A stretch of 64,000 nucleotides of DNA, taken from IMG/VR virus record IMGVR_UViG_3300043673_000084, positions 2,219-66,218 of that record. The stretch is one strand, 5' to 3'. The notes under the pieces are model-generated. The model saw only the letters and a program-made list of their open reading frames with translations. It had not been told where the DNA came from and ran no database searches. Source of the stretch: a virus (taxonomy: Duplodnaviria > Caudoviricetes). The position numbers and the translations under genes are program-made. Of this stretch, positions 1 through 64,000 are shown piece after piece (within the stretch, counting starts at the first letter, position 1; each line of letters opens with the position of its first letter).

Positions 1-215
1 TCATGAAGAATATCCATCCAACCATGCGGCTTCCTCATCGCGGCTTCGAGTCTACGCGCAGTCGAATCTCCCATGGCGCGCTTGCCTGGTTTCGGGGGGT
101 GGATCTGATTTAGGTAATTAGCCCTCTTTTTCATTCGACGCGATAGCTCAGCCTTACTTCCTGCCTCCGTAATGAGCAGTTCGAGGTTCAGCATGCGTAT
201 TTCTTTGCTATCCAT
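1..215 (-). CDS. cI-like phage repressor, N-terminal HTH (runs off the window edge)
   Basis: Not in the ORF track. Manual translation from ATG 215: MDSKEIRMLNLELLITEAGSKAELSRRMKKRANYLNQ...RAMGDSTARRLEAAMRKPHGWMD, the typical lambdoid repressor N-terminus. Divergent from cro. Confidence 0.85.
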   Translation of the reverse strand, partial: MDSKEIRMLNLELLITEAGSKAELSRRMKKRANYLNQIHPPKPGKRAMGDSTARRLEAAMRKPHGWMDILH

Positions 216-233
216 TACCTAATTGTCAACTAT

Positions 234-301
234 GTTCGCAAATTGCGAAACTTGGCAAAATGGTCACTATTTACTTGCGCAATGGTTACTGATATGCGAA
301 C
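234..301. promoter_or_regulatory. Immunity-region operators: three 17-bp imperfect palindromes (234-250, 251-267, 285-301)
   Basis: GTTCGCA-AAT-TGCGAAA, CTTGGCA-AAA-TGGTCAC and GTTACTG-ATA-TGCGAAC lie between the divergent cI and cro genes. Confidence 0.65.
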
Positions 302-312
302 TTATGCGCGCC

Positions 313-573
313 ATGAACCTAAACGACTACCTAGACACCCTGACTGCGGCTGAGAAAAGGGAATTTGCGGCGGCCTGCGGGATTGAAGAAGGGTACCTCA
401 AGCAATTGAAGTGCCGGACTCCCAAGAACAAGCACCGCATGCCATCCCTCGGGCTGTGCAAACGGTTCATTGAGGAATCGGAGCGGCGATTCAATCTGGG
501 GCTCAACCCAAACAAGTTGACCTTGGAGGAATTGCGGCCGGACGTGTTCAGCGAAGCAGAGAGCGCGGCTTGA
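313..573 (+). CDS. Cro/YdaS-like HTH regulator
   Basis: MNLNDYLDTL...EFAAACG...GYLKQL...LEELRPDVF; divergent from cI; start moved to ATG 313. Confidence 0.8.
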   Translation: MNLNDYLDTLTAAEKREFAAACGIEEGYLKQLKCRTPKNKHRMPSLGLCKRFIEESERRFNLGLNPNKLTLEELRPDVFSEAESAA

Positions 574-605
574 TGCGCGCTCGAATTTAGAACTGCCCAG
601 CTCGC

Positions 606-830
606 ATGAGTCTCAGACGAATGGATGTTGCTGTGAAGGTTGACCCCAACATTCACGAAGCCTTTTCTGCAATCGCGAAAATCCAGGGAACCGGGATCGG
701 CGAATTGGCGGAACGCCTCATCAAAGAATTTGTGGCCGCTGATTGTCACCAGTTCAATTTACGGCTACGCAGCAACGCCTACCGAAGAATCTCGGAGAAT
801 ATCGAAGAATCGCCGGGGAGCGCGCCGTAA
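606..830 (+). CDS. Small DNA-binding protein in the cII position (ribbon-helix-helix-like)
   Basis: Position after cro; beta-strand/helix/helix pattern. Confidence 0.5.
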   Translation: MSLRRMDVAVKVDPNIHEAFSAIAKIQGTGIGELAERLIKEFVAADCHQFNLRLRSNAYRRISENIEESPGSAP

Positions 831-897
831 TGCGAACTACCCGGATTGACATTTTACTTTTTATGTTCGGTAGCGAACATAACGCGGCATTTCGGTC

Positions 898-1530
898 ATG
901 AAAGATTCATTTTGGGATCGGCTGCAGTCCTTCGAAAGTAGTGAAACTTTCAATCCGTGGAGAGACGCTGACCCACTCGACGCTGATATGTACGGCGCGC
1001 TCTACCGGCGCCAGCGCCTCGAAATTCATCTTGAGCGCGACGCCAAATATTTGCTGGTGGGTGAAGCTCCAGGATATCGAGGCTGTCATTTCAGCGGCAT
1101 TCCGTTCACTTGCGAGAAGCAGCTGTGCGCCAATCAAGTGCCTGGAATACGCATGTTTCAGCGCATCACTACGCGCGATCTGCCATGGAGTGAAGGGTCG
1201 GCGACAATCATCTGGGGCACTCTGAAGGAACTTGGCATCGCAGATTCGACGGTGCTGTGGAATGCGTTTGCGTTTCATCCCTTCGCGGCCATCAGCAGAT
1301 ATTCGAATCGCACGCCGACGCCCAACGAAGTCACCGGCAACGCTGACATACTCGCGGCAGTGATCGCGCGCCATCGGCACGCAAAGATTTTTGCGGTCGG
1401 CAAGATCGCGCAGCGCACGCTTGCGAGCCTGGGAATCAGCGCAATCCTATTGCGCCATCCCAGCATGGGCGGCGCGAATCAATTCAGAGAGCAGCTTCGC
1501 TCCAACATTCTGGAGCAGGCATGCATTTAA
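898..1530 (+). CDS. Uracil-DNA glycosylase superfamily protein
   Basis: LLVGEAPGYRGCHFSGIPFT motif A, WNAFAFHP, NRTPT and RHPS motif B. Confidence 0.85.
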   Translation: MKDSFWDRLQSFESSETFNPWRDADPLDADMYGALYRRQRLEIHLERDAKYLLVGEAPGYRGCHFSGIPFTCEKQLCANQVPGIRMFQRITTRDLPWSEGSATIIWGTLKELGIADSTVLWNAFAFHPFAAISRYSNRTPTPNEVTGNADILAAVIARHRHAKIFAVGKIAQRTLASLGISAILLRHPSMGGANQFREQLRSNILEQACI

Positions 1531-1773
1531 CTCACATCGAGACGCGCGACGCACAGTTACGCCAACGTATTTTGCCGTGCGAACGAGCGAAGGCCATGTC
1601 AGAAAACACCCCAGATTTTCGTCAGATATCGGAGCAACTATATCGCGCTCTGAAATCAGTTGGATGCCGATGTACCGAACCGGTGTGGTGGGACAAGGAA
1701 AAGCGACCAGCTCACAAATGCTCGCTGTGCATCGCGCGAGAAGCCTACGAGGCGGCCGCGGGGATAAAGCCAA

Positions 1774-2580
1774 ATGGGTGAGCGCTCAAAAATACAATGG
1801 ACCGACCACACGTTTAATCCGTGGCTAGGATGCGCGAAGATTTCCCCTGGCTGCGATCACTGTTATGCAGAGGTCTGGGCGAAGCGCAGCGGCCTGGTGG
1901 AGTGGGGCGGCCCACGCCGGCGCACCAGCCCGGCGACATGGCGCGAACCTATCAAATTACACGCTGCGGTCCCAGAAGGTCAGCGAGAGCGTGTGTTTTG
2001 CGCATCCCTCGCTGATGTCTTCGACAACGAGGTACCCCAGCAATGGCGCCAGGATCTGTTCGATCTGATCAGTGTGACGCCGCGCTTCGACTGGCTGCTG
2101 CTGACCAAGCGCATCGGCAACGTGAAGTCGATGGTTCCGTGGTACAGCTACCGCGGATCGATCGAACCTCAATATCACTTCCCGGACAACGTCTGGCTTG
2201 GAATCAGCGTTGTCAACCAGGAAGAGGCTGACCGCGACATTCCCAAGTTGCTGGCGTTGCCAGCTCGAGTCCGGTTCCTATCGTGTGAGCCATTGCTCGG
2301 GCCGATAGATCTGGAGCGCGGCGGATTCACATTCCTTCGTCGCCAGAAAAGCCCCACCGGCATTCAACATGAGGCGGTCGACTGGGTGATCGTGGGCGGC
2401 GAGAGCGGCGCCCATGCGCGGCCCATGGAGCAGTCCTGGGCCATCGACCTTGTGCGAGATTGCCGAGCCAATGGCGTCCCTGTCTTCTTCAAGCAGGGCT
2501 CGAAAGCCAATTGGCCACGCTTCAAGAACTTCGACGGCTTTCCAAAGTCGCTCCAGGTTCGGGAGTGGCCAACGCTATGA
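1774..2580 (+). CDS. DUF5131 (phage Gp37/Gp68) radical-SAM-like protein
   Basis: SKIQWTDHTFNPWLGCAKISPGCDHCYAE (CX6CX2C), LLTKR, FLSCEPLLGP, DWVIVGGESG, FFKQ. Confidence 0.9.
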   Translation: MGERSKIQWTDHTFNPWLGCAKISPGCDHCYAEVWAKRSGLVEWGGPRRRTSPATWREPIKLHAAVPEGQRERVFCASLADVFDNEVPQQWRQDLFDLISVTPRFDWLLLTKRIGNVKSMVPWYSYRGSIEPQYHFPDNVWLGISVVNQEEADRDIPKLLALPARVRFLSCEPLLGPIDLERGGFTFLRRQKSPTGIQHEAVDWVIVGGESGAHARPMEQSWAIDLVRDCRANGVPVFFKQGSKANWPRFKNFDGFPKSLQVREWPTL

Positions 2581-2954
2581 TCCACAAGATTGTGCGCGGC
2601 CCGTGCCCGCGGTGCGGTGGCCCATCCCACTATCAGCACGGGACCAGCCGAATCTATGTATGCGCCTCGTGTACTCGCGCGCGAGATCTGCAACGCACGA
2701 ACGCGGCCAGAAGGGCGATTGCCGCAGTTCATCGCGCCAAGCTGCGCGGCGAACTATCTAGTCTTCCTGACGGCACTCCATGCGTCGATTGCGGCGCTGA
2801 AGCCATGGTCTATGACCATAGGGAGTATGCCAAGCCTCTCGTTGTAGAGCCGGTATGCATCAGTTGCAATAAGCGGCGCGGTCCTGCAATTGATTCCGCA
2901 GCGCTTCTGCCAATGCCAATCGCGCAGCGCACGGAAGTCGGGATGGAACTGTGA
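2577..2954 (+). CDS. Zn-finger/HNH-like protein
   Basis: CVDCG...YDHREYAKPL.VEPVCISCN; ATGA overlap with the upstream gene. Confidence 0.6.
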   Translation: MIHKIVRGPCPRCGGPSHYQHGTSRIYVCASCTRARDLQRTNAARRAIAAVHRAKLRGELSSLPDGTPCVDCGAEAMVYDHREYAKPLVVEPVCISCNKRRGPAIDSAALLPMPIAQRTEVGMEL

Positions 2955-3769
2955 GCGGCTGGATCAAACTCGAAAAGGATCTACTTACCGATCCGAGGGT
3001 GATCCGAATGGGAACTAAAGTATGTAATGGTCTGCCATTACGTGGTGTAACTGTAGTGTTAGGCGGCCTCGCTCACCTTTGGATGATCGCTGACACTCAC
3101 ATCGGAAATGATGATGTCATTCCGCTCGGGCCTGACGAGATAAATGAGGTCATCGGCATCCAAGGATTCTGCCAACTCCTGCCTCGGGATTGGCTTGAGA
3201 TCATCGATGCGGACCACGTAAAACTGCCTGGTTTTCATCGTCATAATGGCACCATTGCAAAAGAGAATGCTCAGAACGCGAAGCGTGTTCAACGCCACCG
3301 GGAGCGTATCAACGCCGAACAATTACGTCTACGTAATGGAGGACCATTACCAGACCAAGACCAAGACCCACACCTAGACCAAGACCTTGTAGGGAGACGT
3401 TCGGCGCGAAAGAGCGCGCCATCTGTTCCACGGGAAACCGATCAGCAATGGTTTTTGGATTTGAAACTCGTTTACCCGGATCGCGGAGATGGGAGTCAGA
3501 ACTGGAGCGGCGCCCGGCGCGCTGCCAATGCGCGGCTCACCGAAGGTCACACGCCAGAGGAAATGCTGGAGGGCGCGCGGCGCTATGCGGCATACAACCT
3601 GGCCATCGGCAACACGGGGACGCAGTACGTCAAGCAAGCCGCAGTATTCCTCGGGCCAGACAAGCATTTCACAAAGCCATGGGCGATTCCTCCAGGTAAG
3701 GCGGAACGCAGACTCAACGCAAATCTCGACGTCGCCGCGCAATTTCTCGCATCTGGGGGTTCCAAGTGA
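2951..3769 (+). CDS. Replication initiator (O-like)
   Basis: MSGWIKLEKDL N-terminus, NAKRVQRHRER, DQDQD linker, YVKQAAVFLGPDKHF C-domain; position. Confidence 0.75.
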   Translation: MSGWIKLEKDLLTDPRVIRMGTKVCNGLPLRGVTVVLGGLAHLWMIADTHIGNDDVIPLGPDEINEVIGIQGFCQLLPRDWLEIIDADHVKLPGFHRHNGTIAKENAQNAKRVQRHRERINAEQLRLRNGGPLPDQDQDPHLDQDLVGRRSARKSAPSVPRETDQQWFLDLKLVYPDRGDGSQNWSGARRAANARLTEGHTPEEMLEGARRYAAYNLAIGNTGTQYVKQAAVFLGPDKHFTKPWAIPPGKAERRLNANLDVAAQFLASGGSK

Positions 3770-4269
3770 TCGACGCGGATAAGGCTGAATTCGTCAAGGT
3801 CGTCATGGGGTTTGCCGAACTCAAGGGCAAACAACTCAGCCTGCCGGCGGTAGAGCTCTACTGGCGGGCGATGCGCAACTGGGAACTGCAGGACTTCATG
3901 GCGGCAGCGGAGCGCCTGGTGAGCACCAGCCAGTACATGCCGGAACCGTATCACTTCCACGAACTGCGCAAGGCCGGTCTCGAGACCGCGCCGGAAGCCT
4001 GGGCGCGCGCGGTGCGCCACGCAGCATCCAGCGCATACCGGCGCGGGCCAATCGGGGATCCGCTGATCGACAAATGCGTGGAGATTGTCGGCGGCTACGC
4101 GGCCATAGCGCTGTCGGATGTCTCCAAGCTGCAGTTCATCGAGCGTAGATTCTGCGAGCACTACGCGACCATTGGGGACGCCCAGGAGACGCGCGACGCG
4201 GTACCCCAGATTGCATACCAGCACCCACCGCTGCTGTTGGCCGGTGTCGTGAAAAGGATTGGCCATTGA
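3766..4269 (+). CDS. Replication-associated protein (helicase loader/P position, DUF6475-like)
   Basis: Coupled to the initiator; LYWRAMRNW...F.AA...MPEP pattern. Confidence 0.6.
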   Translation: MIDADKAEFVKVVMGFAELKGKQLSLPAVELYWRAMRNWELQDFMAAAERLVSTSQYMPEPYHFHELRKAGLETAPEAWARAVRHAASSAYRRGPIGDPLIDKCVEIVGGYAAIALSDVSKLQFIERRFCEHYATIGDAQETRDAVPQIAYQHPPLLLAGVVKRIGH

Positions 4270-4733
4270 ACGCACGCGAGCAAGTGTTGCTGCTGATCCA
4301 AACTCAAACGATGCGGAGCGCATCGTTTCAGCAGATCAAATTTGCGCTGAAGTTGAGGGACGAGCAAACGGACCACGTTCTGCGCGGGATGCTGAATGAC
4401 GGAGTGATCGAGCGCATGGACGGTCGCTACCAGATCCCAGCGGCGGAGCAAATTGACGAACCGCTGTTCGAGGTCATTGCCTCGGCGCCCACGGTTCAGA
4501 TGCGAACCTGCACCTGCTGCAAACTTTCGAAGCCCACCAAAGACTTTTACAAAAATCACGGCAAATGCAAAAAGTGCTACTACCTGACGCAGCAGAGAGC
4601 CAGGGAAAAGCGCGCTGCGAGATCGGCCAATATTCGAATCATCGGCAAGCGCATCACCATGGTCGTCGGCGCAACTGAAGTCGACATCAGCGCTGACCAC
4701 GTTCGAAGACTTCTGGACGAGGCGGAAGCATGA
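4266..4733 (+). CDS. Hypothetical protein (winged-helix-like N-terminus, CxxC...CKKC Zn motif)
   Basis: Overlapping gene chain; RTCTCCKLSKPTKDFYK..GKCKKC. Confidence 0.5.
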   Translation: MNAREQVLLLIQTQTMRSASFQQIKFALKLRDEQTDHVLRGMLNDGVIERMDGRYQIPAAEQIDEPLFEVIASAPTVQMRTCTCCKLSKPTKDFYKNHGKCKKCYYLTQQRAREKRAARSANIRIIGKRITMVVGATEVDISADHVRRLLDEAEA

Positions 4734-5008
4734 AAGCCAAGAAAACATCGACCACGGCCCAGAAGATCGAGTGCATCTACCGCCGGCAGATCCGCCTCGA
4801 GAAGCAATTCTGTCGACTTAACCTGGTACTGAACTCTGAAACGTTGGCTATGTGGGCCGCGGTGCACGGAAAATTGATCGAGTCGAACAAGGTTCTAGCG
4901 GACCACGTTGCCCGGGTTCTGCGCGAGAAAGAAACGCTGGTGAAAATGATCGGGACCCAGGAAATTCAGCGGCAACTGGAAGAAAGAAAATCCACAGGAG
5001 ATCGGTAA
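4730..5008 (+). CDS. Hypothetical protein
   Basis: ATGA-coupled ORF in the operon. Confidence 0.45.
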   Translation: MKAKKTSTTAQKIECIYRRQIRLEKQFCRLNLVLNSETLAMWAAVHGKLIESNKVLADHVARVLREKETLVKMIGTQEIQRQLEERKSTGDR

Positions 5009-5708
5009 ATGAGCGAATCAGTGCGAGTGACGGCGCCTGCCGAAGTTGAGGCGGTGCGCAACGGTGCAATCCTTGGCGATGAGTACAAGGACGGCGAGAT
5101 ATGGGCGGATGCAGTGTCGCTGCTGCGGTTTCGGCAGATCAAGACGCTGGACCAGGACAACGCAGTGAGCCAGCCGGCGTGAAGTTCAAGCCGGGTGATC
5201 GGGTGGAGTGGCTTGGGGCCAGAAAAGTCCTTGGACCGCTCCCTAGGTGCTCTCAGGGGGTAATCCTGAAGCATATCGACTCTCCATACGTGCCGCGTGG
5301 CTACACGCTGCAAGTTGGGAATTGGTATCTGTGCAATTTCGACGGTGAGGAGTTTTCTTGTGTCGAATCGGCTTTGCGCCTGATTCCAGGCGATGACAGC
5401 CGAAACGTCGGGGACTGGAGCAACTGCGTCTGGACGCCGAAGCACATCAGGCTTCAGAAGTTTCGCGAATTCATGGATCGCCAACTGGAGCGCGCATGAA
5501 GTTCAAATCATCACGCGAGCCGCGGCGGACCGGAAACTTTACCAGTAAGGCCATCATGGATTCGGCTGGCAAGCCTGGAATGGTCAACGAGAAGCAATCT
5601 CGTTGGGCGTGCGGCTTCCAGAATCTACACGAAAGCAAATTCGAGTCGCCGCACCAGGGATCCAAGGAAATGCGCCGTCGTCAAAAACAACTTCAGGGAA
5701 AATCTTAA

Positions 5709-6011
5709 GTGGAAAAGACAAACTTCAACGGCAAAGAATTGCCGGAATTGGGCGCGGAGATGTTCGCGGTCAACGATTCCTCGGTCGGTAAGACGTTCAC
5801 GATAAGAGACGCCACCGATGAGCAATTGGTTCGATATCGCAAGGAATTCCAGAAGAACCACGCGCTGGCACAGCAAAAATTCATGGCGGCGCTTGGAGAA
5901 CTGCAGGACGCCAACACTGGCGTGAATATCATCATTTACGAAATCGACAGGCGCGCACGCATGCTCGCCATCGCATCGAATCTTCCGCCGAGTGGCCACC
6001 TTGCACGTTAG
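5709..6011 (+). CDS. Hypothetical protein
   Basis: ORF in the operon, coiled-coil-like. Confidence 0.5.
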   Translation: MEKTNFNGKELPELGAEMFAVNDSSVGKTFTIRDATDEQLVRYRKEFQKNHALAQQKFMAALGELQDANTGVNIIIYEIDRRARMLAIASNLPPSGHLAR

Positions 6012-6417
6012 AGACTTACCCAAGGATCTGCAGCGAGAACTGCTGAAGGGCGTGAAGATCCCCACGCTCAAGGCGGAGCCGAACGAGGGCGAGGATCTGT
6101 TTCGCTTCCATCTCAAGGCGCACAAGCTGCCGAAGTGGATGGAGCAACACAAATTCGCCACGTGCATGGGCAGGGAATTTATGGCGGACTTCGCCTTCAA
6201 GGATTTTCCGGTCCTGGTGGAGATCAACGGCGGGATCTGGCGCGAGGGCGGCGGCGCGCACTCGAGGCCGGAAAAAATCATCAAAGACATGGAGCGCTAT
6301 CGCTACGCGGCGCGGCTTGGCCTGTTCATCCTGCCTTTCACGCCGGATGAGGTCTTCAGCGGCCTTGCGATCGATTGGACGATGGAAACCTTACGACAAC
6401 ACGGCTGGAGACCTTGA
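5992..6417 (+). CDS. PD-(D/E)xK endonuclease (Vsr/DUF559-like, nin region)
   Basis: FMADFAF...VLVEINGGIW..GGAHSR....KDMERY..AARLG..ILPFT. Confidence 0.75.
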   Translation: MATLHVRDLPKDLQRELLKGVKIPTLKAEPNEGEDLFRFHLKAHKLPKWMEQHKFATCMGREFMADFAFKDFPVLVEINGGIWREGGGAHSRPEKIIKDMERYRYAARLGLFILPFTPDEVFSGLAIDWTMETLRQHGWRP

Positions 6418-6704
6418 ATGTTTGAACCGATCAATGAAGCGGCGGTGAGTAATGCGGCCTGGGAAAATATTTCTGTCACCGAAATGAGCAGCGGAGTTAT
6501 TTACCAGGACGGTAAGGCGGTGGCTGCGTTTGGCGTGCTGCTGCATGAATTACCCAAGACCGACGATATTCCGCGCGACTGCTACGGCAACGATCTGCGA
6601 GCGGACATCGCCGGGCGCGAGATCGCCAGGGCGGGGCGCAAGTTCGCGAACCGGCGGCGCTACCAGCGCCACTACCAGCGCATCGCGGCGCGGCGGGCGC
6701 GTCA

Positions 6705-7331
6705 GTGAGAAGCGAAGATTTGATTGCCCTTGCGGCGGCCCACGGGGTCGACCTGATTGAAGCTGCGCGTTTGGCGCCCAGCGACAAGGTGAAGCGCGAC
6801 GTCATGAAGCAGCGCTTCCAGGGCGGCCGTACTGCCATGGTTCTGCAGGAGCCTTCCCAGAAAATGGCGAAGGGCAAAGAATCGGCCACATTCGTCAGAC
6901 CCAAGTGGACTGTGGCAGAGATCGGCCAGGCCTCGGCGGGTGTACCCCCGATCCAGTTCTCGGCGGCGTGCTACGCCTTTGCGGGGGATCGATCACAGTA
7001 TTGGCCGCTGTACGGCAATCTGTGCGGCGAGGTTCACAGGCTGCAAGGCAGATTCAATTGGCCGGCTGAGATTCGCGACTTCCACCAGATTGAGCGTCCC
7101 TACCTGCGCCACCTGGCCAAGATGGTGCTTGACGAGGAAGACAGCCAGAACCTGTTCAAGATCGCTGACAGCCGCCTGTATTCGATCTACCTGGGCTGCA
7201 GTGAGAAAACCTGGAAGAACGAAGTCTCAGAGCGCTACGAGACGCTGAAGCTGGTATGGCTAGGCTGGCTGCAGCGCGCGGCCAGGATCATTCAGCCTCG
7301 GCTGCGGACCCAGGAGGAACCGCCAGCGTGA
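6705..7331 (+). CDS. Putative late antiterminator (Q-like)
   Basis: Position at the end of the early right operon, upstream of a promoter-terminator pair; C-terminal HTH-like YLGCSEKTWKNEVSERYE. Confidence 0.5.
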   Translation: MRSEDLIALAAAHGVDLIEAARLAPSDKVKRDVMKQRFQGGRTAMVLQEPSQKMAKGKESATFVRPKWTVAEIGQASAGVPPIQFSAACYAFAGDRSQYWPLYGNLCGEVHRLQGRFNWPAEIRDFHQIERPYLRHLAKMVLDEEDSQNLFKIADSRLYSIYLGCSEKTWKNEVSERYETLKLVWLGWLQRAARIIQPRLRTQEEPPA

Positions 7332-7738
7332 TTCCCCAAATGATGGCTGTCCTGCACGATCCACCGTATAGCTACGGGGACTGCTATCGCGCGTGCATTG
7401 CGTCGATCATCGAGGTTCCGACCACGCATGTCCCGCATCCCGGCACAAACGGTGAGCGCGAATGGTACGACCAGATGAAGTTCATGGATCGTTGGCTAGC
7501 AGAGCGCGGCTACTGGACGTTTGGTCTCAAGGTCAATGCCGTGGATTTGCCGATGTACCAGGAGCACACAGTCGGCTATTACATCCTCGGCGGAAAGTCG
7601 CCACGCGCTCCCCATTTCGTCGTTGCGCTGCGCGACAAGATTGTCCATGACCCACATCCCGAAGGCGGCGGATTGGTCGCCGACGCCGACGACACATGGA
7701 ATTTGCAGTTTGTCTGCTACGGAGCGCTCAAACCATGA
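7328..7738 (+). CDS. Phage protein with papain-like Cys/His/Asp motifs
   Basis: GDCYRACIASI...HFVV...IVHDPHP. Confidence 0.55.
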   Translation: MIPQMMAVLHDPPYSYGDCYRACIASIIEVPTTHVPHPGTNGEREWYDQMKFMDRWLAERGYWTFGLKVNAVDLPMYQEHTVGYYILGGKSPRAPHFVVALRDKIVHDPHPEGGGLVADADDTWNLQFVCYGALKP

Positions 7739-8232
7739 ACGCTGAACTCTGCAAGATCTACCAGTGCAGCAATCCCAAGTGCCTGGCGATTTGGAACGAT
7801 AGACCCCGGGGCCATTGCCCCAAGTGCATTACCAGAGAGGGCGTCGGCTATTCGACAGTGCCGGTTCCGCTGTTGAGCCTGACGCTGTTTCGCGCGGCGA
7901 AGGCAAGTCATGCAACGTAGCCCACACGTCATGGCTCTCCTGGCAGCGGCCCTCATTGGAACTGTTGAGGGGATGGACACCTTGGTTCGCGCGGACGATT
8001 TGCATATTGGCCCTCGGCCGCCACGGCTGCGCTACCCCAATAGATCCACCCAAAATCGATCGATCACGGATGGTAACCGCGTCCATTCGGAGCGCGTGCA
8101 GGACGAACGGCGCACTGACACGGCGGAAATCCTCAATGAGCGCATGGCAGCGGCTGAAGCGAAACGCCAGCGCAAGATGGCGAAGCGCGCGCGGGAGGCT
8201 TCGAAAGGCAATGATTAAATATTTAAGTCGAA

Positions 8233-8260
8233 TTGACTTCCTGGGCGCTCAGGAGAGAAT
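8233..8260 (+). promoter_or_regulatory. Candidate late promoter (pR'-like)
   Basis: TTGACT-N16-GAGAAT with an AT-rich upstream tract, about 70 bp before a terminator. Confidence 0.4.
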
Positions 8261-8327
8261 GCCGCTCGGACAGTCGTCTCCAAAGTTTGTTGAGACGTAT
8301 CGATTCCCCCGGTTGATAGAGACTCTA

Positions 8328-8352
8328 AAGCCTGCTTTTAGCGGGCTTTTTT
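8328..8352 (+). terminator. Intrinsic terminator (tR'-like)
   Basis: AAGCCTGCT-TTT-AGCGGGCTT followed by a T run. Confidence 0.7.
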
Positions 8353-8741
8353 CGTAATGAGTCCAGGCATGCGCGACAAATTCCGCAAGCTAGTAGCTTT
8401 TACGCTGCGGGAATCGATGGATGATCCCCCGGCGCCGCGATCCCAGCAAGAATTCGATGCCTGGATGGATCGGGTAATAGAAAAATGGTCAGAGCGAGTT
8501 GGGTTCTTTGAGGTTCGAGACCAATGACACTCAAATTCGAACCGCGTCGCCAAACGAATTCATACGGCAGGTTGATTCAGTCGCCTGCGCCCTTATACAC
8601 AACGACGCGACGCCTGGCCCCTCCGGGGGCGCCGGCGGCATCTTCGGAAACAAACTCGGGCTATACGGAGCGGGATTCGAGATCCTGTCTCACGCCAGGG
8701 TCACTGATGGCTGAAGCTCTGCCGCCGGTCGGCGCAAAGCT

Positions 8742-9278
8742 ATGATGGCCAGACCCTCGGAATTCACGGTTCAAATTGCTGACGCAATCTGCGAACGCCT
8801 CGCCGATGGTGAATCTCTGCGCGCGATCTGCCGCGACGAGGAAATGCCCGCCAAGTCCACGGTTTTCAGATGGTTGGCTGAAAACCAAAAGTTCCAGGAC
8901 CAGTACGCGCGCGCGAGGGAAGCGCAGGCGGATGCTCATGCCGATGACATCATCGATATTGCCGATACGCCACAAATTGGTAAGAAGACCAAGACGTTGC
9001 CTGACGGCAAGACGGAAGTAGTCGAGGGCGACATGATCGAGCATCGGCGCCTGCGCGTGGATGCCAGGAAATGGGTTGCCGCAAAGCTTAAGCCGAAGAA
9101 ATACGGCGAAAAGGTCGATCTTACGCATCAAAACCCGGATGGCTCGAACATCATCCCGCCATCGTTTGGAGTGAGTTTCAGGAATGGCGGACCCGGCCAA
9201 GCAGTTGACGTTGGCGGAAGCGGTGTTGCTGGAGATCGAGAGCCAGCAGCAGAAGAAACCCCAGAGTCTCCTACCTGA
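8742..9278 (+). CDS. terS: Terminase small subunit
   Basis: ARPSEFTVQIADAICERLADGESLRAIC....MP...TVFRWL...QYARARE...RLRVDARKW. Confidence 0.92.
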   Translation: MMARPSEFTVQIADAICERLADGESLRAICRDEEMPAKSTVFRWLAENQKFQDQYARAREAQADAHADDIIDIADTPQIGKKTKTLPDGKTEVVEGDMIEHRRLRVDARKWVAAKLKPKKYGEKVDLTHQNPDGSNIIPPSFGVSFRNGGPGQAVDVGGSGVAGDREPAAEETPESPT

Positions 9279-10569
9279 AAAGCTAAACTATCTTTTCTTC
9301 GAACCGGACGCGGCGAACGATCCGGTTTATGTGCCCAGTCGCTACAAGGTCGCCTATGGCGGCCGCGGCTCGGCGAAGTCGTGGGGCTTTGCGCGCCTGG
9401 CGCTGGTGCTGGCCACCAAGTTCAAGCTGCGCGTGCTGTGCGTGCGCGAGCTGCAGAATTCGATTCAGGAGTCGATACACAAACTCCTGTCTGACCAGAT
9501 TGATGCCCTTGGACTGTCTGCGTTCTACACGGTGCAGAACAACGGGATCTTCGGCACCAACGGCTCAGAATTCATTTTCGCCGGCATCAAGACCGATCCC
9601 GGCAAGATCAAGTCGACGGAAGGCATCGACATATGCCTGGTCGAAGAGGCCGAGAAGGTCAGCGAAACAAGCTGGCGAATTCTCATCCCCACCATCCGCA
9701 AGCGCGGATCTGAGATTTGGGTTTGCTTCAATCCTCGCGATGAAACGGATCCGACCTATAAGCGGTTCGTGCTGCGCACCCCGCCGGGATGTCGCCGCGT
9801 CAAGATGGATTGGATGGACAATCCGTGGTTCCCCAAGGAACTCGAGCTCGAGCGCCAGTACGCGCTCCTGTTGATCAACGAAGCCACAGACGACGACGAC
9901 CGCGCTCAAGCGCAGGCGGATTACGATCATGTGTGGGAAGGCGCCACCCAGAAGAACAGCAACGCCAGCGTGTTCCGCCGGCGCGTCGTGGTCGAATCCT
10001 TCGAGCCGCTTCCAGACACACGTTTCTACTTTGGCGCGGACTGGGGCTTTGCGAACGACCCCACCGCATTGGTCCGCTTCTGGATCACGGAAACGTGGGT
10101 TTCGGTAACCGATAACGAAGGGCGCACCAGTGACGTTCAGGTTCAAGAGCTTTGGATCGATCATGAAGCGTTTGGGTATCGGGTCGAAATCGACGAAACG
10201 CCGAAGCTATTTGACGCTGTGCCTGGCTCGCGGACATGGCCTATCAAGGCTGATTGCTCGCGCCCAGAGACGATCAGCTATGTCGGCCGCCAAGGCTTCA
10301 ACATCGTCGGCGCCGAGAAGTGGGATGGAAGCCTCGAAGACGGCGTAGCCCATCTCAAGGGCTACCACAAAATTCATATCCATACCCGCTGCAAGCATAT
10401 GCAGGAAGAGGCGCGGCTTTATGCTTACAAAACAGATCGTGTCACGAGCGAAGTGCTTCCCATCATCGTTGATCGCCACAACCACGGATGGGATGCGGTT
10501 CGCTACGGTCACGATGGGATCATTCAGCGCCGCGGACTCGCCGGTAAGTGGGCGCGGCTCGCTGGGTAG
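9184..10569 (+). CDS. terL: Terminase large subunit (PBSX/SPP1 type)
   Basis: YGGRGSAKS Walker A, VEEAE Walker B, FNP, GADWGFANDPT, NHGWDAVRY. Confidence 0.95.
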   Translation: MADPAKQLTLAEAVLLEIESQQQKKPQSLLPEKLNYLFFEPDAANDPVYVPSRYKVAYGGRGSAKSWGFARLALVLATKFKLRVLCVRELQNSIQESIHKLLSDQIDALGLSAFYTVQNNGIFGTNGSEFIFAGIKTDPGKIKSTEGIDICLVEEAEKVSETSWRILIPTIRKRGSEIWVCFNPRDETDPTYKRFVLRTPPGCRRVKMDWMDNPWFPKELELERQYALLLINEATDDDDRAQAQADYDHVWEGATQKNSNASVFRRRVVVESFEPLPDTRFYFGADWGFANDPTALVRFWITETWVSVTDNEGRTSDVQVQELWIDHEAFGYRVEIDETPKLFDAVPGSRTWPIKADCSRPETISYVGRQGFNIVGAEKWDGSLEDGVAHLKGYHKIHIHTRCKHMQEEARLYAYKTDRVTSEVLPIIVDRHNHGWDAVRYGHDGIIQRRGLAGKWARLAG

Positions 10570-10571
10570 CC

Positions 10572-12029
10572 ATGGCCTATAAGAAGGCGCCGCCGAAGGT
10601 TTCGGGCAAGTCGTTCCGTACCGCCGACAGCTTCCAGAACTTCATCGCCCACGTCGGCCAGGGCACCGGCAACCAGAACGATGGCGCGCGCTACGGATTC
10701 AACCCCGTAACGCGCAACCGTTTGCAGATGGAATGGGTGTATCGCGGATCATGGATCGCTGGACAGGCCGTCGATTGCGTCGCGGAGGACATGACTCGCG
10801 AAGGCATTGAGATCAACACCAGCGTCAAGCCAGACGAGATCCAGGAATTCGATAAGGACGTCGCCACGTTGCGCGTCTGGGACCAGCTATCCGAGACCAT
10901 CAAATGGTCCAGGCTCTACGGCGGGTCCGTGGCCTTCATGATGATCGATGGGCAGAACGAGTCGACGCCGCTGCGCCTGGAGACGATTCGCAAAGACCAG
11001 TTCAAGGGGCTGCTGCCGCTGGACCGGTGGATGCTGAATCCCTCCCTCTCGGATCTGGTGTCCGACTACGGGCCGTACTTCGGCAAGCCCAAGTACTACA
11101 CGACGACACCCGACGCCATGGGCATGCCGCGCATGAAGATTCACTACTCGCGCGTCATTCGCATGGAAGGCGTCCTGTTGCCGTACTGGCAGCGCACGAC
11201 CGAAAATCTGTGGGGCCAATCGATCGTTGAGCGGTTATGGGACCGCCTCGTCGCATTCGATTCGACCACGACCGGCGCCGCGCAAATGGTCTACAAAGCG
11301 CACCTTCGCACCTACAAGGTCGAAGGCTTGCGCGACATCATCGCCGCCGGCGGCAAGGCATATGCAGGCCTGCTGAAGCAAATCGAGATGATCCGAATCT
11401 TTCAGTCCAACGAGGGCATCACCCTCATGGATGCGAAAGACGAATTTGAGACGCATCAGTACGCATTCGCCGGATTGGACGCGTTGTTGATGCAGTTCGG
11501 CCAGCAGCTATCCGGTGCGCTCGGCATTCCCCTGGTGCGCCTCTTCGGCCAATCGCCAGGAGGCTTGAATTCAACCGGTGAGTCCGACCTTCGGACCTAC
11601 TACGACAATATCAAGCGCCAGCAGGTGTCGTCGATCGGTCCCGGGCTCGAGAAGCTGTACCGCGTGATGTTCATCTCCAAGTTCGGCTCACCGCCGCCGG
11701 ACAAGTTCGAGCTCAACTTCGTGCCGCTGTGGCAATTGAGCGCGAAAGAGAAGTCCGAGAACGCGGATCGCAATACCAAGGCGATCACGACCGCTTACGA
11801 GGCGCAAATCATCAAGCGCGCCACAGCGCTGCGCGAGTTGAAGGAACAGTCACGCGAGACCGGCCTGTTCACCAGCATCCAGGAAGACGAGATCAACGAA
11901 GCCGAAAATGACCAAACACCGTCGCCTGAAGCATTGGGACTCGAGATCCCAAAGCCAGCCGTCGCGCCAGGGGCGCAAGGGGCCGGTAAACCTAAAGCGG
12001 CCAAGCCGGGATTACGGGCGGTCTCTTAA
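10572..12029 (+). CDS. Portal protein (DUF1073 family)
   Basis: YRGSWIAGQAVDCVAEDMTREG, WSRLYGG, IPLVRLFGQSPGGLNSTGESDLRTYYD. Confidence 0.92.
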   Translation: MAYKKAPPKVSGKSFRTADSFQNFIAHVGQGTGNQNDGARYGFNPVTRNRLQMEWVYRGSWIAGQAVDCVAEDMTREGIEINTSVKPDEIQEFDKDVATLRVWDQLSETIKWSRLYGGSVAFMMIDGQNESTPLRLETIRKDQFKGLLPLDRWMLNPSLSDLVSDYGPYFGKPKYYTTTPDAMGMPRMKIHYSRVIRMEGVLLPYWQRTTENLWGQSIVERLWDRLVAFDSTTTGAAQMVYKAHLRTYKVEGLRDIIAAGGKAYAGLLKQIEMIRIFQSNEGITLMDAKDEFETHQYAFAGLDALLMQFGQQLSGALGIPLVRLFGQSPGGLNSTGESDLRTYYDNIKRQQVSSIGPGLEKLYRVMFISKFGSPPPDKFELNFVPLWQLSAKEKSENADRNTKAITTAYEAQIIKRATALRELKEQSRETGLFTSIQEDEINEAENDQTPSPEALGLEIPKPAVAPGAQGAGKPKAAKPGLRAVS

Positions 12030-12693
12030 GAAAATCGGGCAGCACGTCGGCGAGTTGATCACCGGCTTTCCGGCGGGCGTGCCGGATCTGCTGCCATCGC
12101 TCATCCAATTGCTGGACGCCTACGCAGACGCATTGAAGCCATGGGCCCGCGCGACAGCGACGCGAATGATCATGGATGTCGACGGCCAGGACCGCGCCAG
12201 TTGGCGGGCTCTTGGCAATGCCATCTCGGCTCAATTGCGCAACGACATCCTGAATACACCGGTGGGCGAAATCATGCGCTCTCGTCTGGATGAGCAAGTC
12301 ACGCTGATTACTTCGTTGCCGATTGAAGCCGGCAAGCGCGTCCATGAGTTGACGCTGAAAGGCCTTGATGACTCGCGGCGCTACCAGGAAGTCGCTGAGG
12401 AAATCGGCAGATCGGGCGAGGTCACAGAGAGCCGCGCAATTCTGATAGCACGCACGGAAACATCGCGCACCGCATCGGGACTCGACGAGGCGCGCGCCAC
12501 CTACAACGGCTTCCCGGACTACATCTGGCACACCGCGGAGGACGGCGACGTCCGCCCCGGCCACCAGGAAATGGACGGCAAGGTCTGCCAGTGGGCGAGC
12601 CCGCCGGCGGTCAACGAGAACGGCCGAATCATGCATTTCCACCCGGGCTGCATCTGGAATTGCCGCTGCTGGGCTGAACCCATCATTCATTGA
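11908..12693 (+). CDS. Head morphogenesis protein (SPP1 gp7/Mu F family)
   Basis: RAILIARTET, YIWHTAEDGDVRPGH, HPGCIWNCRC; start uncertain. Confidence 0.88.
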   Translation: MTKHRRLKHWDSRSQSQPSRQGRKGPVNLKRPSRDYGRSLKKIGQHVGELITGFPAGVPDLLPSLIQLLDAYADALKPWARATATRMIMDVDGQDRASWRALGNAISAQLRNDILNTPVGEIMRSRLDEQVTLITSLPIEAGKRVHELTLKGLDDSRRYQEVAEEIGRSGEVTESRAILIARTETSRTASGLDEARATYNGFPDYIWHTAEDGDVRPGHQEMDGKVCQWASPPAVNENGRIMHFHPGCIWNCRCWAEPIIH

Positions 12694-12699
12694 GGAACT

Positions 12700-12987
12700 A
12701 TGAACTCCAACATCCCATTGGTTGTGAACAATGTAGTTCAGCCTGCGACATTGTTCCCTGGTGGAAATGCTGTATTGAGCGCAGCAGCGTCGGTGTTTCC
12801 AACATCAGTAGCGGTTCAGGTGCTGCTTCCTGATGGCGTGACGTTCTTCACGACCACTCTGACCCTTTCGGCCAATGGCATCACTGCGGGAGTCGCGCTT
12901 CCGCCCGGCAAAGTTCAAGCGCTGGTGACCGGTTCACCAACTGGTTTGTTCGCCAACCTGCAACTCGTTCCCACGAATCTCAATTAA
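12700..12987 (+). CDS. Small beta-rich putative virion protein
   Basis: GAGG RBS; V/T/G/A-rich. Confidence 0.6.
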   Translation: MNSNIPLVVNNVVQPATLFPGGNAVLSAAASVFPTSVAVQVLLPDGVTFFTTTLTLSANGITAGVALPPGKVQALVTGSPTGLFANLQLVPTNLN

Positions 12988-12996
12988 GGATTTCCC

Positions 12997-13431
12997 ATGG
13001 CAGCAACAGCTTCGACCCAGCTTGACGGACGCGCAGACTCTCAGACGCCCGATGGCCAGCAGCAGTCCACGTTCCCCAATGTGGTCGCGTCGCGCTACGC
13101 CTACGAGTCATCGACCGATGGCATCGTTGCGCACTCGGGCGGCGGCCAGGCGAATGCCGTACCTCTGACCACGCAGATGAACCGCGTCATCACGGTTGCG
13201 GCGGCCAATGATTCAGTCGTTCTTCCTCCCTCGCAGAAGGGACTTCAGATCACGGTCACGAATGCTGCCGCAGCAAACTCATTGAATATTTTTCCAAGCG
13301 CCGCCGGGACCACGACTGAGGCAATCAATGGCCTCGGTGCGAACGCTGCATTTGCGCTCACAGCCGCCAAGACAGTGACATTCGCCTGCTACACCGCCGG
13401 TCTCTGGCACACGATCCCGCTGGTCCCGTAG
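12997..13431 (+). CDS. Putative virion fibre/decoration protein
   Basis: AAGGA RBS; GIVAHSGGGQANA..LT...NRVITVAAANDSVVLP. Confidence 0.6.
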   Translation: MAATASTQLDGRADSQTPDGQQQSTFPNVVASRYAYESSTDGIVAHSGGGQANAVPLTTQMNRVITVAAANDSVVLPPSQKGLQITVTNAAAANSLNIFPSAAGTTTEAINGLGANAAFALTAAKTVTFACYTAGLWHTIPLVP

Positions 13432-13434
13432 CCG

Positions 13435-15582
13435 ATGCGCTCTTTTCGCCTATTCCTGCTGGGATTACTGGCGGCGGTCTCGCTGCCGCTGGGCGCCTCG
13501 CAGCAGATCATCAATGTCGCGACCCCCAACAGCGGGCTCGGGGATCCGGCATTCACCGCGTTCAACAAGACAAACTCGAACTTCACTGAGCTCTACAGCA
13601 GCCTGGTGACGCCCTCGCTGTCCGCCAATGAGGTTTTCGCATCGCCGGCCACGGCTGGCGGGATTCCCTCGTTCCGTCCGCTGACGGCCTCTGATTTCCC
13701 ACCGAACATCAGCGCAAGCGTATTCGGTCAAGTTTATGTCCTTGCATCCGGGGACACTACAGGTACTCAGGATCTGCTGAATATTCAGGCGGCCGCTACG
13801 GCTCTCAGCGCCAGCAACCGCTTGCCGCCTTTGGCGTCTTCGTTCTTTGCGACGAAGAGAATAATCCTGGGACCAGGGACGTTCTTTTTCACGCAAAACC
13901 GAGTAGGACTGCTTCCCGCAACCACGCTAAAGATGATGGGTTTCTGGCTGCAGGGGTCAGGAAAGGCGGTCACATCGATCGATTACAACCCATCGGTGAG
14001 CGGTCCGATGATGGTCAACCAGCAATGGCTGGATCTGAAGATGTCCGATCTGACCTTCATCGGTCACGACGCGAACAGCGATTTCATGTGGGCCCAGGAG
14101 CAGGCCGGCATCAGCAACATCCAGGATTACACTTACCAGGATGTTGAATGGGGTGGAACTTGGGGATCGATCTTCAGGCTCACCGGCGGAAACAATAACA
14201 GCGAGTGGAAGTTTGACCGCGACTCTGTTACTGGATCTGTTACCAATTGGATCTACGTTCCGCCGGCGGTAGCCACCGCGATTACAGCCGGATCGAGCAC
14301 GATTGCCATTACCAATACGGCTAGTCAGGTCCAGGTTGGAGACACCGGGTTCTTCAGCAACTCGGTGGTACCTCTGTTCGGCAATACTCAGTACTTCGTT
14401 GTCAGCGCCACGCCCTCGTCATTCCAGGTGTCAACGACCCGCGGCGGGTCTGCTGTTGTCTTTGCGACCAATGGAACACCGGCATTCCAAACTGGAAACG
14501 ACCAGTTCCTGAACTTCTGGTTCAGCAAGTGCAAGTTTTGGACCGGCACGTCTCCAGGCCAGTGGATCAACATGAGCTACGGCGGCAGCATCAAGATCCG
14601 CGATTCGGATGCATCCAACCATGCTCCAGCCTCTGTATCTTACTTGTTCAATCTATTGGCAACTCAAAATGGACCGCACAGCGCCGGTGTGATGAATTTC
14701 GAGGTTGACGGTTTGCGCATAGAGCACGCCAGCACAAATTCACGGACGATTCACTCGCAATGGACGAATGGCAACGTCATTTTCAACAACCTGGACGAGA
14801 GCTCACAGGCCGGCCGGTGGCCGTCGACGAATGCATACGCTTTCTACGAGATCATCAACAACAACGGCCCGATCATCGAGTACCGTAATTCGCAACTGGC
14901 TGGTGTGCATAACTACGCCAATGGCGTGAGCAACTTCACGAGGCAGAATGATGTTCTGTACGAGAACGTAACGCTGCTGGAGACCCCGACTGCCGCCAAT
15001 TTCATCACTCTTACGAGCAGCGGCAACTCTGGCGGATTGCCACGGATCCGGTTCACGAAGTCTCGCAACAACTTAAGTTCCAGCACGACCGGATACCACG
15101 AAGTAGTTGACACCGACCTGAACTGGAATCTTAGCTCTGGTGGCCAGACAGACTCGAAGATCACATCGTGCGTCAGTGCGAATAGTGACTGGCCATTCAG
15201 CGGCGGCAATGTCCAGTTCCGCCTCCCTCTCAATGCGATGATCACGCGCATTCGATACTGGAATCCAACGGGGTCTGGGGCTGGCGGATCGTACAACTAT
15301 TCGATACAGACCATGGAAAGCACGCCAACCGTGCTTGCGACGATCACTGGAGCCAACTCATCGACGCCGGTTCCGGCGAGTTCAATGGTTTCTGTGACGC
15401 CAAATTTCGTCATGACATCGGACTCGGCTCGAACGATTGAGATTCTGGATTCGGCGAATCGCGCAGGCGCCTTCATAGGCCTCTATTGCTTGATCGACTA
15501 TATCGGCAGCACGTGGACGCCATTCGGCCCAGCGAACGACGATATCTTCGACATGGATGCTGACCGCGCTCGCGCGGCATAA
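13435..15582 (+). CDS. Large beta-helix (tailspike/pectin-lyase-like) protein with a signal-peptide-like leader
   Basis: MRSFRLFLLGLLAAVSLPLGA leader; INVATPNSGLGDPAFTAFNKTNSNFTELY fibre-anchor motif; GDTTGTQDLLNIQAA..IILGPGTF beta-helix cap. Confidence 0.6.
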   Translation: MRSFRLFLLGLLAAVSLPLGASQQIINVATPNSGLGDPAFTAFNKTNSNFTELYSSLVTPSLSANEVFASPATAGGIPSFRPLTASDFPPNISASVFGQVYVLASGDTTGTQDLLNIQAAATALSASNRLPPLASSFFATKRIILGPGTFFFTQNRVGLLPATTLKMMGFWLQGSGKAVTSIDYNPSVSGPMMVNQQWLDLKMSDLTFIGHDANSDFMWAQEQAGISNIQDYTYQDVEWGGTWGSIFRLTGGNNNSEWKFDRDSVTGSVTNWIYVPPAVATAITAGSSTIAITNTASQVQVGDTGFFSNSVVPLFGNTQYFVVSATPSSFQVSTTRGGSAVVFATNGTPAFQTGNDQFLNFWFSKCKFWTGTSPGQWINMSYGGSIKIRDSDASNHAPASVSYLFNLLATQNGPHSAGVMNFEVDGLRIEHASTNSRTIHSQWTNGNVIFNNLDESSQAGRWPSTNAYAFYEIINNNGPIIEYRNSQLAGVHNYANGVSNFTRQNDVLYENVTLLETPTAANFITLTSSGNSGGLPRIRFTKSRNNLSSSTTGYHEVVDTDLNWNLSSGGQTDSKITSCVSANSDWPFSGGNVQFRLPLNAMITRIRYWNPTGSGAGGSYNYSIQTMESTPTVLATITGANSSTPVPASSMVSVTPNFVMTSDSARTIEILDSANRAGAFIGLYCLIDYIGSTWTPFGPANDDIFDMDADRARAA

Positions 15583-15607
15583 CCAAACCTCCAAGGCATC
15601 CCATCGA

Positions 15608-17032
15608 ATGAGTAATGCGGCGGCCGGGCTTATCGGACAAGCCCCTGGCGTCATCGTCATGGACGAGAAAACGAAGTACACGAAAATGTGGGACTTCCCC
15701 CAGTACCGGGCGGTTGCGCCGGGCCAGCATGTCGCACCCCTGTTTCTGCAGGAAGCGCGTCCAAAGCCAGGATCCACGGTTACCGACTTCGGCGCCGGCA
15801 CGGGCCGCGGCGCGATGATTCTGGCGGCGGTTGGCGGTCTTCGCGTGCGAATGCTGGACTTCGCGGAGAATTGCCTGGACCCCGGTGTCAAGGCAATGGT
15901 CGAGGCGAACCCTGAGCAGATCGACTTCACGGTTCACGACCTGACCCAGCCATCGCCGTACACGACCGAATATGGGTACTGCTGCGACGTCATGGAGCAC
16001 ATTCCGAAGTGCCAGGTCAACGGAGTCATCGCGAACATTCTGCTGGGTGCTCAGCATGTGTTCTTCCAGATCGCCTGCGAGGATGACGTATGCGGGGCTC
16101 TTATCGGGCATCCGCTGCATCTCTCCGTTCATCCCTATGAGTGGTGGCTGAAGAAGCTGCAGGAATTCGACGCGGCAATCCACTGGTCGAAAGACTATGG
16201 CACGCATTGCTGCTTCTACGTGACTGCATGGCAAAAGTCCGATGACGTTGTAGCGCTCGGAATTCTCAACGTCGAGGACGAACAGGTCCGCAAGAACGTT
16301 GAAGAGAACCTCAATGGCGGCTGGTTGCAGATCAGCCCGCACGAGACCAACAGCCTGGACGCGATGATCCTTGGCGGCGGTCCTTCGATGAAGGCCGAAC
16401 TCGAGACGATCAAGCAGCTACGCGCCGAGGGAGTGAAGCTGATCACCTTGAACGGTGCATACAATTGGGCTGTTGAGAATGGTTTGGAGCCTTCGGCTCA
16501 GATCATTGTCGATGCCAGGCCATTCAATGCGCGCTTTGTGAAGCCGATTGTCGATGGCTGCAAGTACCTTCTTTCGAGCCAGTGCGACCCTTCGGTATTC
16601 GAGGGGATGCCAAAAGATCGCACTTTCATGTGGCACACCAGTACTGACATGATCAAAGACTTGCTGCAGGCGAAGTTGGAGCGCTGGTGGATTGTTCCAG
16701 GCGGCTCAACGGTGCTGTTGCGCGCGATCCCGCTCATGCGGATGCTCGGCTACAAGCGCTTTCATTTATTCGGCTGCGATTCGTGCGTCCAGACTGACCA
16801 CCATTCATACCCACAGCCTGAGAATGATAATCAGCCAACGTTCGACACGATTGTCGGCGGCCGCGTATTCCATGTAACGACTTGGATGCTTTCTCAGGCG
16901 CGAGAGTTTTGCGATCTCGTCAAGTTCCTTGGCGAAGAGATCGACCTTGAGATTCACGGAGACGGTTTGCTCAAGCACATCGTAGACACCGGCGCCGGTC
17001 TGGCTGACGAAGCCGAGTTCTCCCTTATTTAA
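15608..17032 (+). CDS. Class I SAM methyltransferase fused to a Maf/DUF115-like glycosyltransferase domain
   Basis: DFGAGTGRG and CCDVMEHIP; then ILGGGPSM, ITLNGAY, PGGSTV..RAI...LGYKRFHLFGCDS; start could be 15659. Confidence 0.75.
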   Translation: MSNAAAGLIGQAPGVIVMDEKTKYTKMWDFPQYRAVAPGQHVAPLFLQEARPKPGSTVTDFGAGTGRGAMILAAVGGLRVRMLDFAENCLDPGVKAMVEANPEQIDFTVHDLTQPSPYTTEYGYCCDVMEHIPKCQVNGVIANILLGAQHVFFQIACEDDVCGALIGHPLHLSVHPYEWWLKKLQEFDAAIHWSKDYGTHCCFYVTAWQKSDDVVALGILNVEDEQVRKNVEENLNGGWLQISPHETNSLDAMILGGGPSMKAELETIKQLRAEGVKLITLNGAYNWAVENGLEPSAQIIVDARPFNARFVKPIVDGCKYLLSSQCDPSVFEGMPKDRTFMWHTSTDMIKDLLQAKLERWWIVPGGSTVLLRAIPLMRMLGYKRFHLFGCDSCVQTDHHSYPQPENDNQPTFDTIVGGRVFHVTTWMLSQAREFCDLVKFLGEEIDLEIHGDGLLKHIVDTGAGLADEAEFSLI

Positions 17033-17107
17033 AGTATTTTTCATCTATTTACCGCTGGCACGCGCTCGCCGGCTGTTTTCATCAACTGACCAAACGAGGA
17101 TAAATTT

Positions 17108-17572
17108 ATGGCAGCGGGCACATGGAAAGCGTTTTCTAAGGCGAAGAAGTCTATCGGCAATGGCGGCATCACCTTCGGCGCCGGCGTGTTCAAGATGTCC
17201 CTGCATCGCGCATCTGCATCAGCCGCGCTTGCAGCGCTGGCAATCTCGACGTTTGCATCGCTCACCGGTGAGATCTCGGCGCGCGGCGGCTACGTCACAG
17301 GCGGTCGCAACATCGTCCCGGCCACGGGCCAGTGGACTGTCGGTGCTTCGGCGAAGCAGTACAAGTTCACGTACTCGAGCATTGGTCTGGTGTACACCGC
17401 GTCTGGTTCTGCGCTGAACAACATCAAGTACGCGGTCATTCGCAATTCGACTGGCGCAGGCGCCGGCAAGTTGCTGTGCTTCTGCACGTTGTCGTCTGCC
17501 GCGTTCACCATCGCGAGCCCGAACACGCTGACGATAACGCCCGCGGCCACGGGAATCTTCACCCTCACCTAA
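17108..17572 (+). CDS. Putative fibre subunit ('bead'-type structural protein)
   Basis: GAGG RBS; FKMSLH...EIS..GGYVTGG...YTASG....KYAVI...GKLLCF...LTITPAATGIFTL resembles a widespread small phage fibre subunit. Confidence 0.55.
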   Translation: MAAGTWKAFSKAKKSIGNGGITFGAGVFKMSLHRASASAALAALAISTFASLTGEISARGGYVTGGRNIVPATGQWTVGASAKQYKFTYSSIGLVYTASGSALNNIKYAVIRNSTGAGAGKLLCFCTLSSAAFTIASPNTLTITPAATGIFTLT

Positions 17573-17611
17573 TCGGTAGGGTCCGAGGACTTTCGACAAA
17601 GGAGAACTCTG

Positions 17612-17977
17612 GTGGCGTGGAGCATTAGTTACACGCCGCCAGTTCCAATAAATAGCGGCATACAGCCGCTCTCTGGCGCTCTGGCATTGGCTGGGATTTC
17701 GCCAACCGTCTCTGCTTCTGGTGGTACGCAAGGTACTTTGGTGATCACTCCGGCGGCCGCGGACGTTCCGCAGCCTGCAGTTGGTGTGCCATTTGAAGTC
17801 CCATTTACTTCAACCGGGACCGGGCCTTGGGTTTGGGTGAAGAATTCTGGAGCAGCTTGGTTTTCCATTGATCCGAGCACCGGCATCGGATCCGGCACGC
17901 CAACCACGCCTGAATCCGATCCGATATCGATAGGCGTCACGGATTCATTGGGCGCAACCGGTACGTTGAATTTTTGA
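17612..17977 (+). CDS. Ig-like (He_PIG-type) domain protein
   Basis: AAGGAG RBS + GTG; W.SIDPSTG..SGTPT....ISIGVTDSLGAT. Confidence 0.65.
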   Translation: MAWSISYTPPVPINSGIQPLSGALALAGISPTVSASGGTQGTLVITPAAADVPQPAVGVPFEVPFTSTGTGPWVWVKNSGAAWFSIDPSTGIGSGTPTTPESDPISIGVTDSLGATGTLNF

Positions 17978-17985
17978 GGATTTCT

Positions 17986-19959
17986 ATGTTTCGAATGCTG
18001 GCCATATGCGTTCTCTTCGCCGCAATCCAGGCACACGCAATCGTTGTGAACCCTGCTTGTCAGGTTACAGTGGGGACGTTGACGTTGAGAGTCACAAGTC
18101 CACGATCATCTTGCATATCGCCATGCCTTATATTTTTCGATGCGACGGCATCGACTGATAGCGCCACGTTGGCCGGCGCGAACAATCCATTCCAGGACGT
18201 GACCTACACCTGGAAGTTTGGCGATACGCTTCTTTCTGGCACATCAACCTGGGCAAATGGTTCGAATCCGAACGGAAACAAAAGAAATGTGGCGACAGGA
18301 GCGATTGCCGCGCATCTGTACCTGACTCAGGGTAGAGACGCCAAGTACACGGCGACCGTCACCGCAACCGATGGCACGAATACAGCGGTCTGTGGTGTAG
18401 GCGCGACGGCCTTCGATCCGAATGGCTCCAACGGATTTCCAGGAACGGCGACGACCTGCATCTCATCCTCCGGTACGCCTGTCGCCGGCAGCGGTGGTTG
18501 CCCCGCTGGCGCAGGGGCACTCAATACATCGAACTTCAACACGGCGCTCACTAGCTCGCTCTCAAACAAGCGCGTGCTGTTCAAATGCGGCGATACCTTC
18601 ACTGGTGATAACGCCACCTTAAGCGGCACCAAGTGGAGTGTCGGTGCCTACGGCGGGTGTGAGAACACGCAAAGCGGCAGACCGATCATTCGCGATTCCG
18701 GCTCGACGGGGCAATTCACTCCGACCGGTGGCGGGGATGGGCGAATCGCTGATCTTGATTTCGAGGGCAGCGGCAGCAGCTACGCCATACAAACATTTGG
18801 CGGTGTCGTCACATACCAGATGACGCTGTACAACCTGCTATCTAATGGGAACAACGAATCATACAAATATTCGTTCGGTGCGCAATGGGGTCTGGTAGGC
18901 CTGGTGCAGGCTAATACGACCGCTATCGGCACCTTTATGAATTACGGCGAGAACAACCCTCCTTACTCCGGAAACGTCTTTAACAACCTCGACTATGCCG
19001 CGTTAATGGGTAGTTTTATCAATGGCGTTGGCCCTACGCCCGGTAACAACAACGGAATTGAAACGGTGCGTATATCATCGTGCCGCTTGTGTGTGATAGC
19101 GAACAACACCATTCAGAATGCAAATGGCGTCGGCGCAGTCTTGAAGTTCCATGAAGGAAATACCAACGACAGTTGCAGTACGCAGGCACAGCCACCGACA
19201 ACAGGATGCCGCCCACCGTGCGTCGTTGGTACTAATATCGATGGCAATGGCATACACAGAGGCGGCATCTTCGCGACAACGTCATGTTGGGTGGGAGTCT
19301 TCACCGAACTTATTGAAATATCTGACAATCTGTTTACGGGCAACTCAGGATCAAATCTCGTGGAGTTCCTGCCTCAAAATGCAGGTGCTGATGAACGGAT
19401 GCGTCTCGCCGTAGTAGAGCGTAACTTTTTTACCTCGACGACTGGGCCTGCCGATGGGCGGGATCTGCTAGTTGCTGCGGTAAATTCAACGGTTAGAGAT
19501 AATATATTTTTCGTCCCGTCTAGTCATCCGAATGCACCGTTTGCGGGTATTCAAATTGCTCAGCGCGGCGTTGAGCCTGTTCCTCAATTCGTTGAGCTAT
19601 ACAACAACACCTGTTATTTCCTCACTAACCAAAGCGGTCAGTACTGCGGCGGCTTCGATGGCAATAACTTCTCAGCCCCGGGCATCAATAGTTTTTCAAA
19701 GAACAATCTGTTCTTCGCCGTAGGCGGCGGTCACAACACAATCACCGACAACGGCACAGGAAACGCAGTCAGCAACAACACGGCGAACGGCAGCAATACG
19801 AATAATCCCTCCATGACTAACGGTAGCGGAACATTCAGCCTCATTTCTGACTTCAAGCCAACTGCCAATTTTACAGGAGGCACAAGCGTGCCCGTAGTCA
19901 ATGATGCGCTCGGTATTCAGTGGTCGCCAACCTGGGACTTCGGCGCGGTGCACCACTAA
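17986..19959 (+). CDS. Secreted-type PKD + beta-helix protein, Cys-rich
   Basis: MFRMLAICVLFAAIQAHA signal peptide; FDATASTD...YTWKFGD...AHLY...YTATVTATDG PKD motif; VLFKCGDTF; repeated NNT/NNLF. Confidence 0.7.
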   Translation: MFRMLAICVLFAAIQAHAIVVNPACQVTVGTLTLRVTSPRSSCISPCLIFFDATASTDSATLAGANNPFQDVTYTWKFGDTLLSGTSTWANGSNPNGNKRNVATGAIAAHLYLTQGRDAKYTATVTATDGTNTAVCGVGATAFDPNGSNGFPGTATTCISSSGTPVAGSGGCPAGAGALNTSNFNTALTSSLSNKRVLFKCGDTFTGDNATLSGTKWSVGAYGGCENTQSGRPIIRDSGSTGQFTPTGGGDGRIADLDFEGSGSSYAIQTFGGVVTYQMTLYNLLSNGNNESYKYSFGAQWGLVGLVQANTTAIGTFMNYGENNPPYSGNVFNNLDYAALMGSFINGVGPTPGNNNGIETVRISSCRLCVIANNTIQNANGVGAVLKFHEGNTNDSCSTQAQPPTTGCRPPCVVGTNIDGNGIHRGGIFATTSCWVGVFTELIEISDNLFTGNSGSNLVEFLPQNAGADERMRLAVVERNFFTSTTGPADGRDLLVAAVNSTVRDNIFFVPSSHPNAPFAGIQIAQRGVEPVPQFVELYNNTCYFLTNQSGQYCGGFDGNNFSAPGINSFSKNNLFFAVGGGHNTITDNGTGNAVSNNTANGSNTNNPSMTNGSGTFSLISDFKPTANFTGGTSVPVVNDALGIQWSPTWDFGAVHH

Positions 19960-20786
19960 TGCCCGCAGTCGCAGTTAACGGTGTTCCTGCCTCTGTCATT
20001 ACGACTGCTACGATAGGATCAAACCTGACGGCCGGAACGCCAGTCACGTTCAATGTCACGCTTCCTGCTGGAACTGATTGCCTGGCATTCGAGGAAGTTA
20101 GTTTCCCAACTGGTGGTGCTGTCGCGACGGCGCCTACTGCCGTCACCTACAACGGTGTCGCGCTAACGATGGTCCCAGGGAGTTTTGTGGCGAATCCCGG
20201 TGGCAACACCATGGGATCTTCTATCTGGTATTTGCTTTCTCCACCGACTGGTTCCTCCTTGGTTCTTTCCGTTACGTATGGAAGTACGCTCGAAGGCGCG
20301 CTTGGTCTAGCGGCGATTCCATTGATTGGAGTCAATCAATCAAGCCCCGTTGGTATCGCGGCGACTGCCACTGGCAACTCCATAACTCCCGCCGTGACTG
20401 CGACAGGTGCTGGAGAAAACGATCTATACATGGGAATTAGCGGCGATCTGAGCGCCACCACGATTGCTTCCGGTGGCAGCCAGACTTCGTTGTGGACGCA
20501 AATCTCTCGAGGATCGGTCATCTCCGCTGGCGACTCTTTGCCGGGATCTGGTAGCGGTGCATTTTCATGGACCGTCGCTATCAGTCAATGGGCGGCGAGC
20601 GCAGTGGCGTTCCAAGCCTCAACCGGCGCTCCTAACGCTGGCGCGTTGATTCTGGCTGGCCAAGCGCCACAAAGAATCCAGGGAACACGTCTGACTCCAG
20701 GCACCGCGAAGATTCGCGATAAGTGCCGAGAAGCAGTGCGCTCGATCTTCTTGCCGGGATGGAAGCGCGATTTAGCCCATGGCTAA
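19959..20786 (+). CDS. S/T/G/A-rich putative virion appendage protein
   Basis: TAATG coupling; VTYNGVALT, WAASAVAF; one GALILAGQAP repeat unit near the C-terminus. Confidence 0.6.
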   Translation: MPAVAVNGVPASVITTATIGSNLTAGTPVTFNVTLPAGTDCLAFEEVSFPTGGAVATAPTAVTYNGVALTMVPGSFVANPGGNTMGSSIWYLLSPPTGSSLVLSVTYGSTLEGALGLAAIPLIGVNQSSPVGIAATATGNSITPAVTATGAGENDLYMGISGDLSATTIASGGSQTSLWTQISRGSVISAGDSLPGSGSGAFSWTVAISQWAASAVAFQASTGAPNAGALILAGQAPQRIQGTRLTPGTAKIRDKCREAVRSIFLPGWKRDLAHG

Positions 20787-22380
20787 CACGACGATCACGC
20801 CGAACACGGGGAAGTTAAGTCTTTCCTTGGCGGCAATCGCGGTTGCTGCAACTGGGGCTCTTGCGCTGGTTGGATCGGCGCCGCTCATAAATTTCGTGGC
20901 GACGAAGATCACTCCGAGCACTGGTTCGCTGGTTCTCACTACGGCAGTTCAGCCATCGAACATTGTTCCAAGTACCGGGAACCTGACACTGGCTGGACAG
21001 ATAGTAGGGATCTCCGGTACGAATTCGGCGATCACGCCGCATACCGGCGCGCTGATCCTGACGACAGTCACTTCCAAATCCATCCAGATTGGAACTGGCT
21101 CGCTATCGATCGCCGGGCAGACGCCGGGACAGATTCTCGGTCTACAGGCGCCCTCGAGCGGCGCATTGGCGCTGGTAGGATCTGCGCCATCGCTTCGCCT
21201 TGGGACGGTTGCAGCGCCTCTCGCTGGCTCGCTGACGCTCAATGGACAAGTCCCTGGTATTGGTGTCCTCGGCAAGATAACGCCGTTCCCTGGGTCTCTA
21301 TCACTAGCTGGGCAAGCGCCGGTTCTATCGCTATCCACTACGCTGCCGGCCAGTTCAGGCAGCCTGGTATTGGCCGGGGATTCGCCGGCGCTGTCGTTCG
21401 GGACAGTCATCGTGCCCGCGGCCGGCGCGCTGGCACTTGCCGGACAGCAGGTGTCTCTTGGTGGTCTTCACACGATCACGCCGAACAGCGGTTCTCTGGC
21501 GCTATCCGGCAATCAAGCTGCTGCTCTTGTCGCTACGGGCCTCAAGCCACAGACACTGCCATTGAGTCTTGTCGGCCAGGCGCCGACGCTGCTGACGCCG
21601 CAGACCATAAAGCCATCGACTGGGACGCTGTCTGTAGCTGGGCAGTCGCCCGGCATCATCATTCCGAGCAATCAGACTGTCACGCCAAATTCTGGCGCGC
21701 TGGTGATGCTGGGAATTTCTCCTCAAGCGATCATTCCTGTTCGTCTATCGCCGAACACTGGAGCGATAGGCATTGCAGGACAGGCGCTAAGCTCATCGAT
21801 CAACACATTCAGCACGCCTAATACCGGCGCGCTGAGTATCGCTGGCCAGGGCATCAAGGTCATATCGCCATTGTCGATTGGATCAGGCGCTCTCTCCCTG
21901 GTTGGCCAGCGGCCATCATTGTTTGTGCCAATCACGCTCGCGACCAACTCTGGCGCGCTCGGACTCGCATCTGGCGATCCGCCGGCGGTGGTCTCGAATC
22001 GATCTGTCGTTGGTCTATACGATCAGGATCCTATGTTCATCGACTCGGAAACCCGCATCTTCGAGACGTTCAAGTTTCCTGAGTTGGGCCCCACCGAAGC
22101 CCGCGTGTTGACGTTCGACTTCACCAAGGATCTTCAGAACGGCGAGCAATTGACCGGGATAATTCATGTCTCGGTCTCTGTGACAGCGGGTAGCGATCCG
22201 AATCCGGCCAATATTCTCAATGGCGTCCCATCGTTCGACACTGGATTGACGATGGCAATGCAGCCTGTGGACTGCAGCAAAGCCATAATCGACAACGACT
22301 ACTACTTTGTCGTGACTTGTCCGACGACCAATCCAGACAAGATTCTCGCGCGCTACGCGCTGCTTCAAGTACGAGGGTAA
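20779..22380 (+). CDS. Repeat protein (~19 x ~22-aa P-x-[TS]-G-x-L-x-L-x-G-Q-x-P units) with an acidic C-terminal adaptor-like domain
   Basis: Repeats visible in the translation; C-domain PTEARVLTFDFTKDLQNGEQL. Confidence 0.7.
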   Translation: MANTTITPNTGKLSLSLAAIAVAATGALALVGSAPLINFVATKITPSTGSLVLTTAVQPSNIVPSTGNLTLAGQIVGISGTNSAITPHTGALILTTVTSKSIQIGTGSLSIAGQTPGQILGLQAPSSGALALVGSAPSLRLGTVAAPLAGSLTLNGQVPGIGVLGKITPFPGSLSLAGQAPVLSLSTTLPASSGSLVLAGDSPALSFGTVIVPAAGALALAGQQVSLGGLHTITPNSGSLALSGNQAAALVATGLKPQTLPLSLVGQAPTLLTPQTIKPSTGTLSVAGQSPGIIIPSNQTVTPNSGALVMLGISPQAIIPVRLSPNTGAIGIAGQALSSSINTFSTPNTGALSIAGQGIKVISPLSIGSGALSLVGQRPSLFVPITLATNSGALGLASGDPPAVVSNRSVVGLYDQDPMFIDSETRIFETFKFPELGPTEARVLTFDFTKDLQNGEQLTGIIHVSVSVTAGSDPNPANILNGVPSFDTGLTMAMQPVDCSKAIIDNDYYFVVTCPTTNPDKILARYALLQVRG

Positions 22381-22385
22381 TTCCA

Positions 22386-23714
22386 ATGGCGCAAGACAGA
22401 GGGTCGCGCATGCAAACGCGCGACCGGATGAACGTGCGCGACAGGGAAAGCTTCTTTGCGCCTGGAGAGATCGGTAGGACCAGAAGTGTCACTCCAGAAG
22501 GGTATTTGCTGTGTGCTGGGGTTGCCATTGCCCGCACCGGAAAGCAGAGCTACCACGTCTCTGAAATCAAGGCCAGCGGCTCGGATAAAGCGCTCGATGG
22601 CGACAAAGACGGCAGGGTCATCGTTGAACGATTGCCTGAGGAAGTCTTCCGGCCAGAGACCATGGCCAGCTTCAACGGGAAGTCGGTCACGGTCAATCAC
22701 CCTGAAGAATTTGTCAGCCCAGAAACCTACAGCGAAATTGAAATCGGCACGGTGCATAACGTGCGCCGCGGTGAGGGGATCGAAGACGATTTGTTGCTCG
22801 CGGATCTTCTCATCAAAGATCCGATGGGAATCGCATACGTCAACAACCATCTTCCGCAAGTTTCGTGCGGCTACGACTCGCACTACGTTCAGACAGAACC
22901 CGGCCACGCTACCCAAGTGGATATCGTCGGCAATCATGTTGCTTTAGTTGATCGTGGCCGCGCTGGTCCGCGATGCGCCATCAAAGACGATGATCGTCTC
23001 AATATCACCCAAGAGGAAAAGTTTCTTATGGCTACCAAGAAAGTGAAATTCGTGGACCAGATTGCGCGGATGTTCACCGCATTCCAGACCAAGGATGAGG
23101 CTGCGCTGAAGGTCATTGCGGCGGAAGTTGGCGATGAAGACCCGGAGGAAACGATGGACGCTGAGACCAAGAAGCAAATGAAGGACGTCTACGACTGGAT
23201 GCAATCGTGCAAGGCCAAGGATGCTGCCAAGGAAAAAGAGGAAGAGGATCGCAAGAAGAAGGAGGCCGAAGACAAGGCCGCCAAGGATGCGATCCTGTCG
23301 GCAGAAACCACGGCCGCTCCGGACCTTGGCCGCCTGTACACGGGCGATGCGCTGACGACTGTGTTCTCACGCGCTGAGATTCTGGCTCCCGGGATTTCCA
23401 TCCCGACCGGCGATGCAGTCAAGACCAAGGGCACCATCGAAAGCCTGATGGCGCGTGCGCTCGATACGGCCTACGCCACAGAAGTCGGCAAGGAATGCGT
23501 CACGCCATTCCTGAATGGCAAGGACTTGAAGGCATTGACCACAGACACTGTTTCGCTTGCGGCGGCGTTTGCCGGCGCTGCGGAACTGATGCGCAAGGCC
23601 AACAACAGCAACAAGACGCCGACGCACAAAGGCCGCACCGGCGATTTCAGTAAGCCAATTTCGGTGGCGGACGTCCAGAAGGCCAACGACGACTTTTGGG
23701 CTGGGCGCATCTAA
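22386..23714 (+). CDS. DUF2213 capsid maturation protease/scaffold
   Basis: TPEGYLLC..V.IARTG.Q.Y, R.PEEVF..ETMASF.GK.VT..HP, SCGYD, GNHVALVDRGRAG.RCAIKD. Confidence 0.9.
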   Translation: MAQDRGSRMQTRDRMNVRDRESFFAPGEIGRTRSVTPEGYLLCAGVAIARTGKQSYHVSEIKASGSDKALDGDKDGRVIVERLPEEVFRPETMASFNGKSVTVNHPEEFVSPETYSEIEIGTVHNVRRGEGIEDDLLLADLLIKDPMGIAYVNNHLPQVSCGYDSHYVQTEPGHATQVDIVGNHVALVDRGRAGPRCAIKDDDRLNITQEEKFLMATKKVKFVDQIARMFTAFQTKDEAALKVIAAEVGDEDPEETMDAETKKQMKDVYDWMQSCKAKDAAKEKEEEDRKKKEAEDKAAKDAILSAETTAAPDLGRLYTGDALTTVFSRAEILAPGISIPTGDAVKTKGTIESLMARALDTAYATEVGKECVTPFLNGKDLKALTTDTVSLAAAFAGAAELMRKANNSNKTPTHKGRTGDFSKPISVADVQKANDDFWAGRI

Positions 23715-23757
23715 GGCAATCGCTCGGAAAATCACTCACTTTTAAGGAAGGAAAATC

Positions 23758-24279
23758 ATGGGTCAGTCAATCACTTTCCGCGCGCCGTTTGCCATCGCTG
23801 GCGATCTGACGCGCAACGCCGGCAACGATAGGGTCGAATCGCAGGCGCTCGGCGCTTCGCCACTGGGCGCCTATGGCATCGCAGTCAAAATGGTCAACGG
23901 CCTCATCGTCCCGCTGTCCGCGGCCGGAGATCAAATCTACGGATTCCTGGTCCGTCCCTTCCCGACGACCGGCGCCAACGCGTCTGATCCGCTGGGTACC
24001 GGAGTGCCCGCGCTGGCCGCGCAGAACGCTCAGTTGAGCATCTTGGTGAGCGGATACATCGGCGTGTTCGTCCAGGAAGGCGCTGGCTCAGTCGCATCGA
24101 ATAGCGCGGTGTTCGCGCGCTATGCGGCGTCCGGCAACCTGGTGATCGGCGGCCTTGGTGGCGCTTCAATCGCCAGCAACAACGTCGCGATCACTTCCGC
24201 GAACTCCTACGGTTCTGGCGCGTTTTTCACGGGCAACACCGACGCCAATGGACTCGCAGAGGTCAGATTTAATATTTAG
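23758..24279 (+). CDS. Capsid decoration/cement protein
   Basis: Between protease and MCP; YGFLVRPFPT, LAEVRFNI. Confidence 0.75.
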   Translation: MGQSITFRAPFAIAGDLTRNAGNDRVESQALGASPLGAYGIAVKMVNGLIVPLSAAGDQIYGFLVRPFPTTGANASDPLGTGVPALAAQNAQLSILVSGYIGVFVQEGAGSVASNSAVFARYAASGNLVIGGLGGASIASNNVAITSANSYGSGAFFTGNTDANGLAEVRFNI

Positions 24280-24307
24280 GCCTTACTTCAATCACAGGGA
24301 AATCCAT

Positions 24308-24331
24308 GGCGCCTTCGGGCGCCTTTTTTTT
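24308..24331 (+). terminator. Intrinsic terminator-like hairpin directly before the MCP RBS
   Basis: GGCGCC-TTCG-GGCGCC-T8. Confidence 0.75.
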
Positions 24332-24345
24332 GGAGATTATATTTT

Positions 24346-25413
24346 ATGAAAGTGTCGAAAAACCTTATGCGCGCTGCGCGCGGCTTTAACAAAGTCGAGG
24401 GCATTGATACCCGGCTGACGCATCGCGAGCGGCTTTCGACGCGCGATGCCATGATGACTTTCGACCAGGCCACCATCGATTCCGCGGGTGTCTTCCTGGT
24501 TGGAGAGCTCGAGCGATTGGACCAGCGCTTGCACAAGCCGCTGGTGTCGGTCACCTGGACCCGCGATATCGATATGCGCCAGGACGTCTCAATGGCGGAC
24601 GAAGAGTCCAGCTTCACCAACTCAACCTTTGCGGCCGCGCAGGGTATGGGTGGGTCGAACAAGTCCTGGGCATCCAAGGACGGAACGGCGATTGCGGGTA
24701 TCGGCCTCGATATCGGCAAGACCATTCAGCCCTTGCCGATCTGGGCGATGGAAGTCTCCTGGACGCTGCCGGAACTGCAGAGTGCCGAGAAGCTGGGCCG
24801 GCCCGTCGACTCGCAGAAATTCGAGTTCATGCAGTTGAAGTATCAGATGGACGTCGACGAAGAGACCTACATGGGCGACGCGGCGCTGGGCATGAACGGC
24901 ATGTTCAACCACACGGCGCTGTCCAACACCGGCAACGCGGTGAACGGCAACTGGGCGAACCAGACCCCTGCGAACATTCTGCAGGACGTCAATTCGATGC
25001 TCACCAGCCAGTGGACCACGGCGGGTTACGCAGTGATGGCAGACCGCATCCTGATCTCTCCCCCGGAGTACACGCTGCTGCGCTCCACCTTGATCAGCAC
25101 GGCGGGCAACATCAGCGTCCTCAAGTTCATTGAGGAAAACAACGCGGCCGTTGGTTTGACCACGACCCCGCTGCGCATCCTGCCTTGCAAGTGGCTGTTG
25201 GGAACGAACAACGGCGGCAAGGGCCCATCGGCGACCGACAGCATGTTCGCGTATGTGAAGGACCCGATGCGGATTCGTCTGCCCCTGGTTCCCCTCCAGC
25301 GCACGCCTGTCGAATATCGCGGTATTCGACAGATCACAACTTATTTCGGTCGCCTCGGCGGCATCGAGTTGGTGTACTCGGATACCGCAGCCCGCCGCAG
25401 CAATTTGGGGTAA
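24346..25413 (+). CDS. Major capsid protein (DUF2184)
   Basis: TFDQATIDSAGVFLVGELERLDQ.LH.PLVSVTWTRDI, TTYFGRLGGIELVY. Confidence 0.92.
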   Translation: MKVSKNLMRAARGFNKVEGIDTRLTHRERLSTRDAMMTFDQATIDSAGVFLVGELERLDQRLHKPLVSVTWTRDIDMRQDVSMADEESSFTNSTFAAAQGMGGSNKSWASKDGTAIAGIGLDIGKTIQPLPIWAMEVSWTLPELQSAEKLGRPVDSQKFEFMQLKYQMDVDEETYMGDAALGMNGMFNHTALSNTGNAVNGNWANQTPANILQDVNSMLTSQWTTAGYAVMADRILISPPEYTLLRSTLISTAGNISVLKFIEENNAAVGLTTTPLRILPCKWLLGTNNGGKGPSATDSMFAYVKDPMRIRLPLVPLQRTPVEYRGIRQITTYFGRLGGIELVYSDTAARRSNLG

Positions 25414-25483
25414 TCTCACCCCTCTGGACACCCGGAAGTCCTGTGTCGATCTTGTTCAACCCTTTCAAACAGGACTTCCGGTT

Positions 25484-26074
25484 ATGCCATCAATCAATGT
25501 ATTGAAACCCTTCGTTTTCTCCCTCCCTGGCACAAATGGGAAAATGGCCAGAGAACACAAGTTCTCGGTCGGCGAGCACGAAGTCAGCGATGAAGTTGCG
25601 AACCATCCGTGGATTGCTGAGAGCTTCGCGGATGGCCATATCGAAACGCCGAAGGCGCGTGCGGAGCGCACGGCGCGCGCCGCGGCGGCGGCGGATGCCG
25701 CGGCAAAAGCTGCTGCCAAAGCCAAGGCAGCGGCAGAGGCATCCGTCAAGCGGCTCGAGGCGGCGAACACCAACGGACAAAAGACTGCTGCTGCGACGGA
25801 TGAATTGAATCTACCGATCGGTCAAGTTGCCACCAACAATGGCGCCGGCACGGGCGCGAAGTTGGGCAAGGACATCGACCCCAACGATCCCGCTCTGCAT
25901 ACGCCGTTGAGCGAACTGCAGACTGACCAGGAAGCGCTGGATAAGGCCGCCCAGGAAAAGGCCGCTGCTGACGCGGAAGTGGCTCGGGCTGCTGAGTTGG
26001 AAAAGAGGGTAGGTCCGCAGACTGGCGATGCGGCGGCCAACGTGCGGGCGACGCTGGGTCTCAGAACAAAGTAG
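25484..26074 (+). CDS. Head-associated hypothetical protein
   Basis: INVLKPF...F.VGEHEV.DEVA.HPW; follows MCP. Confidence 0.6.
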   Translation: MPSINVLKPFVFSLPGTNGKMAREHKFSVGEHEVSDEVANHPWIAESFADGHIETPKARAERTARAAAAADAAAKAAAKAKAAAEASVKRLEAANTNGQKTAAATDELNLPIGQVATNNGAGTGAKLGKDIDPNDPALHTPLSELQTDQEALDKAAQEKAAADAEVARAAELEKRVGPQTGDAAANVRATLGLRTK

Positions 26075-26080
26075 GCCGCC

Positions 26081-26524
26081 ATGGCAGTCACCCCGGAATC
26101 GTTTCGTGAGGATCACAACGAGTTCAAGGATCCGAACATCTACAGTGATCACGACATCAATTTCAACATTGGAATTGCGGGGAAGTTGCTGAACGTCTCC
26201 CGCTGGGATGATCTGCTGGATGCGGGAACTGCGCTATTCGTAGCGCATTTTTTGGTGTTGTCGGCGCGCGCGAAGAAGACAGCGGCCGCCGGCGGCATAC
26301 CCGGCGCTCCTGTCGGCATGCTGACTTCGAAGTCGGTCGACAAGGTTTCTGCTGGGTATGATGTCGATTCAGTCGCAATGACGGACGGCGCTTTCTGGAA
26401 CATGACGGTCTATGGGATCAGGTTCCTGCAACTCTCCCGCATGATCGGCGCTGGCGGCGTCCAAGTCGGTGCTGGCGGGTTCATCGGTCCAAATGCTGAT
26501 TTCGGGTTCTCCACTCAGCAATAG
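26081..26524 (+). CDS. Head-tail connector (DUF4054)
   Basis: FREDHNEF.D, LFVAHFL, SKSVDKVS..YD, WNMTVYGIRF. Confidence 0.88.
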   Translation: MAVTPESFREDHNEFKDPNIYSDHDINFNIGIAGKLLNVSRWDDLLDAGTALFVAHFLVLSARAKKTAAAGGIPGAPVGMLTSKSVDKVSAGYDVDSVAMTDGAFWNMTVYGIRFLQLSRMIGAGGVQVGAGGFIGPNADFGFSTQQ

Positions 26525-26527
26525 CCG

Positions 26528-27094
26528 ATGCCACCCCGAGTCACGATCACCAAGGACAATGTGTCCAAGGTGTTCGCTGGCATTACGGAGCTTGTCGGCC
26601 AGCAAGTCCTGATCGGGATCCCTGAAGACAAGAACAAGCGCGAAGGCGATGACACCGCCAACAACGCCATGATCGGCGCGGTTCACGAATTCGGGAGCCC
26701 GCTGCAGAACATCCCGGCGCGTCCCTGGTTGATCCCAGGCGTTAAAAAGGCTGAAAAACCAGCACTTACGCAACTTCGAAAGGCGGCGGATGCGGCGCTC
26801 AACGGGAACACCGAAGAGGCTGCGCGGCGACTGGCGGCGGCCGGCATCATCGGCGCGAACGAAGCGCGCGGCGAGATCAACTCGAACATTCCGCCGCCTT
26901 TGTCCCCGTCGACTATTGCGCATCGTCCAGGCCAGCGAAAAACGAAATCCATGCGCAAGAGCGAGATTAAATATTTCGAACTGCTGGACTCTGGAATGTC
27001 TCCCGGAGACGCGCAAAGCGCGGCCGGGATAGTGGCATTAATCAATTCTGGGCAACTCCGTAATTCGATCACCAGCGTTGTGAGAAAGAAGTAA
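26528..27094 (+). CDS. Neck/tail completion protein
   Basis: VLIGIPE, HEFGSP..NIPARPWL.PG, LINSGQLRNSIT. Confidence 0.8.
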   Translation: MPPRVTITKDNVSKVFAGITELVGQQVLIGIPEDKNKREGDDTANNAMIGAVHEFGSPLQNIPARPWLIPGVKKAEKPALTQLRKAADAALNGNTEEAARRLAAAGIIGANEARGEINSNIPPPLSPSTIAHRPGQRKTKSMRKSEIKYFELLDSGMSPGDAQSAAGIVALINSGQLRNSITSVVRKK

Positions 27095-27475
27095 ATGCCC
27101 GAGCTCGATGTCAGCGACATTTTGGACGATATCGACTTTGTACAGCTTGGGCTGATCTGCAACCGAACTACTCAGGTGGTTGGGCAGAATGGGCGCGCTG
27201 TGAATACGGCGGTCGCCACGCGCTTTGCCGGGGTTGTGACGCAACTCAGCGGCAGTCAACTGAAGCGAAAGGCCGAAGGCGAGTACATCTCGGGAAGCAT
27301 CCTGATCATCACGCGATTCAGGCTCCAGGACGGAAAGACTGGGCGCACCGCGGATACCGTCGAACGAGACGGACGAACCTACACGGTGTCGGACGTCGAC
27401 AACTATTCAACCTATGGCGCCGGCTTCGTTGAAGCCGTCTGCGAACTGCTGCCGCTGAGACCACTGAAGGATTGA
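27095..27475 (+). CDS. Head closure/adaptor protein
   Basis: MPELDVSDILDD.DF, YGAGFVEAVC; synteny. Confidence 0.75.
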   Translation: MPELDVSDILDDIDFVQLGLICNRTTQVVGQNGRAVNTAVATRFAGVVTQLSGSQLKRKAEGEYISGSILIITRFRLQDGKTGRTADTVERDGRTYTVSDVDNYSTYGAGFVEAVCELLPLRPLKD

Positions 27476-27479
27476 TCCA

Positions 27480-28073
27480 ATGGGAAATACGTCGGCGACT
27501 GGCGGGGTTCTCTCGTCGGTTCCTCCGTTCCCATTGGATGATGATGCGCTGGACGATGTATTCGCGCTGTTGATCACCACGATCACAGGTCTGGATGGGA
27601 GCCTTGTGCGGCCGCGATGGCAACCACAAGTTCCAACGCGTCCAGAGCCTTCGGTGAATTGGTGCGCCATCGGAGTCATTCATTCGACTCCAGATGATGG
27701 TCCATACATCACCTACGACCCGGCCACGGATTCAGGGCCTTACTCAAGAAGTGAAACCCTTGACGTGCTCGCCTCGTTCTACGGGCCGCTATCCAAGACC
27801 TATGCCGCAATGCTGCGCGATGGAGTAGCCGTTCCGCAGAACACGGAATCTCTTCTGCAGTACTCGATCCGGTATGTGGCATGCGGAGCGATCCGCAACC
27901 TGCCGGAATTCGTGAACCAGCAATGGAATCGGCGGCAGGACATCGGCATCACGTTCCGCCGAAAGATCGATCGTACCTACGCAATCAAAAACATCGTGTC
28001 AGCAGACGTTCATCTGTTCGACGACACGGTAGTGGACCGCACATTCATCGTGCCCCCTGGGGCGGAGCAGTAA
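27480..28073 (+). CDS. Tail terminator/neck protein
   Basis: ITGLDGSLVRPRWQP, PEFVNQQW.RR.D; precedes sheath. Confidence 0.75.
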   Translation: MGNTSATGGVLSSVPPFPLDDDALDDVFALLITTITGLDGSLVRPRWQPQVPTRPEPSVNWCAIGVIHSTPDDGPYITYDPATDSGPYSRSETLDVLASFYGPLSKTYAAMLRDGVAVPQNTESLLQYSIRYVACGAIRNLPEFVNQQWNRRQDIGITFRRKIDRTYAIKNIVSADVHLFDDTVVDRTFIVPPGAEQ

Positions 28074-28077
28074 ATTT

Positions 28078-29565
28078 ATGAGCAATCTTGGCCTTTCAGT
28101 TGCCGATGTCGTCACGGTGCAGGTGTCTCTCACGCCGAACGCCGCGGCGCTCAGAAGCTTCGGCAGCCTCCTGATTCTCGGCGACTCAGACGTCATCGAT
28201 GTCAATCAGAGATTTCGATCCTACGTCTCCCTTGATGATGTGGGCGGGGATTTCGGTGGCTCGTCTCCGGAGTTTCAGGCGGCTCAAGATTTCTTTGGCC
28301 AGACCCCGCAGCCGCAGCAACTATTCATTGGGCGCTGGGCTCGCACGGCGACGCACGGCACGCTGGCCGGCGCCATCTTGGGTGCGTCCCAGCAAGCCAT
28401 TGCGAACTTCACCACGGTTGTTTCCGGAGGCATGACTGTCACGGTCGACGGAACGCCTCACGCCCTGACTGGCATCAACCTGTCGGCAGTCACGAACCTG
28501 AATGGCGTTGCAGCAGCGGTGCAGGCGGCATTCGCTGGCGTTGCGACGGTTCAATGGGATGCGAACAACGACCTGTTCTTCGTCAAGAGCGCATCTACAG
28601 GCCCCAGTTCCACGGTCAGCTTTGCGACGGCGCCTGGCAGCGGCACGGACATTTCTGGCTTGCTTGGCCTTACAGCAACTGCAGGCGGCTATACGGTCGC
28701 TGGAATCAATGCAGAGACCGCGCTTGCCGCGGCAACTGATCTCGCGAGCATCACCAATGCGTGGTACGGACTGATGTATGGCTCTTCTGTGGCGCCATCG
28801 GATTCCGATTACCTGGCCGTTGGCGGGTTCATCCAGGCCCTCACTCCGTCGCACATCTTCGGCGTGACGACTCAGGAGGCTGGTGTATTGAGCGCTTCGA
28901 GCACCACGGATATAGCCTTCTTGTTGAAGGCGGCCAAGCTCAACCGAACCTTCGTTCAGTACTCGAGCAGCGATCCTTATGCGTGCGCGGCAATGTTCGG
29001 CATTGCATTCACGGTGGATTTCGAGGGAAGCAATACCACCATTACCCTGAAGTTCAAGCAGGAAGGCGAAGTCACCGCAGAAACCATCACGGAGACTCAA
29101 GCGGCGGCGCTCAAGGCGAAGAACTGCAACGTCTTCGTCAATTACAACAATGCCACCGCGATCCTCCAGGAAGGCGTGATGTCGGATGGCACGTTCTTTG
29201 ACGTGATCCACGGCGCCGATTTTCTCCAGAACGACGTTCAAACGGCGCTTTTCAATCTTTTCCTGACTACCGGAAAGGTTCCGCAGACGGACGGCGGTGT
29301 GAACAAGGAAGTAACTGTCGTCAGCGGGGCCCTCGACCAGTCTGTGACCAATGGATTTGTGGCCCCCGGCGTATGGAACGGTGGAACAGTTGGTGCGCTT
29401 CAGTCCGGACAGACATTGGCGAAGGGCTATTACGTCTTCGCTCCAGCAATTGCAACTCAGAGTCAGGCGGATCGCGCCGCGCGCAAGTCTCCCACTTTAC
29501 AGGCTGCAATCAAGCTCGCCGGCGCATTCCATTCCGCCGACGTCCTCATGAATTTCAACAGTTAA
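28078..29565 (+). CDS. Tail sheath protein (DUF3383)
   Basis: FFGQTPQPQQLFIGRWA, TITLKFKQE, KVPQTD.G, RAARKSP..QAAIKLAGAFH. Confidence 0.92.
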   Translation: MSNLGLSVADVVTVQVSLTPNAAALRSFGSLLILGDSDVIDVNQRFRSYVSLDDVGGDFGGSSPEFQAAQDFFGQTPQPQQLFIGRWARTATHGTLAGAILGASQQAIANFTTVVSGGMTVTVDGTPHALTGINLSAVTNLNGVAAAVQAAFAGVATVQWDANNDLFFVKSASTGPSSTVSFATAPGSGTDISGLLGLTATAGGYTVAGINAETALAAATDLASITNAWYGLMYGSSVAPSDSDYLAVGGFIQALTPSHIFGVTTQEAGVLSASSTTDIAFLLKAAKLNRTFVQYSSSDPYACAAMFGIAFTVDFEGSNTTITLKFKQEGEVTAETITETQAAALKAKNCNVFVNYNNATAILQEGVMSDGTFFDVIHGADFLQNDVQTALFNLFLTTGKVPQTDGGVNKEVTVVSGALDQSVTNGFVAPGVWNGGTVGALQSGQTLAKGYYVFAPAIATQSQADRAARKSPTLQAAIKLAGAFHSADVLMNFNS

Positions 29566-29584
29566 TCCGCCAGGAGAATCTGAC

Positions 29585-30028
29585 TTGAGCAACACATATT
29601 CCTTTGTGGATGTGGCGGCCTCCCTTGCGGGTCCTACCGGCAACGTAGATCTTGGCTACGGGGCAGCGGTCGCAAAAGAAGGCATCACAATTGCGCGCAA
29701 TTCCGACCGCAATAAGCTGACCATCGGCGCAGATGGCTCCGGCATGAACAGCCTAAACGCTGACAGGTCGGGACTCATCACGGTAAGACTTCTGAAGATC
29801 GCTCCCGCAAATGCAGTTCTTATGCAAATGCTGGATGCCCAGCAACTCAGCAGTTCTTTGTGGGGACAGAACACGATTGTCATTCGCCAATTGGTGAGTG
29901 GCGACATCTCCACGAGCAGCCAATGCTCATTCAAGAAAGTCCCGGAAATCGTGTATGCCGAAGAAGGCGGACTCCTGGTATGGGAGTTTGATTCCATCAA
30001 CATCGGCAGCGTCCTGGGGACCTTTTAA
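29585..30028 (+). CDS. Tail tube protein (DUF3277)
   Basis: TYSFVDV.ASL.GP, TIGADGSGM.SL.A..SG.ITVRLLK. Confidence 0.88.
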   Translation: MSNTYSFVDVAASLAGPTGNVDLGYGAAVAKEGITIARNSDRNKLTIGADGSGMNSLNADRSGLITVRLLKIAPANAVLMQMLDAQQLSSSLWGQNTIVIRQLVSGDISTSSQCSFKKVPEIVYAEEGGLLVWEFDSINIGSVLGTF

Positions 30029-30031
30029 TTC

Positions 30032-30505
30032 ATGACTGAATTTGAAATCGACGGAAAATCATTTCGCATAAGCAAGCTTTCGGCGATTCAGCAATTCCAT
30101 CTTCAGCGCAAGATTGCGCCATTGATACCGCCACTGATTCCAGTGTTTCTGAGAGTCAGCCGATCGCTGGCCGCGGCTGCGGATAAGGAAAAACGCAAGA
30201 ACGTCGTCATTGAAGACATGGGGTCCATAGCTGAATTGGCGCAGCCATTCGCTGACGGACTTGCTGGGATGAAAGATGCGGATGCCGAGTACGTATTCAG
30301 CACAGCCCTTTCCGCTGTTCAATTCAAGAGCACGGAAAAGGATTGGGCTCCTGTCTGGAGCGTTAGCGCCAAGGCTCCGATGTTCCAAGACTTCATGGAC
30401 ATGGCGATGATGATCAGGCTGATCGTGCGCGTCATCATGGACAGCCTGGGCCCTTTTATTCGCGGCTTCCTTACCGACCAGTTGAACGAGCCGGAGACGG
30501 CATAG
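30032..30505 (+). CDS. Tail assembly chaperone (gpG-like)
   Basis: EFEIDGKSFRISKLSA.QQFH..RKIAP; between tube and TMP. Confidence 0.82.
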   Translation: MTEFEIDGKSFRISKLSAIQQFHLQRKIAPLIPPLIPVFLRVSRSLAAAADKEKRKNVVIEDMGSIAELAQPFADGLAGMKDADAEYVFSTALSAVQFKSTEKDWAPVWSVSAKAPMFQDFMDMAMMIRLIVRVIMDSLGPFIRGFLTDQLNEPETA

Positions 30506-30699
30506 CTTGGTACGAGTTGCCGGGTGGCGAGAACTGGCTGCTGGCGCCAGTTCGAGCAAAGATGTGCCTATACGAATCCTTGAAGGACGGAACACTCGAC
30601 CTGGCTGACATCGCCTTGATGAACGACGACCTGGCTTGTCATGCGGACAATGTGGCCAAGGCCGCAAAAATAGAGGCGGATCGCACCAGTGGAAAGTAG
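30451..30699 (+). CDS. gpT-like extension reached by -1 frameshift at C-CCT-TTT
   Basis: X-XXY-YYZ heptamer at 30451-30457 in the correct phase; -1 frame open to 30699 (LPGGENWLLAPV...YESLKDGTLDLADIALMND). Confidence 0.75.
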   Translation, partial: PFYSRLPYRPVERAGDGIAWYELPGGENWLLAPVRAKMCLYESLKDGTLDLADIALMNDDLACHADNVAKAAKIEADRTSGK

Positions 30700-32449
30700 T
30701 GTCATAAAGGAATTCTTGGTAGCTCTCGGATTCAAGTCAGACGAAGCTGCGCTCAAGAAATTCGAAAATGGCATCACCCAGGCAACCAAAGTTGTCTTTG
30801 GATTGGCGGCCGCGATTGAGAGTACCGCGGTCGGCGTTGCTATCGGTGTGTCTCGCTTCGCATCGAATCTCGAAACACTGTACTTCGCGACGCTGAAGAC
30901 CGGATCTTCCGCTACGAACTTGCGTGTATTCGATCGGGCCGCTCGAGACTTCGGCGTAAGCGCCGGCGAGGCGCAGGAATCGGTTCAAGGGCTGGCCAGG
31001 TTCTTGAGAATGAATCCGGGCGGTGAAGGCGCGCTTGCATCATGGTTCGGAGTCAAGGTCATAGACGCGAGCGGCAAAAAGCGCGATATGGTCGACGTCC
31101 TCCTGGACATCGGCCGGGCTATGCAGGCCATGCCGCAATGGCAGGCTCAGCAGCGCGGCAACCTCATTGGATTGTCGGAAGACACGATCAGAGCGCTACA
31201 AAACGGTGACTTTGAGAAGAACTTCCGTTCTATTTATGACGAGCTCAAGAAAGCGGGATTCGGCAAGGCCGCAGACGATGCCCATGCGTTTATGGTCAAC
31301 CTGCGCAAGCTGGGGGACCAGGTAGTAGTCTTTGGCACCCAGATCTACGAGGCGCTGCAAAGCAAGTTCAAGGTCAGCCTCGAAACGCTGACCGAGTACA
31401 TGAAGACGAACGGGCCGGGGCTTGCCAAGCAAGTGGCGGATATCCTTGGCGAATTCATCGACTGGTTCAACAAGCTGTTGAAGTGGCTCGAGCAGCACGG
31501 CCCGCAGATCGCGAAGTTCATTTCTGAAGTATTGACCGAGATCCGCATCAGGTCCGAGCAACTGAAGCCAGTCTTGGAATGGGTATTCCAGAAGTTCAAA
31601 GACCTGGACGACGCGACTGGCGGCTGGAGCACGAAGCTACTGGGCCTCGCGTTTGCCCTGAAGGTTCTGGGGGCTGGACAGATCGTAGGGGGCGTCCTGA
31701 GCCTTGCGGCGGCCTTCGTGAAGCTTGCGGCAGGCCTTACGGGCCTCAGTACGGCCAGCGTGGCGGGCGGTGCCTCTGGGATAGTGGCAAAGCTGCTGGC
31801 GCGCTTGGTGCTTCCTGTGGCGGCTGGCGTTGGCCTTGGGTGGGGTTTTGACAAGCTATTCCCAAATAACTGGCTGGCGCAGTTCGGCGAGAACATGGGG
31901 GGCAAGATCTACGATGCCACTCATCACAGGGAGAATGCGCTGCTGGCTTTGACCAACATGGGTTGGAAGCGAGAGCAGGCCGAGGGAATCATCAATTCGT
32001 TGAATGCGGAAAGCGCATTGAATCCACACGCCGAGGGCGACGGTGGACATGCCTTTGGAATCGCGCAGTGGCACGAAGACCGGCAGGCGCAATTCGAAAA
32101 GATGTTCGGACATTCCATGCGCGCAGGGACCGGCGATACCGAGATGGACTTGCTAGAGCAGTTGCGATTCCTGAGCAGCGGCGACAATGGAACTGAGCGC
32201 GGAGCGATCAATCTCGCCCGGGCGGCCGACTCCGAGGCGCAGACGCGCGAGGTTATGGTTCGCCAGTACTTGCGACCGGCGGATCCAGACGGCGAGATCA
32301 TCCGGGCAAGTCCGACGATCAGCCAGGAAACCAACATCCATATTGACGGCCGCGGTGAGGATGCGGCGGCAATCGCGCGCGCAGTGGCCTTCGAACAGTC
32401 CCGCGTAAACGCGGCAATTGTTCGAGAGTTCTCGAACCCGGTGCAGTAA
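30689..32449 (+). CDS. Tape measure protein with C-terminal phage tail lysozyme domain
   Basis: IKEFLVALGF N-terminus; GII..LNAESALNP...GDGG.AFGIAQWH.DRQA. Confidence 0.88.
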   Translation: MESSVIKEFLVALGFKSDEAALKKFENGITQATKVVFGLAAAIESTAVGVAIGVSRFASNLETLYFATLKTGSSATNLRVFDRAARDFGVSAGEAQESVQGLARFLRMNPGGEGALASWFGVKVIDASGKKRDMVDVLLDIGRAMQAMPQWQAQQRGNLIGLSEDTIRALQNGDFEKNFRSIYDELKKAGFGKAADDAHAFMVNLRKLGDQVVVFGTQIYEALQSKFKVSLETLTEYMKTNGPGLAKQVADILGEFIDWFNKLLKWLEQHGPQIAKFISEVLTEIRIRSEQLKPVLEWVFQKFKDLDDATGGWSTKLLGLAFALKVLGAGQIVGGVLSLAAAFVKLAAGLTGLSTASVAGGASGIVAKLLARLVLPVAAGVGLGWGFDKLFPNNWLAQFGENMGGKIYDATHHRENALLALTNMGWKREQAEGIINSLNAESALNPHAEGDGGHAFGIAQWHEDRQAQFEKMFGHSMRAGTGDTEMDLLEQLRFLSSGDNGTERGAINLARAADSEAQTREVMVRQYLRPADPDGEIIRASPTISQETNIHIDGRGEDAAAIARAVAFEQSRVNAAIVREFSNPVQ

Positions 32450-33127
32450 ATGGCGTCACTAATATCGGTTGCCGCAAGCGCTCTCGGAAGCGTTGCGGAC
32501 CAGATCGTCAATGCGTTTCTCGGTGGCATACCGCAGGGAAGTATTGGTGGCGTCACGGTACCTGTTACGGTTGAGGAAATCGCGGAAGATGACCTCGAGA
32601 TAACGGACCACCCCGTAGAGGCCGGCGCTCCGATCACGGATCACAGCTTCAAGCGTGCTTCATCAATCGTCATGCATTGCGGGTGGACGAACTCAAGTAT
32701 TGCCGCGGTAATCGGCGCGATAACAGCGTCCCTGACAGGCACCACGAATTTGGTCGACGGCAGCTTTGCGGCGGTCAATGACTACGTTAGCAGCATCTAC
32801 TTCCAGCTTTTGGCGCTGCAGGAATCTCGTACTCCACTATTGGTTACGACGACTATTCGGCAATACCCGAATATGCTTATCAAGGGTCTTAAACTGACTC
32901 GAGATGCGAAGACGTCACAAGCGCTGATGGTCTCAGTCACGCTGCGGACCATCATCATCGTCAGCACGCAGTCCTCGACACTTCCGCCAATGGCGAATCA
33001 GGGGATCCCAGCGAGTACGGCTGATATCGCCAATGTAGGCCCGCAGGCTTTGGTTGAAACCTCGAACGTGACCATCTCGAGACTTCCGCCAAGTCCGAGC
33101 GATGCAACCGGGTTCAACACATTTTAA
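32450..33127 (+). CDS. Baseplate/tube initiator (Dit-like)
   Basis: EITDHPVEAGAPITDHSFKR, T..RQYPNMLI. Confidence 0.8.
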   Translation: MASLISVAASALGSVADQIVNAFLGGIPQGSIGGVTVPVTVEEIAEDDLEITDHPVEAGAPITDHSFKRASSIVMHCGWTNSSIAAVIGAITASLTGTTNLVDGSFAAVNDYVSSIYFQLLALQESRTPLLVTTTIRQYPNMLIKGLKLTRDAKTSQALMVSVTLRTIIIVSTQSSTLPPMANQGIPASTADIANVGPQALVETSNVTISRLPPSPSDATGFNTF

Positions 33128-33445
33128 ATGAGCACCATCTTTGGGATACCTCTGCAGGTCGGAACGCCGCAGACATTCCCGATCACGCTGGGCGGTGTTC
33201 AGTATGAACTGACTCTGATCTATCGGAACGTGAGCCAAGGCGGCTGGGTTCTCGATATTGCCGATCAGAACAGCAACCCGATCCTGCAGGGCATACCGCT
33301 TGTGACCGGCGTCAATTTGCTTGAGCAATACGACTACTTGGAATTCGGCGGGCAGCTGTGGGTTCAGACAAGTTCCGACCCTGACGCCGTGCCGACGTTT
33401 CAGAATCTTGGCGAAGACGGTCAGATCTACTGGGTAACGCCTTGA
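33128..33445 (+). CDS. Baseplate plug protein
   Basis: WVLDIAD.....LQGIPLVTGVNLLEQY. Confidence 0.8.
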   Translation: MSTIFGIPLQVGTPQTFPITLGGVQYELTLIYRNVSQGGWVLDIADQNSNPILQGIPLVTGVNLLEQYDYLEFGGQLWVQTSSDPDAVPTFQNLGEDGQIYWVTP

Positions 33446-34413
33446 GTGGCCAGCAATACCTACGCCAGCTCAGTGTCGTAATCGCAGGCGCCAGCGGCAA
33501 CGGGTTAGATTTTTCTCAGTTTCGCGTCACCTTCGCGATCAGGCGCGGCGACTACCAGACCCCAAATTCTGTGGATCTGCGCATTTTCAATCTGTCGGAC
33601 CAGACGGCCAATAGAATTCAAAATGAGTTCTCCCAGGTCTCACTGGTTGGCGGATATTCTGGGAACGCTGGCCAGCTTTTCAAAGGAACAATTAAGCAGG
33701 TTCGTAAAGGTAGGGTCGATCAGCGCGACTCCTACGTCGATGTGACCGCGGCGGATGGCGACGAGGCGTACAACTTCGCTCCGATCAGCAAGACCCTTGC
33801 AGCAGGAACGACGCCAGGCGGAATCTACCAGGCGCTTGTAGATGCGATGCAGGCCAAAGGCCTGACGCAAGGGTATACGCCAAATCTTCCTCAAAACGGT
33901 TTGGTTCGCGGCAAAGTGATGTTCGGAAAAGCGCGCGACGAGTTGAGAACCTTTGCGAATACCAGCGATTGCGCGTGGAGTTGCCAAAACGGCGCGCTCA
34001 CCCTTATCCCGTTGACCTCGTACATTCCTGGGAATGTGATCACGATTACCCCGAGCACAGGAATGATCGGGGTTCCTGAACAGACGCAGCAAGGGATACA
34101 TGTTCGGACTCTGTTGAATCCGAATATCAAGATCGGCCAGACCATCAAACTCGATCAGACCGATATCAACAAACTTCGTTTCAGCCTGGACTCCACGTCT
34201 GTCACAAACAACTTGCTGCTGCAGCAGGCCATCAAGACAAACGGAGATGGTCTCTATTACGTGATGGTTGCAAACCACACTGGAGATACACGCGGGCGTG
34301 ATTGGTACACAGACATGACATGTCTTGCAGTTGACGCAACCGTTAAATCGGCCGAAGCACTGAACGCACTGACGGTCATCGACGCGCAAAGCATTCCAAG
34401 GTACAGCAACTAA
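33442..34413 (+). CDS. Baseplate hub protein
   Basis: IFNLSDQT, AADGDEAY, RGKVMFG, TGMIGVPEQT, GDTRG.DWY. Confidence 0.85.
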   Translation: MSGQQYLRQLSVVIAGASGNGLDFSQFRVTFAIRRGDYQTPNSVDLRIFNLSDQTANRIQNEFSQVSLVGGYSGNAGQLFKGTIKQVRKGRVDQRDSYVDVTAADGDEAYNFAPISKTLAAGTTPGGIYQALVDAMQAKGLTQGYTPNLPQNGLVRGKVMFGKARDELRTFANTSDCAWSCQNGALTLIPLTSYIPGNVITITPSTGMIGVPEQTQQGIHVRTLLNPNIKIGQTIKLDQTDINKLRFSLDSTSVTNNLLLQQAIKTNGDGLYYVMVANHTGDTRGRDWYTDMTCLAVDATVKSAEALNALTVIDAQSIPRYSN

Positions 34414-34414
34414 A

Positions 34415-35218
34415 ATGGATCGTCGCGAACGATATTTTAACCCTGCGGAAGTGTTTCTCTTGGCGCAGGACGATCTGCAGTCGCGAATCTGGACAGGGTT
34501 GCCTTGCGTTGTGACAGCTTTCCCGGCGGCTTCTGGCATCAGTAAGATGATGCTCGATTGCCAGCCGCAGATTGCCGCAAGAGTTTTGAACTCTGCCACT
34601 GGCAAATTCGAAACTATTCAGCTTCCTCCACTCGTTGATGTTCCGATCCAATGGCCCGGCGGCGGTGGGGTGACGCTCACTTTCCCAATAAAACCGGGCG
34701 ATGAGTGCTGGGTTGTATTCGGATCAAGGTGCATCGATTCCTGGTGGCAGCAAGGGCCAGGAACAGCAGAGGCGACTGGCGACATAGTTCCTCCGCCGGA
34801 TCAGCGCATGCATAGCCTATCGGACGGCGTCGCTTACGTTGGGATCAGGTCAAAGCCGCGAGAATTCGACGTCGACGCTACCACTGCGCAGCTTCGTTCG
34901 GATGACAACGCGGCGATCATCTCGCTTGATCCAGACGCCCACGACATTGAAGTATCGACGACGGATGGGGATGTTGACGTCCTGGCCGGCGATGGAAATG
35001 TCAACATCACCACGTCGCAGGGAGAGGTCAATGCCAACGGCGTGACCATCGACAAAGACGGAAACATGAATGTTCCGGGAAACATCGTGTGCTCCAAGAC
35101 GGTCACTGGCCAAACTCAAGTTGTGGCGGGCGTCGGCGGAACTGCCGTGCATTTGACGACGCACAACCATCCAACCGCTGCGACTGGATCACCGTCTCCA
35201 CCCACTCCGGGAACCTGA
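34415..35218 (+). CDS. Baseplate central spike (Gp138-like)
   Basis: LVDVPI..PGGGG..LTFPIKPGDEC.VVF..RCID.WWQ, RMHSLSDG, C-terminal HxH. Confidence 0.88.
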   Translation: MDRRERYFNPAEVFLLAQDDLQSRIWTGLPCVVTAFPAASGISKMMLDCQPQIAARVLNSATGKFETIQLPPLVDVPIQWPGGGGVTLTFPIKPGDECWVVFGSRCIDSWWQQGPGTAEATGDIVPPPDQRMHSLSDGVAYVGIRSKPREFDVDATTAQLRSDDNAAIISLDPDAHDIEVSTTDGDVDVLAGDGNVNITTSQGEVNANGVTIDKDGNMNVPGNIVCSKTVTGQTQVVAGVGGTAVHLTTHNHPTAATGSPSPPTPGT

Positions 35219-35595
35219 TGCGATACCGCCAACTCGACGCCAATGGCGATTACACGGTTGGAAAGCCGTTCCTGGTGAATTCTCCGGAGACGGTGCAGCA
35301 AGCGGTTCTCACTCGGCTGAAACTTTGGCAATCGGAGTGGTTTGTTGATACCTCAGACGGAACGCCATGGATCGGAACATCGACTAGCCCAGGAATACTC
35401 GGGAAACAGTTCGGACGAGATCCAAACGTACATATAAAGCAACGAATTCTCGCAACCCCAGGGGTCACTGGGATAACCGCGTACAGCAGCTCCTACAACG
35501 GAGTGACGCGCAAGCTAACGATCACCGTCACCATTGCGACCCAATTCATTGGTTCGAATGGCTCAAACCAAGTGACGTTCACCACGAATCTCTAG
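35218..35595 (+). CDS. Baseplate wedge/sheath initiator
   Basis: MRYRQLDANGDY, TRLKLWQSEWF.DT.DGTPW. Confidence 0.82.
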   Translation: MRYRQLDANGDYTVGKPFLVNSPETVQQAVLTRLKLWQSEWFVDTSDGTPWIGTSTSPGILGKQFGRDPNVHIKQRILATPGVTGITAYSSSYNGVTRKLTITVTIATQFIGSNGSNQVTFTTNL

Positions 35596-35603
35596 GGTAG
35601 AAA

Positions 35604-36788
35604 ATGCCATCGAATTCTTCAGGACTGGCGCCGGCGATCACGGCGACAGGGATCACGGCTGGGAATTTTGCGCAGTGGCAGGCTTACTTCATCGCACAGT
35701 ATGAGGCCATATTCGGCGCGGATTCATTTCTCGGCAATGACTCACAAGATGGCCAATTCATTGGTGTTATTTCCCAGGCCTTGGCAGATGTTTGCGCGAG
35801 CGCGATTGCGGTCTATAACTCATTCAGCCCGGCAACCGCTCAAGGCGCTGGGCTTGCCTCAAATGTCAAGATCAATGGACTGAAGAAACTCATAGCGACC
35901 TTCTCTACTGTCCCATTGACGATTGTCGGACAGGCCAACTCGACCATAACGAATGGTCAAGCGATCGATCAAAACAAGGTGATTTGGAACCTGCCGCCTT
36001 CAGTGACGATTCCAGGTTCTGGAACAATCAATGTCATCGCAACCTGTGCGACCCAGGGCGCAGTCACGGCCGCGCCCGGAACCATCAACAAAATCCAGAC
36101 GCCAACCTCGGGTTGGCAGTCAGTTACCAATGCGTCAGCAGCCACAGTTGGAGTCCCAATAGAGACGGATGCTGCGCTTCGGGTTCGCCAGGCCGCTTCT
36201 GTCTCTCTGCCGTCAGTGACGATATTCGAAGGAATCGTGGCCAGCCTCGAGCAAGTGGCTGGGGTCACGCGCGTCAAGGGTTACGAGAACAACACCGGTT
36301 CCGCGGACGGCAATGGCATCCCGCGAAACACGCTCTACTTCATTGTTGAAGGGGGCGCGCAAGCGGACATCTTCAATGCGATCTTCGAGAAGATCACCCC
36401 AGGCATTTCGACCATGGGAAGCATCTCGACGACGATCACTGACTCCAACGGTTCCACGCGGCTCCTGAAATATGACTTGCCGGTTGATGCAACCATGAGT
36501 GTTGCGATCACGGTTAAGGCGCTTGCAGGTTGGCAAGTCAGTACAGAGCAGCTGATTGCGGCCGCGCTGGTCAATTATTTCCAATCGCTTCCCGGCGGAT
36601 CGAATATCAGTTTCTTAGGTCTCCCAGCGATTGCGTTACTCCCCGGAACGCCATTTTTCGGAACCTTCGCCATTACGGCGATGACGATCAAGAAGAATTC
36701 CGGTTCCGCGGTGAGCTCTGACATTCAACTCGCGTTCAATGAGATGGCGGTTTCCTCGGTCGGCAATGTGGCCTTCACGGTGACGTAA
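35604..36788 (+). CDS. Baseplate J-like protein
   Basis: DSQDGQ, YNSFSPATAQG..L, ETDAALR.RQ, YENNTG..D.NGIP. Confidence 0.88.
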   Translation: MPSNSSGLAPAITATGITAGNFAQWQAYFIAQYEAIFGADSFLGNDSQDGQFIGVISQALADVCASAIAVYNSFSPATAQGAGLASNVKINGLKKLIATFSTVPLTIVGQANSTITNGQAIDQNKVIWNLPPSVTIPGSGTINVIATCATQGAVTAAPGTINKIQTPTSGWQSVTNASAATVGVPIETDAALRVRQAASVSLPSVTIFEGIVASLEQVAGVTRVKGYENNTGSADGNGIPRNTLYFIVEGGAQADIFNAIFEKITPGISTMGSISTTITDSNGSTRLLKYDLPVDATMSVAITVKALAGWQVSTEQLIAAALVNYFQSLPGGSNISFLGLPAIALLPGTPFFGTFAITAMTIKKNSGSAVSSDIQLAFNEMAVSSVGNVAFTVT

Positions 36789-37459
36789 TGGGTTGGACAG
36801 GCGATTCAACCGTAGTCACTGCGGATTCGACTCTATTCACGGCGGACGGCGGCGGAGGGCTTACTTCAAGCGCTACCCCGTATCTGAACCTGATTACGAG
36901 CGAGCACAACCAAAAGCCGAACTTCATGGCCATGGTCGGTGTAGTCACCGGCGCCATCGCGGACGTGAACAATGGAATTCAGGCGATTCAGCCGGCGTTC
37001 GATCTGGACCAGGCAATTGGCGCGCAGCTAGACATTCTGGGTCTTTGGATCGGGCAGTCCCGCGTCATATCGGACATCCTGATTCTTGGATTCTTCGGCT
37101 TTGCGGATGACGTCGCAGCGCTTCCATTCGGTGAATTTTCGAATCCATCGATAGGCGGAGTTTTCTATGAGTTCGGCTCATCGTTTGCCGGTAGCACGGT
37201 TCTTTCCGATGCGGACTACCTGACGATCTTAAGGGCCCGCATTGTTCGTAACCAGTCGGATGGCACTCTTGAGGCCATTGAGAACGCGCTGCAGTTCATC
37301 TTCGGAGTCAATTGTTCAGTTGCGGACAACGGAACAATGAATCTCGCAATAACTGTCTCGAGCCCGATCACGCCTACAGATCAAGCGCTCTTGAGCAACC
37401 TGGACATTCTGCCGCGGCCCGCTGGCGTCGAAATCGGCAGCATCACATACACGCCTTGA
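36788..37459 (+). CDS. Baseplate protein (DUF2612)
   Basis: YLNLITSEH.QKPNF, FDLDQAIGAQLDILG.WIG.SR, LPRPAGV. Confidence 0.88.
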   Translation: MGWTGDSTVVTADSTLFTADGGGGLTSSATPYLNLITSEHNQKPNFMAMVGVVTGAIADVNNGIQAIQPAFDLDQAIGAQLDILGLWIGQSRVISDILILGFFGFADDVAALPFGEFSNPSIGGVFYEFGSSFAGSTVLSDADYLTILRARIVRNQSDGTLEAIENALQFIFGVNCSVADNGTMNLAITVSSPITPTDQALLSNLDILPRPAGVEIGSITYTP

Positions 37460-37470
37460 TCGGAGACTAG

Positions 37471-38373
37471 ATGGGTACGATTACCAAGCCGACAGTGCGA
37501 GACGCCTGGGCGGACAATGCTATCCCGACGACGGACATCATTGATCCAGGTAATCCGTTTGTATCTGCAGGGTGGCCGTTGAGTTCGACGCCACCGGCTC
37601 GTCAGATCTTCAATTGGGTTCTGAACTACTGCATGAATGGCATACGCTATTTATGCCAGCGCGGCATCCCTGACTGGGATTCGACAGAGACTTACGCGAT
37701 CGGCGGCATCGCGATCGGCAGCGACGGCCAGGTGTATCAGTCGCTGGTCAACGGCAACACCAATCTCGCGCCGCCGACTTCCCCCGCTGCGTGGGGCCCT
37801 CTTAAGAACTACCTCACCGCTGGAGCGGCATCTGCGACATTCGAGACGATTAGCGATGCCGCGGCCAAACTGGCGCAAGCAGAGACCTTCGCTCAAAACG
37901 CCGCAAATGCTGCGCAGGGCGCCGCGCAGAACTTTGCGACGAACGCCGATGCTACGGTTTTGAGCGCTGCAGAGAGCTTCGCCTCGAATGCCGGAAACCT
38001 GACTTCGGGGACTTTGCCTGCGGCCAGGCTTCCATCTTCATTCTCAGTCAGCGGCACAATCGCTGCCAGCGCATTCGGCACCCCCTCTGACGAAAACCTG
38101 AAGGAAGGCATCGAGTCGATAGACGGCCCGCTGGATCGATTAGAGAAGATGCGCGGCGTGACTTTTACGTGGCGCAAAAACGGAGTGCGTGCGGCAGGCA
38201 CCATTGCGCAGGGCGTACAGAGCGCCATACCAGAAGGCGTCCATACCGACGATGATGGACATCTGATCGTTGATCCGATGGCCGTCGTGGGCGTTCTGAT
38301 TGAGGCGTTGAAAGAGGAGCGCCGCGATAGGGTCTCGCTCGAGGCTCGCTTGGCGGCGGTCGAGGCGCGCTGA
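37471..38373 (+). CDS. Short tail fibre with C-terminal intramolecular chaperone (peptidase S74-like)
   Basis: PPARQ.FNW...YLCQRGIPDWD..ETY baseplate anchor; PSDENLKE.I...RGVTFTW...G.IAQ.V. Confidence 0.8.
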   Translation: MGTITKPTVRDAWADNAIPTTDIIDPGNPFVSAGWPLSSTPPARQIFNWVLNYCMNGIRYLCQRGIPDWDSTETYAIGGIAIGSDGQVYQSLVNGNTNLAPPTSPAAWGPLKNYLTAGAASATFETISDAAAKLAQAETFAQNAANAAQGAAQNFATNADATVLSAAESFASNAGNLTSGTLPAARLPSSFSVSGTIAASAFGTPSDENLKEGIESIDGPLDRLEKMRGVTFTWRKNGVRAAGTIAQGVQSAIPEGVHTDDDGHLIVDPMAVVGVLIEALKEERRDRVSLEARLAAVEAR

Positions 38374-39203
38374 TGCCTTCGGGTTATGTGGTCGGAGTAA
38401 CCGATCTAGACAGTATCTTTGCGCCACTTCATCCGGGCTGGCCGCAAGCATCTGCAGTCGGGTATGCGGTTGCTGGCTCCGACTTAAATTCGCGCTACGC
38501 GCCGCTATCGACTGGCGGAGCTGCTGCAGCGACCGGGTACAAAGATGGACCCACCGACCTTAACGCGATCTTCGCCGCTCTCGGATCGACCAACGTTCAG
38601 GTTGGGGTTCAGCCCAGCAATGTGTCGGGAATAGCAGCGGCGGGGCGCCCATCGGGTACCGTCACGAGCGCCGCAGCCTCATGCGCTGGCGCGAAAGGCA
38701 GCGGAACCTATACGTATGCTTGGCACACCACGGGCTGCACAGCGAACAGCCCCATCAGCCAGAGCACGACATTTTCCGCAACGGTAGGAGCTGCGAGCAC
38801 CGACAACGCATCGGCGTTTTGCACGATTTCTGACGGCGTGACGTTGATCAATACGATTACGATATCGGTGACGCTGCAGAACACGTCTCCTGCTGCACTC
38901 TCGGTTACAGCATCTCCGGCCAATGTCTCAGCTCACACTTTAAATCCGGCTCAACTCACTACGCCCGTCACCACTGCCACGGTTACGTCCAGCGGTGTAG
39001 CGCCATTTACATTTAGGTGGAGCTTCGCGAGCGGCGGCGCGGGAATCACGATCACCAATCCGAATGGTGCAAGCACGGCATTTACCGCGTTTGTCAGTTC
39101 TGGCGATGACTTTGAAGGGGACGCCGTTTGCACCGTGACTGATTCCGTTGGAACGGTGGGCGTTTCTAATGGGGTCTTTGTCATTCTCAACAGCACGGCT
39201 TAG
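38373..39203 (+). CDS. Fibre-tip adhesin candidate
   Basis: Three N-terminal GY....DL[DN]..[FY]A repeats, then two Ig-like units (Y.W...STTF; F.WS...STAF). Confidence 0.6.
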   Translation: MPSGYVVGVTDLDSIFAPLHPGWPQASAVGYAVAGSDLNSRYAPLSTGGAAAATGYKDGPTDLNAIFAALGSTNVQVGVQPSNVSGIAAAGRPSGTVTSAAASCAGAKGSGTYTYAWHTTGCTANSPISQSTTFSATVGAASTDNASAFCTISDGVTLINTITISVTLQNTSPAALSVTASPANVSAHTLNPAQLTTPVTTATVTSSGVAPFTFRWSFASGGAGITITNPNGASTAFTAFVSSGDDFEGDAVCTVTDSVGTVGVSNGVFVILNSTA

Positions 39204-39255
39204 ACAGTTGTCGTGGTTCGATCATGAGCGAGCACAAATATGACCGAATTCTTTT

Positions 39256-39702
39256 ATGGATCGAATGATGGCAGTTGATCCACAGCAGTTTCAACAGTCG
39301 TGGCTTCCATGGTGGATTCCCTGGGCGTTTAGCACTATTTCATTGGTGATCACCGGACTTCTTGGAATGGTTGTCTCCTTTGCACGCGACGCTCACAGCA
39401 TCTATCGCCTCAAGGTGGACGCATTGGAAAAGAGCCACACCGAACTGAAAACGCAATCGATCACCAGAGATGAATTGGCGAAGCGACTCGAAGAAATGGA
39501 TAAGCGCAGCGCGGATCGTCTCAATACCGCATTCAGCGATATGGATGTGCGACGTCTTCAAATGCACAACCACAACGCAGATTTGCTCACAGGAATAGGT
39601 AATCGAATCGGTGAAGTGCGCGCGGATCTCGCGGCTATCAAAACGGAATTCAAGGACGACATAAACAGGGTTCACGAAAGGATCGATGAGATAAAAAAAT
39701 GA
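39256..39702 (+). CDS. Single-TM coiled-coil protein (holin/antiholin-like)
   Basis: Hydrophobic segment WIPWAFSTISLVITGLLGMVV; precedes endolysin. Confidence 0.5.
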   Translation: MDRMMAVDPQQFQQSWLPWWIPWAFSTISLVITGLLGMVVSFARDAHSIYRLKVDALEKSHTELKTQSITRDELAKRLEEMDKRSADRLNTAFSDMDVRRLQMHNHNADLLTGIGNRIGEVRADLAAIKTEFKDDINRVHERIDEIKK

Positions 39703-40145
39703 CCAGAATCGATATCGCATCAGCGCGCCTCTCTGGAAAAGAGGAAGGCAAGCGCGCGTACCCATACAACGACGCCACAGGCAAGCGCGTGACGTGCAAG
39801 CCAAATGGAAACATCACAATTGGCGTCGGCACCAATCTTGAAGTGGGTCTGGACGATGATGAGATTGCGTGGCTGCTGAATCATCGTCTGACGAAGGCCG
39901 ACACGGCGCTTCGCTATTACCCATGGTACGCGCCGCTCGATGAAATTCGAGGAAGCGTGTTCCTTGACGTCGCATTCAACAGCGGCGTTGATGGCCTTCT
40001 GCACTTTGTCCACACCATTCACTTTGCGACAGTCGGCGCATGGCCCCAGTGCGCCGCGGCGCTTATGGATTCTGCGGCCGCGCGACAGGATCCGCACCGA
40101 TACGAGATCTTGAAGAACATCCTGACCACGGGGCTTGCAGCATGA
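39699..40145 (+). CDS. Endolysin, T4-lysozyme-like (GH24)
   Basis: EEG.RAYPY.D...G.ITIGVG.NL, D.AFN.GV.GLL.F, W..AA..LMDS. Confidence 0.85.
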   Translation: MTRIDIASARLSGKEEGKRAYPYNDATGKRVTCKPNGNITIGVGTNLEVGLDDDEIAWLLNHRLTKADTALRYYPWYAPLDEIRGSVFLDVAFNSGVDGLLHFVHTIHFATVGAWPQCAAALMDSAAARQDPHRYEILKNILTTGLAA

Positions 40146-40483
40146 GCGATCCGAATCCGATTCCAGGCCTCATGACGGTTGCCTGGTACAAGTCGGCAAT
40201 TATTCAACGCCTGGCGCTATCTATCGTTCTGCAGGCTTTGTCCGTTCTTCATCTATCCAAGTACGCAGTAGCGGCGGAGATCGCGCCACTGGTCAATGAC
40301 TTGCTCGAGGTCGCAGGCCTTGGGTTTGCCGCCTGGGCTGCTCATGCCCGCATTACGAAGGCTGTCCCGCCTGTAGCGCTGACAAGCGCTCGCGCGGCGG
40401 CGGCCAATGTTCCCCCTGTTTCAGAACTTGCCACGGATGCGCAAACGGACCCTTTAGAACAAACCCCGGAGAAATTATCGTGA
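40142..40483 (+). CDS. Holin-like membrane protein
   Basis: AWYKSAI.. followed by two hydrophobic segments and ARI. Confidence 0.55.
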   Translation: MSDPNPIPGLMTVAWYKSAIIQRLALSIVLQALSVLHLSKYAVAAEIAPLVNDLLEVAGLGFAAWAAHARITKAVPPVALTSARAAAANVPPVSELATDAQTDPLEQTPEKLS

Positions 40484-40863
40484 GTGCAAACATCCTGAAT
40501 CTGGCAAGTATCCCAGCCGCCCTTGGCCAATTGGTTTTGAAATTCGCCGTCGCGAAGTACATCGAAGCGGCGGGATCGTCCGCCGATATGGTCGCGCGGG
40601 CCCAGTCCATCAAGGCAGTAGCGTCGGCCATCGACGGCGTAGCCTTGGGTAGCACGTCGGTATCCACCCTGGTCTCGCAGACGGCCGCGGAACTCGCAAA
40701 GAGCAATGTTTCCGTGTCCTCGCAGCTTTTGATCAATGGCCTGGTCCAGCTGGTCACATCTGCGCTTCCTGTCTCTGGGGGCGTGGTGAGCGCGGTCGGC
40801 GGCGCAGTGGCGAACGTCTTCTTGCAGGACGTGATCGCGGTAACGTCGACCTTCGGAGCGTAG
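40480..40863 (+). CDS. Hydrophobic Ala/Val/Ser-rich protein (lysis accessory?)
   Basis: GTGA coupling, GGAG RBS. Confidence 0.5.
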   Translation: MSANILNLASIPAALGQLVLKFAVAKYIEAAGSSADMVARAQSIKAVASAIDGVALGSTSVSTLVSQTAAELAKSNVSVSSQLLINGLVQLVTSALPVSGGVVSAVGGAVANVFLQDVIAVTSTFGA

Positions 40864-41079
40864 CGCCATGACGGTGCTGCAACTCATTCAGTTGATCGCG
40901 GCACTGGCCGGCGCGGCGAAGGACATCAGCGGTGTCATGGAAGACATCCACGCCCGGGACCTAAAACCGGGCGATCAGATTCCAGCCGAGCATCTTGCAA
41001 AGGTCACTGCCGCAATGGGGACGGTGGCCAATGCAAGGACCGACGCCGAGTGGGACGCTGACCACCAGAACACCGGCGG

Positions 41080-41448
41080 GTGAGCGGCCGGGGCGTCCTC
41101 AGAATCATTGAGGGCGGCCTGGTAGGGTTTTGGTGTCAGGGATGCAAAGGAATGCACGCGATCCCTGTATCCGGCGAAGACGCCTGGGGATTCAACGGCA
41201 ACTATGACAAGCCGACGTTCACGCCGTCCATCCTGGTGCGCAACGGCCACTACATGCCCGAGTGGGCAGAGCAGATGCGGAAGGATCCGAATCGCGATTG
41301 TTACTGCACGTTCAATAAGAAGCATCCGGAGTTGGCCTCATTCGAATGCTCGGTCTGCCATTCCTTCGTGACTGACGGCCAGATCCAATTCCTCTCAGAT
41401 TGCACGCACGCGCTGGCCGGTCAAACGGTAGCGCTGGAGCCACCATGA
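41080..41448 (+). CDS. DUF6527-like Zn-binding protein
   Basis: FWCQGC...H...W.FNGN..KPTFTPSILV...CHSFVTDGQIQFLSDCTHALAGQTV.L. Confidence 0.75.
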   Translation: MSGRGVLRIIEGGLVGFWCQGCKGMHAIPVSGEDAWGFNGNYDKPTFTPSILVRNGHYMPEWAEQMRKDPNRDCYCTFNKKHPELASFECSVCHSFVTDGQIQFLSDCTHALAGQTVALEPP

Positions 41449-41945
41449 TCAATCTTCAATTCGTCCGCGGCAAAGGCTTTTCATCGAAGCTCATCGCATG
41501 GTGGGGAAACGGATACGACGGATTCAGCCACGTCGATGGGATCTTGAGCACCGGCGAGTGCCTTGGAGCGCGCTCGGACGTCATAAAACCAATCGGCGGC
41601 GGTCCAGAGATCCCAGCCGGCGTTCAGATCCGTCCTCCATTTTATGAGAAATGGGACAAGCGAGTCGTCGTCTCCATCCCATCGACTCCGGCCCAGGCCA
41701 ATGCATGGGATTGGTATCTGCGCAAGCAGATAAACGACGGCTATGACACAAGCGACATCATCGGTCTGATCATCGGAAAGCCAATCATGCAGTCAGGCCA
41801 CTGGATATGCAGCGCGTTGCAGACGGACGCGCTTCAATATGGGCCAGTTGGATTGCTAGGGAAACTCGGGCAACCACCCCAGCAGATCACCCCCAATACG
41901 CTTTTTGAAGTGTCCCTCGCCATCGGCGGCAAGGTTGCGGCGTGA
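41445..41945 (+). CDS. Permuted papain-like (NlpC/P60-related) protein
   Basis: FSHVD...GARS...Q....YD...WICS.L. Confidence 0.6.
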   Translation: MINLQFVRGKGFSSKLIAWWGNGYDGFSHVDGILSTGECLGARSDVIKPIGGGPEIPAGVQIRPPFYEKWDKRVVVSIPSTPAQANAWDWYLRKQINDGYDTSDIIGLIIGKPIMQSGHWICSALQTDALQYGPVGLLGKLGQPPQQITPNTLFEVSLAIGGKVAA

Positions 41946-42301
41946 CGCTCGAAGAATTCTCTCTGGTCCTGGAAGACCGGATTTTGTCGGTACTCAAATC
42001 GGTTCAGGCCACGGAAGAAAGAATCGTCTTGTCACTCAACTCACTTCACCAAAAGGTAGATCATATGTCCAAAACAGTAGCAGACGTTCAGGCCGGTCTC
42101 GACGACTTGGCCTCCGCAACCAGCACCGCGCTGGCAGACATCAAGACAGAAGTCACGGCATTGCAGGCGCAAGTCACGGCGCTCCAGGGCGTGGCGTCGC
42201 CCGATTTCACCCAGGTCCTCGCATCGATTGCGTCGATCAAGGCGAAGGTTGTTGCAGCGGATCCCGGTGCGCCGCCGGCGCCCGCACAGCCCGCCGCCTA
42301 A
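41942..42301 (+). CDS. Coiled-coil hypothetical protein (last late gene)
   Basis: ORF; alternative start at 42065 with AAGG RBS. Confidence 0.5.
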   Translation: MTLEEFSLVLEDRILSVLKSVQATEERIVLSLNSLHQKVDHMSKTVADVQAGLDDLASATSTALADIKTEVTALQAQVTALQGVASPDFTQVLASIASIKAKVVAADPGAPPAPAQPAA

Positions 42302-42487
42302 AGAGTCCGGCTATGGACCTGACACGGAAGTCGGGTCCACCACTTTCCGAAGGTTAGAACGGGCCCGCCGGCAAGGATGCTGGCGAGCCTATGCTAGAAT
42401 TTCCAATGCCGGGCGCGGGGGATGGGTGATAGCTCCCTGCGGTAAGCGTGAGTCATAGGGTAGTGCGGCCCCTCATCCCCGGCGATC

Positions 42488-42700
42488 CTATGCGATCCAC
42501 TTCCCATCCTCTTTGACCTGCACCAGGCGCTCCAGCGCCAGAAGAACATAACGCGGCACACGATGCCCGGCGCAGTATCCCCTCATATCCCTCTCGCTGA
42601 TTTCCAAATCTCGAGCCGCTTCCCTCTGACCAAGACAGGCGCGTTTCAATAAATCCCGCACGATATCCGCATCCGTTTTTTTGTTTTCCACGTCAGTCAT
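42488..42700 (-). CDS. Small XRE-type HTH protein
   Basis: LLKRACLGQREAARDLEISERDMRGYCAG..VPRYV.LALE. Confidence 0.7.
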   Translation of the reverse strand: MTDVENKKTDADIVRDLLKRACLGQREAARDLEISERDMRGYCAGHRVPRYVLLALERLVQVKEDGKWIA

Positions 42701-42851
42701 TATCCGCCATCGGCCCGCACTTACAGCCCTTAGCCGTTCGATAGCCGCACCCACTGCAAAACGTGGTCGTATCGTAATCAGGATGCTCTGGACAGTTATG
42801 TTCGTGAACCTCTCCAAACGATTCGCATATTTCACATTCTCGATTGTTCAT
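42693..42851 (-). CDS. 52-aa Cys/His-rich protein (below the ORF-track cutoff)
   Basis: MNNRECEICESFGEVHEHNCPEHPDYDTTTFCSGCGYRTAKGCKCGPMADND; overlaps the HTH start. Confidence 0.45.
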   Translation of the reverse strand: MNNRECEICESFGEVHEHNCPEHPDYDTTTFCSGCGYRTAKGCKCGPMADND

Positions 42852-42885
42852 CTATGGACTCATGATTCTCCGCGGTGCCATGCGG

Positions 42886-43917
42886 TCATTTCGCCCCCTC
42901 CAATACCTCGATGCGAATCACCAGGCGGCGCTTTCCGATCCATTTTGTCAGCGGCCGCTCGATCAGTCGGTGCACGGCCACTCCGACAGCCGCACTGACC
43001 ACCACTGCGGCCACCATGAACGCTACGGCTGAGAGCGCACCAATGTGCGGGAACAACTTGCTCCAAATCGTTCTCAGCAATCCCAAGGAGAACAGGTGTA
43101 CCAGGTATATAGAGTAGGAGGCATCGCCCAACAGGAGGAACAATGAACTCTTGTAGTCACGGAACGCAGGGTTAAGCACACCGATAATTATCAGGCAGCA
43201 CGCGGGTATCGACATCGCCAGGTCGAACCTGACACTCAAAATTCCCGCCCCAACAGCGACCATCAGCGCGGATGCCAATACGCTTTTGGGTATCCTGTCA
43301 GTCATGAACAAGTACCCTATGATGACTCCTGCGGCGAACTCGATGAGCATTGGATCAGTGTAGGTGATCAATACCGCATCAGTGAATGGCCCTGTAATGA
43401 CACCGACGACCACTAACCAAACCATAGTGACAATCAACGCCGCCAACCGATAGATCTTGGGGAGAAACAGGACCATGGCGAATATGCCGTAGAAGAACAT
43501 TTCATAGTTCAGCGTCCACCCCGGGATGATCAGCGGCCAGATATGGTCCGGGGATGTGATCGAGTATTGAGGGATGAACAACAGGCTCTTTACCAGCGCA
43601 CCTTCAGAGAATTTAAAGGTTCTAAACACGGTGGGAGCTACGACGCTGATGGCGGAAACAGCCAGGGTGACACCCCAGTACAGCGGGACTATCCTTATCG
43701 CCCTCTTTATCATGAACTGCTTCGGGGACACATCTCCCTTAAGCGCAGTAACCGCCATGATGAATCCGCTGATCAAGAAGAACAGTTCCACTCCCATGCC
43801 GCCAAGCGGGTAACTGCCGAGTACCTTACCGTACTGGTCGGGCAACTCCCAAAGGCCGTGGAACACCACGACCATCAGGGCCGCGATCGCGCGCAGATAT
43901 TGAATTGGCTTAATCAT
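42886..43917 (-). CDS. Acyltransferase-3 family membrane O-acyltransferase (ExoZ/OafA-like)
   Basis: IQYLRAIAALMVVVFH, GVELFFLISGFIM, KRAIRIVPLYW, GWTLNYEMFFY, LGDASYSIYLVH, IERP; start moved to ATG 43917. Confidence 0.92.
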   Translation of the reverse strand: MIKPIQYLRAIAALMVVVFHGLWELPDQYGKVLGSYPLGGMGVELFFLISGFIMAVTALKGDVSPKQFMIKRAIRIVPLYWGVTLAVSAISVVAPTVFRTFKFSEGALVKSLLFIPQYSITSPDHIWPLIIPGWTLNYEMFFYGIFAMVLFLPKIYRLAALIVTMVWLVVVGVITGPFTDAVLITYTDPMLIEFAAGVIIGYLFMTDRIPKSVLASALMVAVGAGILSVRFDLAMSIPACCLIIIGVLNPAFRDYKSSLFLLLGDASYSIYLVHLFSLGLLRTIWSKLFPHIGALSAVAFMVAAVVVSAAVGVAVHRLIERPLTKWIGKRRLVIRIEVLEGAK

Positions 43918-43984
43918 GATTTTCGTCCTTGAAGTGAATCCGTACCATCCTTCAGCGCAAGTGAGTCTAGCAAATATCTGCAGG

Positions 43985-44806
43985 TCACTTACGATTCTCC
44001 GGTAGCGTACCCGGGTAGTGGTTGGCAATGATCGCGTTGAGTTTGTCAACCAGGTCAGAGCGCAGAAACGTAATATGTCCATTACCATTCTTGAACCACT
44101 TCACGGACATATAGGCGTCCACGTGCTCGCCAGTGGGCTTCTGTCCATGCGCGGCGCGCATTCGTGATTCGATGCTGGTGCGGTGATCCTCTTCCGGCTT
44201 TCCATCGACGATGCAGAACACACGCTGCAAGTCCTGCAGGTCGTTCATGGCGCTGTAGTTGAAGCCACCCCATTTCTCAGCGAGATATCCCTTGATGATG
44301 CGCTTGCCAAACTTCACCGGGTTGTTGGTCTTGTAATCCCAACTCAGTTTTTTGAAGCAGTTGATTACGCCACGGTCGAACATGTCATTGCGACCGGCGT
44401 AGAGCGCGCCAAAACTGGCCTCGATGTTCTCGTGGGTCAGCGGCGGCGTTTTGCAGTCATTCACCTGGCCAGAGAATTCTGCTTTGGCCTTTGAATCCAT
44501 GAAGGACAACAGGCCAGAATCGTGCATGAGCTTTCCCCACAGCGCGGCGTCCAGGCGTTTGACTACCTCTTTTAGCCCATCCTCGGAAAGCAGCGGGTTC
44601 GTGTAGTGCTGGTGATTTCCTTGGATCACCCAGTCAAACTGCCGGTAGCTCTCGGTCAGTAGTCCGCCCTCGACGGTGATGCGGCGCGCTTCGGCCAGCG
44701 TGTGGACTACTTCGTGAAGCAGCTTGACCAGGCCATCGCGCTTGCGCAGCAGGCCTTCAATGCTGATGGACGATACGACGTCGCCGGCGTGCAGCTCGGC
44801 GCTCAT
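43985..44806 (-). CDS. DUF4942 domain protein
   Basis: ENIEASF..L...R.DMF.RGVIN.FKKLSWDYKTN.P.KFGKRII, KWFKNGNGHITF.R.DLVDKLN.IIA.HYPG.LP. Confidence 0.85.
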   Translation of the reverse strand: MSAELHAGDVVSSISIEGLLRKRDGLVKLLHEVVHTLAEARRITVEGGLLTESYRQFDWVIQGNHQHYTNPLLSEDGLKEVVKRLDAALWGKLMHDSGLLSFMDSKAKAEFSGQVNDCKTPPLTHENIEASFGALYAGRNDMFDRGVINCFKKLSWDYKTNNPVKFGKRIIKGYLAEKWGGFNYSAMNDLQDLQRVFCIVDGKPEEDHRTSIESRMRAAHGQKPTGEHVDAYMSVKWFKNGNGHITFLRSDLVDKLNAIIANHYPGTLPENRK

Positions 44807-45228
44807 CGGGCAGCAGCCTTGACGAGATTCCACACCTTGCGCACCACGCGCATAGTCCCGCTGGGCGGCTTGCGGTCGATGATCACGTAGAACTTGCGGA
44901 TGTACTTCGGCACCATCCAAAGCGCTTCAGATCCACCGGGAAAGTGCACCGAGTCCCCTGGTCTAATCGTCTGCCATTGCGGTGTCTTGTTGCCTAGCGG
45001 CGCGCAAAGCAATGCTTCCCCCTCCAGGATATGGACTACTTCATCGCACGGATACAGCCACTTAAATGAGCCGGCAGTGCAAGACCAGAATCCCGTATGC
45101 GTTTGACGGTTGTCAGTCATCGAATCGCACGCCATCTCTGGGGAACCATGCAAGATTTGCGGTGCGGGCAATTCCATGCGCTCAGGTTCTCGAACGGCGT
45201 TTCGAATAATTTCGAATATCTTCATCAT
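44803..45228 (-). CDS. Cupin (DUF861/cupin_3)
   Basis: GFWSCTAGSFKW.Y..DEVVHILEGEA...PGDSVHFP.G....W.V..YIRKFY. Confidence 0.85.
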   Translation of the reverse strand: MMKIFEIIRNAVREPERMELPAPQILHGSPEMACDSMTDNRQTHTGFWSCTAGSFKWLYPCDEVVHILEGEALLCAPLGNKTPQWQTIRPGDSVHFPGGSEALWMVPKYIRKFYVIIDRKPPSGTMRVVRKVWNLVKAAAR

Positions 45229-46715
45229 CCTTGTCCTCCCTCTTCCTCGACACCCTCCGGGTTGCCACTGTCGGTTTCCTCGCAGTCCTCGCAGTACCAC
45301 CAGGATATGTCGGCCTCGGAATCTGTCTCGACAAATTCTAGTTCAGTCATGCCGCTAGGCAGTCTCGCCTCGCGGTACCAGGTCGGCAGGCTCACCTGGA
45401 CATTGAGAGACTTGCAGCACGGGCAGCGCCAGCGGCTCACGAGCGGCGGAGGATTGAGCGCGGCGCGCAGGTTCGTCAACTGCTCGCAGTTGATTTCTGC
45501 GAAGGTCTGCTTGCCAATGAAGGTCTCAAACCAGGCTAGGAATGCGGCGGCGCTAGTCTTTAGTTCTTGAGTGCTCATGGCTTCACTCCGCCGTACATCC
45601 ATGAGTCGCCGCGCACACCAGCTTTGCGCAATTGCTCCTCGAGGCGCGCGGCCGCGTGCACGATGTTGTAGGCGCGCTCGGTGCAAATCTCCTTGCCAAG
45701 GTGTGGCGGCGTGCTCGCGAGTGCATCGGAGAACGCCAGGTGACGCGCAAGCCATTCCAAGGCATGCGCGTCCTCCATCGATAACGTCACGCCAACGGTA
45801 CGGCCTTTCATGACGGCAGATCTCCGGCGCGCTTCATCTGCCCAACGGTCAAGCCCTTGAACAGCGACTTGTCGTACCATTGAACGGCTTGATTGGGCAT
45901 TGCGAGTTCGGCATCGATCACGCCAACCGAAAAACCTTGGACGGCTTTTACTCGGTACAGAGTTGCATTCGGATCGTGCGAGACAACGACCAATTGATTC
46001 ACGGATATTTTCATGCCGGCACCTTGGCGGGCGGCAGCATCTGGTAGCGGCTGTCCTCGATCATGGCGGTGAATGAATCCATGTGCTTATCGAAGCCGTC
46101 CGGATCGCCCTCGCTGTAGCTCCAATCGCTGATGACGTCCTCGCCATTGCCAAGGATCAGCAGGACGCCGTGCGTCTCTCCGTCATTGGCCTTGAACATG
46201 ATGCGGCTCTCGTCGACGGCAAACGCTGCGTCGATGGCCTCTTCGGCGGTCTTAACCTTGACCAGTTCTTCACCGTCGAAGACGCAGACCAATTTGAAGC
46301 CGGCGCCCTGCATGAAGGGGATCAGAGCGGTGATGATCGCGCGCTCAATTTTGTTGTTCAGGTTCATATCGATAACCTCCTGTCGTTGGAACACCCAACA
46401 CGTAGCGGCCCTCCTGAGCCGCTAAAGGTTGGGAAGTTCTCAAGCGGCTTCGGCGGTTTCCTCCTGTTCGGTCTCGGACGTTTTGGAGCCAGTCAGCGCA
46501 GATAGCGCGACGCGCGCGTCATGAGCGCATTCGAATGCGACGGAGCAGTAGCCAAACGAACCTGGCGCCATGCAATGCGTTACGGCATGCCAGTCTCGAT
46601 CGGTCATCGGTTTGCCATCCTCGCGGCGCCATGCGAGCGCCGCAGGGACGCGACCTACAAAGCCCCAGCTCCCTGTCGGGTACTGGATCAAGGTCGGTGC
46701 TGAGAAGGTGTACAT
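45225..46715 (-). other. Five small hypothetical early-type ORFs (46440-46715, 46011-46367, 45808-46014, 45575-45811, 45225-45578)
   Basis: Same strand, GAGG/GGAGG RBSs, 4-nt start/stop overlaps continuing into cupin and DUF4942. Confidence 0.6.
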
Positions 46716-46772
46716 TCGCTTTACCTCGGCTTTCCTGGTGGGCCTCGTCCCTGGGGACTGGCTGGCCAGTAC

Positions 46773-46818
46773 GTTACTGGCTTGCGAACTATATTATCAA
46801 AATGGTAACTAAATGCAA
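46773..46818 (-). promoter_or_regulatory. Leftward promoter overlapped by two repressor-type operators
   Basis: Minus strand TTGCAT-N16-TAATAT with TG extension; operators GTTACTG-GCT-TGCGAAC (46773-46789) and ATTATCA-AAA-TGGTAAC (46793-46809). Confidence 0.6.
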
Positions 46819-46840
46819 GCTTTTTCGCACCCCTCCTAAG

Positions 46841-47059
46841 TGTCTAATAACACAGGGTAAAACTTGGCATTCTTGGGGGATAGAGGGGTTTTCGGACCCC
46901 TTCTTATTAGACACGCGCGCACAAAAAAGTCACCAAAAACGGTGACTTAATCGCGAATGACTGGGTGCCTCCTAAGCGCTAGGTCGCCGGTTCGATTCCG
47001 GCCCGGGGCACTTCTTTTTCTTCGCGGACTGTCTAATAAAACCCCCGGTTGTCTAATAA
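46841..47059. repeat. Four TGTCTAATAA integrase arm-type sites (46841-50 +, 46904-13 -, 47030-39 +, 47050-59 +)
   Basis: Exact 10-mer, two copies on each side of the tRNA fragment. Confidence 0.8.
46964..47010 (+). other. attP core: 3' half of tRNA-Arg(CCT)
   Basis: GGTGC-CTCCTAA-GCGCT anticodon arm, AGGTC, GCCGG-TTCGATT-CCGGC T arm, CCGGGGC-A; no D arm or 5' acceptor strand. Confidence 0.88.
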
Positions 47060-47956
47060 AAATGGATGTCACCGAACGACTGCGCCGGCACATTGAAGCC
47101 TGTCGCAAGCGCGACGCATGGGCGCGGCGGGCGATTGATCTGCTGGCCAAGGGTAATGACAAAGCCGGCCTGGAGGCGGCAGAGAAGGCGGAGCGATGGG
47201 ATCTCAAGGCGAAAGCGCTGGTGCCGTGAGTTCAGCCACGGCCTGCGCTGGCATCATGCAGTGGAGCCTATGGACTGGCAGTCGCACTCGGACATAGGCT
47301 TGCGGCACCCGCTGCACTCATTCCAGCCGCTTTCGCCGTAGCACGTTTCGCAATGCTCGCCGTTGCTGCAATCCGGGCACGACACCCAATGCGCGGGCCG
47401 GTCGCATCTCATGCAAGATTCAGCCACTCTCAGTTCCTGCGCTTTCAGCGCGAGCTTTTGAGGCTCTGAACACCCGCTCCCTCCATTCACGCGGCACGAG
47501 AACAAAGCCTGCATCGGTTATTGTCTTGAAGACCGCTGGGCCAAGAGCTGCAACTAAATCGTCGTGCGTCATGGTGATGTCGATCGCTGCCAAAACTTCC
47601 TGCATTCCACCATTAGCCCATGCCGCCCTGTCGGCTTCAAATCGCGCGAATGGGTCATCCATGGTCAGTGCCTCCGCTGGCCTGCGTCAGCCGTTCAATC
47701 TCGCGCCGCTGCTCCTTATAGGTTTCCTCGTAAGCCCTGATCCGCTGGTTGAGTCGAAATAGGATGCCATCTCGGTCTGCGGTCATTTCTGCCAGCTTGA
47801 CTTTGGTCGCTTCCAGTTCGGCCAGCAGCGTATTGCGATCCTCCGCTGCCTCATTCAACAGCGTGCGTTCCTTCTTGTCATAGTGCATGTAATCGAGCGC
47901 CGCGGCCCGGTTCCGAATTGCCGTCAATTGCTCGGGCGTCATGTCGCTCCTTCCGT

Positions 47957-48331
47957 TCATGCTCTCTCAACCCACGGATAGAAATCTTCCATCGTCGGGT
48001 AAAATACATTGCGCAGCTTTGGAGGCTGAGTCAAAGCAGCCCGCATGCGAGCAATCAATTCCCTATCGGATTCCTCAGGAACAACCAATTCGACATGTCC
48101 ATAGGGACGCTCGTAAACCCCTGGCTTGCGCAGCGTGCAAGCCGAAGCTGTGACCAATATGCCCGCTGGCCGTATCTGATTGACGTAGTCCAGCCACAAA
48201 GATGCGATCGACGGCTGCGCCCACCCTCCCGCCGGCGGCAGGAAAAACGTGCGCTTGGGGATCAATAACTCAGGGGCAATAAGCGCTGCGGCTGACGCAC
48301 CAACCAGGGAGAGGAAATTGCGGCGGTTCAT
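47957..48331 (-). CDS. Protein with twin-arginine signal-like leader
   Basis: MNRRNFLSLVGASAAALIAP. Confidence 0.55.
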   Translation of the reverse strand: MNRRNFLSLVGASAAALIAPELLIPKRTFFLPPAGGWAQPSIASLWLDYVNQIRPAGILVTASACTLRKPGVYERPYGHVELVVPEESDRELIARMRAALTQPPKLRNVFYPTMEDFYPWVERA

Positions 48332-48551
48332 TGAAGCTCTTCCGGTCGCTCGCCAAGTGGCCATTGCACCCTTGGCTCAATCCTAACTCCGAGCACGTCC
48401 ACCGGAATTGGGCCTCTGTAGATCAATGCCTGGTGCGCGTCATCCCAGAACAAAGTTTTGTTGTCGGCCATCTTCATAAGTTCGATGGCTGGATACACAA
48501 CTCCTGTCAGAGAAGGCTTATCGGCAACCGCAATATAAAATTCGATCCCGT

Positions 48552-49007
48552 TCATGGTCCGTCCAGATCCTTGTCGGTCACCAGCCTCGATACGGTCACA
48601 GTCCCATCGTCGTGCATCTGCCCCATGCGGAACATTGCGGTCAGAATCCCGGGTCCGGCGTGCGTACTGTGGCCACTGTTGTAGAGAACGGTGTATCCAC
48701 CGCCGAGTGTTTGAAACCAGCATGCATCGCCCTGGCTGACCAACCAGCGGCTGAAGTACTTGTGCATGCCGCGCGTGTCGGCCAGGGGAAGAGTGCAAGG
48801 CAAATCGGTGTACAGGACTTCCTGCAGTGCGGTCTGCTGGATCTTTTCAAAGTCGGCCGGATTGTGGCCAACCAGGTCAATGCGGACGAACACCAGGGCA
48901 TAGTGATCGGCGGCGGCGCGCGCGTGCTCAAACAGAAGCAGGAACGCAACGGCAACAAGAAAGCTGAGATAGATTTTTAGGAAAGTTCGGAGAGCGCGAT
49001 CTTTCAT
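48552..49007 (-). CDS. Exported/membrane-anchored hypothetical protein
   Basis: N-terminal hydrophobic helix ending HARAAA; ATGA overlap with int. Confidence 0.55.
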   Translation of the reverse strand: MKDRALRTFLKIYLSFLVAVAFLLLFEHARAAADHYALVFVRIDLVGHNPADFEKIQQTALQEVLYTDLPCTLPLADTRGMHKYFSRWLVSQGDACWFQTLGGGYTVLYNSGHSTHAGPGILTAMFRMGQMHDDGTVTVSRLVTDKDLDGP

Positions 49008-49999
49008 TTCTTCGCAACCAGGTGGCTGATATCCATGATGGTTGCCTCTTCAGGCTTGCGGCGGTAAACCCTCTGGGTGATCTCTGAATCGGAGTGCCCA
49101 GCCCGAATGCGTGCCGTCTCCAGATCTTCCGCATCGGACGTTGATTTTGCGCGGATGTCGTGAAACGTGAATGGAGTCTGAATCAGCCCCAGCTTCATGG
49201 CCTTGTTCATGGCTCGCTTCCATTGCGTCTGGAATCCGTCGCGCGTGTAGCGCTTGCCTTGTCGATTCGCGATTACGTATTGGCGGACCTGGGGGCCCAT
49301 GGCGAGAGCCGCCTGTACGGTTTCCTCGAGTGAACCTACGAACGGGTAATTGATCTTTTTCTTGGTCTTGCTTTGAATTATCTTCAGCTTGCCCGCTGCT
49401 ACCTGCTTTCGGTCCAGGCTTAAGATGTCCTTCTGTCGTGCGGCAGTGATCAGTTCAATATCCATGGCGAACTTGACCATCGGCGATGCCACGCCGCGCA
49501 CAGCAACGTATTCCTCGTCCTCTACGTATCGATCGCGCGGCTTGTTGAGAGGGAATCCGATCTTTAGAATCGGATTCTGTTTGATCACACCCTTTTTGCG
49601 CGCCCACGTCATCACAGCGGATAGGCCGCTGATGTTCTTGCGCGCGGTCCTTGTGCCCCCAAGCTTCTCAAAATAGTTCCAGGCGTGATGCGCCTCCAGA
49701 TCCTTCGGCAGCATGTGGCCAAAGACCGGGCGCAATTGCTTGAATTCTTTCTTGCGCGCAATGATTGTGTCTGGTGCCTGCTTATGCAGGACCTCGACTT
49801 CGTAGCTGGTCATCAGCGCGCCGATGGTCTCTTTGCCGATGGTTTCATGGAATCCTGCGTAGCGCTTCAGAGCGTCGCTGTAGTCGGATCCCAGGGGGTG
49901 CCACTTGTTATTGCGGTCAACAAAATAGAACGCGCCATGCTTCTGGTACATGCGCCGCGGCAGGTGCTTATCTGTTTTTCTGGTTCGCCCCACCGCCAT
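49004..49999 (-). CDS. int: Tyrosine integrase
   Basis: TAARQKDIL (R), KTKK, FTFHDIRAK (HxxR), AGHSD..IT.RVYRR (H, Y). Confidence 0.93.
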   Translation of the reverse strand: MAVGRTRKTDKHLPRRMYQKHGAFYFVDRNNKWHPLGSDYSDALKRYAGFHETIGKETIGALMTSYEVEVLHKQAPDTIIARKKEFKQLRPVFGHMLPKDLEAHHAWNYFEKLGGTRTARKNISGLSAVMTWARKKGVIKQNPILKIGFPLNKPRDRYVEDEEYVAVRGVASPMVKFAMDIELITAARQKDILSLDRKQVAAGKLKIIQSKTKKKINYPFVGSLEETVQAALAMGPQVRQYVIANRQGKRYTRDGFQTQWKRAMNKAMKLGLIQTPFTFHDIRAKSTSDAEDLETARIRAGHSDSEITQRVYRRKPEEATIMDISHLVAKK

Positions 50000-50002
50000 A
50001 GC

Positions 50003-50218
50003 CTAGCCCACCTTGTCCAAAGCATCAAAGTTCGGTCCGGTCCTGGGTCTTTCGAACCCATTTATCTGGTCCCGGGTCACGCGCGGCCGCCCGGCGGCGT
50101 TCACGACATGGCGGATACCCCACTTCTGAAGGAATCTGATCTGGGCGGCCGGCTGGGTGTACCCGGTGTAATAGACCAGTTGCTCTTCGGTCAGGAGGAA
50201 GTCGTCGATGTCGCTCAT
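50003..50218 (-). CDS. Excisionase (DUF4224-like)
   Basis: LLTEEQL..YTGY.QPAAQIRFL...GI....NAAGRP.V...PNFDAL; directly upstream of int. Confidence 0.8.
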   Translation of the reverse strand: MSDIDDFLLTEEQLVYYTGYTQPAAQIRFLQKWGIRHVVNAAGRPRVTRDQINGFERPRTGPNFDALDKVG

Positions 50219-51295
50219 CGTAAAGCTACTTTCCACAGCGCCGGCCCAGTCTCGCCGTCGCGATGTTCCCAGCGAATCAACCCAGCCTCCTCCAATTGGC
50301 CCAGGTGCGTATAGACCGCAATCATCCAGATCCCGGTGATCTTGGATATGCTCCTGGTCAGCAGGCCTTCAGGGCTGCGATGTAGACACCAAAGAATGGC
50401 GCGCTGCTTTTCGCGGAACGATCTCATATCAATTCACCTTCTGCGCGTGCTGCAAATTGCACTCGCACACTTCGACCACGGCCGGCTGAATCAGGTATTG
50501 GTCCTGGCCGCTATTGCATAGACCAGGGATGCTGCCCACGACAATGGCTTGTCGGCATGTGCCATTCGACATCAAGACCTCGACGCGATCACCCGGCTTA
50601 AACTTTTGCTTCACTATCAGCAGCCCTCAACTTTTCAATCGCCATGGATATCTCCACGGGCGTCATGTCCTTGATCCCAGCCTCGACAGCCGCATCGATC
50701 ACGCGCTTGAGCAGATCCAGTTCATAGTCAAACGCGACGGACTGAGTCTTTTTCTTCTTTGCCCGGGTGACTCGCTCCCGGACTGCGCGGCGCCTAACTC
50801 CCATGGCGGCACAACAACCCATCTCTGGAATCTCCCATCATCACAGCCAGGTTTTCGCAGATATCGCCGTTCCGCATAATGAATGTCTTCACTTGAGTCA
50901 GCGGTGGCCCTTCGCCAGATAAATGCGGAATGAACCATGAGCCATCTGGATAGCGTATGGTCTTCGGCTCAGTCGCGGCAGCGTGATCGCACGCCTCAAT
51001 GAGGCAAACCAGGATCAGAAAGAATGACCAGGCTTTCATGATCTATTTTATTTTCCTTTGGAATCAGACTTTGAGTGTGTTCGTATCCAGCCTCGAATGT
51101 GCCAGCGGCACAGCCCCTTGCTCTCAAGCCGCTTCAGGATTCGAGACGCTGCTGCGCCTGCCCCTTGCGCTTTCATTGAGTGATCCGGCCATATCACGTC
51201 GGCGACCTGGGACGCATAGACAGGCCGCGCCGAAAGGAAATCCAAGGCGCGAGATTCGGCTGAAGCCGCTGTTACGCGCTGCGCAGGCTTGAGCT

Positions 51296-51682
51296 TCATT
51301 CGCGCACCGTCTCGTAATTGGTAAGATAAACGCCGGTTTCGCCGGCTTCCTCGATCGATCGTATGAACTTCGGCGGTTCCGGCCAACGGAGAATCTCGAC
51401 CGCGTCTCGACGGAACTCTTGACGGACACCAAGCGGCAGAACGATCAGGCCACGGCCCGCAGCGCGCTCCGCGGCGATCCTCACCGTCTCAAGCTGGATA
51501 ACGCTCTTGCCGAGACCAAAGGATGCGAACAGGGCCCGGCAACCGCCGGTCAACATCCATGGAACAATCGCCCCCTGGTGCGGCAGCAGATACGGATTGA
51601 TGTCCGCGGCGGTAACCTCAAACCCTGTGCTGCCGGCGAACGGCACCTTGCGCCCGAGGAATTGGCGGTATGCGTCGTTCAT
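51296..51682 (-). pseudogene. Truncated N-terminus of an SF2 helicase(-methylase) protein
   Basis: LLPHQ..IV.W...GG.RALFASFGLGKS (motif I), LIVLPLGV, LTNYE, then stop before motif II. Confidence 0.7.
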
Positions 51683-52161
51683 GCGACCTCAAGCCCAAGC
51701 TGGGGGGGGTAGGGCTGAGGCATGTCGTCCGGAAGCATCTGAAACGCCCACAGGCCGCCCTTGGTGAAGCCGACATGGGTGAAGCCAGCGCGGCGGTAGC
51801 ATCGGCCAGGGTCGCGTTTGCGCCGCGTCTTTTCCGCATCAACGAAAGTCACCAGACCGAGCGCCGGCACGGCGGGCCATACGTTGCGCGTCGCTGAGAC
51901 TGCGTCGCGGATCAATTCAGATGAGAGCCCTGCGCCCTCGTTGCGAAACAGGCTGTTTACCCACGCGCCTGGCCATGCGTGCTTGACGAATTGACCGAAG
52001 GGCCACGACGTTACCCAAAGCGCGCGCCGGCAATCGGTTTTGAACACGACGCAGCGTCCAGGCGGCACGAACTGCGGGCTGCCCACCTTGCGCCGGTTGT
52101 AATGCCGATCGGCCAGCGGCAGGGCTTCCTCGTCAAAGCGATGCGAAATCGTCCACTTCAT
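51679..52161 (-). CDS. GNAT-like/Mom-like putative DNA-modifying protein
   Basis: LADRHY.R, FRNEG..LSSELI, LVTFVD...DPG.CYRRAGF. Confidence 0.5.
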   Translation of the reverse strand: MKWTISHRFDEEALPLADRHYNRRKVGSPQFVPPGRCVVFKTDCRRALWVTSWPFGQFVKHAWPGAWVNSLFRNEGAGLSSELIRDAVSATRNVWPAVPALGLVTFVDAEKTRRKRDPGRCYRRAGFTHVGFTKGGLWAFQMLPDDMPQPYPPQLGLEVA

Positions 52162-52518
52162 GCGCCTTCCGCGTCCTCGACCGCCTCGAGGCATTCATCC
52201 CATTCTTCGTCCGTCGTCTGCGGCACGGAGTGCGACTCGCAATATTCCGGATCGCAGCGGCGCATGATGTCGGCGACGCGCTTAAGCAGCTCAGCGCTCA
52301 TGCCGGCACCGGCGATCGCAGCCAATTCGAAAGCGCTGCATCTACCGCTGGCGCTCCAACGCGATCCCGCGTCGGATGCGCATGCAATTGACGATCGAGC
52401 GGGATGCCGTAGCGGATTCGCGATGTCAGGCAGGCATGCGACAGACCCAGTTCGGCCGACCATTGCTTTAGGGTCTGGTTGCGACCGTTGCACTCATAGA
52501 GTTTTGGCTTTGGTCCGT

Positions 52519-52740
52519 TCATACCTCTGGCTCCGTATAGACCATGTTCGCCACCACGCGCGCGATCGTCGGCTGCGTGACGCCGTAATCGAGCGCCAAC
52601 TCCAACTGCGTCGCCTCGCGGCGGAAATACCGGCGGCGAATCTCACGCGCCTTTTTCAAGTTGAGCCGGCGCGGCTTGCGAAATACCAGCCCGTCGCGAC
52701 TGCGCGATCGGTAGCTAAAATCAGGGACCGGGCGAGGCAT
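52519..52740 (-). CDS. Small HTH protein
   Basis: AREIRRRY....TQLELALDYGVTQPTIARVV. Confidence 0.6.
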   Translation of the reverse strand: MPRPVPDFSYRSRSRDGLVFRKPRRLNLKKAREIRRRYFRREATQLELALDYGVTQPTIARVVANMVYTEPEV

Positions 52741-54233
52741 TAGGCGACCTCTGCGACGGCGGCCTGCTCAACCACATTTGCGCGAACCAGGGCCTTGGCC
52801 TCGACAGGCGAAACCGAATTGCCGCACATATTGACCTGGGCGGTCTTGGTGAGCGGCTTGCCGTTGTACTCCGGGTCGATGATGTAGTCGTCATCGAATG
52901 ACTGAGCCCTGAAAAGTTCGCGGGGTTGCAGCATTCGCATGCCAATGTCGACGATGCGATACGACTCCCCATGGACGGTAACGAGGCCAAAGCGATCTTT
53001 TGTCGTTACGGTCCCGAGAGGCGAACCGAGTCGCGGGTCCTGTTCAGTGCCATAGTATTTCAGCAAGAAGGCACGGACCTCGCCGTAGTGCGTCCCGCTG
53101 GCTTGAATCGTGTGAATCGGCGCATCAACGGGCTGGCCATCCCGGCATGTTCCCTTGAGCTTGATCAGGTGCGATGTCACCAGCGCGTGATGATCCTGCG
53201 TCGTGATCGTATGCATCGGCTGCATCATCGGTGCGCCGTCGTTTTCGTGACCACCGTAGTGGCGGGCAAGGAAGGCGGCTACAAGCGCCCCTTGGCTCCC
53301 CGCGGCGGTGACCGTCGGATAGGGGGCCGAGATATTTCGCACGCGCGGCGCCTGCCCTGAGCGCTCGCCGTTGCGGGTGTTGATCAGCGTCGGCGCAATC
53401 AGTGCGAGCTCGCCGCGGTGCGCGCCCGTGATGGTCGGCAAAGGACTGTCGATTGATTGACCGCGGAATCCGCCCTGGTGAGTCAGGGGTACGATAAATG
53501 GCTTCGGATTGTTGACCACGTAGCGCATGATACCGCGCGCGATTCGGCGCAACGTCGCGTCCACCAGCGGTTTGGAACGCTCGAATATCGACGGACAGGG
53601 GATTGACCAGTCAATGCACTCGGCAGCAGTGCGATACGGAAGCAGCCCTGGGCCATGCGTTTCCTGTGGCCATATGATCGGTCTTCCATCGCAGCGAGCG
53701 ATGATGAATAGGCGTCGGCGCGTCGTCGGGGCGCCGTAGTCGCACGCGCTCATCTCGCGCATGTCGACGCGGTATCCTAAGTTCTCGAGCATCCTGTGCC
53801 AGCGGCGGAATGTGAATCCCTTGCGCATCGGGCACGGACTGCCGTCCTCGAGTAGCGGGCCCCAGGTCGCGAACTCGCTGACGTTCTCCAGCATGATCAC
53901 GCGCGGCCGCACCGCCTTGGCCCACCGAATGACGATCCAGGCCAGCCCACGGACGCGCTTTGAGACAGGCTTACCGCCTTTGGCGCGCGAGAAGTGCTTA
54001 CAGTCTGGGCTGAACCACGCGAGCCCTACGGGCTTTCCTCCAGTGACCTCCAGTGGGTCTACCTGCCAGACATCCTCGCAGTAATGCTTCGTGCGCGGAT
54101 GGTTTGCGGCATGCATCGCAATGGCTTCACGGTCGTGGTTGATCGCGAAGTCGATTGGGCGGCCCAGCGCGGCTTCAATCCCAAAACTTGCTCCGCCGCC
54201 ACCGGCAAAATTATCGACAGTCAGTTCAATCAC
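52740..54233 (-). CDS. DNA cytosine-5 methyltransferase
   Basis: DNFAGGGG (motif I), SPDCKHFS (IV), ENV (VI), YGAPT.R.RLF (VIII), CGNSV (X). Confidence 0.93.
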   Translation of the reverse strand: MIELTVDNFAGGGGASFGIEAALGRPIDFAINHDREAIAMHAANHPRTKHYCEDVWQVDPLEVTGGKPVGLAWFSPDCKHFSRAKGGKPVSKRVRGLAWIVIRWAKAVRPRVIMLENVSEFATWGPLLEDGSPCPMRKGFTFRRWHRMLENLGYRVDMREMSACDYGAPTTRRRLFIIARCDGRPIIWPQETHGPGLLPYRTAAECIDWSIPCPSIFERSKPLVDATLRRIARGIMRYVVNNPKPFIVPLTHQGGFRGQSIDSPLPTITGAHRGELALIAPTLINTRNGERSGQAPRVRNISAPYPTVTAAGSQGALVAAFLARHYGGHENDGAPMMQPMHTITTQDHHALVTSHLIKLKGTCRDGQPVDAPIHTIQASGTHYGEVRAFLLKYYGTEQDPRLGSPLGTVTTKDRFGLVTVHGESYRIVDIGMRMLQPRELFRAQSFDDDYIIDPEYNGKPLTKTAQVNMCGNSVSPVEAKALVRANVVEQAAVAEVA

Positions 54234-54565
54234 GTTTTTCTGTATTCCCTTAAAGCGTGTGCATGCGTCTTCGGGCTAGAAGCCAGACGCATATCGCCGG
54301 TCAATTCAATCAATCCCTGTTTCAGCCAGCGCTTGATCAGGCTAGCGGCCTGGCCTGACCAGGCGTTGTGATGGTGCGGCTCGCCCAGTCCGCAATGCTT
54401 GGCCACCATTCGCAAGGTCTCCCCAGTGAATGTGTGACCGGACGGCCGCCGGCCAAACCAGGACTGGACGTGAAGCTGGTACGCTTCTTTCCAGTCGGAC
54501 GGCTCGAATTCCAGCACCTGCTGGATTCCTGCGTCTCTCAAGGCTTGGCCGGCGGTAACTCCCAT
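54230..54565 (-). CDS. Hypothetical protein
   Basis: FTGETLR, PHHHNAW; overlaps next gene. Confidence 0.55.
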   Translation of the reverse strand: MGVTAGQALRDAGIQQVLEFEPSDWKEAYQLHVQSWFGRRPSGHTFTGETLRMVAKHCGLGEPHHHNAWSGQAASLIKRWLKQGLIELTGDMRLASSPKTHAHALREYRKT

Positions 54566-54568
54566 GGA

Positions 54569-55387
54569 CTAGAACCGGCGTCCGGCGTACAGCTTGACGT
54601 CGGGTGCACCCTTGCGGATCTCGTCGGTGACGACCTTTACCGCAGCATTCCAGACTTCCAACGGGCGGATCAACTGATAGCCCATCTTCAGTTTCCCTTC
54701 CTCCATGCGGTAGCGGAAACGCGCCTCCAGCGCTTGCGGTGAGCCATCTACAAAGACAGGCATCTTCAGCGTGAAGCTTTGCGGAATGAGCAAGTCGCCG
54801 GCCTTCGTCTGGCCCTTGACCACTTCCTCGTATCTGAAATTGACCTGACCGTTGTCCAGGCGCACTTCGCTTTGGAATTCAGCGGACTTGTGGATCTGCA
54901 ATTGCAGGGCAACTTCCATGAACACCGCGCCGGGCGGGGAAACGATTTCCTTCAGATTCGTCTCGAGGAACGCGGCAAAAGCGACTTGCTCAAACCATTG
55001 TCCGTCTTTTTCGGTCCACGCTTTCCACTGCTCAGACTTCGGGCAGTTGTAAACGGCAAGGTGGTCCTGGGTTCCACGGCCGCCGGCATTCTCAGACCCG
55101 TGATAGTCCAGGACGGTTTCGTACTGGGCAGTCGGTTCATTGGCAAAAATCGTGGATTCATCGCTCTTGAATCGATTCACGTATTCGACGTAGGAGGGAA
55201 CATTGAGCAGTTCCACGCGCTGCTTTATGCGGTCAGGCGGCGGGAGAAACTTCGAAAGGTCCTCAACCTTCATGCCTTCAGGGATGATCCCGAACTTCTT
55301 TTCAGGAACTTGACCCTCCATGCCGACGTCCACGATGTGCGGCGTCCGGGTTGTATCGACAATTTTCTGAATCGTATCGGCGTCCAT
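54569..55387 (-). CDS. DUF2303 (YfdQ-like) protein
   Basis: SEQWKAW, Q..FAAFLE.N, RLDNGQV.F.Y.E, P.SF.L..PVF, ARFRYR. Confidence 0.85.
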   Translation of the reverse strand: MDADTIQKIVDTTRTPHIVDVGMEGQVPEKKFGIIPEGMKVEDLSKFLPPPDRIKQRVELLNVPSYVEYVNRFKSDESTIFANEPTAQYETVLDYHGSENAGGRGTQDHLAVYNCPKSEQWKAWTEKDGQWFEQVAFAAFLETNLKEIVSPPGAVFMEVALQLQIHKSAEFQSEVRLDNGQVNFRYEEVVKGQTKAGDLLIPQSFTLKMPVFVDGSPQALEARFRYRMEEGKLKMGYQLIRPLEVWNAAVKVVTDEIRKGAPDVKLYAGRRF

Positions 55388-55735
55388 TTACGCTGCGCTC
55401 CCTTCAACCATGATTTCGCCAGTGGATTTATCGACTGCGCCGAAGGGCAGTTGACTCTGCGCAGGGTCTTGGCGTGACAACCCATTGTCAGCAGTCGGGT
55501 AGAAGACGGTATCGCCACGATCCAGTTTCGGGATCTTCGTGTCGATGTCGTCTTCAATGGTGACGTATGTCACCACGCCACTTTTGGGCGGCTTGATTTT
55601 CAGCTTCAGCGTGAGAGTCGCCGGCTTGCCGGTTGACTTCACCGCCACCAGGGCCTTGGCGAGCTCATCGCCCAGGTCTTCCAGAGTGCGCCCCATGCGC
55701 AGATCCCGGAGGGTTTCAAAAAAGGGTCGTGCCAT
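55388..55735 (-). CDS. Partner of DUF2303 (YfdP-like)
   Basis: V..TGK..TLTLKLKIKP, FYPT.D.GL.R.DP.Q..L. Confidence 0.7.
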   Translation of the reverse strand: MARPFFETLRDLRMGRTLEDLGDELAKALVAVKSTGKPATLTLKLKIKPPKSGVVTYVTIEDDIDTKIPKLDRGDTVFYPTADNGLSRQDPAQSQLPFGAVDKSTGEIMVEGSAA

Positions 55736-56001
55736 TCAAATCTCCTGTTTATCGTCTGTGGGCGCGGCGGCTTCGACCACCGCAGTTTCGTTTGGACAGT
55801 TATTGCACCATTCGCCGGATGGCTCGCCATGCGGGCAAAGATTCGCGGCATCTTCAATGTGCAGCTTCGGCATGCATTGATATGTGCTGGCGGCATTTAC
55901 CACCGCGGCGACTCGTCCGAGACACAACACTTCTTCATCGCTCAATTCCATGACGAGTTGTGTTTTGTCGTCGCATCCTTGCAGTCGAATCAGGTGTTTT
56001 T

Positions 56002-56322
56002 TCATGCAGCTTCAACTCCACGCTTCAGCGCTCCAATCTTTCCCATGCCAATCAGGACGGTCCATGTTTCAAGGCATCCTTCGGCGTGGGCAAAGCGAAT
56101 TTGTTCTTTGGTGTAGCCCTCAAGATTCGCGCGGCCGTCGACAACCTCGTGGCAACAGAAGCACGCAAAGGCAACAATCAGGTCGTGCGGCTTGAGCGCC
56201 ATTCCGGCGCCGAGTCTCAAGCTGCGGTAGTGCGCGGGCACCGTGGTTCTCGGGTCGAAATTGCAGCACGGCAGGCGGATAGTGCAGCGCTGGCCTCGAG
56301 CGAGATTGGTAAGCCAACTCAT
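56002..56322 (-). CDS. DUF1364 (YbcO-like, HNH-related) protein
   Basis: ARGQRCTIRLP.CN.DP.TTV.AHYR....G...KPHD...AFAC..CHEVVDGR; ATG 56322 overlaps the RT stop. Confidence 0.85.
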   Translation of the reverse strand: MSWLTNLARGQRCTIRLPCCNFDPRTTVPAHYRSLRLGAGMALKPHDLIVAFACFCCHEVVDGRANLEGYTKEQIRFAHAEGCLETWTVLIGMGKIGALKRGVEAA

Positions 56323-57584
56323 GCGGCATCCTTGAGCGCGGCGCGCAGCCAAGGAAATCGCTTTCCGATGCCAGATCTAAGGCGGAAACTGTCAGCGTGA
56401 CTGAAATGTCCTGCGTAACTAGAGCAAACTGATTTCAGTTCATCCAGCGCGTCGATGTCACTAGTTACCTTCCCATCGATGACGTTCCGATTGCGCCATT
56501 CGGTGATCTTTGCGATGCAATGTCCTGATACTCGGCGGCGCACCACGGTATGGGTCGGATATACCACGTACCCAAGGAAGTCGATTCCAGCCGAGACCGG
56601 CTTTAGTTTTATGTCAGCCTTGAGCTCAAGCGACAGTTGATCGGCCAGAAATCTCTCGATCTCGATTCGCCACTGATTCAACTGATCTCGGTCTGAATGC
56701 AGCAGAACGAAATCATCCACGTATCTTAGGTAGCGCTTTACCGCCAATCGACGCTTGACGAACTGGTCCAATCGATCCAGGTATACGTTTGCAAAAAATT
56801 GGCTCGATAGATTGCCGATCGGGATACCGAATCCGGCCGGCGCGCGCTCCAGGCGCTTATGCTCTGGGATGGAAGCTAACTCTGCGGGAGTGCAGGCGTA
56901 TCTCACGCCATAAGCAACAGGCGATCGCTTCAGCAGCGCGTGGACGGCATGCTGACACTCTGGCGATACGCCAAAGCGCTCCATTTTTTCCTTGAGCATT
57001 CGATAAAGAATCGGCCGGCTGATCCGGTTGAAGAAATTCTTGATGTCAAGTTGCAGGAAATGCCCTGCACCGGTCTGCCGGACAAACTGTTGAAGTCTCC
57101 GGACGGCAGCGTGCGTTCCCTTGCCAATTCGGTTCGAATAGCTGTCGAAAATGAATGATTGCTCGTAAATTCGCTCCAGCTGCGGGACAAGCCAGTGGTG
57201 AACGACCCTATCGGAGAAGTCTGGCGCGTGAATTTCACGTGCCTTCGGCGCTTTTGCGACAAAGCAGGTTGTCGGACTCGGTTCCCAAGTGCCGGCCAGA
57301 AGAGACTTCTCAAGTTCAATCAGCCGGTCGATCCATTGATCATCGAAGGACAATTGATTCGGGCTTGGCTTCTTGCGTCGGTGAGCCCTACGCATAGCAG
57401 TGTGGAGGGCACGGAAACTCGGCGTTTGACTCTCACTGGCGCGGACCGCGCGGACACGATAGTCGTTGTTCTGGTTGTTCCAGTTCGTATTGCCATTGTT
57501 GAAATTGACTATCCACGCGTAATCGGCTGTTATCCCACGCACTTGAGACGCGGCCGCGCGGTCGGGCAGGCGCGGCGTTGTCAT
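56319..57584 (-). CDS. DGR reverse transcriptase
   Basis: PKAREIHAPDFSDRVVHH, DSYSNRIGKGTH, LQLDIKNFF, GIPIGNLSSQFFANVYL, RYVDDF, IDFLGY. Confidence 0.96.
   Translation of the reverse strand: MTTPRLPDRAAASQVRGITADYAWIVNFNNGNTNWNNQNNDYRVRAVRASESQTPSFRALHTAMRRAHRRKKPSPNQLSFDDQWIDRLIELEKSLLAGTWEPSPTTCFVAKAPKAREIHAPDFSDRVVHHWLVPQLERIYEQSFIFDSYSNRIGKGTHAAVRRLQQFVRQTGAGHFLQLDIKNFFNRISRPILYRMLKEKMERFGVSPECQHAVHALLKRSPVAYGVRYACTPAELASIPEHKRLERAPAGFGIPIGNLSSQFFANVYLDRLDQFVKRRLAVKRYLRYVDDFVLLHSDRDQLNQWRIEIERFLADQLSLELKADIKLKPVSAGIDFLGYVVYPTHTVVRRRVSGHCIAKITEWRNRNVIDGKVTSDIDALDELKSVCSSYAGHFSHADSFRLRSGIGKRFPWLRAALKDAA
57435..57529 (-). repeat. DGR template repeat (TR), 95 bp
   Basis: Reads ADYAWIVNFNNGNTNWNNQNNDYRVRAVRAS with 9 AAY codons and 28 adenines; differs from both VRs only at adenines. 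Confidence 0.96.
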
Positions 57585-58012
57585 GGTCTTGCCTCTGAGG
57601 CGGCATGGGAACTCAGAATCTCGGCACTCTGGAACGGCAATTGTTTTGCCGCTCCATTCTGGCCATTTGAACGCTGCTGCTTACGCCACCCTCCACACTG
57701 CTTGCCCAGGTCCGAGGCTAACTTCGCGAGCATTTCGAACTGCGCGAAACTCACGAAGGCCTCGATGTTCTTGCCGAGTTGTAGACTCAGCTTAAAATCG
57801 TCAACCGCCCATATCAGTTTGTCGGTCCATTGCGCCTGGTGCTTTCGATCCCTCCAGGCGCGATGAGCCAATTGCGCCACGCGCATTGCTTGTTCCCGGA
57901 GTCTGGCTCCATGCGAATATTTGTGATACCTCGTAAAGCGGCGAACCGCCTGCTCTATTTCAAGAAGCAAGCGCTCCGCATTTTTCACGATGGGCGGTAA
58001 GTCAAGACTCAT
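57581..58012 (-). CDS. avd: DGR accessory variability determinant (Avd-like four-helix bundle)
   Basis: F.RYHKYSHGARLRE, LGKQCGGWRK; lies between target and TR/RT. Confidence 0.88.
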   Translation of the reverse strand: MSLDLPPIVKNAERLLLEIEQAVRRFTRYHKYSHGARLREQAMRVAQLAHRAWRDRKHQAQWTDKLIWAVDDFKLSLQLGKNIEAFVSFAQFEMLAKLASDLGKQCGGWRKQQRSNGQNGAAKQLPFQSAEILSSHAASEARP

Positions 58013-58554
58013 CTAACGTTCCAAAAATCCGAATTTCCCTGACTGGCGCGGACCGCGCGGACACGATAGCCGTTGTCCTGGTCGTCCCAGAGCGCACCGC
58101 CATTGCCGAAATAGACTATCCACGCGGAATCGGCTGGGTTTGAATGGGCCGGAGTCGACGTCCAGTAGTACGTTGACTTGCACTCAAAGAAATCCGTGTC
58201 GATACACGGATCGTGGCGCTCATAGTCAACCAGCGTCAGCAATTCACGGATCGTCGGGAGTCGCCAATCTGAATGGCCGCCAACTCGAAGGTTGGCGCAG
58301 GCGTCCTTGGCCTTAGCCCAGTTCATCTCGCCAAGTGACTTCTGAGCCCATACGAGGCCGGTGGCGGAATCGCCAACCATTTCATCGCCAAGTTTCGAAA
58401 ACCGCGCATTGATCGCAATGCGCGGATTTACATCTATCCCGGGACTGTCACTCTCATTGCACAAAGTGCTTGTGATAGCGAATATTTCCCTTGGGGAAGC
58501 CTTTGCGATTCTCTGCGCGATCAATTCGCGCAGTTCATTGCCAAGTGTTTTCAC
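58009..58554 (-). CDS. DGR target 1: DUF1566 (Lcl C-terminal, C-type lectin fold) protein
   Basis: DSATGLVW, W.KA..AC..L..GG.SDWRLPTIRELLTLVD, YYWTST, AW.V.F..G, VRAVR. Confidence 0.92.
   Translation of the reverse strand: MKTLGNELRELIAQRIAKASPREIFAITSTLCNESDSPGIDVNPRIAINARFSKLGDEMVGDSATGLVWAQKSLGEMNWAKAKDACANLRVGGHSDWRLPTIRELLTLVDYERHDPCIDTDFFECKSTYYWTSTPAHSNPADSAWIVYFGNGGALWDDQDNGYRVRAVRASQGNSDFWNVR
58042..58136 (-). repeat. DGR variable repeat VR1
   Basis: 95-bp ungapped match to TR; 13 mismatches, all at TR adenines. Confidence 0.96.
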
Positions 58555-58579
58555 TTCGATCTCTCCCTAAAAACCTAAA

Positions 58580-58993
58580 TTACTGACTGGCGCGGACCGC
58601 GCGGACACGATAGCCGTCGTTCTGGGCGCCCCAGTCCGCACCGCCATCGTCGAAATCGACTAACCACGCGCAATCGGCTGGATACTTGGCGACCACTGTT
58701 CCAGTCCAATACCAATCGTTGTGGCAGTTCGGAAAGAATCCCTTGTCGATGGCAGGCTCGAACTTGGTTCGGTCTGCCAGCATGAAGAGCTCTTCAACGG
58801 TCGGCAGACGCCAATCTTTGAAGCCAGCCACTTCAGATCCGTTTGCGTGAGACTGAGCGGCAGCGAAATTCAGTTCTTCGGTCTCGCCGGCGTCCCAAAT
58901 AAGCCCCGTCGTGTTGTCGAGAACGGCTACCCATTCATTGGCGCCGTCATCCAATTTCGCGCCATCCTTTCCAATCTTCGTGAACCTATTCAT
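58580..58993 (-). CDS. DGR target 2: DUF1566 (C-type lectin fold) protein
   Basis: VLDNTTGLIW, GFKDWRLPTVEEL, WYWTGT, AW.V.F..G, VRAVRASQ*. Confidence 0.92.
   Translation of the reverse strand: MNRFTKIGKDGAKLDDGANEWVAVLDNTTGLIWDAGETEELNFAAAQSHANGSEVAGFKDWRLPTVEELFMLADRTKFEPAIDKGFFPNCHNDWYWTGTVVAKYPADCAWLVDFDDGGADWGAQNDGYRVRAVRASQ
58586..58680 (-). repeat. DGR variable repeat VR2
   Basis: 95-bp ungapped match to TR; 15 mismatches, all at TR adenines. Confidence 0.96.
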
Positions 58994-59011
58994 TTGTATC
59001 CTCTTGTTGAT

Positions 59012-59467
59012 TTAAGCGGCAGCGCCGTATTTTTCGTCGGCGTATCTCGAAACTTCGGCGGCCAGGTCGGACTGCGCCATGTCCAGGAGGCGGGCGCAGA
59101 TCGTCATCATTCCCCCCATGATTCGGCCAAACTCCACGTCATCCGGGATCGCGTCATAACTGAGGCTCCCAGGCATATTTTTGATCTCGCCATCCACGGT
59201 CGTGTATTCCCTGGTGTAGCCAGATTCCTCGGCGATGGCGTAGCGGAAATTGGTGAAGGTCATGAACTTCTTTTCCCAATGTTCCGGCAGGTTCGCCCAG
59301 GTCAGATTCAGCAGGGCCATGCAAAGTTTGTGGTGCTGGTAGTTGCGTGGCTTCACTACATCTGCGCGATAGACCTCACCGATCTTGTACTTGCGATGAA
59401 CGTCCTGGGACGCCTCGTCGGCGCATACAAAGCCGGTGAGAGTCTTGCGCAGATATAGTTGAGCCAT
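59012..59467 (-). CDS. DUF1367 family protein
   Basis: MAQLYL.KT...KIGEV..ADV.KPRN.QHHK..MALL, P.SLSY. Confidence 0.75.
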   Translation of the reverse strand: MAQLYLRKTLTGFVCADEASQDVHRKYKIGEVYRADVVKPRNYQHHKLCMALLNLTWANLPEHWEKKFMTFTNFRYAIAEESGYTREYTTVDGEIKNMPGSLSYDAIPDDVEFGRIMGGMMTICARLLDMAQSDLAAEVSRYADEKYGAAA

Positions 59468-59470
59468 GGA

Positions 59471-60784
59471 CTAGGCCGCTTCTTCGGTCGCGGCCTTCAC
59501 GCGCCCATCGGATATCACCAGCGCTGAATCGCTGTGCGCGAATACCGATTCCACCCACACCTGGCATTCGTTCTCGGCGGCCATCGCGGTCAGAAGCGCG
59601 AAGCTCTCCTGGTCCAGTAGTCCGCCATCGCGGATCCTGATGACCCGAAGCTTGCTGTTCGAGCGCATCGCTATGGCAATGCTGGCCTTCAGTTGCTCGG
59701 CGCTTGATGCCTGATCGAACGGCAGGCCATTCAGCGTTATGAACCCATCCCCAAACCCCAAGCCATCCACGGGCATTTCGGCGGCCGCAATGGCGTCGTT
59801 CTTCGCTTTGGTGCGGGCCTTGATGCTGGCGGACAATTCGTCGGACTTGAGGGCTGCATCGGTCGCAACCTTTTCCAGCGATGACTTTTTGCGGCGAGCC
59901 TCGGATGCGGTTCGGATGCGAGCGTTAAGCGCCTGGGTCTGCGTCAGTCCGGCGCGCAGCTCCTTGACGTCCTTCAGTGCCTCCAGGGGCGGGAGTGCCT
60001 GTACGGCCTCGCGTTGCTCATTCACCTGGCGATCCAGGGACAACGCAACGGTCTCCATTTGCTCGGCCTTGGCCCGAAGGTCAGCGGCTTCCTTGCGGCG
60101 TTCGTCGGCGGTCCTGACAAGGCGCGCGACGTCAGAGATGACGTTGTTTCGGCGGTTCAACTCCTTTTCGATGTCTGAATTGAACTGCGCGGCGCCGGCG
60201 ATATCGTCCAGCAGCTTGGATTCGTCGGTCTCGTCTTCCGGTAGATCTCCCGGAATTTCGATCAGACCGGCGGCGGCCTTCGCTTCCTCCATGCGCTTAT
60301 TCGCTTCGGCGCGGCGCTCAAAGTCGCCACGGTTCTGGTTATCGACCTTTTCAAAATCGATTCCAGGCACGAATCCGCGCAGCATGTCGAACTGTTCTTT
60401 CGGCTTCTTGCGGGAGAATTCCAGGGGGTCGAATGTCAGACTAGACAGCAGCGCATCCAGCATTGTCTGCGGGCTCTTGTAGCTCGAGCCGTCTGCCCCC
60501 TCGACCTTGACCGATGTCGTGAACTTGTCATCGCCCTGGCGCTTGAATGTGCGCGTGACGATCAACTCACCAAGGTCTAGCTTTATACTGGCCCTTTCTG
60601 CGCCGCGGCGGATCGGCTCGCTTTGGATGGTGCCGACACCGGCAAGGGCCCACCAGATGGCATCCAGGGTGCTGGTCTTGCCATTGGCGTTAGCACCACT
60701 GATTTCAATGACATCGCCCTCTGGTGTAATGTCCACGGCATAGAGCCGCTTCAGGTTTTCTGCTTCCAATCGTAGGATCTTCAC
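59471..60784 (-). CDS. SMC/AAA_23-like ATPase with coiled coil
   Basis: ISGANANGKTSTLDAI, QASSAEQL signature, IRDGGLLD. Confidence 0.88.
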   Translation of the reverse strand: MKILRLEAENLKRLYAVDITPEGDVIEISGANANGKTSTLDAIWWALAGVGTIQSEPIRRGAERASIKLDLGELIVTRTFKRQGDDKFTTSVKVEGADGSSYKSPQTMLDALLSSLTFDPLEFSRKKPKEQFDMLRGFVPGIDFEKVDNQNRGDFERRAEANKRMEEAKAAAGLIEIPGDLPEDETDESKLLDDIAGAAQFNSDIEKELNRRNNVISDVARLVRTADERRKEAADLRAKAEQMETVALSLDRQVNEQREAVQALPPLEALKDVKELRAGLTQTQALNARIRTASEARRKKSSLEKVATDAALKSDELSASIKARTKAKNDAIAAAEMPVDGLGFGDGFITLNGLPFDQASSAEQLKASIAIAMRSNSKLRVIRIRDGGLLDQESFALLTAMAAENECQVWVESVFAHSDSALVISDGRVKAATEEAA

Positions 60785-60974
60785 TTTTTGTTTTCCTTTG
60801 CTTTGATTGCGTCTGTGATGTAGCGCTGACCGGCGGCGGTGGCCGCCTGTGGGCTGATGAAGAAATTGCTCAGTTCTTCATCGTCAACGTAGGCGAGGAA
60901 GTCAGGGCCCATGAACCGCACCGCAATCAATCGATCGCGGTACAGTTCGGGCAGTCCCACAAGCGGCCGCTGGA

Positions 60975-62090
60975 TCATTTCTTTTCCTTCGCGGCCTTTG
61001 CGTCGCGCTGTTCGATGAATTCCTTGCGGTCGTGGAAGGTCGCTTCCAAGGAAATTGGAATCTCAACTGCCTTGAAGGCAACTGAGACCAGCTTCCACAG
61101 CAGCTTGAGCGCATCGATGGTCTCGGCTGACTTCAGCAACTCAATTGTTTGCGCCGGCGTCTGAACACGTATGCGCTCGATTTGCTTTAGATCATCGGTA
61201 TCGAAGTCCGGCTCCGCAGCCCTCGTCGCTGATTCGGCCTTATCCGCCGGCGGCTTGTCGTTGGCCTTCGGCGTGTCGGTCGGTTGCGCCTGGTCGGTGG
61301 ATTCGGACTGCGCCGGCGGCGGGATGAATGCGGCGTCAATGGCATCCTTCAGGTCGATGCTCTGACGATTCCCCATCTCGGACGTCTGATCAAGCATCAG
61401 CGCTGTCGCCAATTCAATGGACATTGGCATGTACTTGAGCACCTGGAGCAGCGGCACCTTGCGCCCGTACATTTCGAAATTGTTGTACGAGTAGTGCTTC
61501 TTCCCCACCTTGTTGTATTTGTTGCGGTGTCGGACGATCTTGCCAACTGGCCAGACTTCCATCACCGGGTACTCAGCACCCTTGACTCGACCAATCGCGT
61601 AGCAGTGCGTCAGCTTTTCTGGATCTTCATCCCCACCAGACGGCACGTGCTTGAGATACGGGCTGCTACCGAATTCGAATTCGAAGAAGTCTCCCTGGTA
61701 TACGGCGCCGGTCCAGACCGATGCGCGGCCGCTGCGGTTCACCAGGTCGCACAGGCCACGCCAGCCAGGAACAAACTGGCATTCGTCGCCATAGGGGACT
61801 AGATACGCCTGCCCCATGATCCCTGGCTCGAGTCCGAGTTGCGATCCAATGATGATTGACGCAAAGACGGACGCTGGGTGGCAGTCGGCCAGCTTCGGGT
61901 TTTGCCTGAAGCAAGTCAGTGCAATGCGCGCCATCCGATCCGGGTTGATGTGCTTCGGCAATGCCGCTGCGATTTGACCCTTGTACGCCTGGAGCATCTG
62001 CGGGAACGACTTCGGCTCATTTTTTGCTACTTGCTGGCCGGTCGCTGCTGCGCGAAGACGATCCCCTGTTGATTGTTGTGTTTCACTCAT
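60975..62090 (-). CDS. recT: RecT-family single-strand annealing protein
   Basis: IAAALPKHINPDRMARIALT, QLGLEP...GQAYLVPY, G..DLV.RSG, LKYMPMSIE. Confidence 0.92.
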   Translation of the reverse strand: MSETQQSTGDRLRAAATGQQVAKNEPKSFPQMLQAYKGQIAAALPKHINPDRMARIALTCFRQNPKLADCHPASVFASIIIGSQLGLEPGIMGQAYLVPYGDECQFVPGWRGLCDLVNRSGRASVWTGAVYQGDFFEFEFGSSPYLKHVPSGGDEDPEKLTHCYAIGRVKGAEYPVMEVWPVGKIVRHRNKYNKVGKKHYSYNNFEMYGRKVPLLQVLKYMPMSIELATALMLDQTSEMGNRQSIDLKDAIDAAFIPPPAQSESTDQAQPTDTPKANDKPPADKAESATRAAEPDFDTDDLKQIERIRVQTPAQTIELLKSAETIDALKLLWKLVSVAFKAVEIPISLEATFHDRKEFIEQRDAKAAKEKK

Positions 62091-62123
62091 CCAATGGTTT
62101 CCTTTTGTGACCTTAAGAAATTG

Positions 62124-62309
62124 TTACCCGATCTTGCGCGCCGGGTTTTCTGCGTCTTTGCGGGCTGCAACTTCCTCGCGATCCACTCGGATATGTTTCG
62201 GCGCATCGATTCCTACGCGTACTTGCCGCCCGTGCAGTCCAAGAATGCGAACCTCAATGTCGTTGCCGATCTTGATTGATTCCCCGATACGCCTAGTTAG
62301 TAAGAGCAA
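62124..62309 (-). CDS. csrA: Carbon storage regulator CsrA/RsmA homologue
   Basis: TTG start with AAGGA RBS: (M)LLLTRRIGESIKIGNDIEVRILG..GRQVRVGIDAPKHIRVDREEV. Confidence 0.9.
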   Translation of the reverse strand: MLLLTRRIGESIKIGNDIEVRILGLHGRQVRVGIDAPKHIRVDREEVAARKDAENPARKIG

Positions 62310-62784
62310 TTTGATGTTCCTTTTGCTTGAGTTTGGCGCGACCGTTGTTGGTGCGATTTCGCTCCACCTTGTCGCGCATGTTTTGCAAATGGGTACCAGG
62401 TGTAAGGTGACGCCCATTCATGCAAATGCCGTTGTCACAGGTATGGCGGATACACGTTCCGCGAACGTCTGAATTTGGAAGTTCTGGAATCGGACCATTC
62501 TGCAATTCGAATGCAAAGCGATGCGCGCTGACTACAGATCCGTCATCCAGATAAAAGAATCCGTAGAGTTGAGGATGATTGCCCCTTACGGTTCCGGTCC
62601 ACGGCCAGCATTGATCGGGTCGGAGCTTCTTCACGCATGACCAAAATCTTTCGACGTTTGTCATCTCACGGACTGTTTTTTCTGCTGGATCCCGGCCGCG
62701 ACTCCAGCGAGTCCAATGTTTAGAACAATAGCCACGCGCGCGGTGCGGCCTATTGCAACCGAGAATTGTGCAAGCCTTACTCAT
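62293..62784 (-). CDS. HNH endonuclease
   Basis: ERFWS.V, CWPWTG, AHRFAFEL, IRHTCDN.ICMN.RHL..GT..QNMRD. Confidence 0.88.
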   Translation of the reverse strand: MSKACTILGCNRPHRARGYCSKHWTRWSRGRDPAEKTVREMTNVERFWSCVKKLRPDQCWPWTGTVRGNHPQLYGFFYLDDGSVVSAHRFAFELQNGPIPELPNSDVRGTCIRHTCDNGICMNGRHLTPGTHLQNMRDKVERNRTNNGRAKLKQKEHQIALTN

Positions 62785-63743
62785 GGCTTGAAACTTTTGA
62801 CTTCGAACACTCGCGAACTGCCTTCGCGCATGTATTGCTTAAACAATTTCGGGTAGTCGGCCTTTAACGCGGCCTGGTCCAGATGCGCGTTCTTTCGCGC
62901 CTTCCACGTCGCCGCCGGCTTCTCCTGTCCGGGGATCTGGAGAATCGTCGCGGACTCCATATAGCGCTTGATCTGGAATTCCAGTACATCGCGCTCGGAT
63001 TCGCGCGCGGTGATCTCTGCCTCAACGGCTCGATAGCGCAGCAGCTTGTCAACCATGTCGGGCTCGGCGCGCGCAATGGTCTCTGCGTCAATCTTGAATA
63101 GGCGGTCAACGTCGGCCAGGTCGATGGGCTCCGGGGCGACGTTACGCAGCACGTACAGTTCCCAGAAATCGCGGGCCTGGGCGCGCATGCCTGCAATCGT
63201 GTCGTTGTCGCGCGATATCGGATAGATCTTGATTTCATCGGCGCCAAAGAGCGGCGCGACGATGCACAGATGGCGGCCGGTGATCCCCATACCCCATTGC
63301 GCCTGGGCGGCGTAGTGGATCGGGATCTCGTCGGTGAAGTCTTCACCCCACTCACGCGATGCGTTCGGGTGGACGGTTTTGAGTTCGACGTTGACGACAT
63401 CCGGGATATCGTCCAGCCGGATTTCGTAGTCGATCTCGGCGGCGAAGTAGGGGACATCAACATCGACATAGCGATGGTTGGCGCTCAAGACTTGAACCTT
63501 GTGTTCTTGGGCCTCGAGCTCAGCCACCAGCATTTCGCCGACGACGGCTTCCCAGACCTTGCCGCGCTGGAATAGCTTTTTCTTGCCAGGCCTCGGCGCG
63601 CGCGGCGGTTCGTTGCCTGTCTTCTTCTGCCAAACGCTGACGCGCGACTGCCACGGCGACACGCCCAGGACACCAGCGATATCAGCCCCGCCGATATAAA
63701 CCTTTCGGTCGATCTGACCTACGTCTTTGAGAATGGCGCTCAA
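62781..63743 (-). CDS. YqaJ/lambda-exonuclease-family protein
   Basis: IGGADIAGVLGVSPW, AEID, VELKT, IP.HY.AQ.QW.M.ITG. Confidence 0.9.
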   Translation of the reverse strand: MSAILKDVGQIDRKVYIGGADIAGVLGVSPWQSRVSVWQKKTGNEPPRAPRPGKKKLFQRGKVWEAVVGEMLVAELEAQEHKVQVLSANHRYVDVDVPYFAAEIDYEIRLDDIPDVVNVELKTVHPNASREWGEDFTDEIPIHYAAQAQWGMGITGRHLCIVAPLFGADEIKIYPISRDNDTIAGMRAQARDFWELYVLRNVAPEPIDLADVDRLFKIDAETIARAEPDMVDKLLRYRAVEAEITARESERDVLEFQIKRYMESATILQIPGQEKPAATWKARKNAHLDQAALKADYPKLFKQYMREGSSRVFEVKSFKP

Positions 63744-63928
63744 GCTGCGATCTCACCGTCAGTCAGTTGACGGTTTTCATCAGTAACTGAAAGCATCATT
63801 GCCAATCGCAATCGTTTCTCGGCGCTCTTGAAGTAGAACGCGGGCGGCGCTCCAGTAGGTGGATTCGTTTGCGCGTGACGCAGCGCCACCATGCAGGCCT
63901 CATAAATTCCATCGTCAATCTGGATCAT
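63740..63928 (-). CDS. Hypothetical protein
   Basis: AAAGGA RBS; overlaps the YqaJ start. Confidence 0.45.
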   Translation of the reverse strand: MIQIDDGIYEACMVALRHAQTNPPTGAPPAFYFKSAEKRLRLAMMLSVTDENRQLTDGEIAA

Positions 63929-64000
63929 CGGAAATCCTTTTGCGATTGTGGGATTTGTAATTGATCGATGATTCCGCGACTGGATCTGGCATTCCACCAT

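Follow-up and report, generated by a model that had tools for sequence, protein, structure and literature searches.

Which proteins does a phage diversify when its DGR lies among early-type genes, away from the tail module, and what would the variable products do there? To our knowledge, prokaryotes and their viruses have no natural means of targeted protein hypermutation other than DGRs, and the switching of tail-fibre tropism is the only role of phage DGRs that we know to have been tested. We address the question with a 64,000-nt window of the 66,218-bp genome of a temperate soil phage of lambda-like organisation. A first-pass annotation, made from the letters of the window, had proposed a DGR with two targets, and we find the set to be complete, with a reverse transcriptase (RT), Avd, a TR, two VRs and two target proteins, T1 and T2 (Table 1).

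Table 1 Features of the cassette and its surroundings (window coordinates unless marked; e-values are from Pfam)
Feature	Position	Strand	Description
RecE-like exonuclease	62781-63743	minus	upstream of cassette
HNH endonuclease	62293-62784	minus	upstream of cassette
RecT	60975-62090	minus	upstream of cassette
phrog_1499 protein	59471-60784	minus	upstream of cassette
NinB/Orf	59012-59467	minus	directly upstream of T2
Target 2 (T2)	58580-58993	minus	137 aa; Lcl_C 1.2e-27; phrog_16004
VR2	58583-58681	minus	3' end of T2; 16 A-site mismatches to TR + 1 G>C
Target 1 (T1)	58009-58554	minus	181 aa; Lcl_C 4.4e-33; AF2 pLDDT 79
VR1	58039-58137	minus	near 3' end of T1; 14 A-site mismatches to TR + 1 G>C
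avd	57581-58012	minus	143 aa; bAvd 1.4e-5, below gathering score (26 vs 40 bits)
TR	57432-57530	minus	99 nt, 30 adenines, 9 AAY codons; in frame inside RT ORF
DGR reverse transcriptase ORF	56319-57584	minus	421 aa from ATG 57584; RVT_1 1.4e-18; GAGG before ATG
YbcO nuclease	56002-56352	minus	downstream of cassette; overlaps RT end
DUF2303	54569-55387	minus	downstream of cassette
C5 DNA methyltransferase	52740-54233	minus	downstream of cassette
Integrase	49004-49999	minus	downstream of cassette
LexA-like repressor	genome 1762-2433		late genes on other strand

A complete cassette in a leftward operon

The early-type genes of this genome form a leftward run on the strand opposite to that of the late genes, and from 63743 down to 52740 the run keeps to one strand throughout, with short gaps or overlaps between genes. 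A weak consensus scan of the minus strand found no promoter-like or terminator-like site between 61777 and 53087, and we infer that the LexA-like repressor joins the operon of the cassette across the contig ends. The T1/T2 cassette is packed in this leftward, repressor-proximal operon, with the recombination genes on one side and the methylase and integrase on the other; the first-pass placement of the targets, opposite the structural genes and downstream of recombination genes, is borne out by the RecE-like exonuclease, RecT and NinB that precede them.

The RT ORF shows RT homology from residue 56, its residues ~19-51 being translated TR. Its best sequence match in the PDB is 8ub7_A, the RT of a DGR ribonucleoprotein of a Bordetella phage (3.7e-40; the best group II intron RT reaches 8.4e-15), and the two strings singled out in the first pass, GNLSSQ and YVDD, are both in the ORF, where IGNLSSQ aligns with IGSLTSQ of the solved DGR RT and YVDD with its YMDD. 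For Avd, which had also been reported as present, the evidence is the sub-threshold Pfam match together with the fold of an AF2 model, in which four helices are predicted (pLDDT 83) and for which Foldseek returns 2gsc (TMt 0.88) and 4dwl_C, the Avd of a Bordetella phage (TMt 0.87, rmsd 1.8). Among PDB sequences, Avd alone has no match and its profile matches only 2gsc (E 0.64); the protein thus models as an accessory, Avd-like four-helix-bundle protein. All ORFs of the cassette are intact, and an Rfam scan of 55500-59500 returned no match at E <= 0.1.

T2 begins with an ATG behind a Shine-Dalgarno-like AGAGGA, 18 nt past the NinB stop, and T1 with a GTG behind a similar GGGAGAG, its stop overlapping the start of avd. 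Both proteins match Lcl_C (PF07603) far above the cut-off of 34.9 bits, T1 with 114.5 and T2 with 96.9, over positions 2-117 of the 117 in the profile, and Pfam finds no further domain in either, an Mtd-like one included. According to the model and the family alignment, T1 consists of an N-terminal helical hairpin (residues 4-33), a disordered linker (37-48) and the lectin-fold Lcl_C domain. The best Foldseek match of T1 is 8q4e_A, the C-terminal domain of Legionella Lcl, in a list dominated by heterodimeric C-type-lectin-like proteins; the T1 profile found no match among PDB sequences, and an Atlas search with residues 1-50 gave only a 0.76 match to an unnamed cluster. Among the PHROGs, the 583-position profile phrog_4245 matches the Lcl_C domain at its own C-terminus.

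The description of the targets as stand-alone DUF1566 proteins lacking signal peptides and TM segments also holds by a crude hydropathy test, in which the highest 19-residue Kyte-Doolittle mean is 0.46 in T1 and 0.51 in T2, so that neither has a hydrophobic segment. The N-termini of both are charged, and none of 120 retrieved homologues reaches a hydropathy of 1.6; among 71 longer homologues there was no close fused form and no fibre-CLec fusion. [quoted passage not shown] By the same crude measure they appear to have neither the signal peptide nor the lipobox that would be expected of a surface-displayed target of the LdtA type. The labels "early" and "intracellular" that we use below derive from gene position and from this absence of export signals.

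Adenine-directed differences and their turnover

A repeat search recovers TR, VR1 and VR2 as three in-register copies of 99 nt. Counted on the coding (minus) strand, 14 of the 15 mismatches between TR and VR1 and 16 of the 17 between TR and VR2 fall on TR adenines; with 30 adenines among the 99 nt, the hypergeometric probability of this bias is 5e-8 for VR1 and 2e-9 for VR2. The sole mismatch elsewhere is a G>C at 57434, common to both VRs and 3 nt from the 3' end, where an IMH/IMH* asymmetry would be expected; most VRs of relatives likewise carry one non-adenine mismatch. In the shorter 95-nt register given by blastn, every mismatch is at an adenine (13/13 and 15/15) and gaps are absent, exactly as the first pass had counted them. 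Our recount of nine AAY codons in the TR likewise gave the number stated there. The TR is arranged such that 28 of its 30 adenines occupy position 1 or 2 of the codons in the VR frame and that no substitution at an adenine can reach a stop codon; the theoretical number of variants per chain is ~10^16.7. No further TR-like copy or third VR was found in the whole 66,218-bp genome. When the 3' flanks of the VRs are folded as DNA, the only structure to emerge is a GC stem of 5 bp within the shared region (z-scores 0.53 and -0.62).

A comparison across samples was possible with two soil metagenome runs of 2025, X1, possibly the source sample, and X2, which comes from another study; no run of RNA was listed for the locus. 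X2 holds a strain that is ~99% identical to the window, and the 12 differences listed for VR2 lie without exception on TR-adenine positions (12/12), while most of the nine listed for the rest of T2 affect third codon positions. Long contigs of X2 leave VR1 (gap at 58069-58249) and most of the TR uncovered, which makes this a comparison of VR2 only. With all listed VR2 differences confined to TR adenines, these sequences indicate a DGR that is active now or was so until recently. The first pass had named invariant VRs or an inactive RT as grounds for abandoning its reading; for VR2, the X2 strain contradicts such invariance.

A conserved layout among non-structural genes

To place the cassette among its relatives, as the first pass had suggested by a survey of DGRs with the same synteny, we considered 16 loci that have an Avd and whose RT shows 50% identity or more. 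The order short target, long target, avd, TR, RT recurs in 16/16 of them and in four cultured phages of Pseudomonas and Burkholderia. Each of the 16 loci has two to four adenine-mutated VRs, as do Cruim01, LPPA56, Haboob and Magia. In all seven relatives with a hairpin on the avd-proximal target, T2 precedes T1 with reciprocal best similarity, by a tblastn classification in which a few ORF limits are wrong. Non-structural neighbours prevail across the clade: the 130 ORFs around 17 loci fall most often into the PHROGs for integrase (6), ParB-like (5) and DNA methyltransferase (3-4), and the 25 most frequent families include none for head or tail. The same cassette occurs in prophages of Rhodanobacter, Lysobacter and other Gammaproteobacteria. 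Among cultured phages, tblastn with T1 matched only Xylella phage Xfas53, and megablast of the structural region found no match.

A predicted T1-T2 heterodimer

The first pass had raised the possibility that the two targets form a heterodimer. In a controlled complex prediction, the T1-T2 model obtained an ipSAE of 0.63 (0.62, 0.63 and 0.65 in individual runs), compared to 0.01 for the best control, with a partner pLDDT of at least 92 and a contact agreement of at least 91%. Among solved complexes, 58 of 80 reached the ipSAE mark, and among mismatched pairs two of 110 did; as the T1-T2 prediction used alignments of our own, this calibration applies to it approximately. Residues of the predicted interface are conserved within each orthologue group and differ between the groups (R103, L106, V109, Y111, E112 and R113 in T1; E67, F70, A73, R75, T76 and K77 in T2). 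The model thus supports a pairing of T1 and T2 as a heterodimer, in a prediction that does not separate heterodimer from homodimer. Part of the predicted interface involves variable positions (T1 151-156, T2 116-121), and such contacts would sit awkwardly with a fixed T1-T2 interface. The score may also reflect the predictor's own memory of the heterodimeric C-type-lectin-like proteins that dominate the Foldseek list. Snake venom snaclecs and CD94-NKG2, which come directly after Lcl among the fold matches, form pseudo-symmetric two-chain lectin-fold dimers like that of the T1-T2 model; the likeness is purely structural, at 9-14% identity, and may itself explain the confidence of the model.

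Relation to described systems

The closest mechanistic reference is Bordetella phage BPP-1 (mtd-avd-TR-brt), with which the cassette shares the order target, avd, TR, RT, an RT that is its best PDB match, the fold of Avd, and adenine-specific substitutions in the C-terminal VR of a C-type-lectin-fold protein. In contrast to BPP-1, whose single target is the tail-fibre tip protein Mtd of the late region, this phage has two stand-alone Lcl_C proteins in its early run; here, moreover, the TR lies in frame within the RT ORF, and the DNA folds show no clear hairpin after the VRs.

Another counterpart, in gene content, is the temperate Burkholderia cenocepacia myophage Magia (MT701587; PMC7883833). 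On one strand it carries a nuclease, RecT, an ATPase, two short lectin-fold targets, Avd, RT and an integrase; its RT is 37% identical, and both of its adjacent VRs are mutated at adenines only (8/8 and 11/11). Its targets differ in length (120 and 154 aa) and are unmatched by tblastn with T1, and its annotation puts a terminator directly before the first of them, from which, by analogy, the cassette may be a transcription unit of its own. The announcement identifies the targets as genes 47 and 57, and the part of its text available to us leaves their function unstated (Microbiol Resour Announc 2021, PMC7883833).

With the category "d", or CLec2, targets of Wu et al. (2018; PMC5758913), the cassette has in common a VR within a lectin fold of the DUF1566 type; in that survey, short proteins made up of DUF1566 alone account for about half of category "d", and two targets are present in 13% of DGRs. 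Legionella LdtA, an example of the category, is a surface lipoprotein, unlike T1 and T2, which are without export signal by the crude test and are encoded in the early operon of a phage. The Quimbyvirus DGR of Benler et al. (2021; PMC8008677) resembles ours in that one target is encoded far from the structural module, among methyltransferase and nuclease genes of the opposite strand; the authors read this target as non-structural and conflict-related. It differs in belonging to a Bacteroides gut phage with a frameshifted RT and one structural plus one non-structural target, whereas both targets here are non-structural, adjacent and paralogous.

The novelty implied by the first pass was therefore overstated: short DUF1566-only and two-target cassettes were already in Wu et al. 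(2018; PMC5758913), a non-structural target in Benler et al. (2021; PMC8008677), and the layout in published phage genomes. What is new is the turnover of VR2 in nature, the clade-wide layout and the specific heterodimer prediction, not a new kind of element. For phages of Pseudomonas, Burkholderia or soil, our literature searches found no work on the function of DUF1566 DGR targets encoded in an early operon.

What the variable proteins may do

We consider it slightly better than an even chance that the locus is a complete, active two-target DGR whose products form a non-virion T1-T2 heterodimer, serving as a variable binder in the infected cell. Following the BPP-1 paradigm, RT and Avd would copy TR RNA into cDNA with adenines misread, and the mutated cDNA would replace VR1 and VR2. 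In the modelled heterodimer, the hypervariable hairpins would meet at the dimer axis, and the placement of the genes together with the lack of export signals suggests that the two-chain binder acts inside the infected cell. Its likeliest ligands would be variable host proteins, such as components of defence. One could speculate further that the heterodimer is obligate and antibody-like, its two DGR-written hairpins making up one combinatorial site that captures fast-changing host defence proteins in the infected cell, as an adaptive viral counter-immunity; this more specific version we hold to be improbable, at about one chance in a handful.

Also improbable is that the two targets are adhesins associated with the virion whose genes lie outside the tail module, with the DGR switching host range as in BPP-1 and the T1 hairpin docking on a fibre or baseplate. 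Most phage DGR targets, characterised or predicted, are tail or receptor-binding proteins (Roux 2021; PMC10743442), the closest fold among solved structures belongs to an adhesin, Legionella Lcl, the conserved helical hairpin of T1 could dock onto a virion part, and the C-terminal position of the domain in the long phrog_4245 profile fits the same idea. Against this, ~19 kb separate the genes from that of the tail fibre (37471-38373), they are on the other strand and within a recombination-integrase run, and that fibre gene is complete, with a Peptidase_S74 chaperone domain of its own. The 17 related loci share the non-structural setting, fused fibre-CLec relatives are absent from the longer homologues, and T1 and T2 show neither the location in or beside the tail module nor the fibre-attachment region of an Mtd-type target.

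We give a shade less credence still to a module that benefits the lysogen, in which the prophage would express a variable intracellular sensor or blocker against superinfecting phages or other mobile elements, a DGR-based immunity like that discussed for cellular DGRs rather than a counter-defence. The occurrence of the cassette in gammaproteobacterial prophages and its proximity to methyltransferase, ParB-like and integrase genes speak for it, and immunity through DGRs has been put forward in the literature (PMC10053308). However, the binders come without an accompanying effector domain, and their genes, for which the scan gave no separate promoter-like site, lie in a seemingly repressor-controlled operon, so that the cassette should be silent in the lysogen. 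Finally, that the locus is an evolutionary remnant, its A-pattern recording past activity of proteins with no current variable function, is very improbable and largely refuted: one genome cannot prove current activity, the VRs lack a strong hairpin behind them and Avd stays below its Pfam threshold, but the VR2 differences between the two strains, the intact ORFs, the RT motifs aligned to a solved DGR RT and the AAY codons kept in the TR all stand against it.

Across the clade, both targets are kept among early, non-structural genes and form a conserved pair, one short and one long, which may be heterodimeric, and since cultured Pseudomonas and Burkholderia phages share this layout, the question of what the pair does is open to direct testing. 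If the proteins are intracellular binders, as we favour, phages would own a diversifying tool for counter-defence or host capture.

Adenine-directed divergence of two target genes

An in-register repeat search placed a template repeat (TR) and two variable repeats, VR1 in target gene T1 and VR2 in target gene T2, on the same strand as the reverse transcriptase (RT) and avd genes. In the 99-nt register, 14 of the 15 mismatches between VR1 and the TR, and 16 of the 17 between VR2 and the TR, lie at TR adenines; given the 30 adenines in the TR, the hypergeometric P for this bias is 5e-8 and 2e-9, respectively. The sole difference elsewhere is a G in the TR that is C in both VRs, 3 nt from the 3' end. 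In a 95-nt register all mismatches fall at adenines (13/13 in VR1, 15/15 in VR2) with no gaps, as the first-pass annotation had claimed, and its count of nine AAY codons in the TR is likewise correct. Codon position 1 or 2 holds 28 of the 30 adenines, no substitution of a TR adenine can produce a stop codon, and about 10^16.7 peptide variants per target are reachable, as computed from the TR. The whole 66,218-bp genome holds no further TR-like copy.

Features of the retroelement and its flanks (window coordinates unless marked genome)
Feature	Position	Strand	Length	Basis or remark
LexA-like repressor	genome 1762-2433	minus		
Integrase	49004-49999	minus		closes minus-strand run
RT ORF	56319-57584	minus		RVT_1, 1.4e-18
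TR	57432-57530	minus		in-register repeat search
avd ORF	57581-58012	minus		Pfam bAvd match under gathering threshold
T1	58009-58554	minus	181 aa	full-length Lcl_C/DUF1566 match
VR1	58039-58137	minus		in-register repeat search
T2	58580-58993	minus	137 aa	full-length Lcl_C/DUF1566 match
VR2	58583-58681	minus		in-register repeat search

The best solved relative of the RT is 8ub7_A (3.7e-40), titled 'Diversity-generating retroelement (DGR) ribonucleoprotein reverse transcriptase' in the Foldseek library, and the best group II intron RT scores 8.4e-15. A sequence search of the PDB gave no match for Avd; its predicted model, a four-helix bundle (pLDDT 83, 17 homologues), superposes on Bordetella phage Avd 4dwl_C with a TMt of 0.87. 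Repeats, RT, Avd fold and Lcl_C targets together confirm the two-target observation, and the element is a genuine DGR.

The TR also lies in frame inside the RT reading frame, which is open across the TR in 17/17 loci, and in two related loci (L095 and L098) the sole in-frame RT start is upstream of the TR. Homology to the solved DGR RT begins at residue 56, ahead of the internal Met63, and a GAGG Shine-Dalgarno-like sequence precedes ATG 57584 while none precedes ATG 57395. Because of this open frame and the positions of homology and starts, the N-terminus of the RT may include a pseudo-VR peptide encoded by the TR (window 57395-57584; also in the related loci L005-L108).

Variation of VR2 in nature

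Two soil metagenome runs, each from a different study, contain the DNA: X1, which may be the source sample, and X2, whose strain shows few differences from the window across most of 55000-61000. Over 58583-59251 an X2 contig carries 22 differences, 21 of them listed: 12 lie in VR2, all at TR-adenine positions, and most of the other nine, outside VR2, fall at third codon positions. Long X2 contigs cover VR2 rather than VR1 and most of the TR, and the comparison thus bears on VR2, where the differences fit the pattern expected from mutagenic retrohoming since the strains diverged. Invariant VRs, which would have spoken against the first reading, are contradicted here for VR2, on which the DGR is active, or recently so, in nature.

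One X2 contig (depth 5.76), matched at 85% likeness, joins 58535 to 60447 via 26 unrelated letters. It may represent a related genome without T2, NinB and part of the phrog_1499 gene, or, given that threshold, could be a metagenome chimera.

Genome context

The single 66,218-bp contig (the window being bases 2219-66218) has no terminal repeat. Rightward on the plus strand lie, in succession, replication initiation, large terminase, portal, major head, sheath, tape measure, baseplate and tail fibre genes, and the minus-strand run comprises RecE-like exonuclease, HNH, RecT, phrog_1499 protein, NinB, T2, T1, avd, TR, RT, YbcO nuclease, DUF2303 and C5 methyltransferase. This map, from Pfam and PHROG matches, bears out the placement of the targets opposite the structural genes and downstream of the recombination genes. 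NinB and T2 are separated by 18 nt and T2 and T1 by 25 nt, T1/avd and RT/YbcO overlap, Shine-Dalgarno-like sequences also precede T2 and T1, and a simple scan of 61777-53087 found no promoter-like or terminator-like site on the minus strand. Should the contig ends join, the DGR run would make up the leftward operon next to the repressor on a lambda-like map.

The C5 DNA methyltransferase (52740-54233, 497 aa) has homologues, 32-45% identical, downstream of the cassette in L006, L007, L094 and L108. Within 37471-39203, the tail fibre ends in a Peptidase_S74 intramolecular chaperone domain, and the next gene encodes a 276-aa protein that gives a weak PKD-like match; the DGR targets neither of the two. 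An O-acetyltransferase/O-antigen acetylase-like gene (42886-44088, minus; phrog_3333, 1.9e-52), located after the tail module and before the integrase, is likely a lysogenic-conversion moron.

Stand-alone targets and their predicted pairing

In the T1 model (pLDDT 79), a disordered linker connects an N-terminal helical hairpin (residues 4-33) to a lectin-fold domain. Among solved structures the model matches the Legionella Lcl C-terminal domain 8q4e_A best, with snake-venom heterodimeric C-type-lectin-like proteins next. The targets had been described as signal-less, and by a crude Kyte-Doolittle test neither T1 nor T2 has a hydrophobic stretch, nor does any of 120 homologues. In 70 of 71 longer homologues only the Lcl_C domain is shared; the remaining hit, P0130, which spans 95% of T1 at 32% identity, we read as probable repeated domains. 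The stand-alone description holds within reach of this search, since none of the 71 is a close relative fused to a fibre.

The suggestion that the targets form a heterodimer gains support from a controlled complex prediction, in which T1-T2 reached an ipSAE of 0.63 (runs 0.62, 0.63 and 0.65; best control 0.01) and passed a mark reached by 58/80 solved complexes and 2/110 mismatched pairs, a score that supports binding and does not separate heterodimer from homodimer. Because heterodimeric lectin-like complexes have already been solved, the pass may come from model memory. In the model, with partner pLDDT of at least 92 and contact agreement of at least 91%, the predicted interface is pseudo-symmetric (T1 102-117, 134-138, 145 and 151-156 against T2 65-81, 99-103, 110 and 116-121) and brings both variable hairpins together. 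Its non-VR positions (T1 R103/L106/V109/Y111/E112/R113 against T2 E67/F70/A73/R75/T76/K77) are conserved within each orthologue group and differ between groups, which fits a specialised hetero-interface as modelled.

A layout shared across relatives

Two adjoining short targets with Avd, TR and RT also occur in Pseudomonas phages Cruim01, LPPA56 and Haboob and Burkholderia phage Magia, in early or integrase-side regions. VR mismatches there fall at adenines in 12/12 and 13/14 cases (Cruim01), 14/15 and 14/15 (LPPA56), 13/14 and 17/17 (Haboob), and 8/8 and 11/11 (Magia). These RTs are 36-41% identical to the window RT; RTs of 55-68% identity come from viral contigs and prophages of Rhodanobacter, Lysobacter and other Gammaproteobacteria genomes. 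Each of the 16 loci in which Avd occurs alongside an RT of 50% identity or more has 2-4 VRs (38 in total), with mismatches overwhelmingly at adenines; L091 was left out because its contig stops before avd.

A neighbour survey over 17 loci kept 130 of the 188 ORFs lying no more than 5 kb from the cassette (same strand, at least 100 aa; opposite strand, at least 200 aa). The commonest PHROGs were integrase (6), ParB-like (5) and DNA methyltransferases (3-4), and the top 25 included no head or tail family. The synteny flagged at first pass recurs in 16 loci and four cultured phages, and non-tail placement and paired targets are features of the whole clade. The hairpin-bearing T1 type occurs in 9/17 loci, and all seven relatives with a hairpin on the avd-proximal target have a T2-type then a T1-type gene with reciprocal best similarity; because order and similarity hold in these seven, the sequences indicate an old, retained pair.

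In L084 (4580-5044), L086, L092 and L108, additional or distant T2-like targets bear VRs mutated at adenines; L108 has as many as four VRs, and in L084 one lies 5.5 kb upstream. The window has two only. In Magia (L004, 5861-6325) the 'hypothetical' gene 46, adjoining the annotated lectin-fold target gene 47, contains a VR whose 11 mismatches all fall at adenines.

Relation to catalogued DGRs

In the sections cited here, Wu 2018 (PMC5758913) had already catalogued DUF1566/CLec2 targets, of which roughly half are short and domain-only, and two targets in 13% of DGRs; Roux 2021 finds viral DGR targets mostly tail-like and the remainder unknown; and the Magia announcement (PMC7883833) places DGR targets in 'relatively short reading frames', naming genes 47 and 57. 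The element goes unmentioned in the Cruim01 paper. The parts cited of work on two other two-target phage DGRs, Tentaclins (PMC10743442) and the Toutatisvirus hotspot, interpret them as receptor-binding, and those of Benler 2021 (PMC8008677) propose a non-structural, conflict-related target for the Quimbyvirus DGR. The window DGR belongs to a known, already catalogued and functionally unexplored subgroup, for which we advance, as a hypothesis, an intracellular anti-defence role of T1 and T2.
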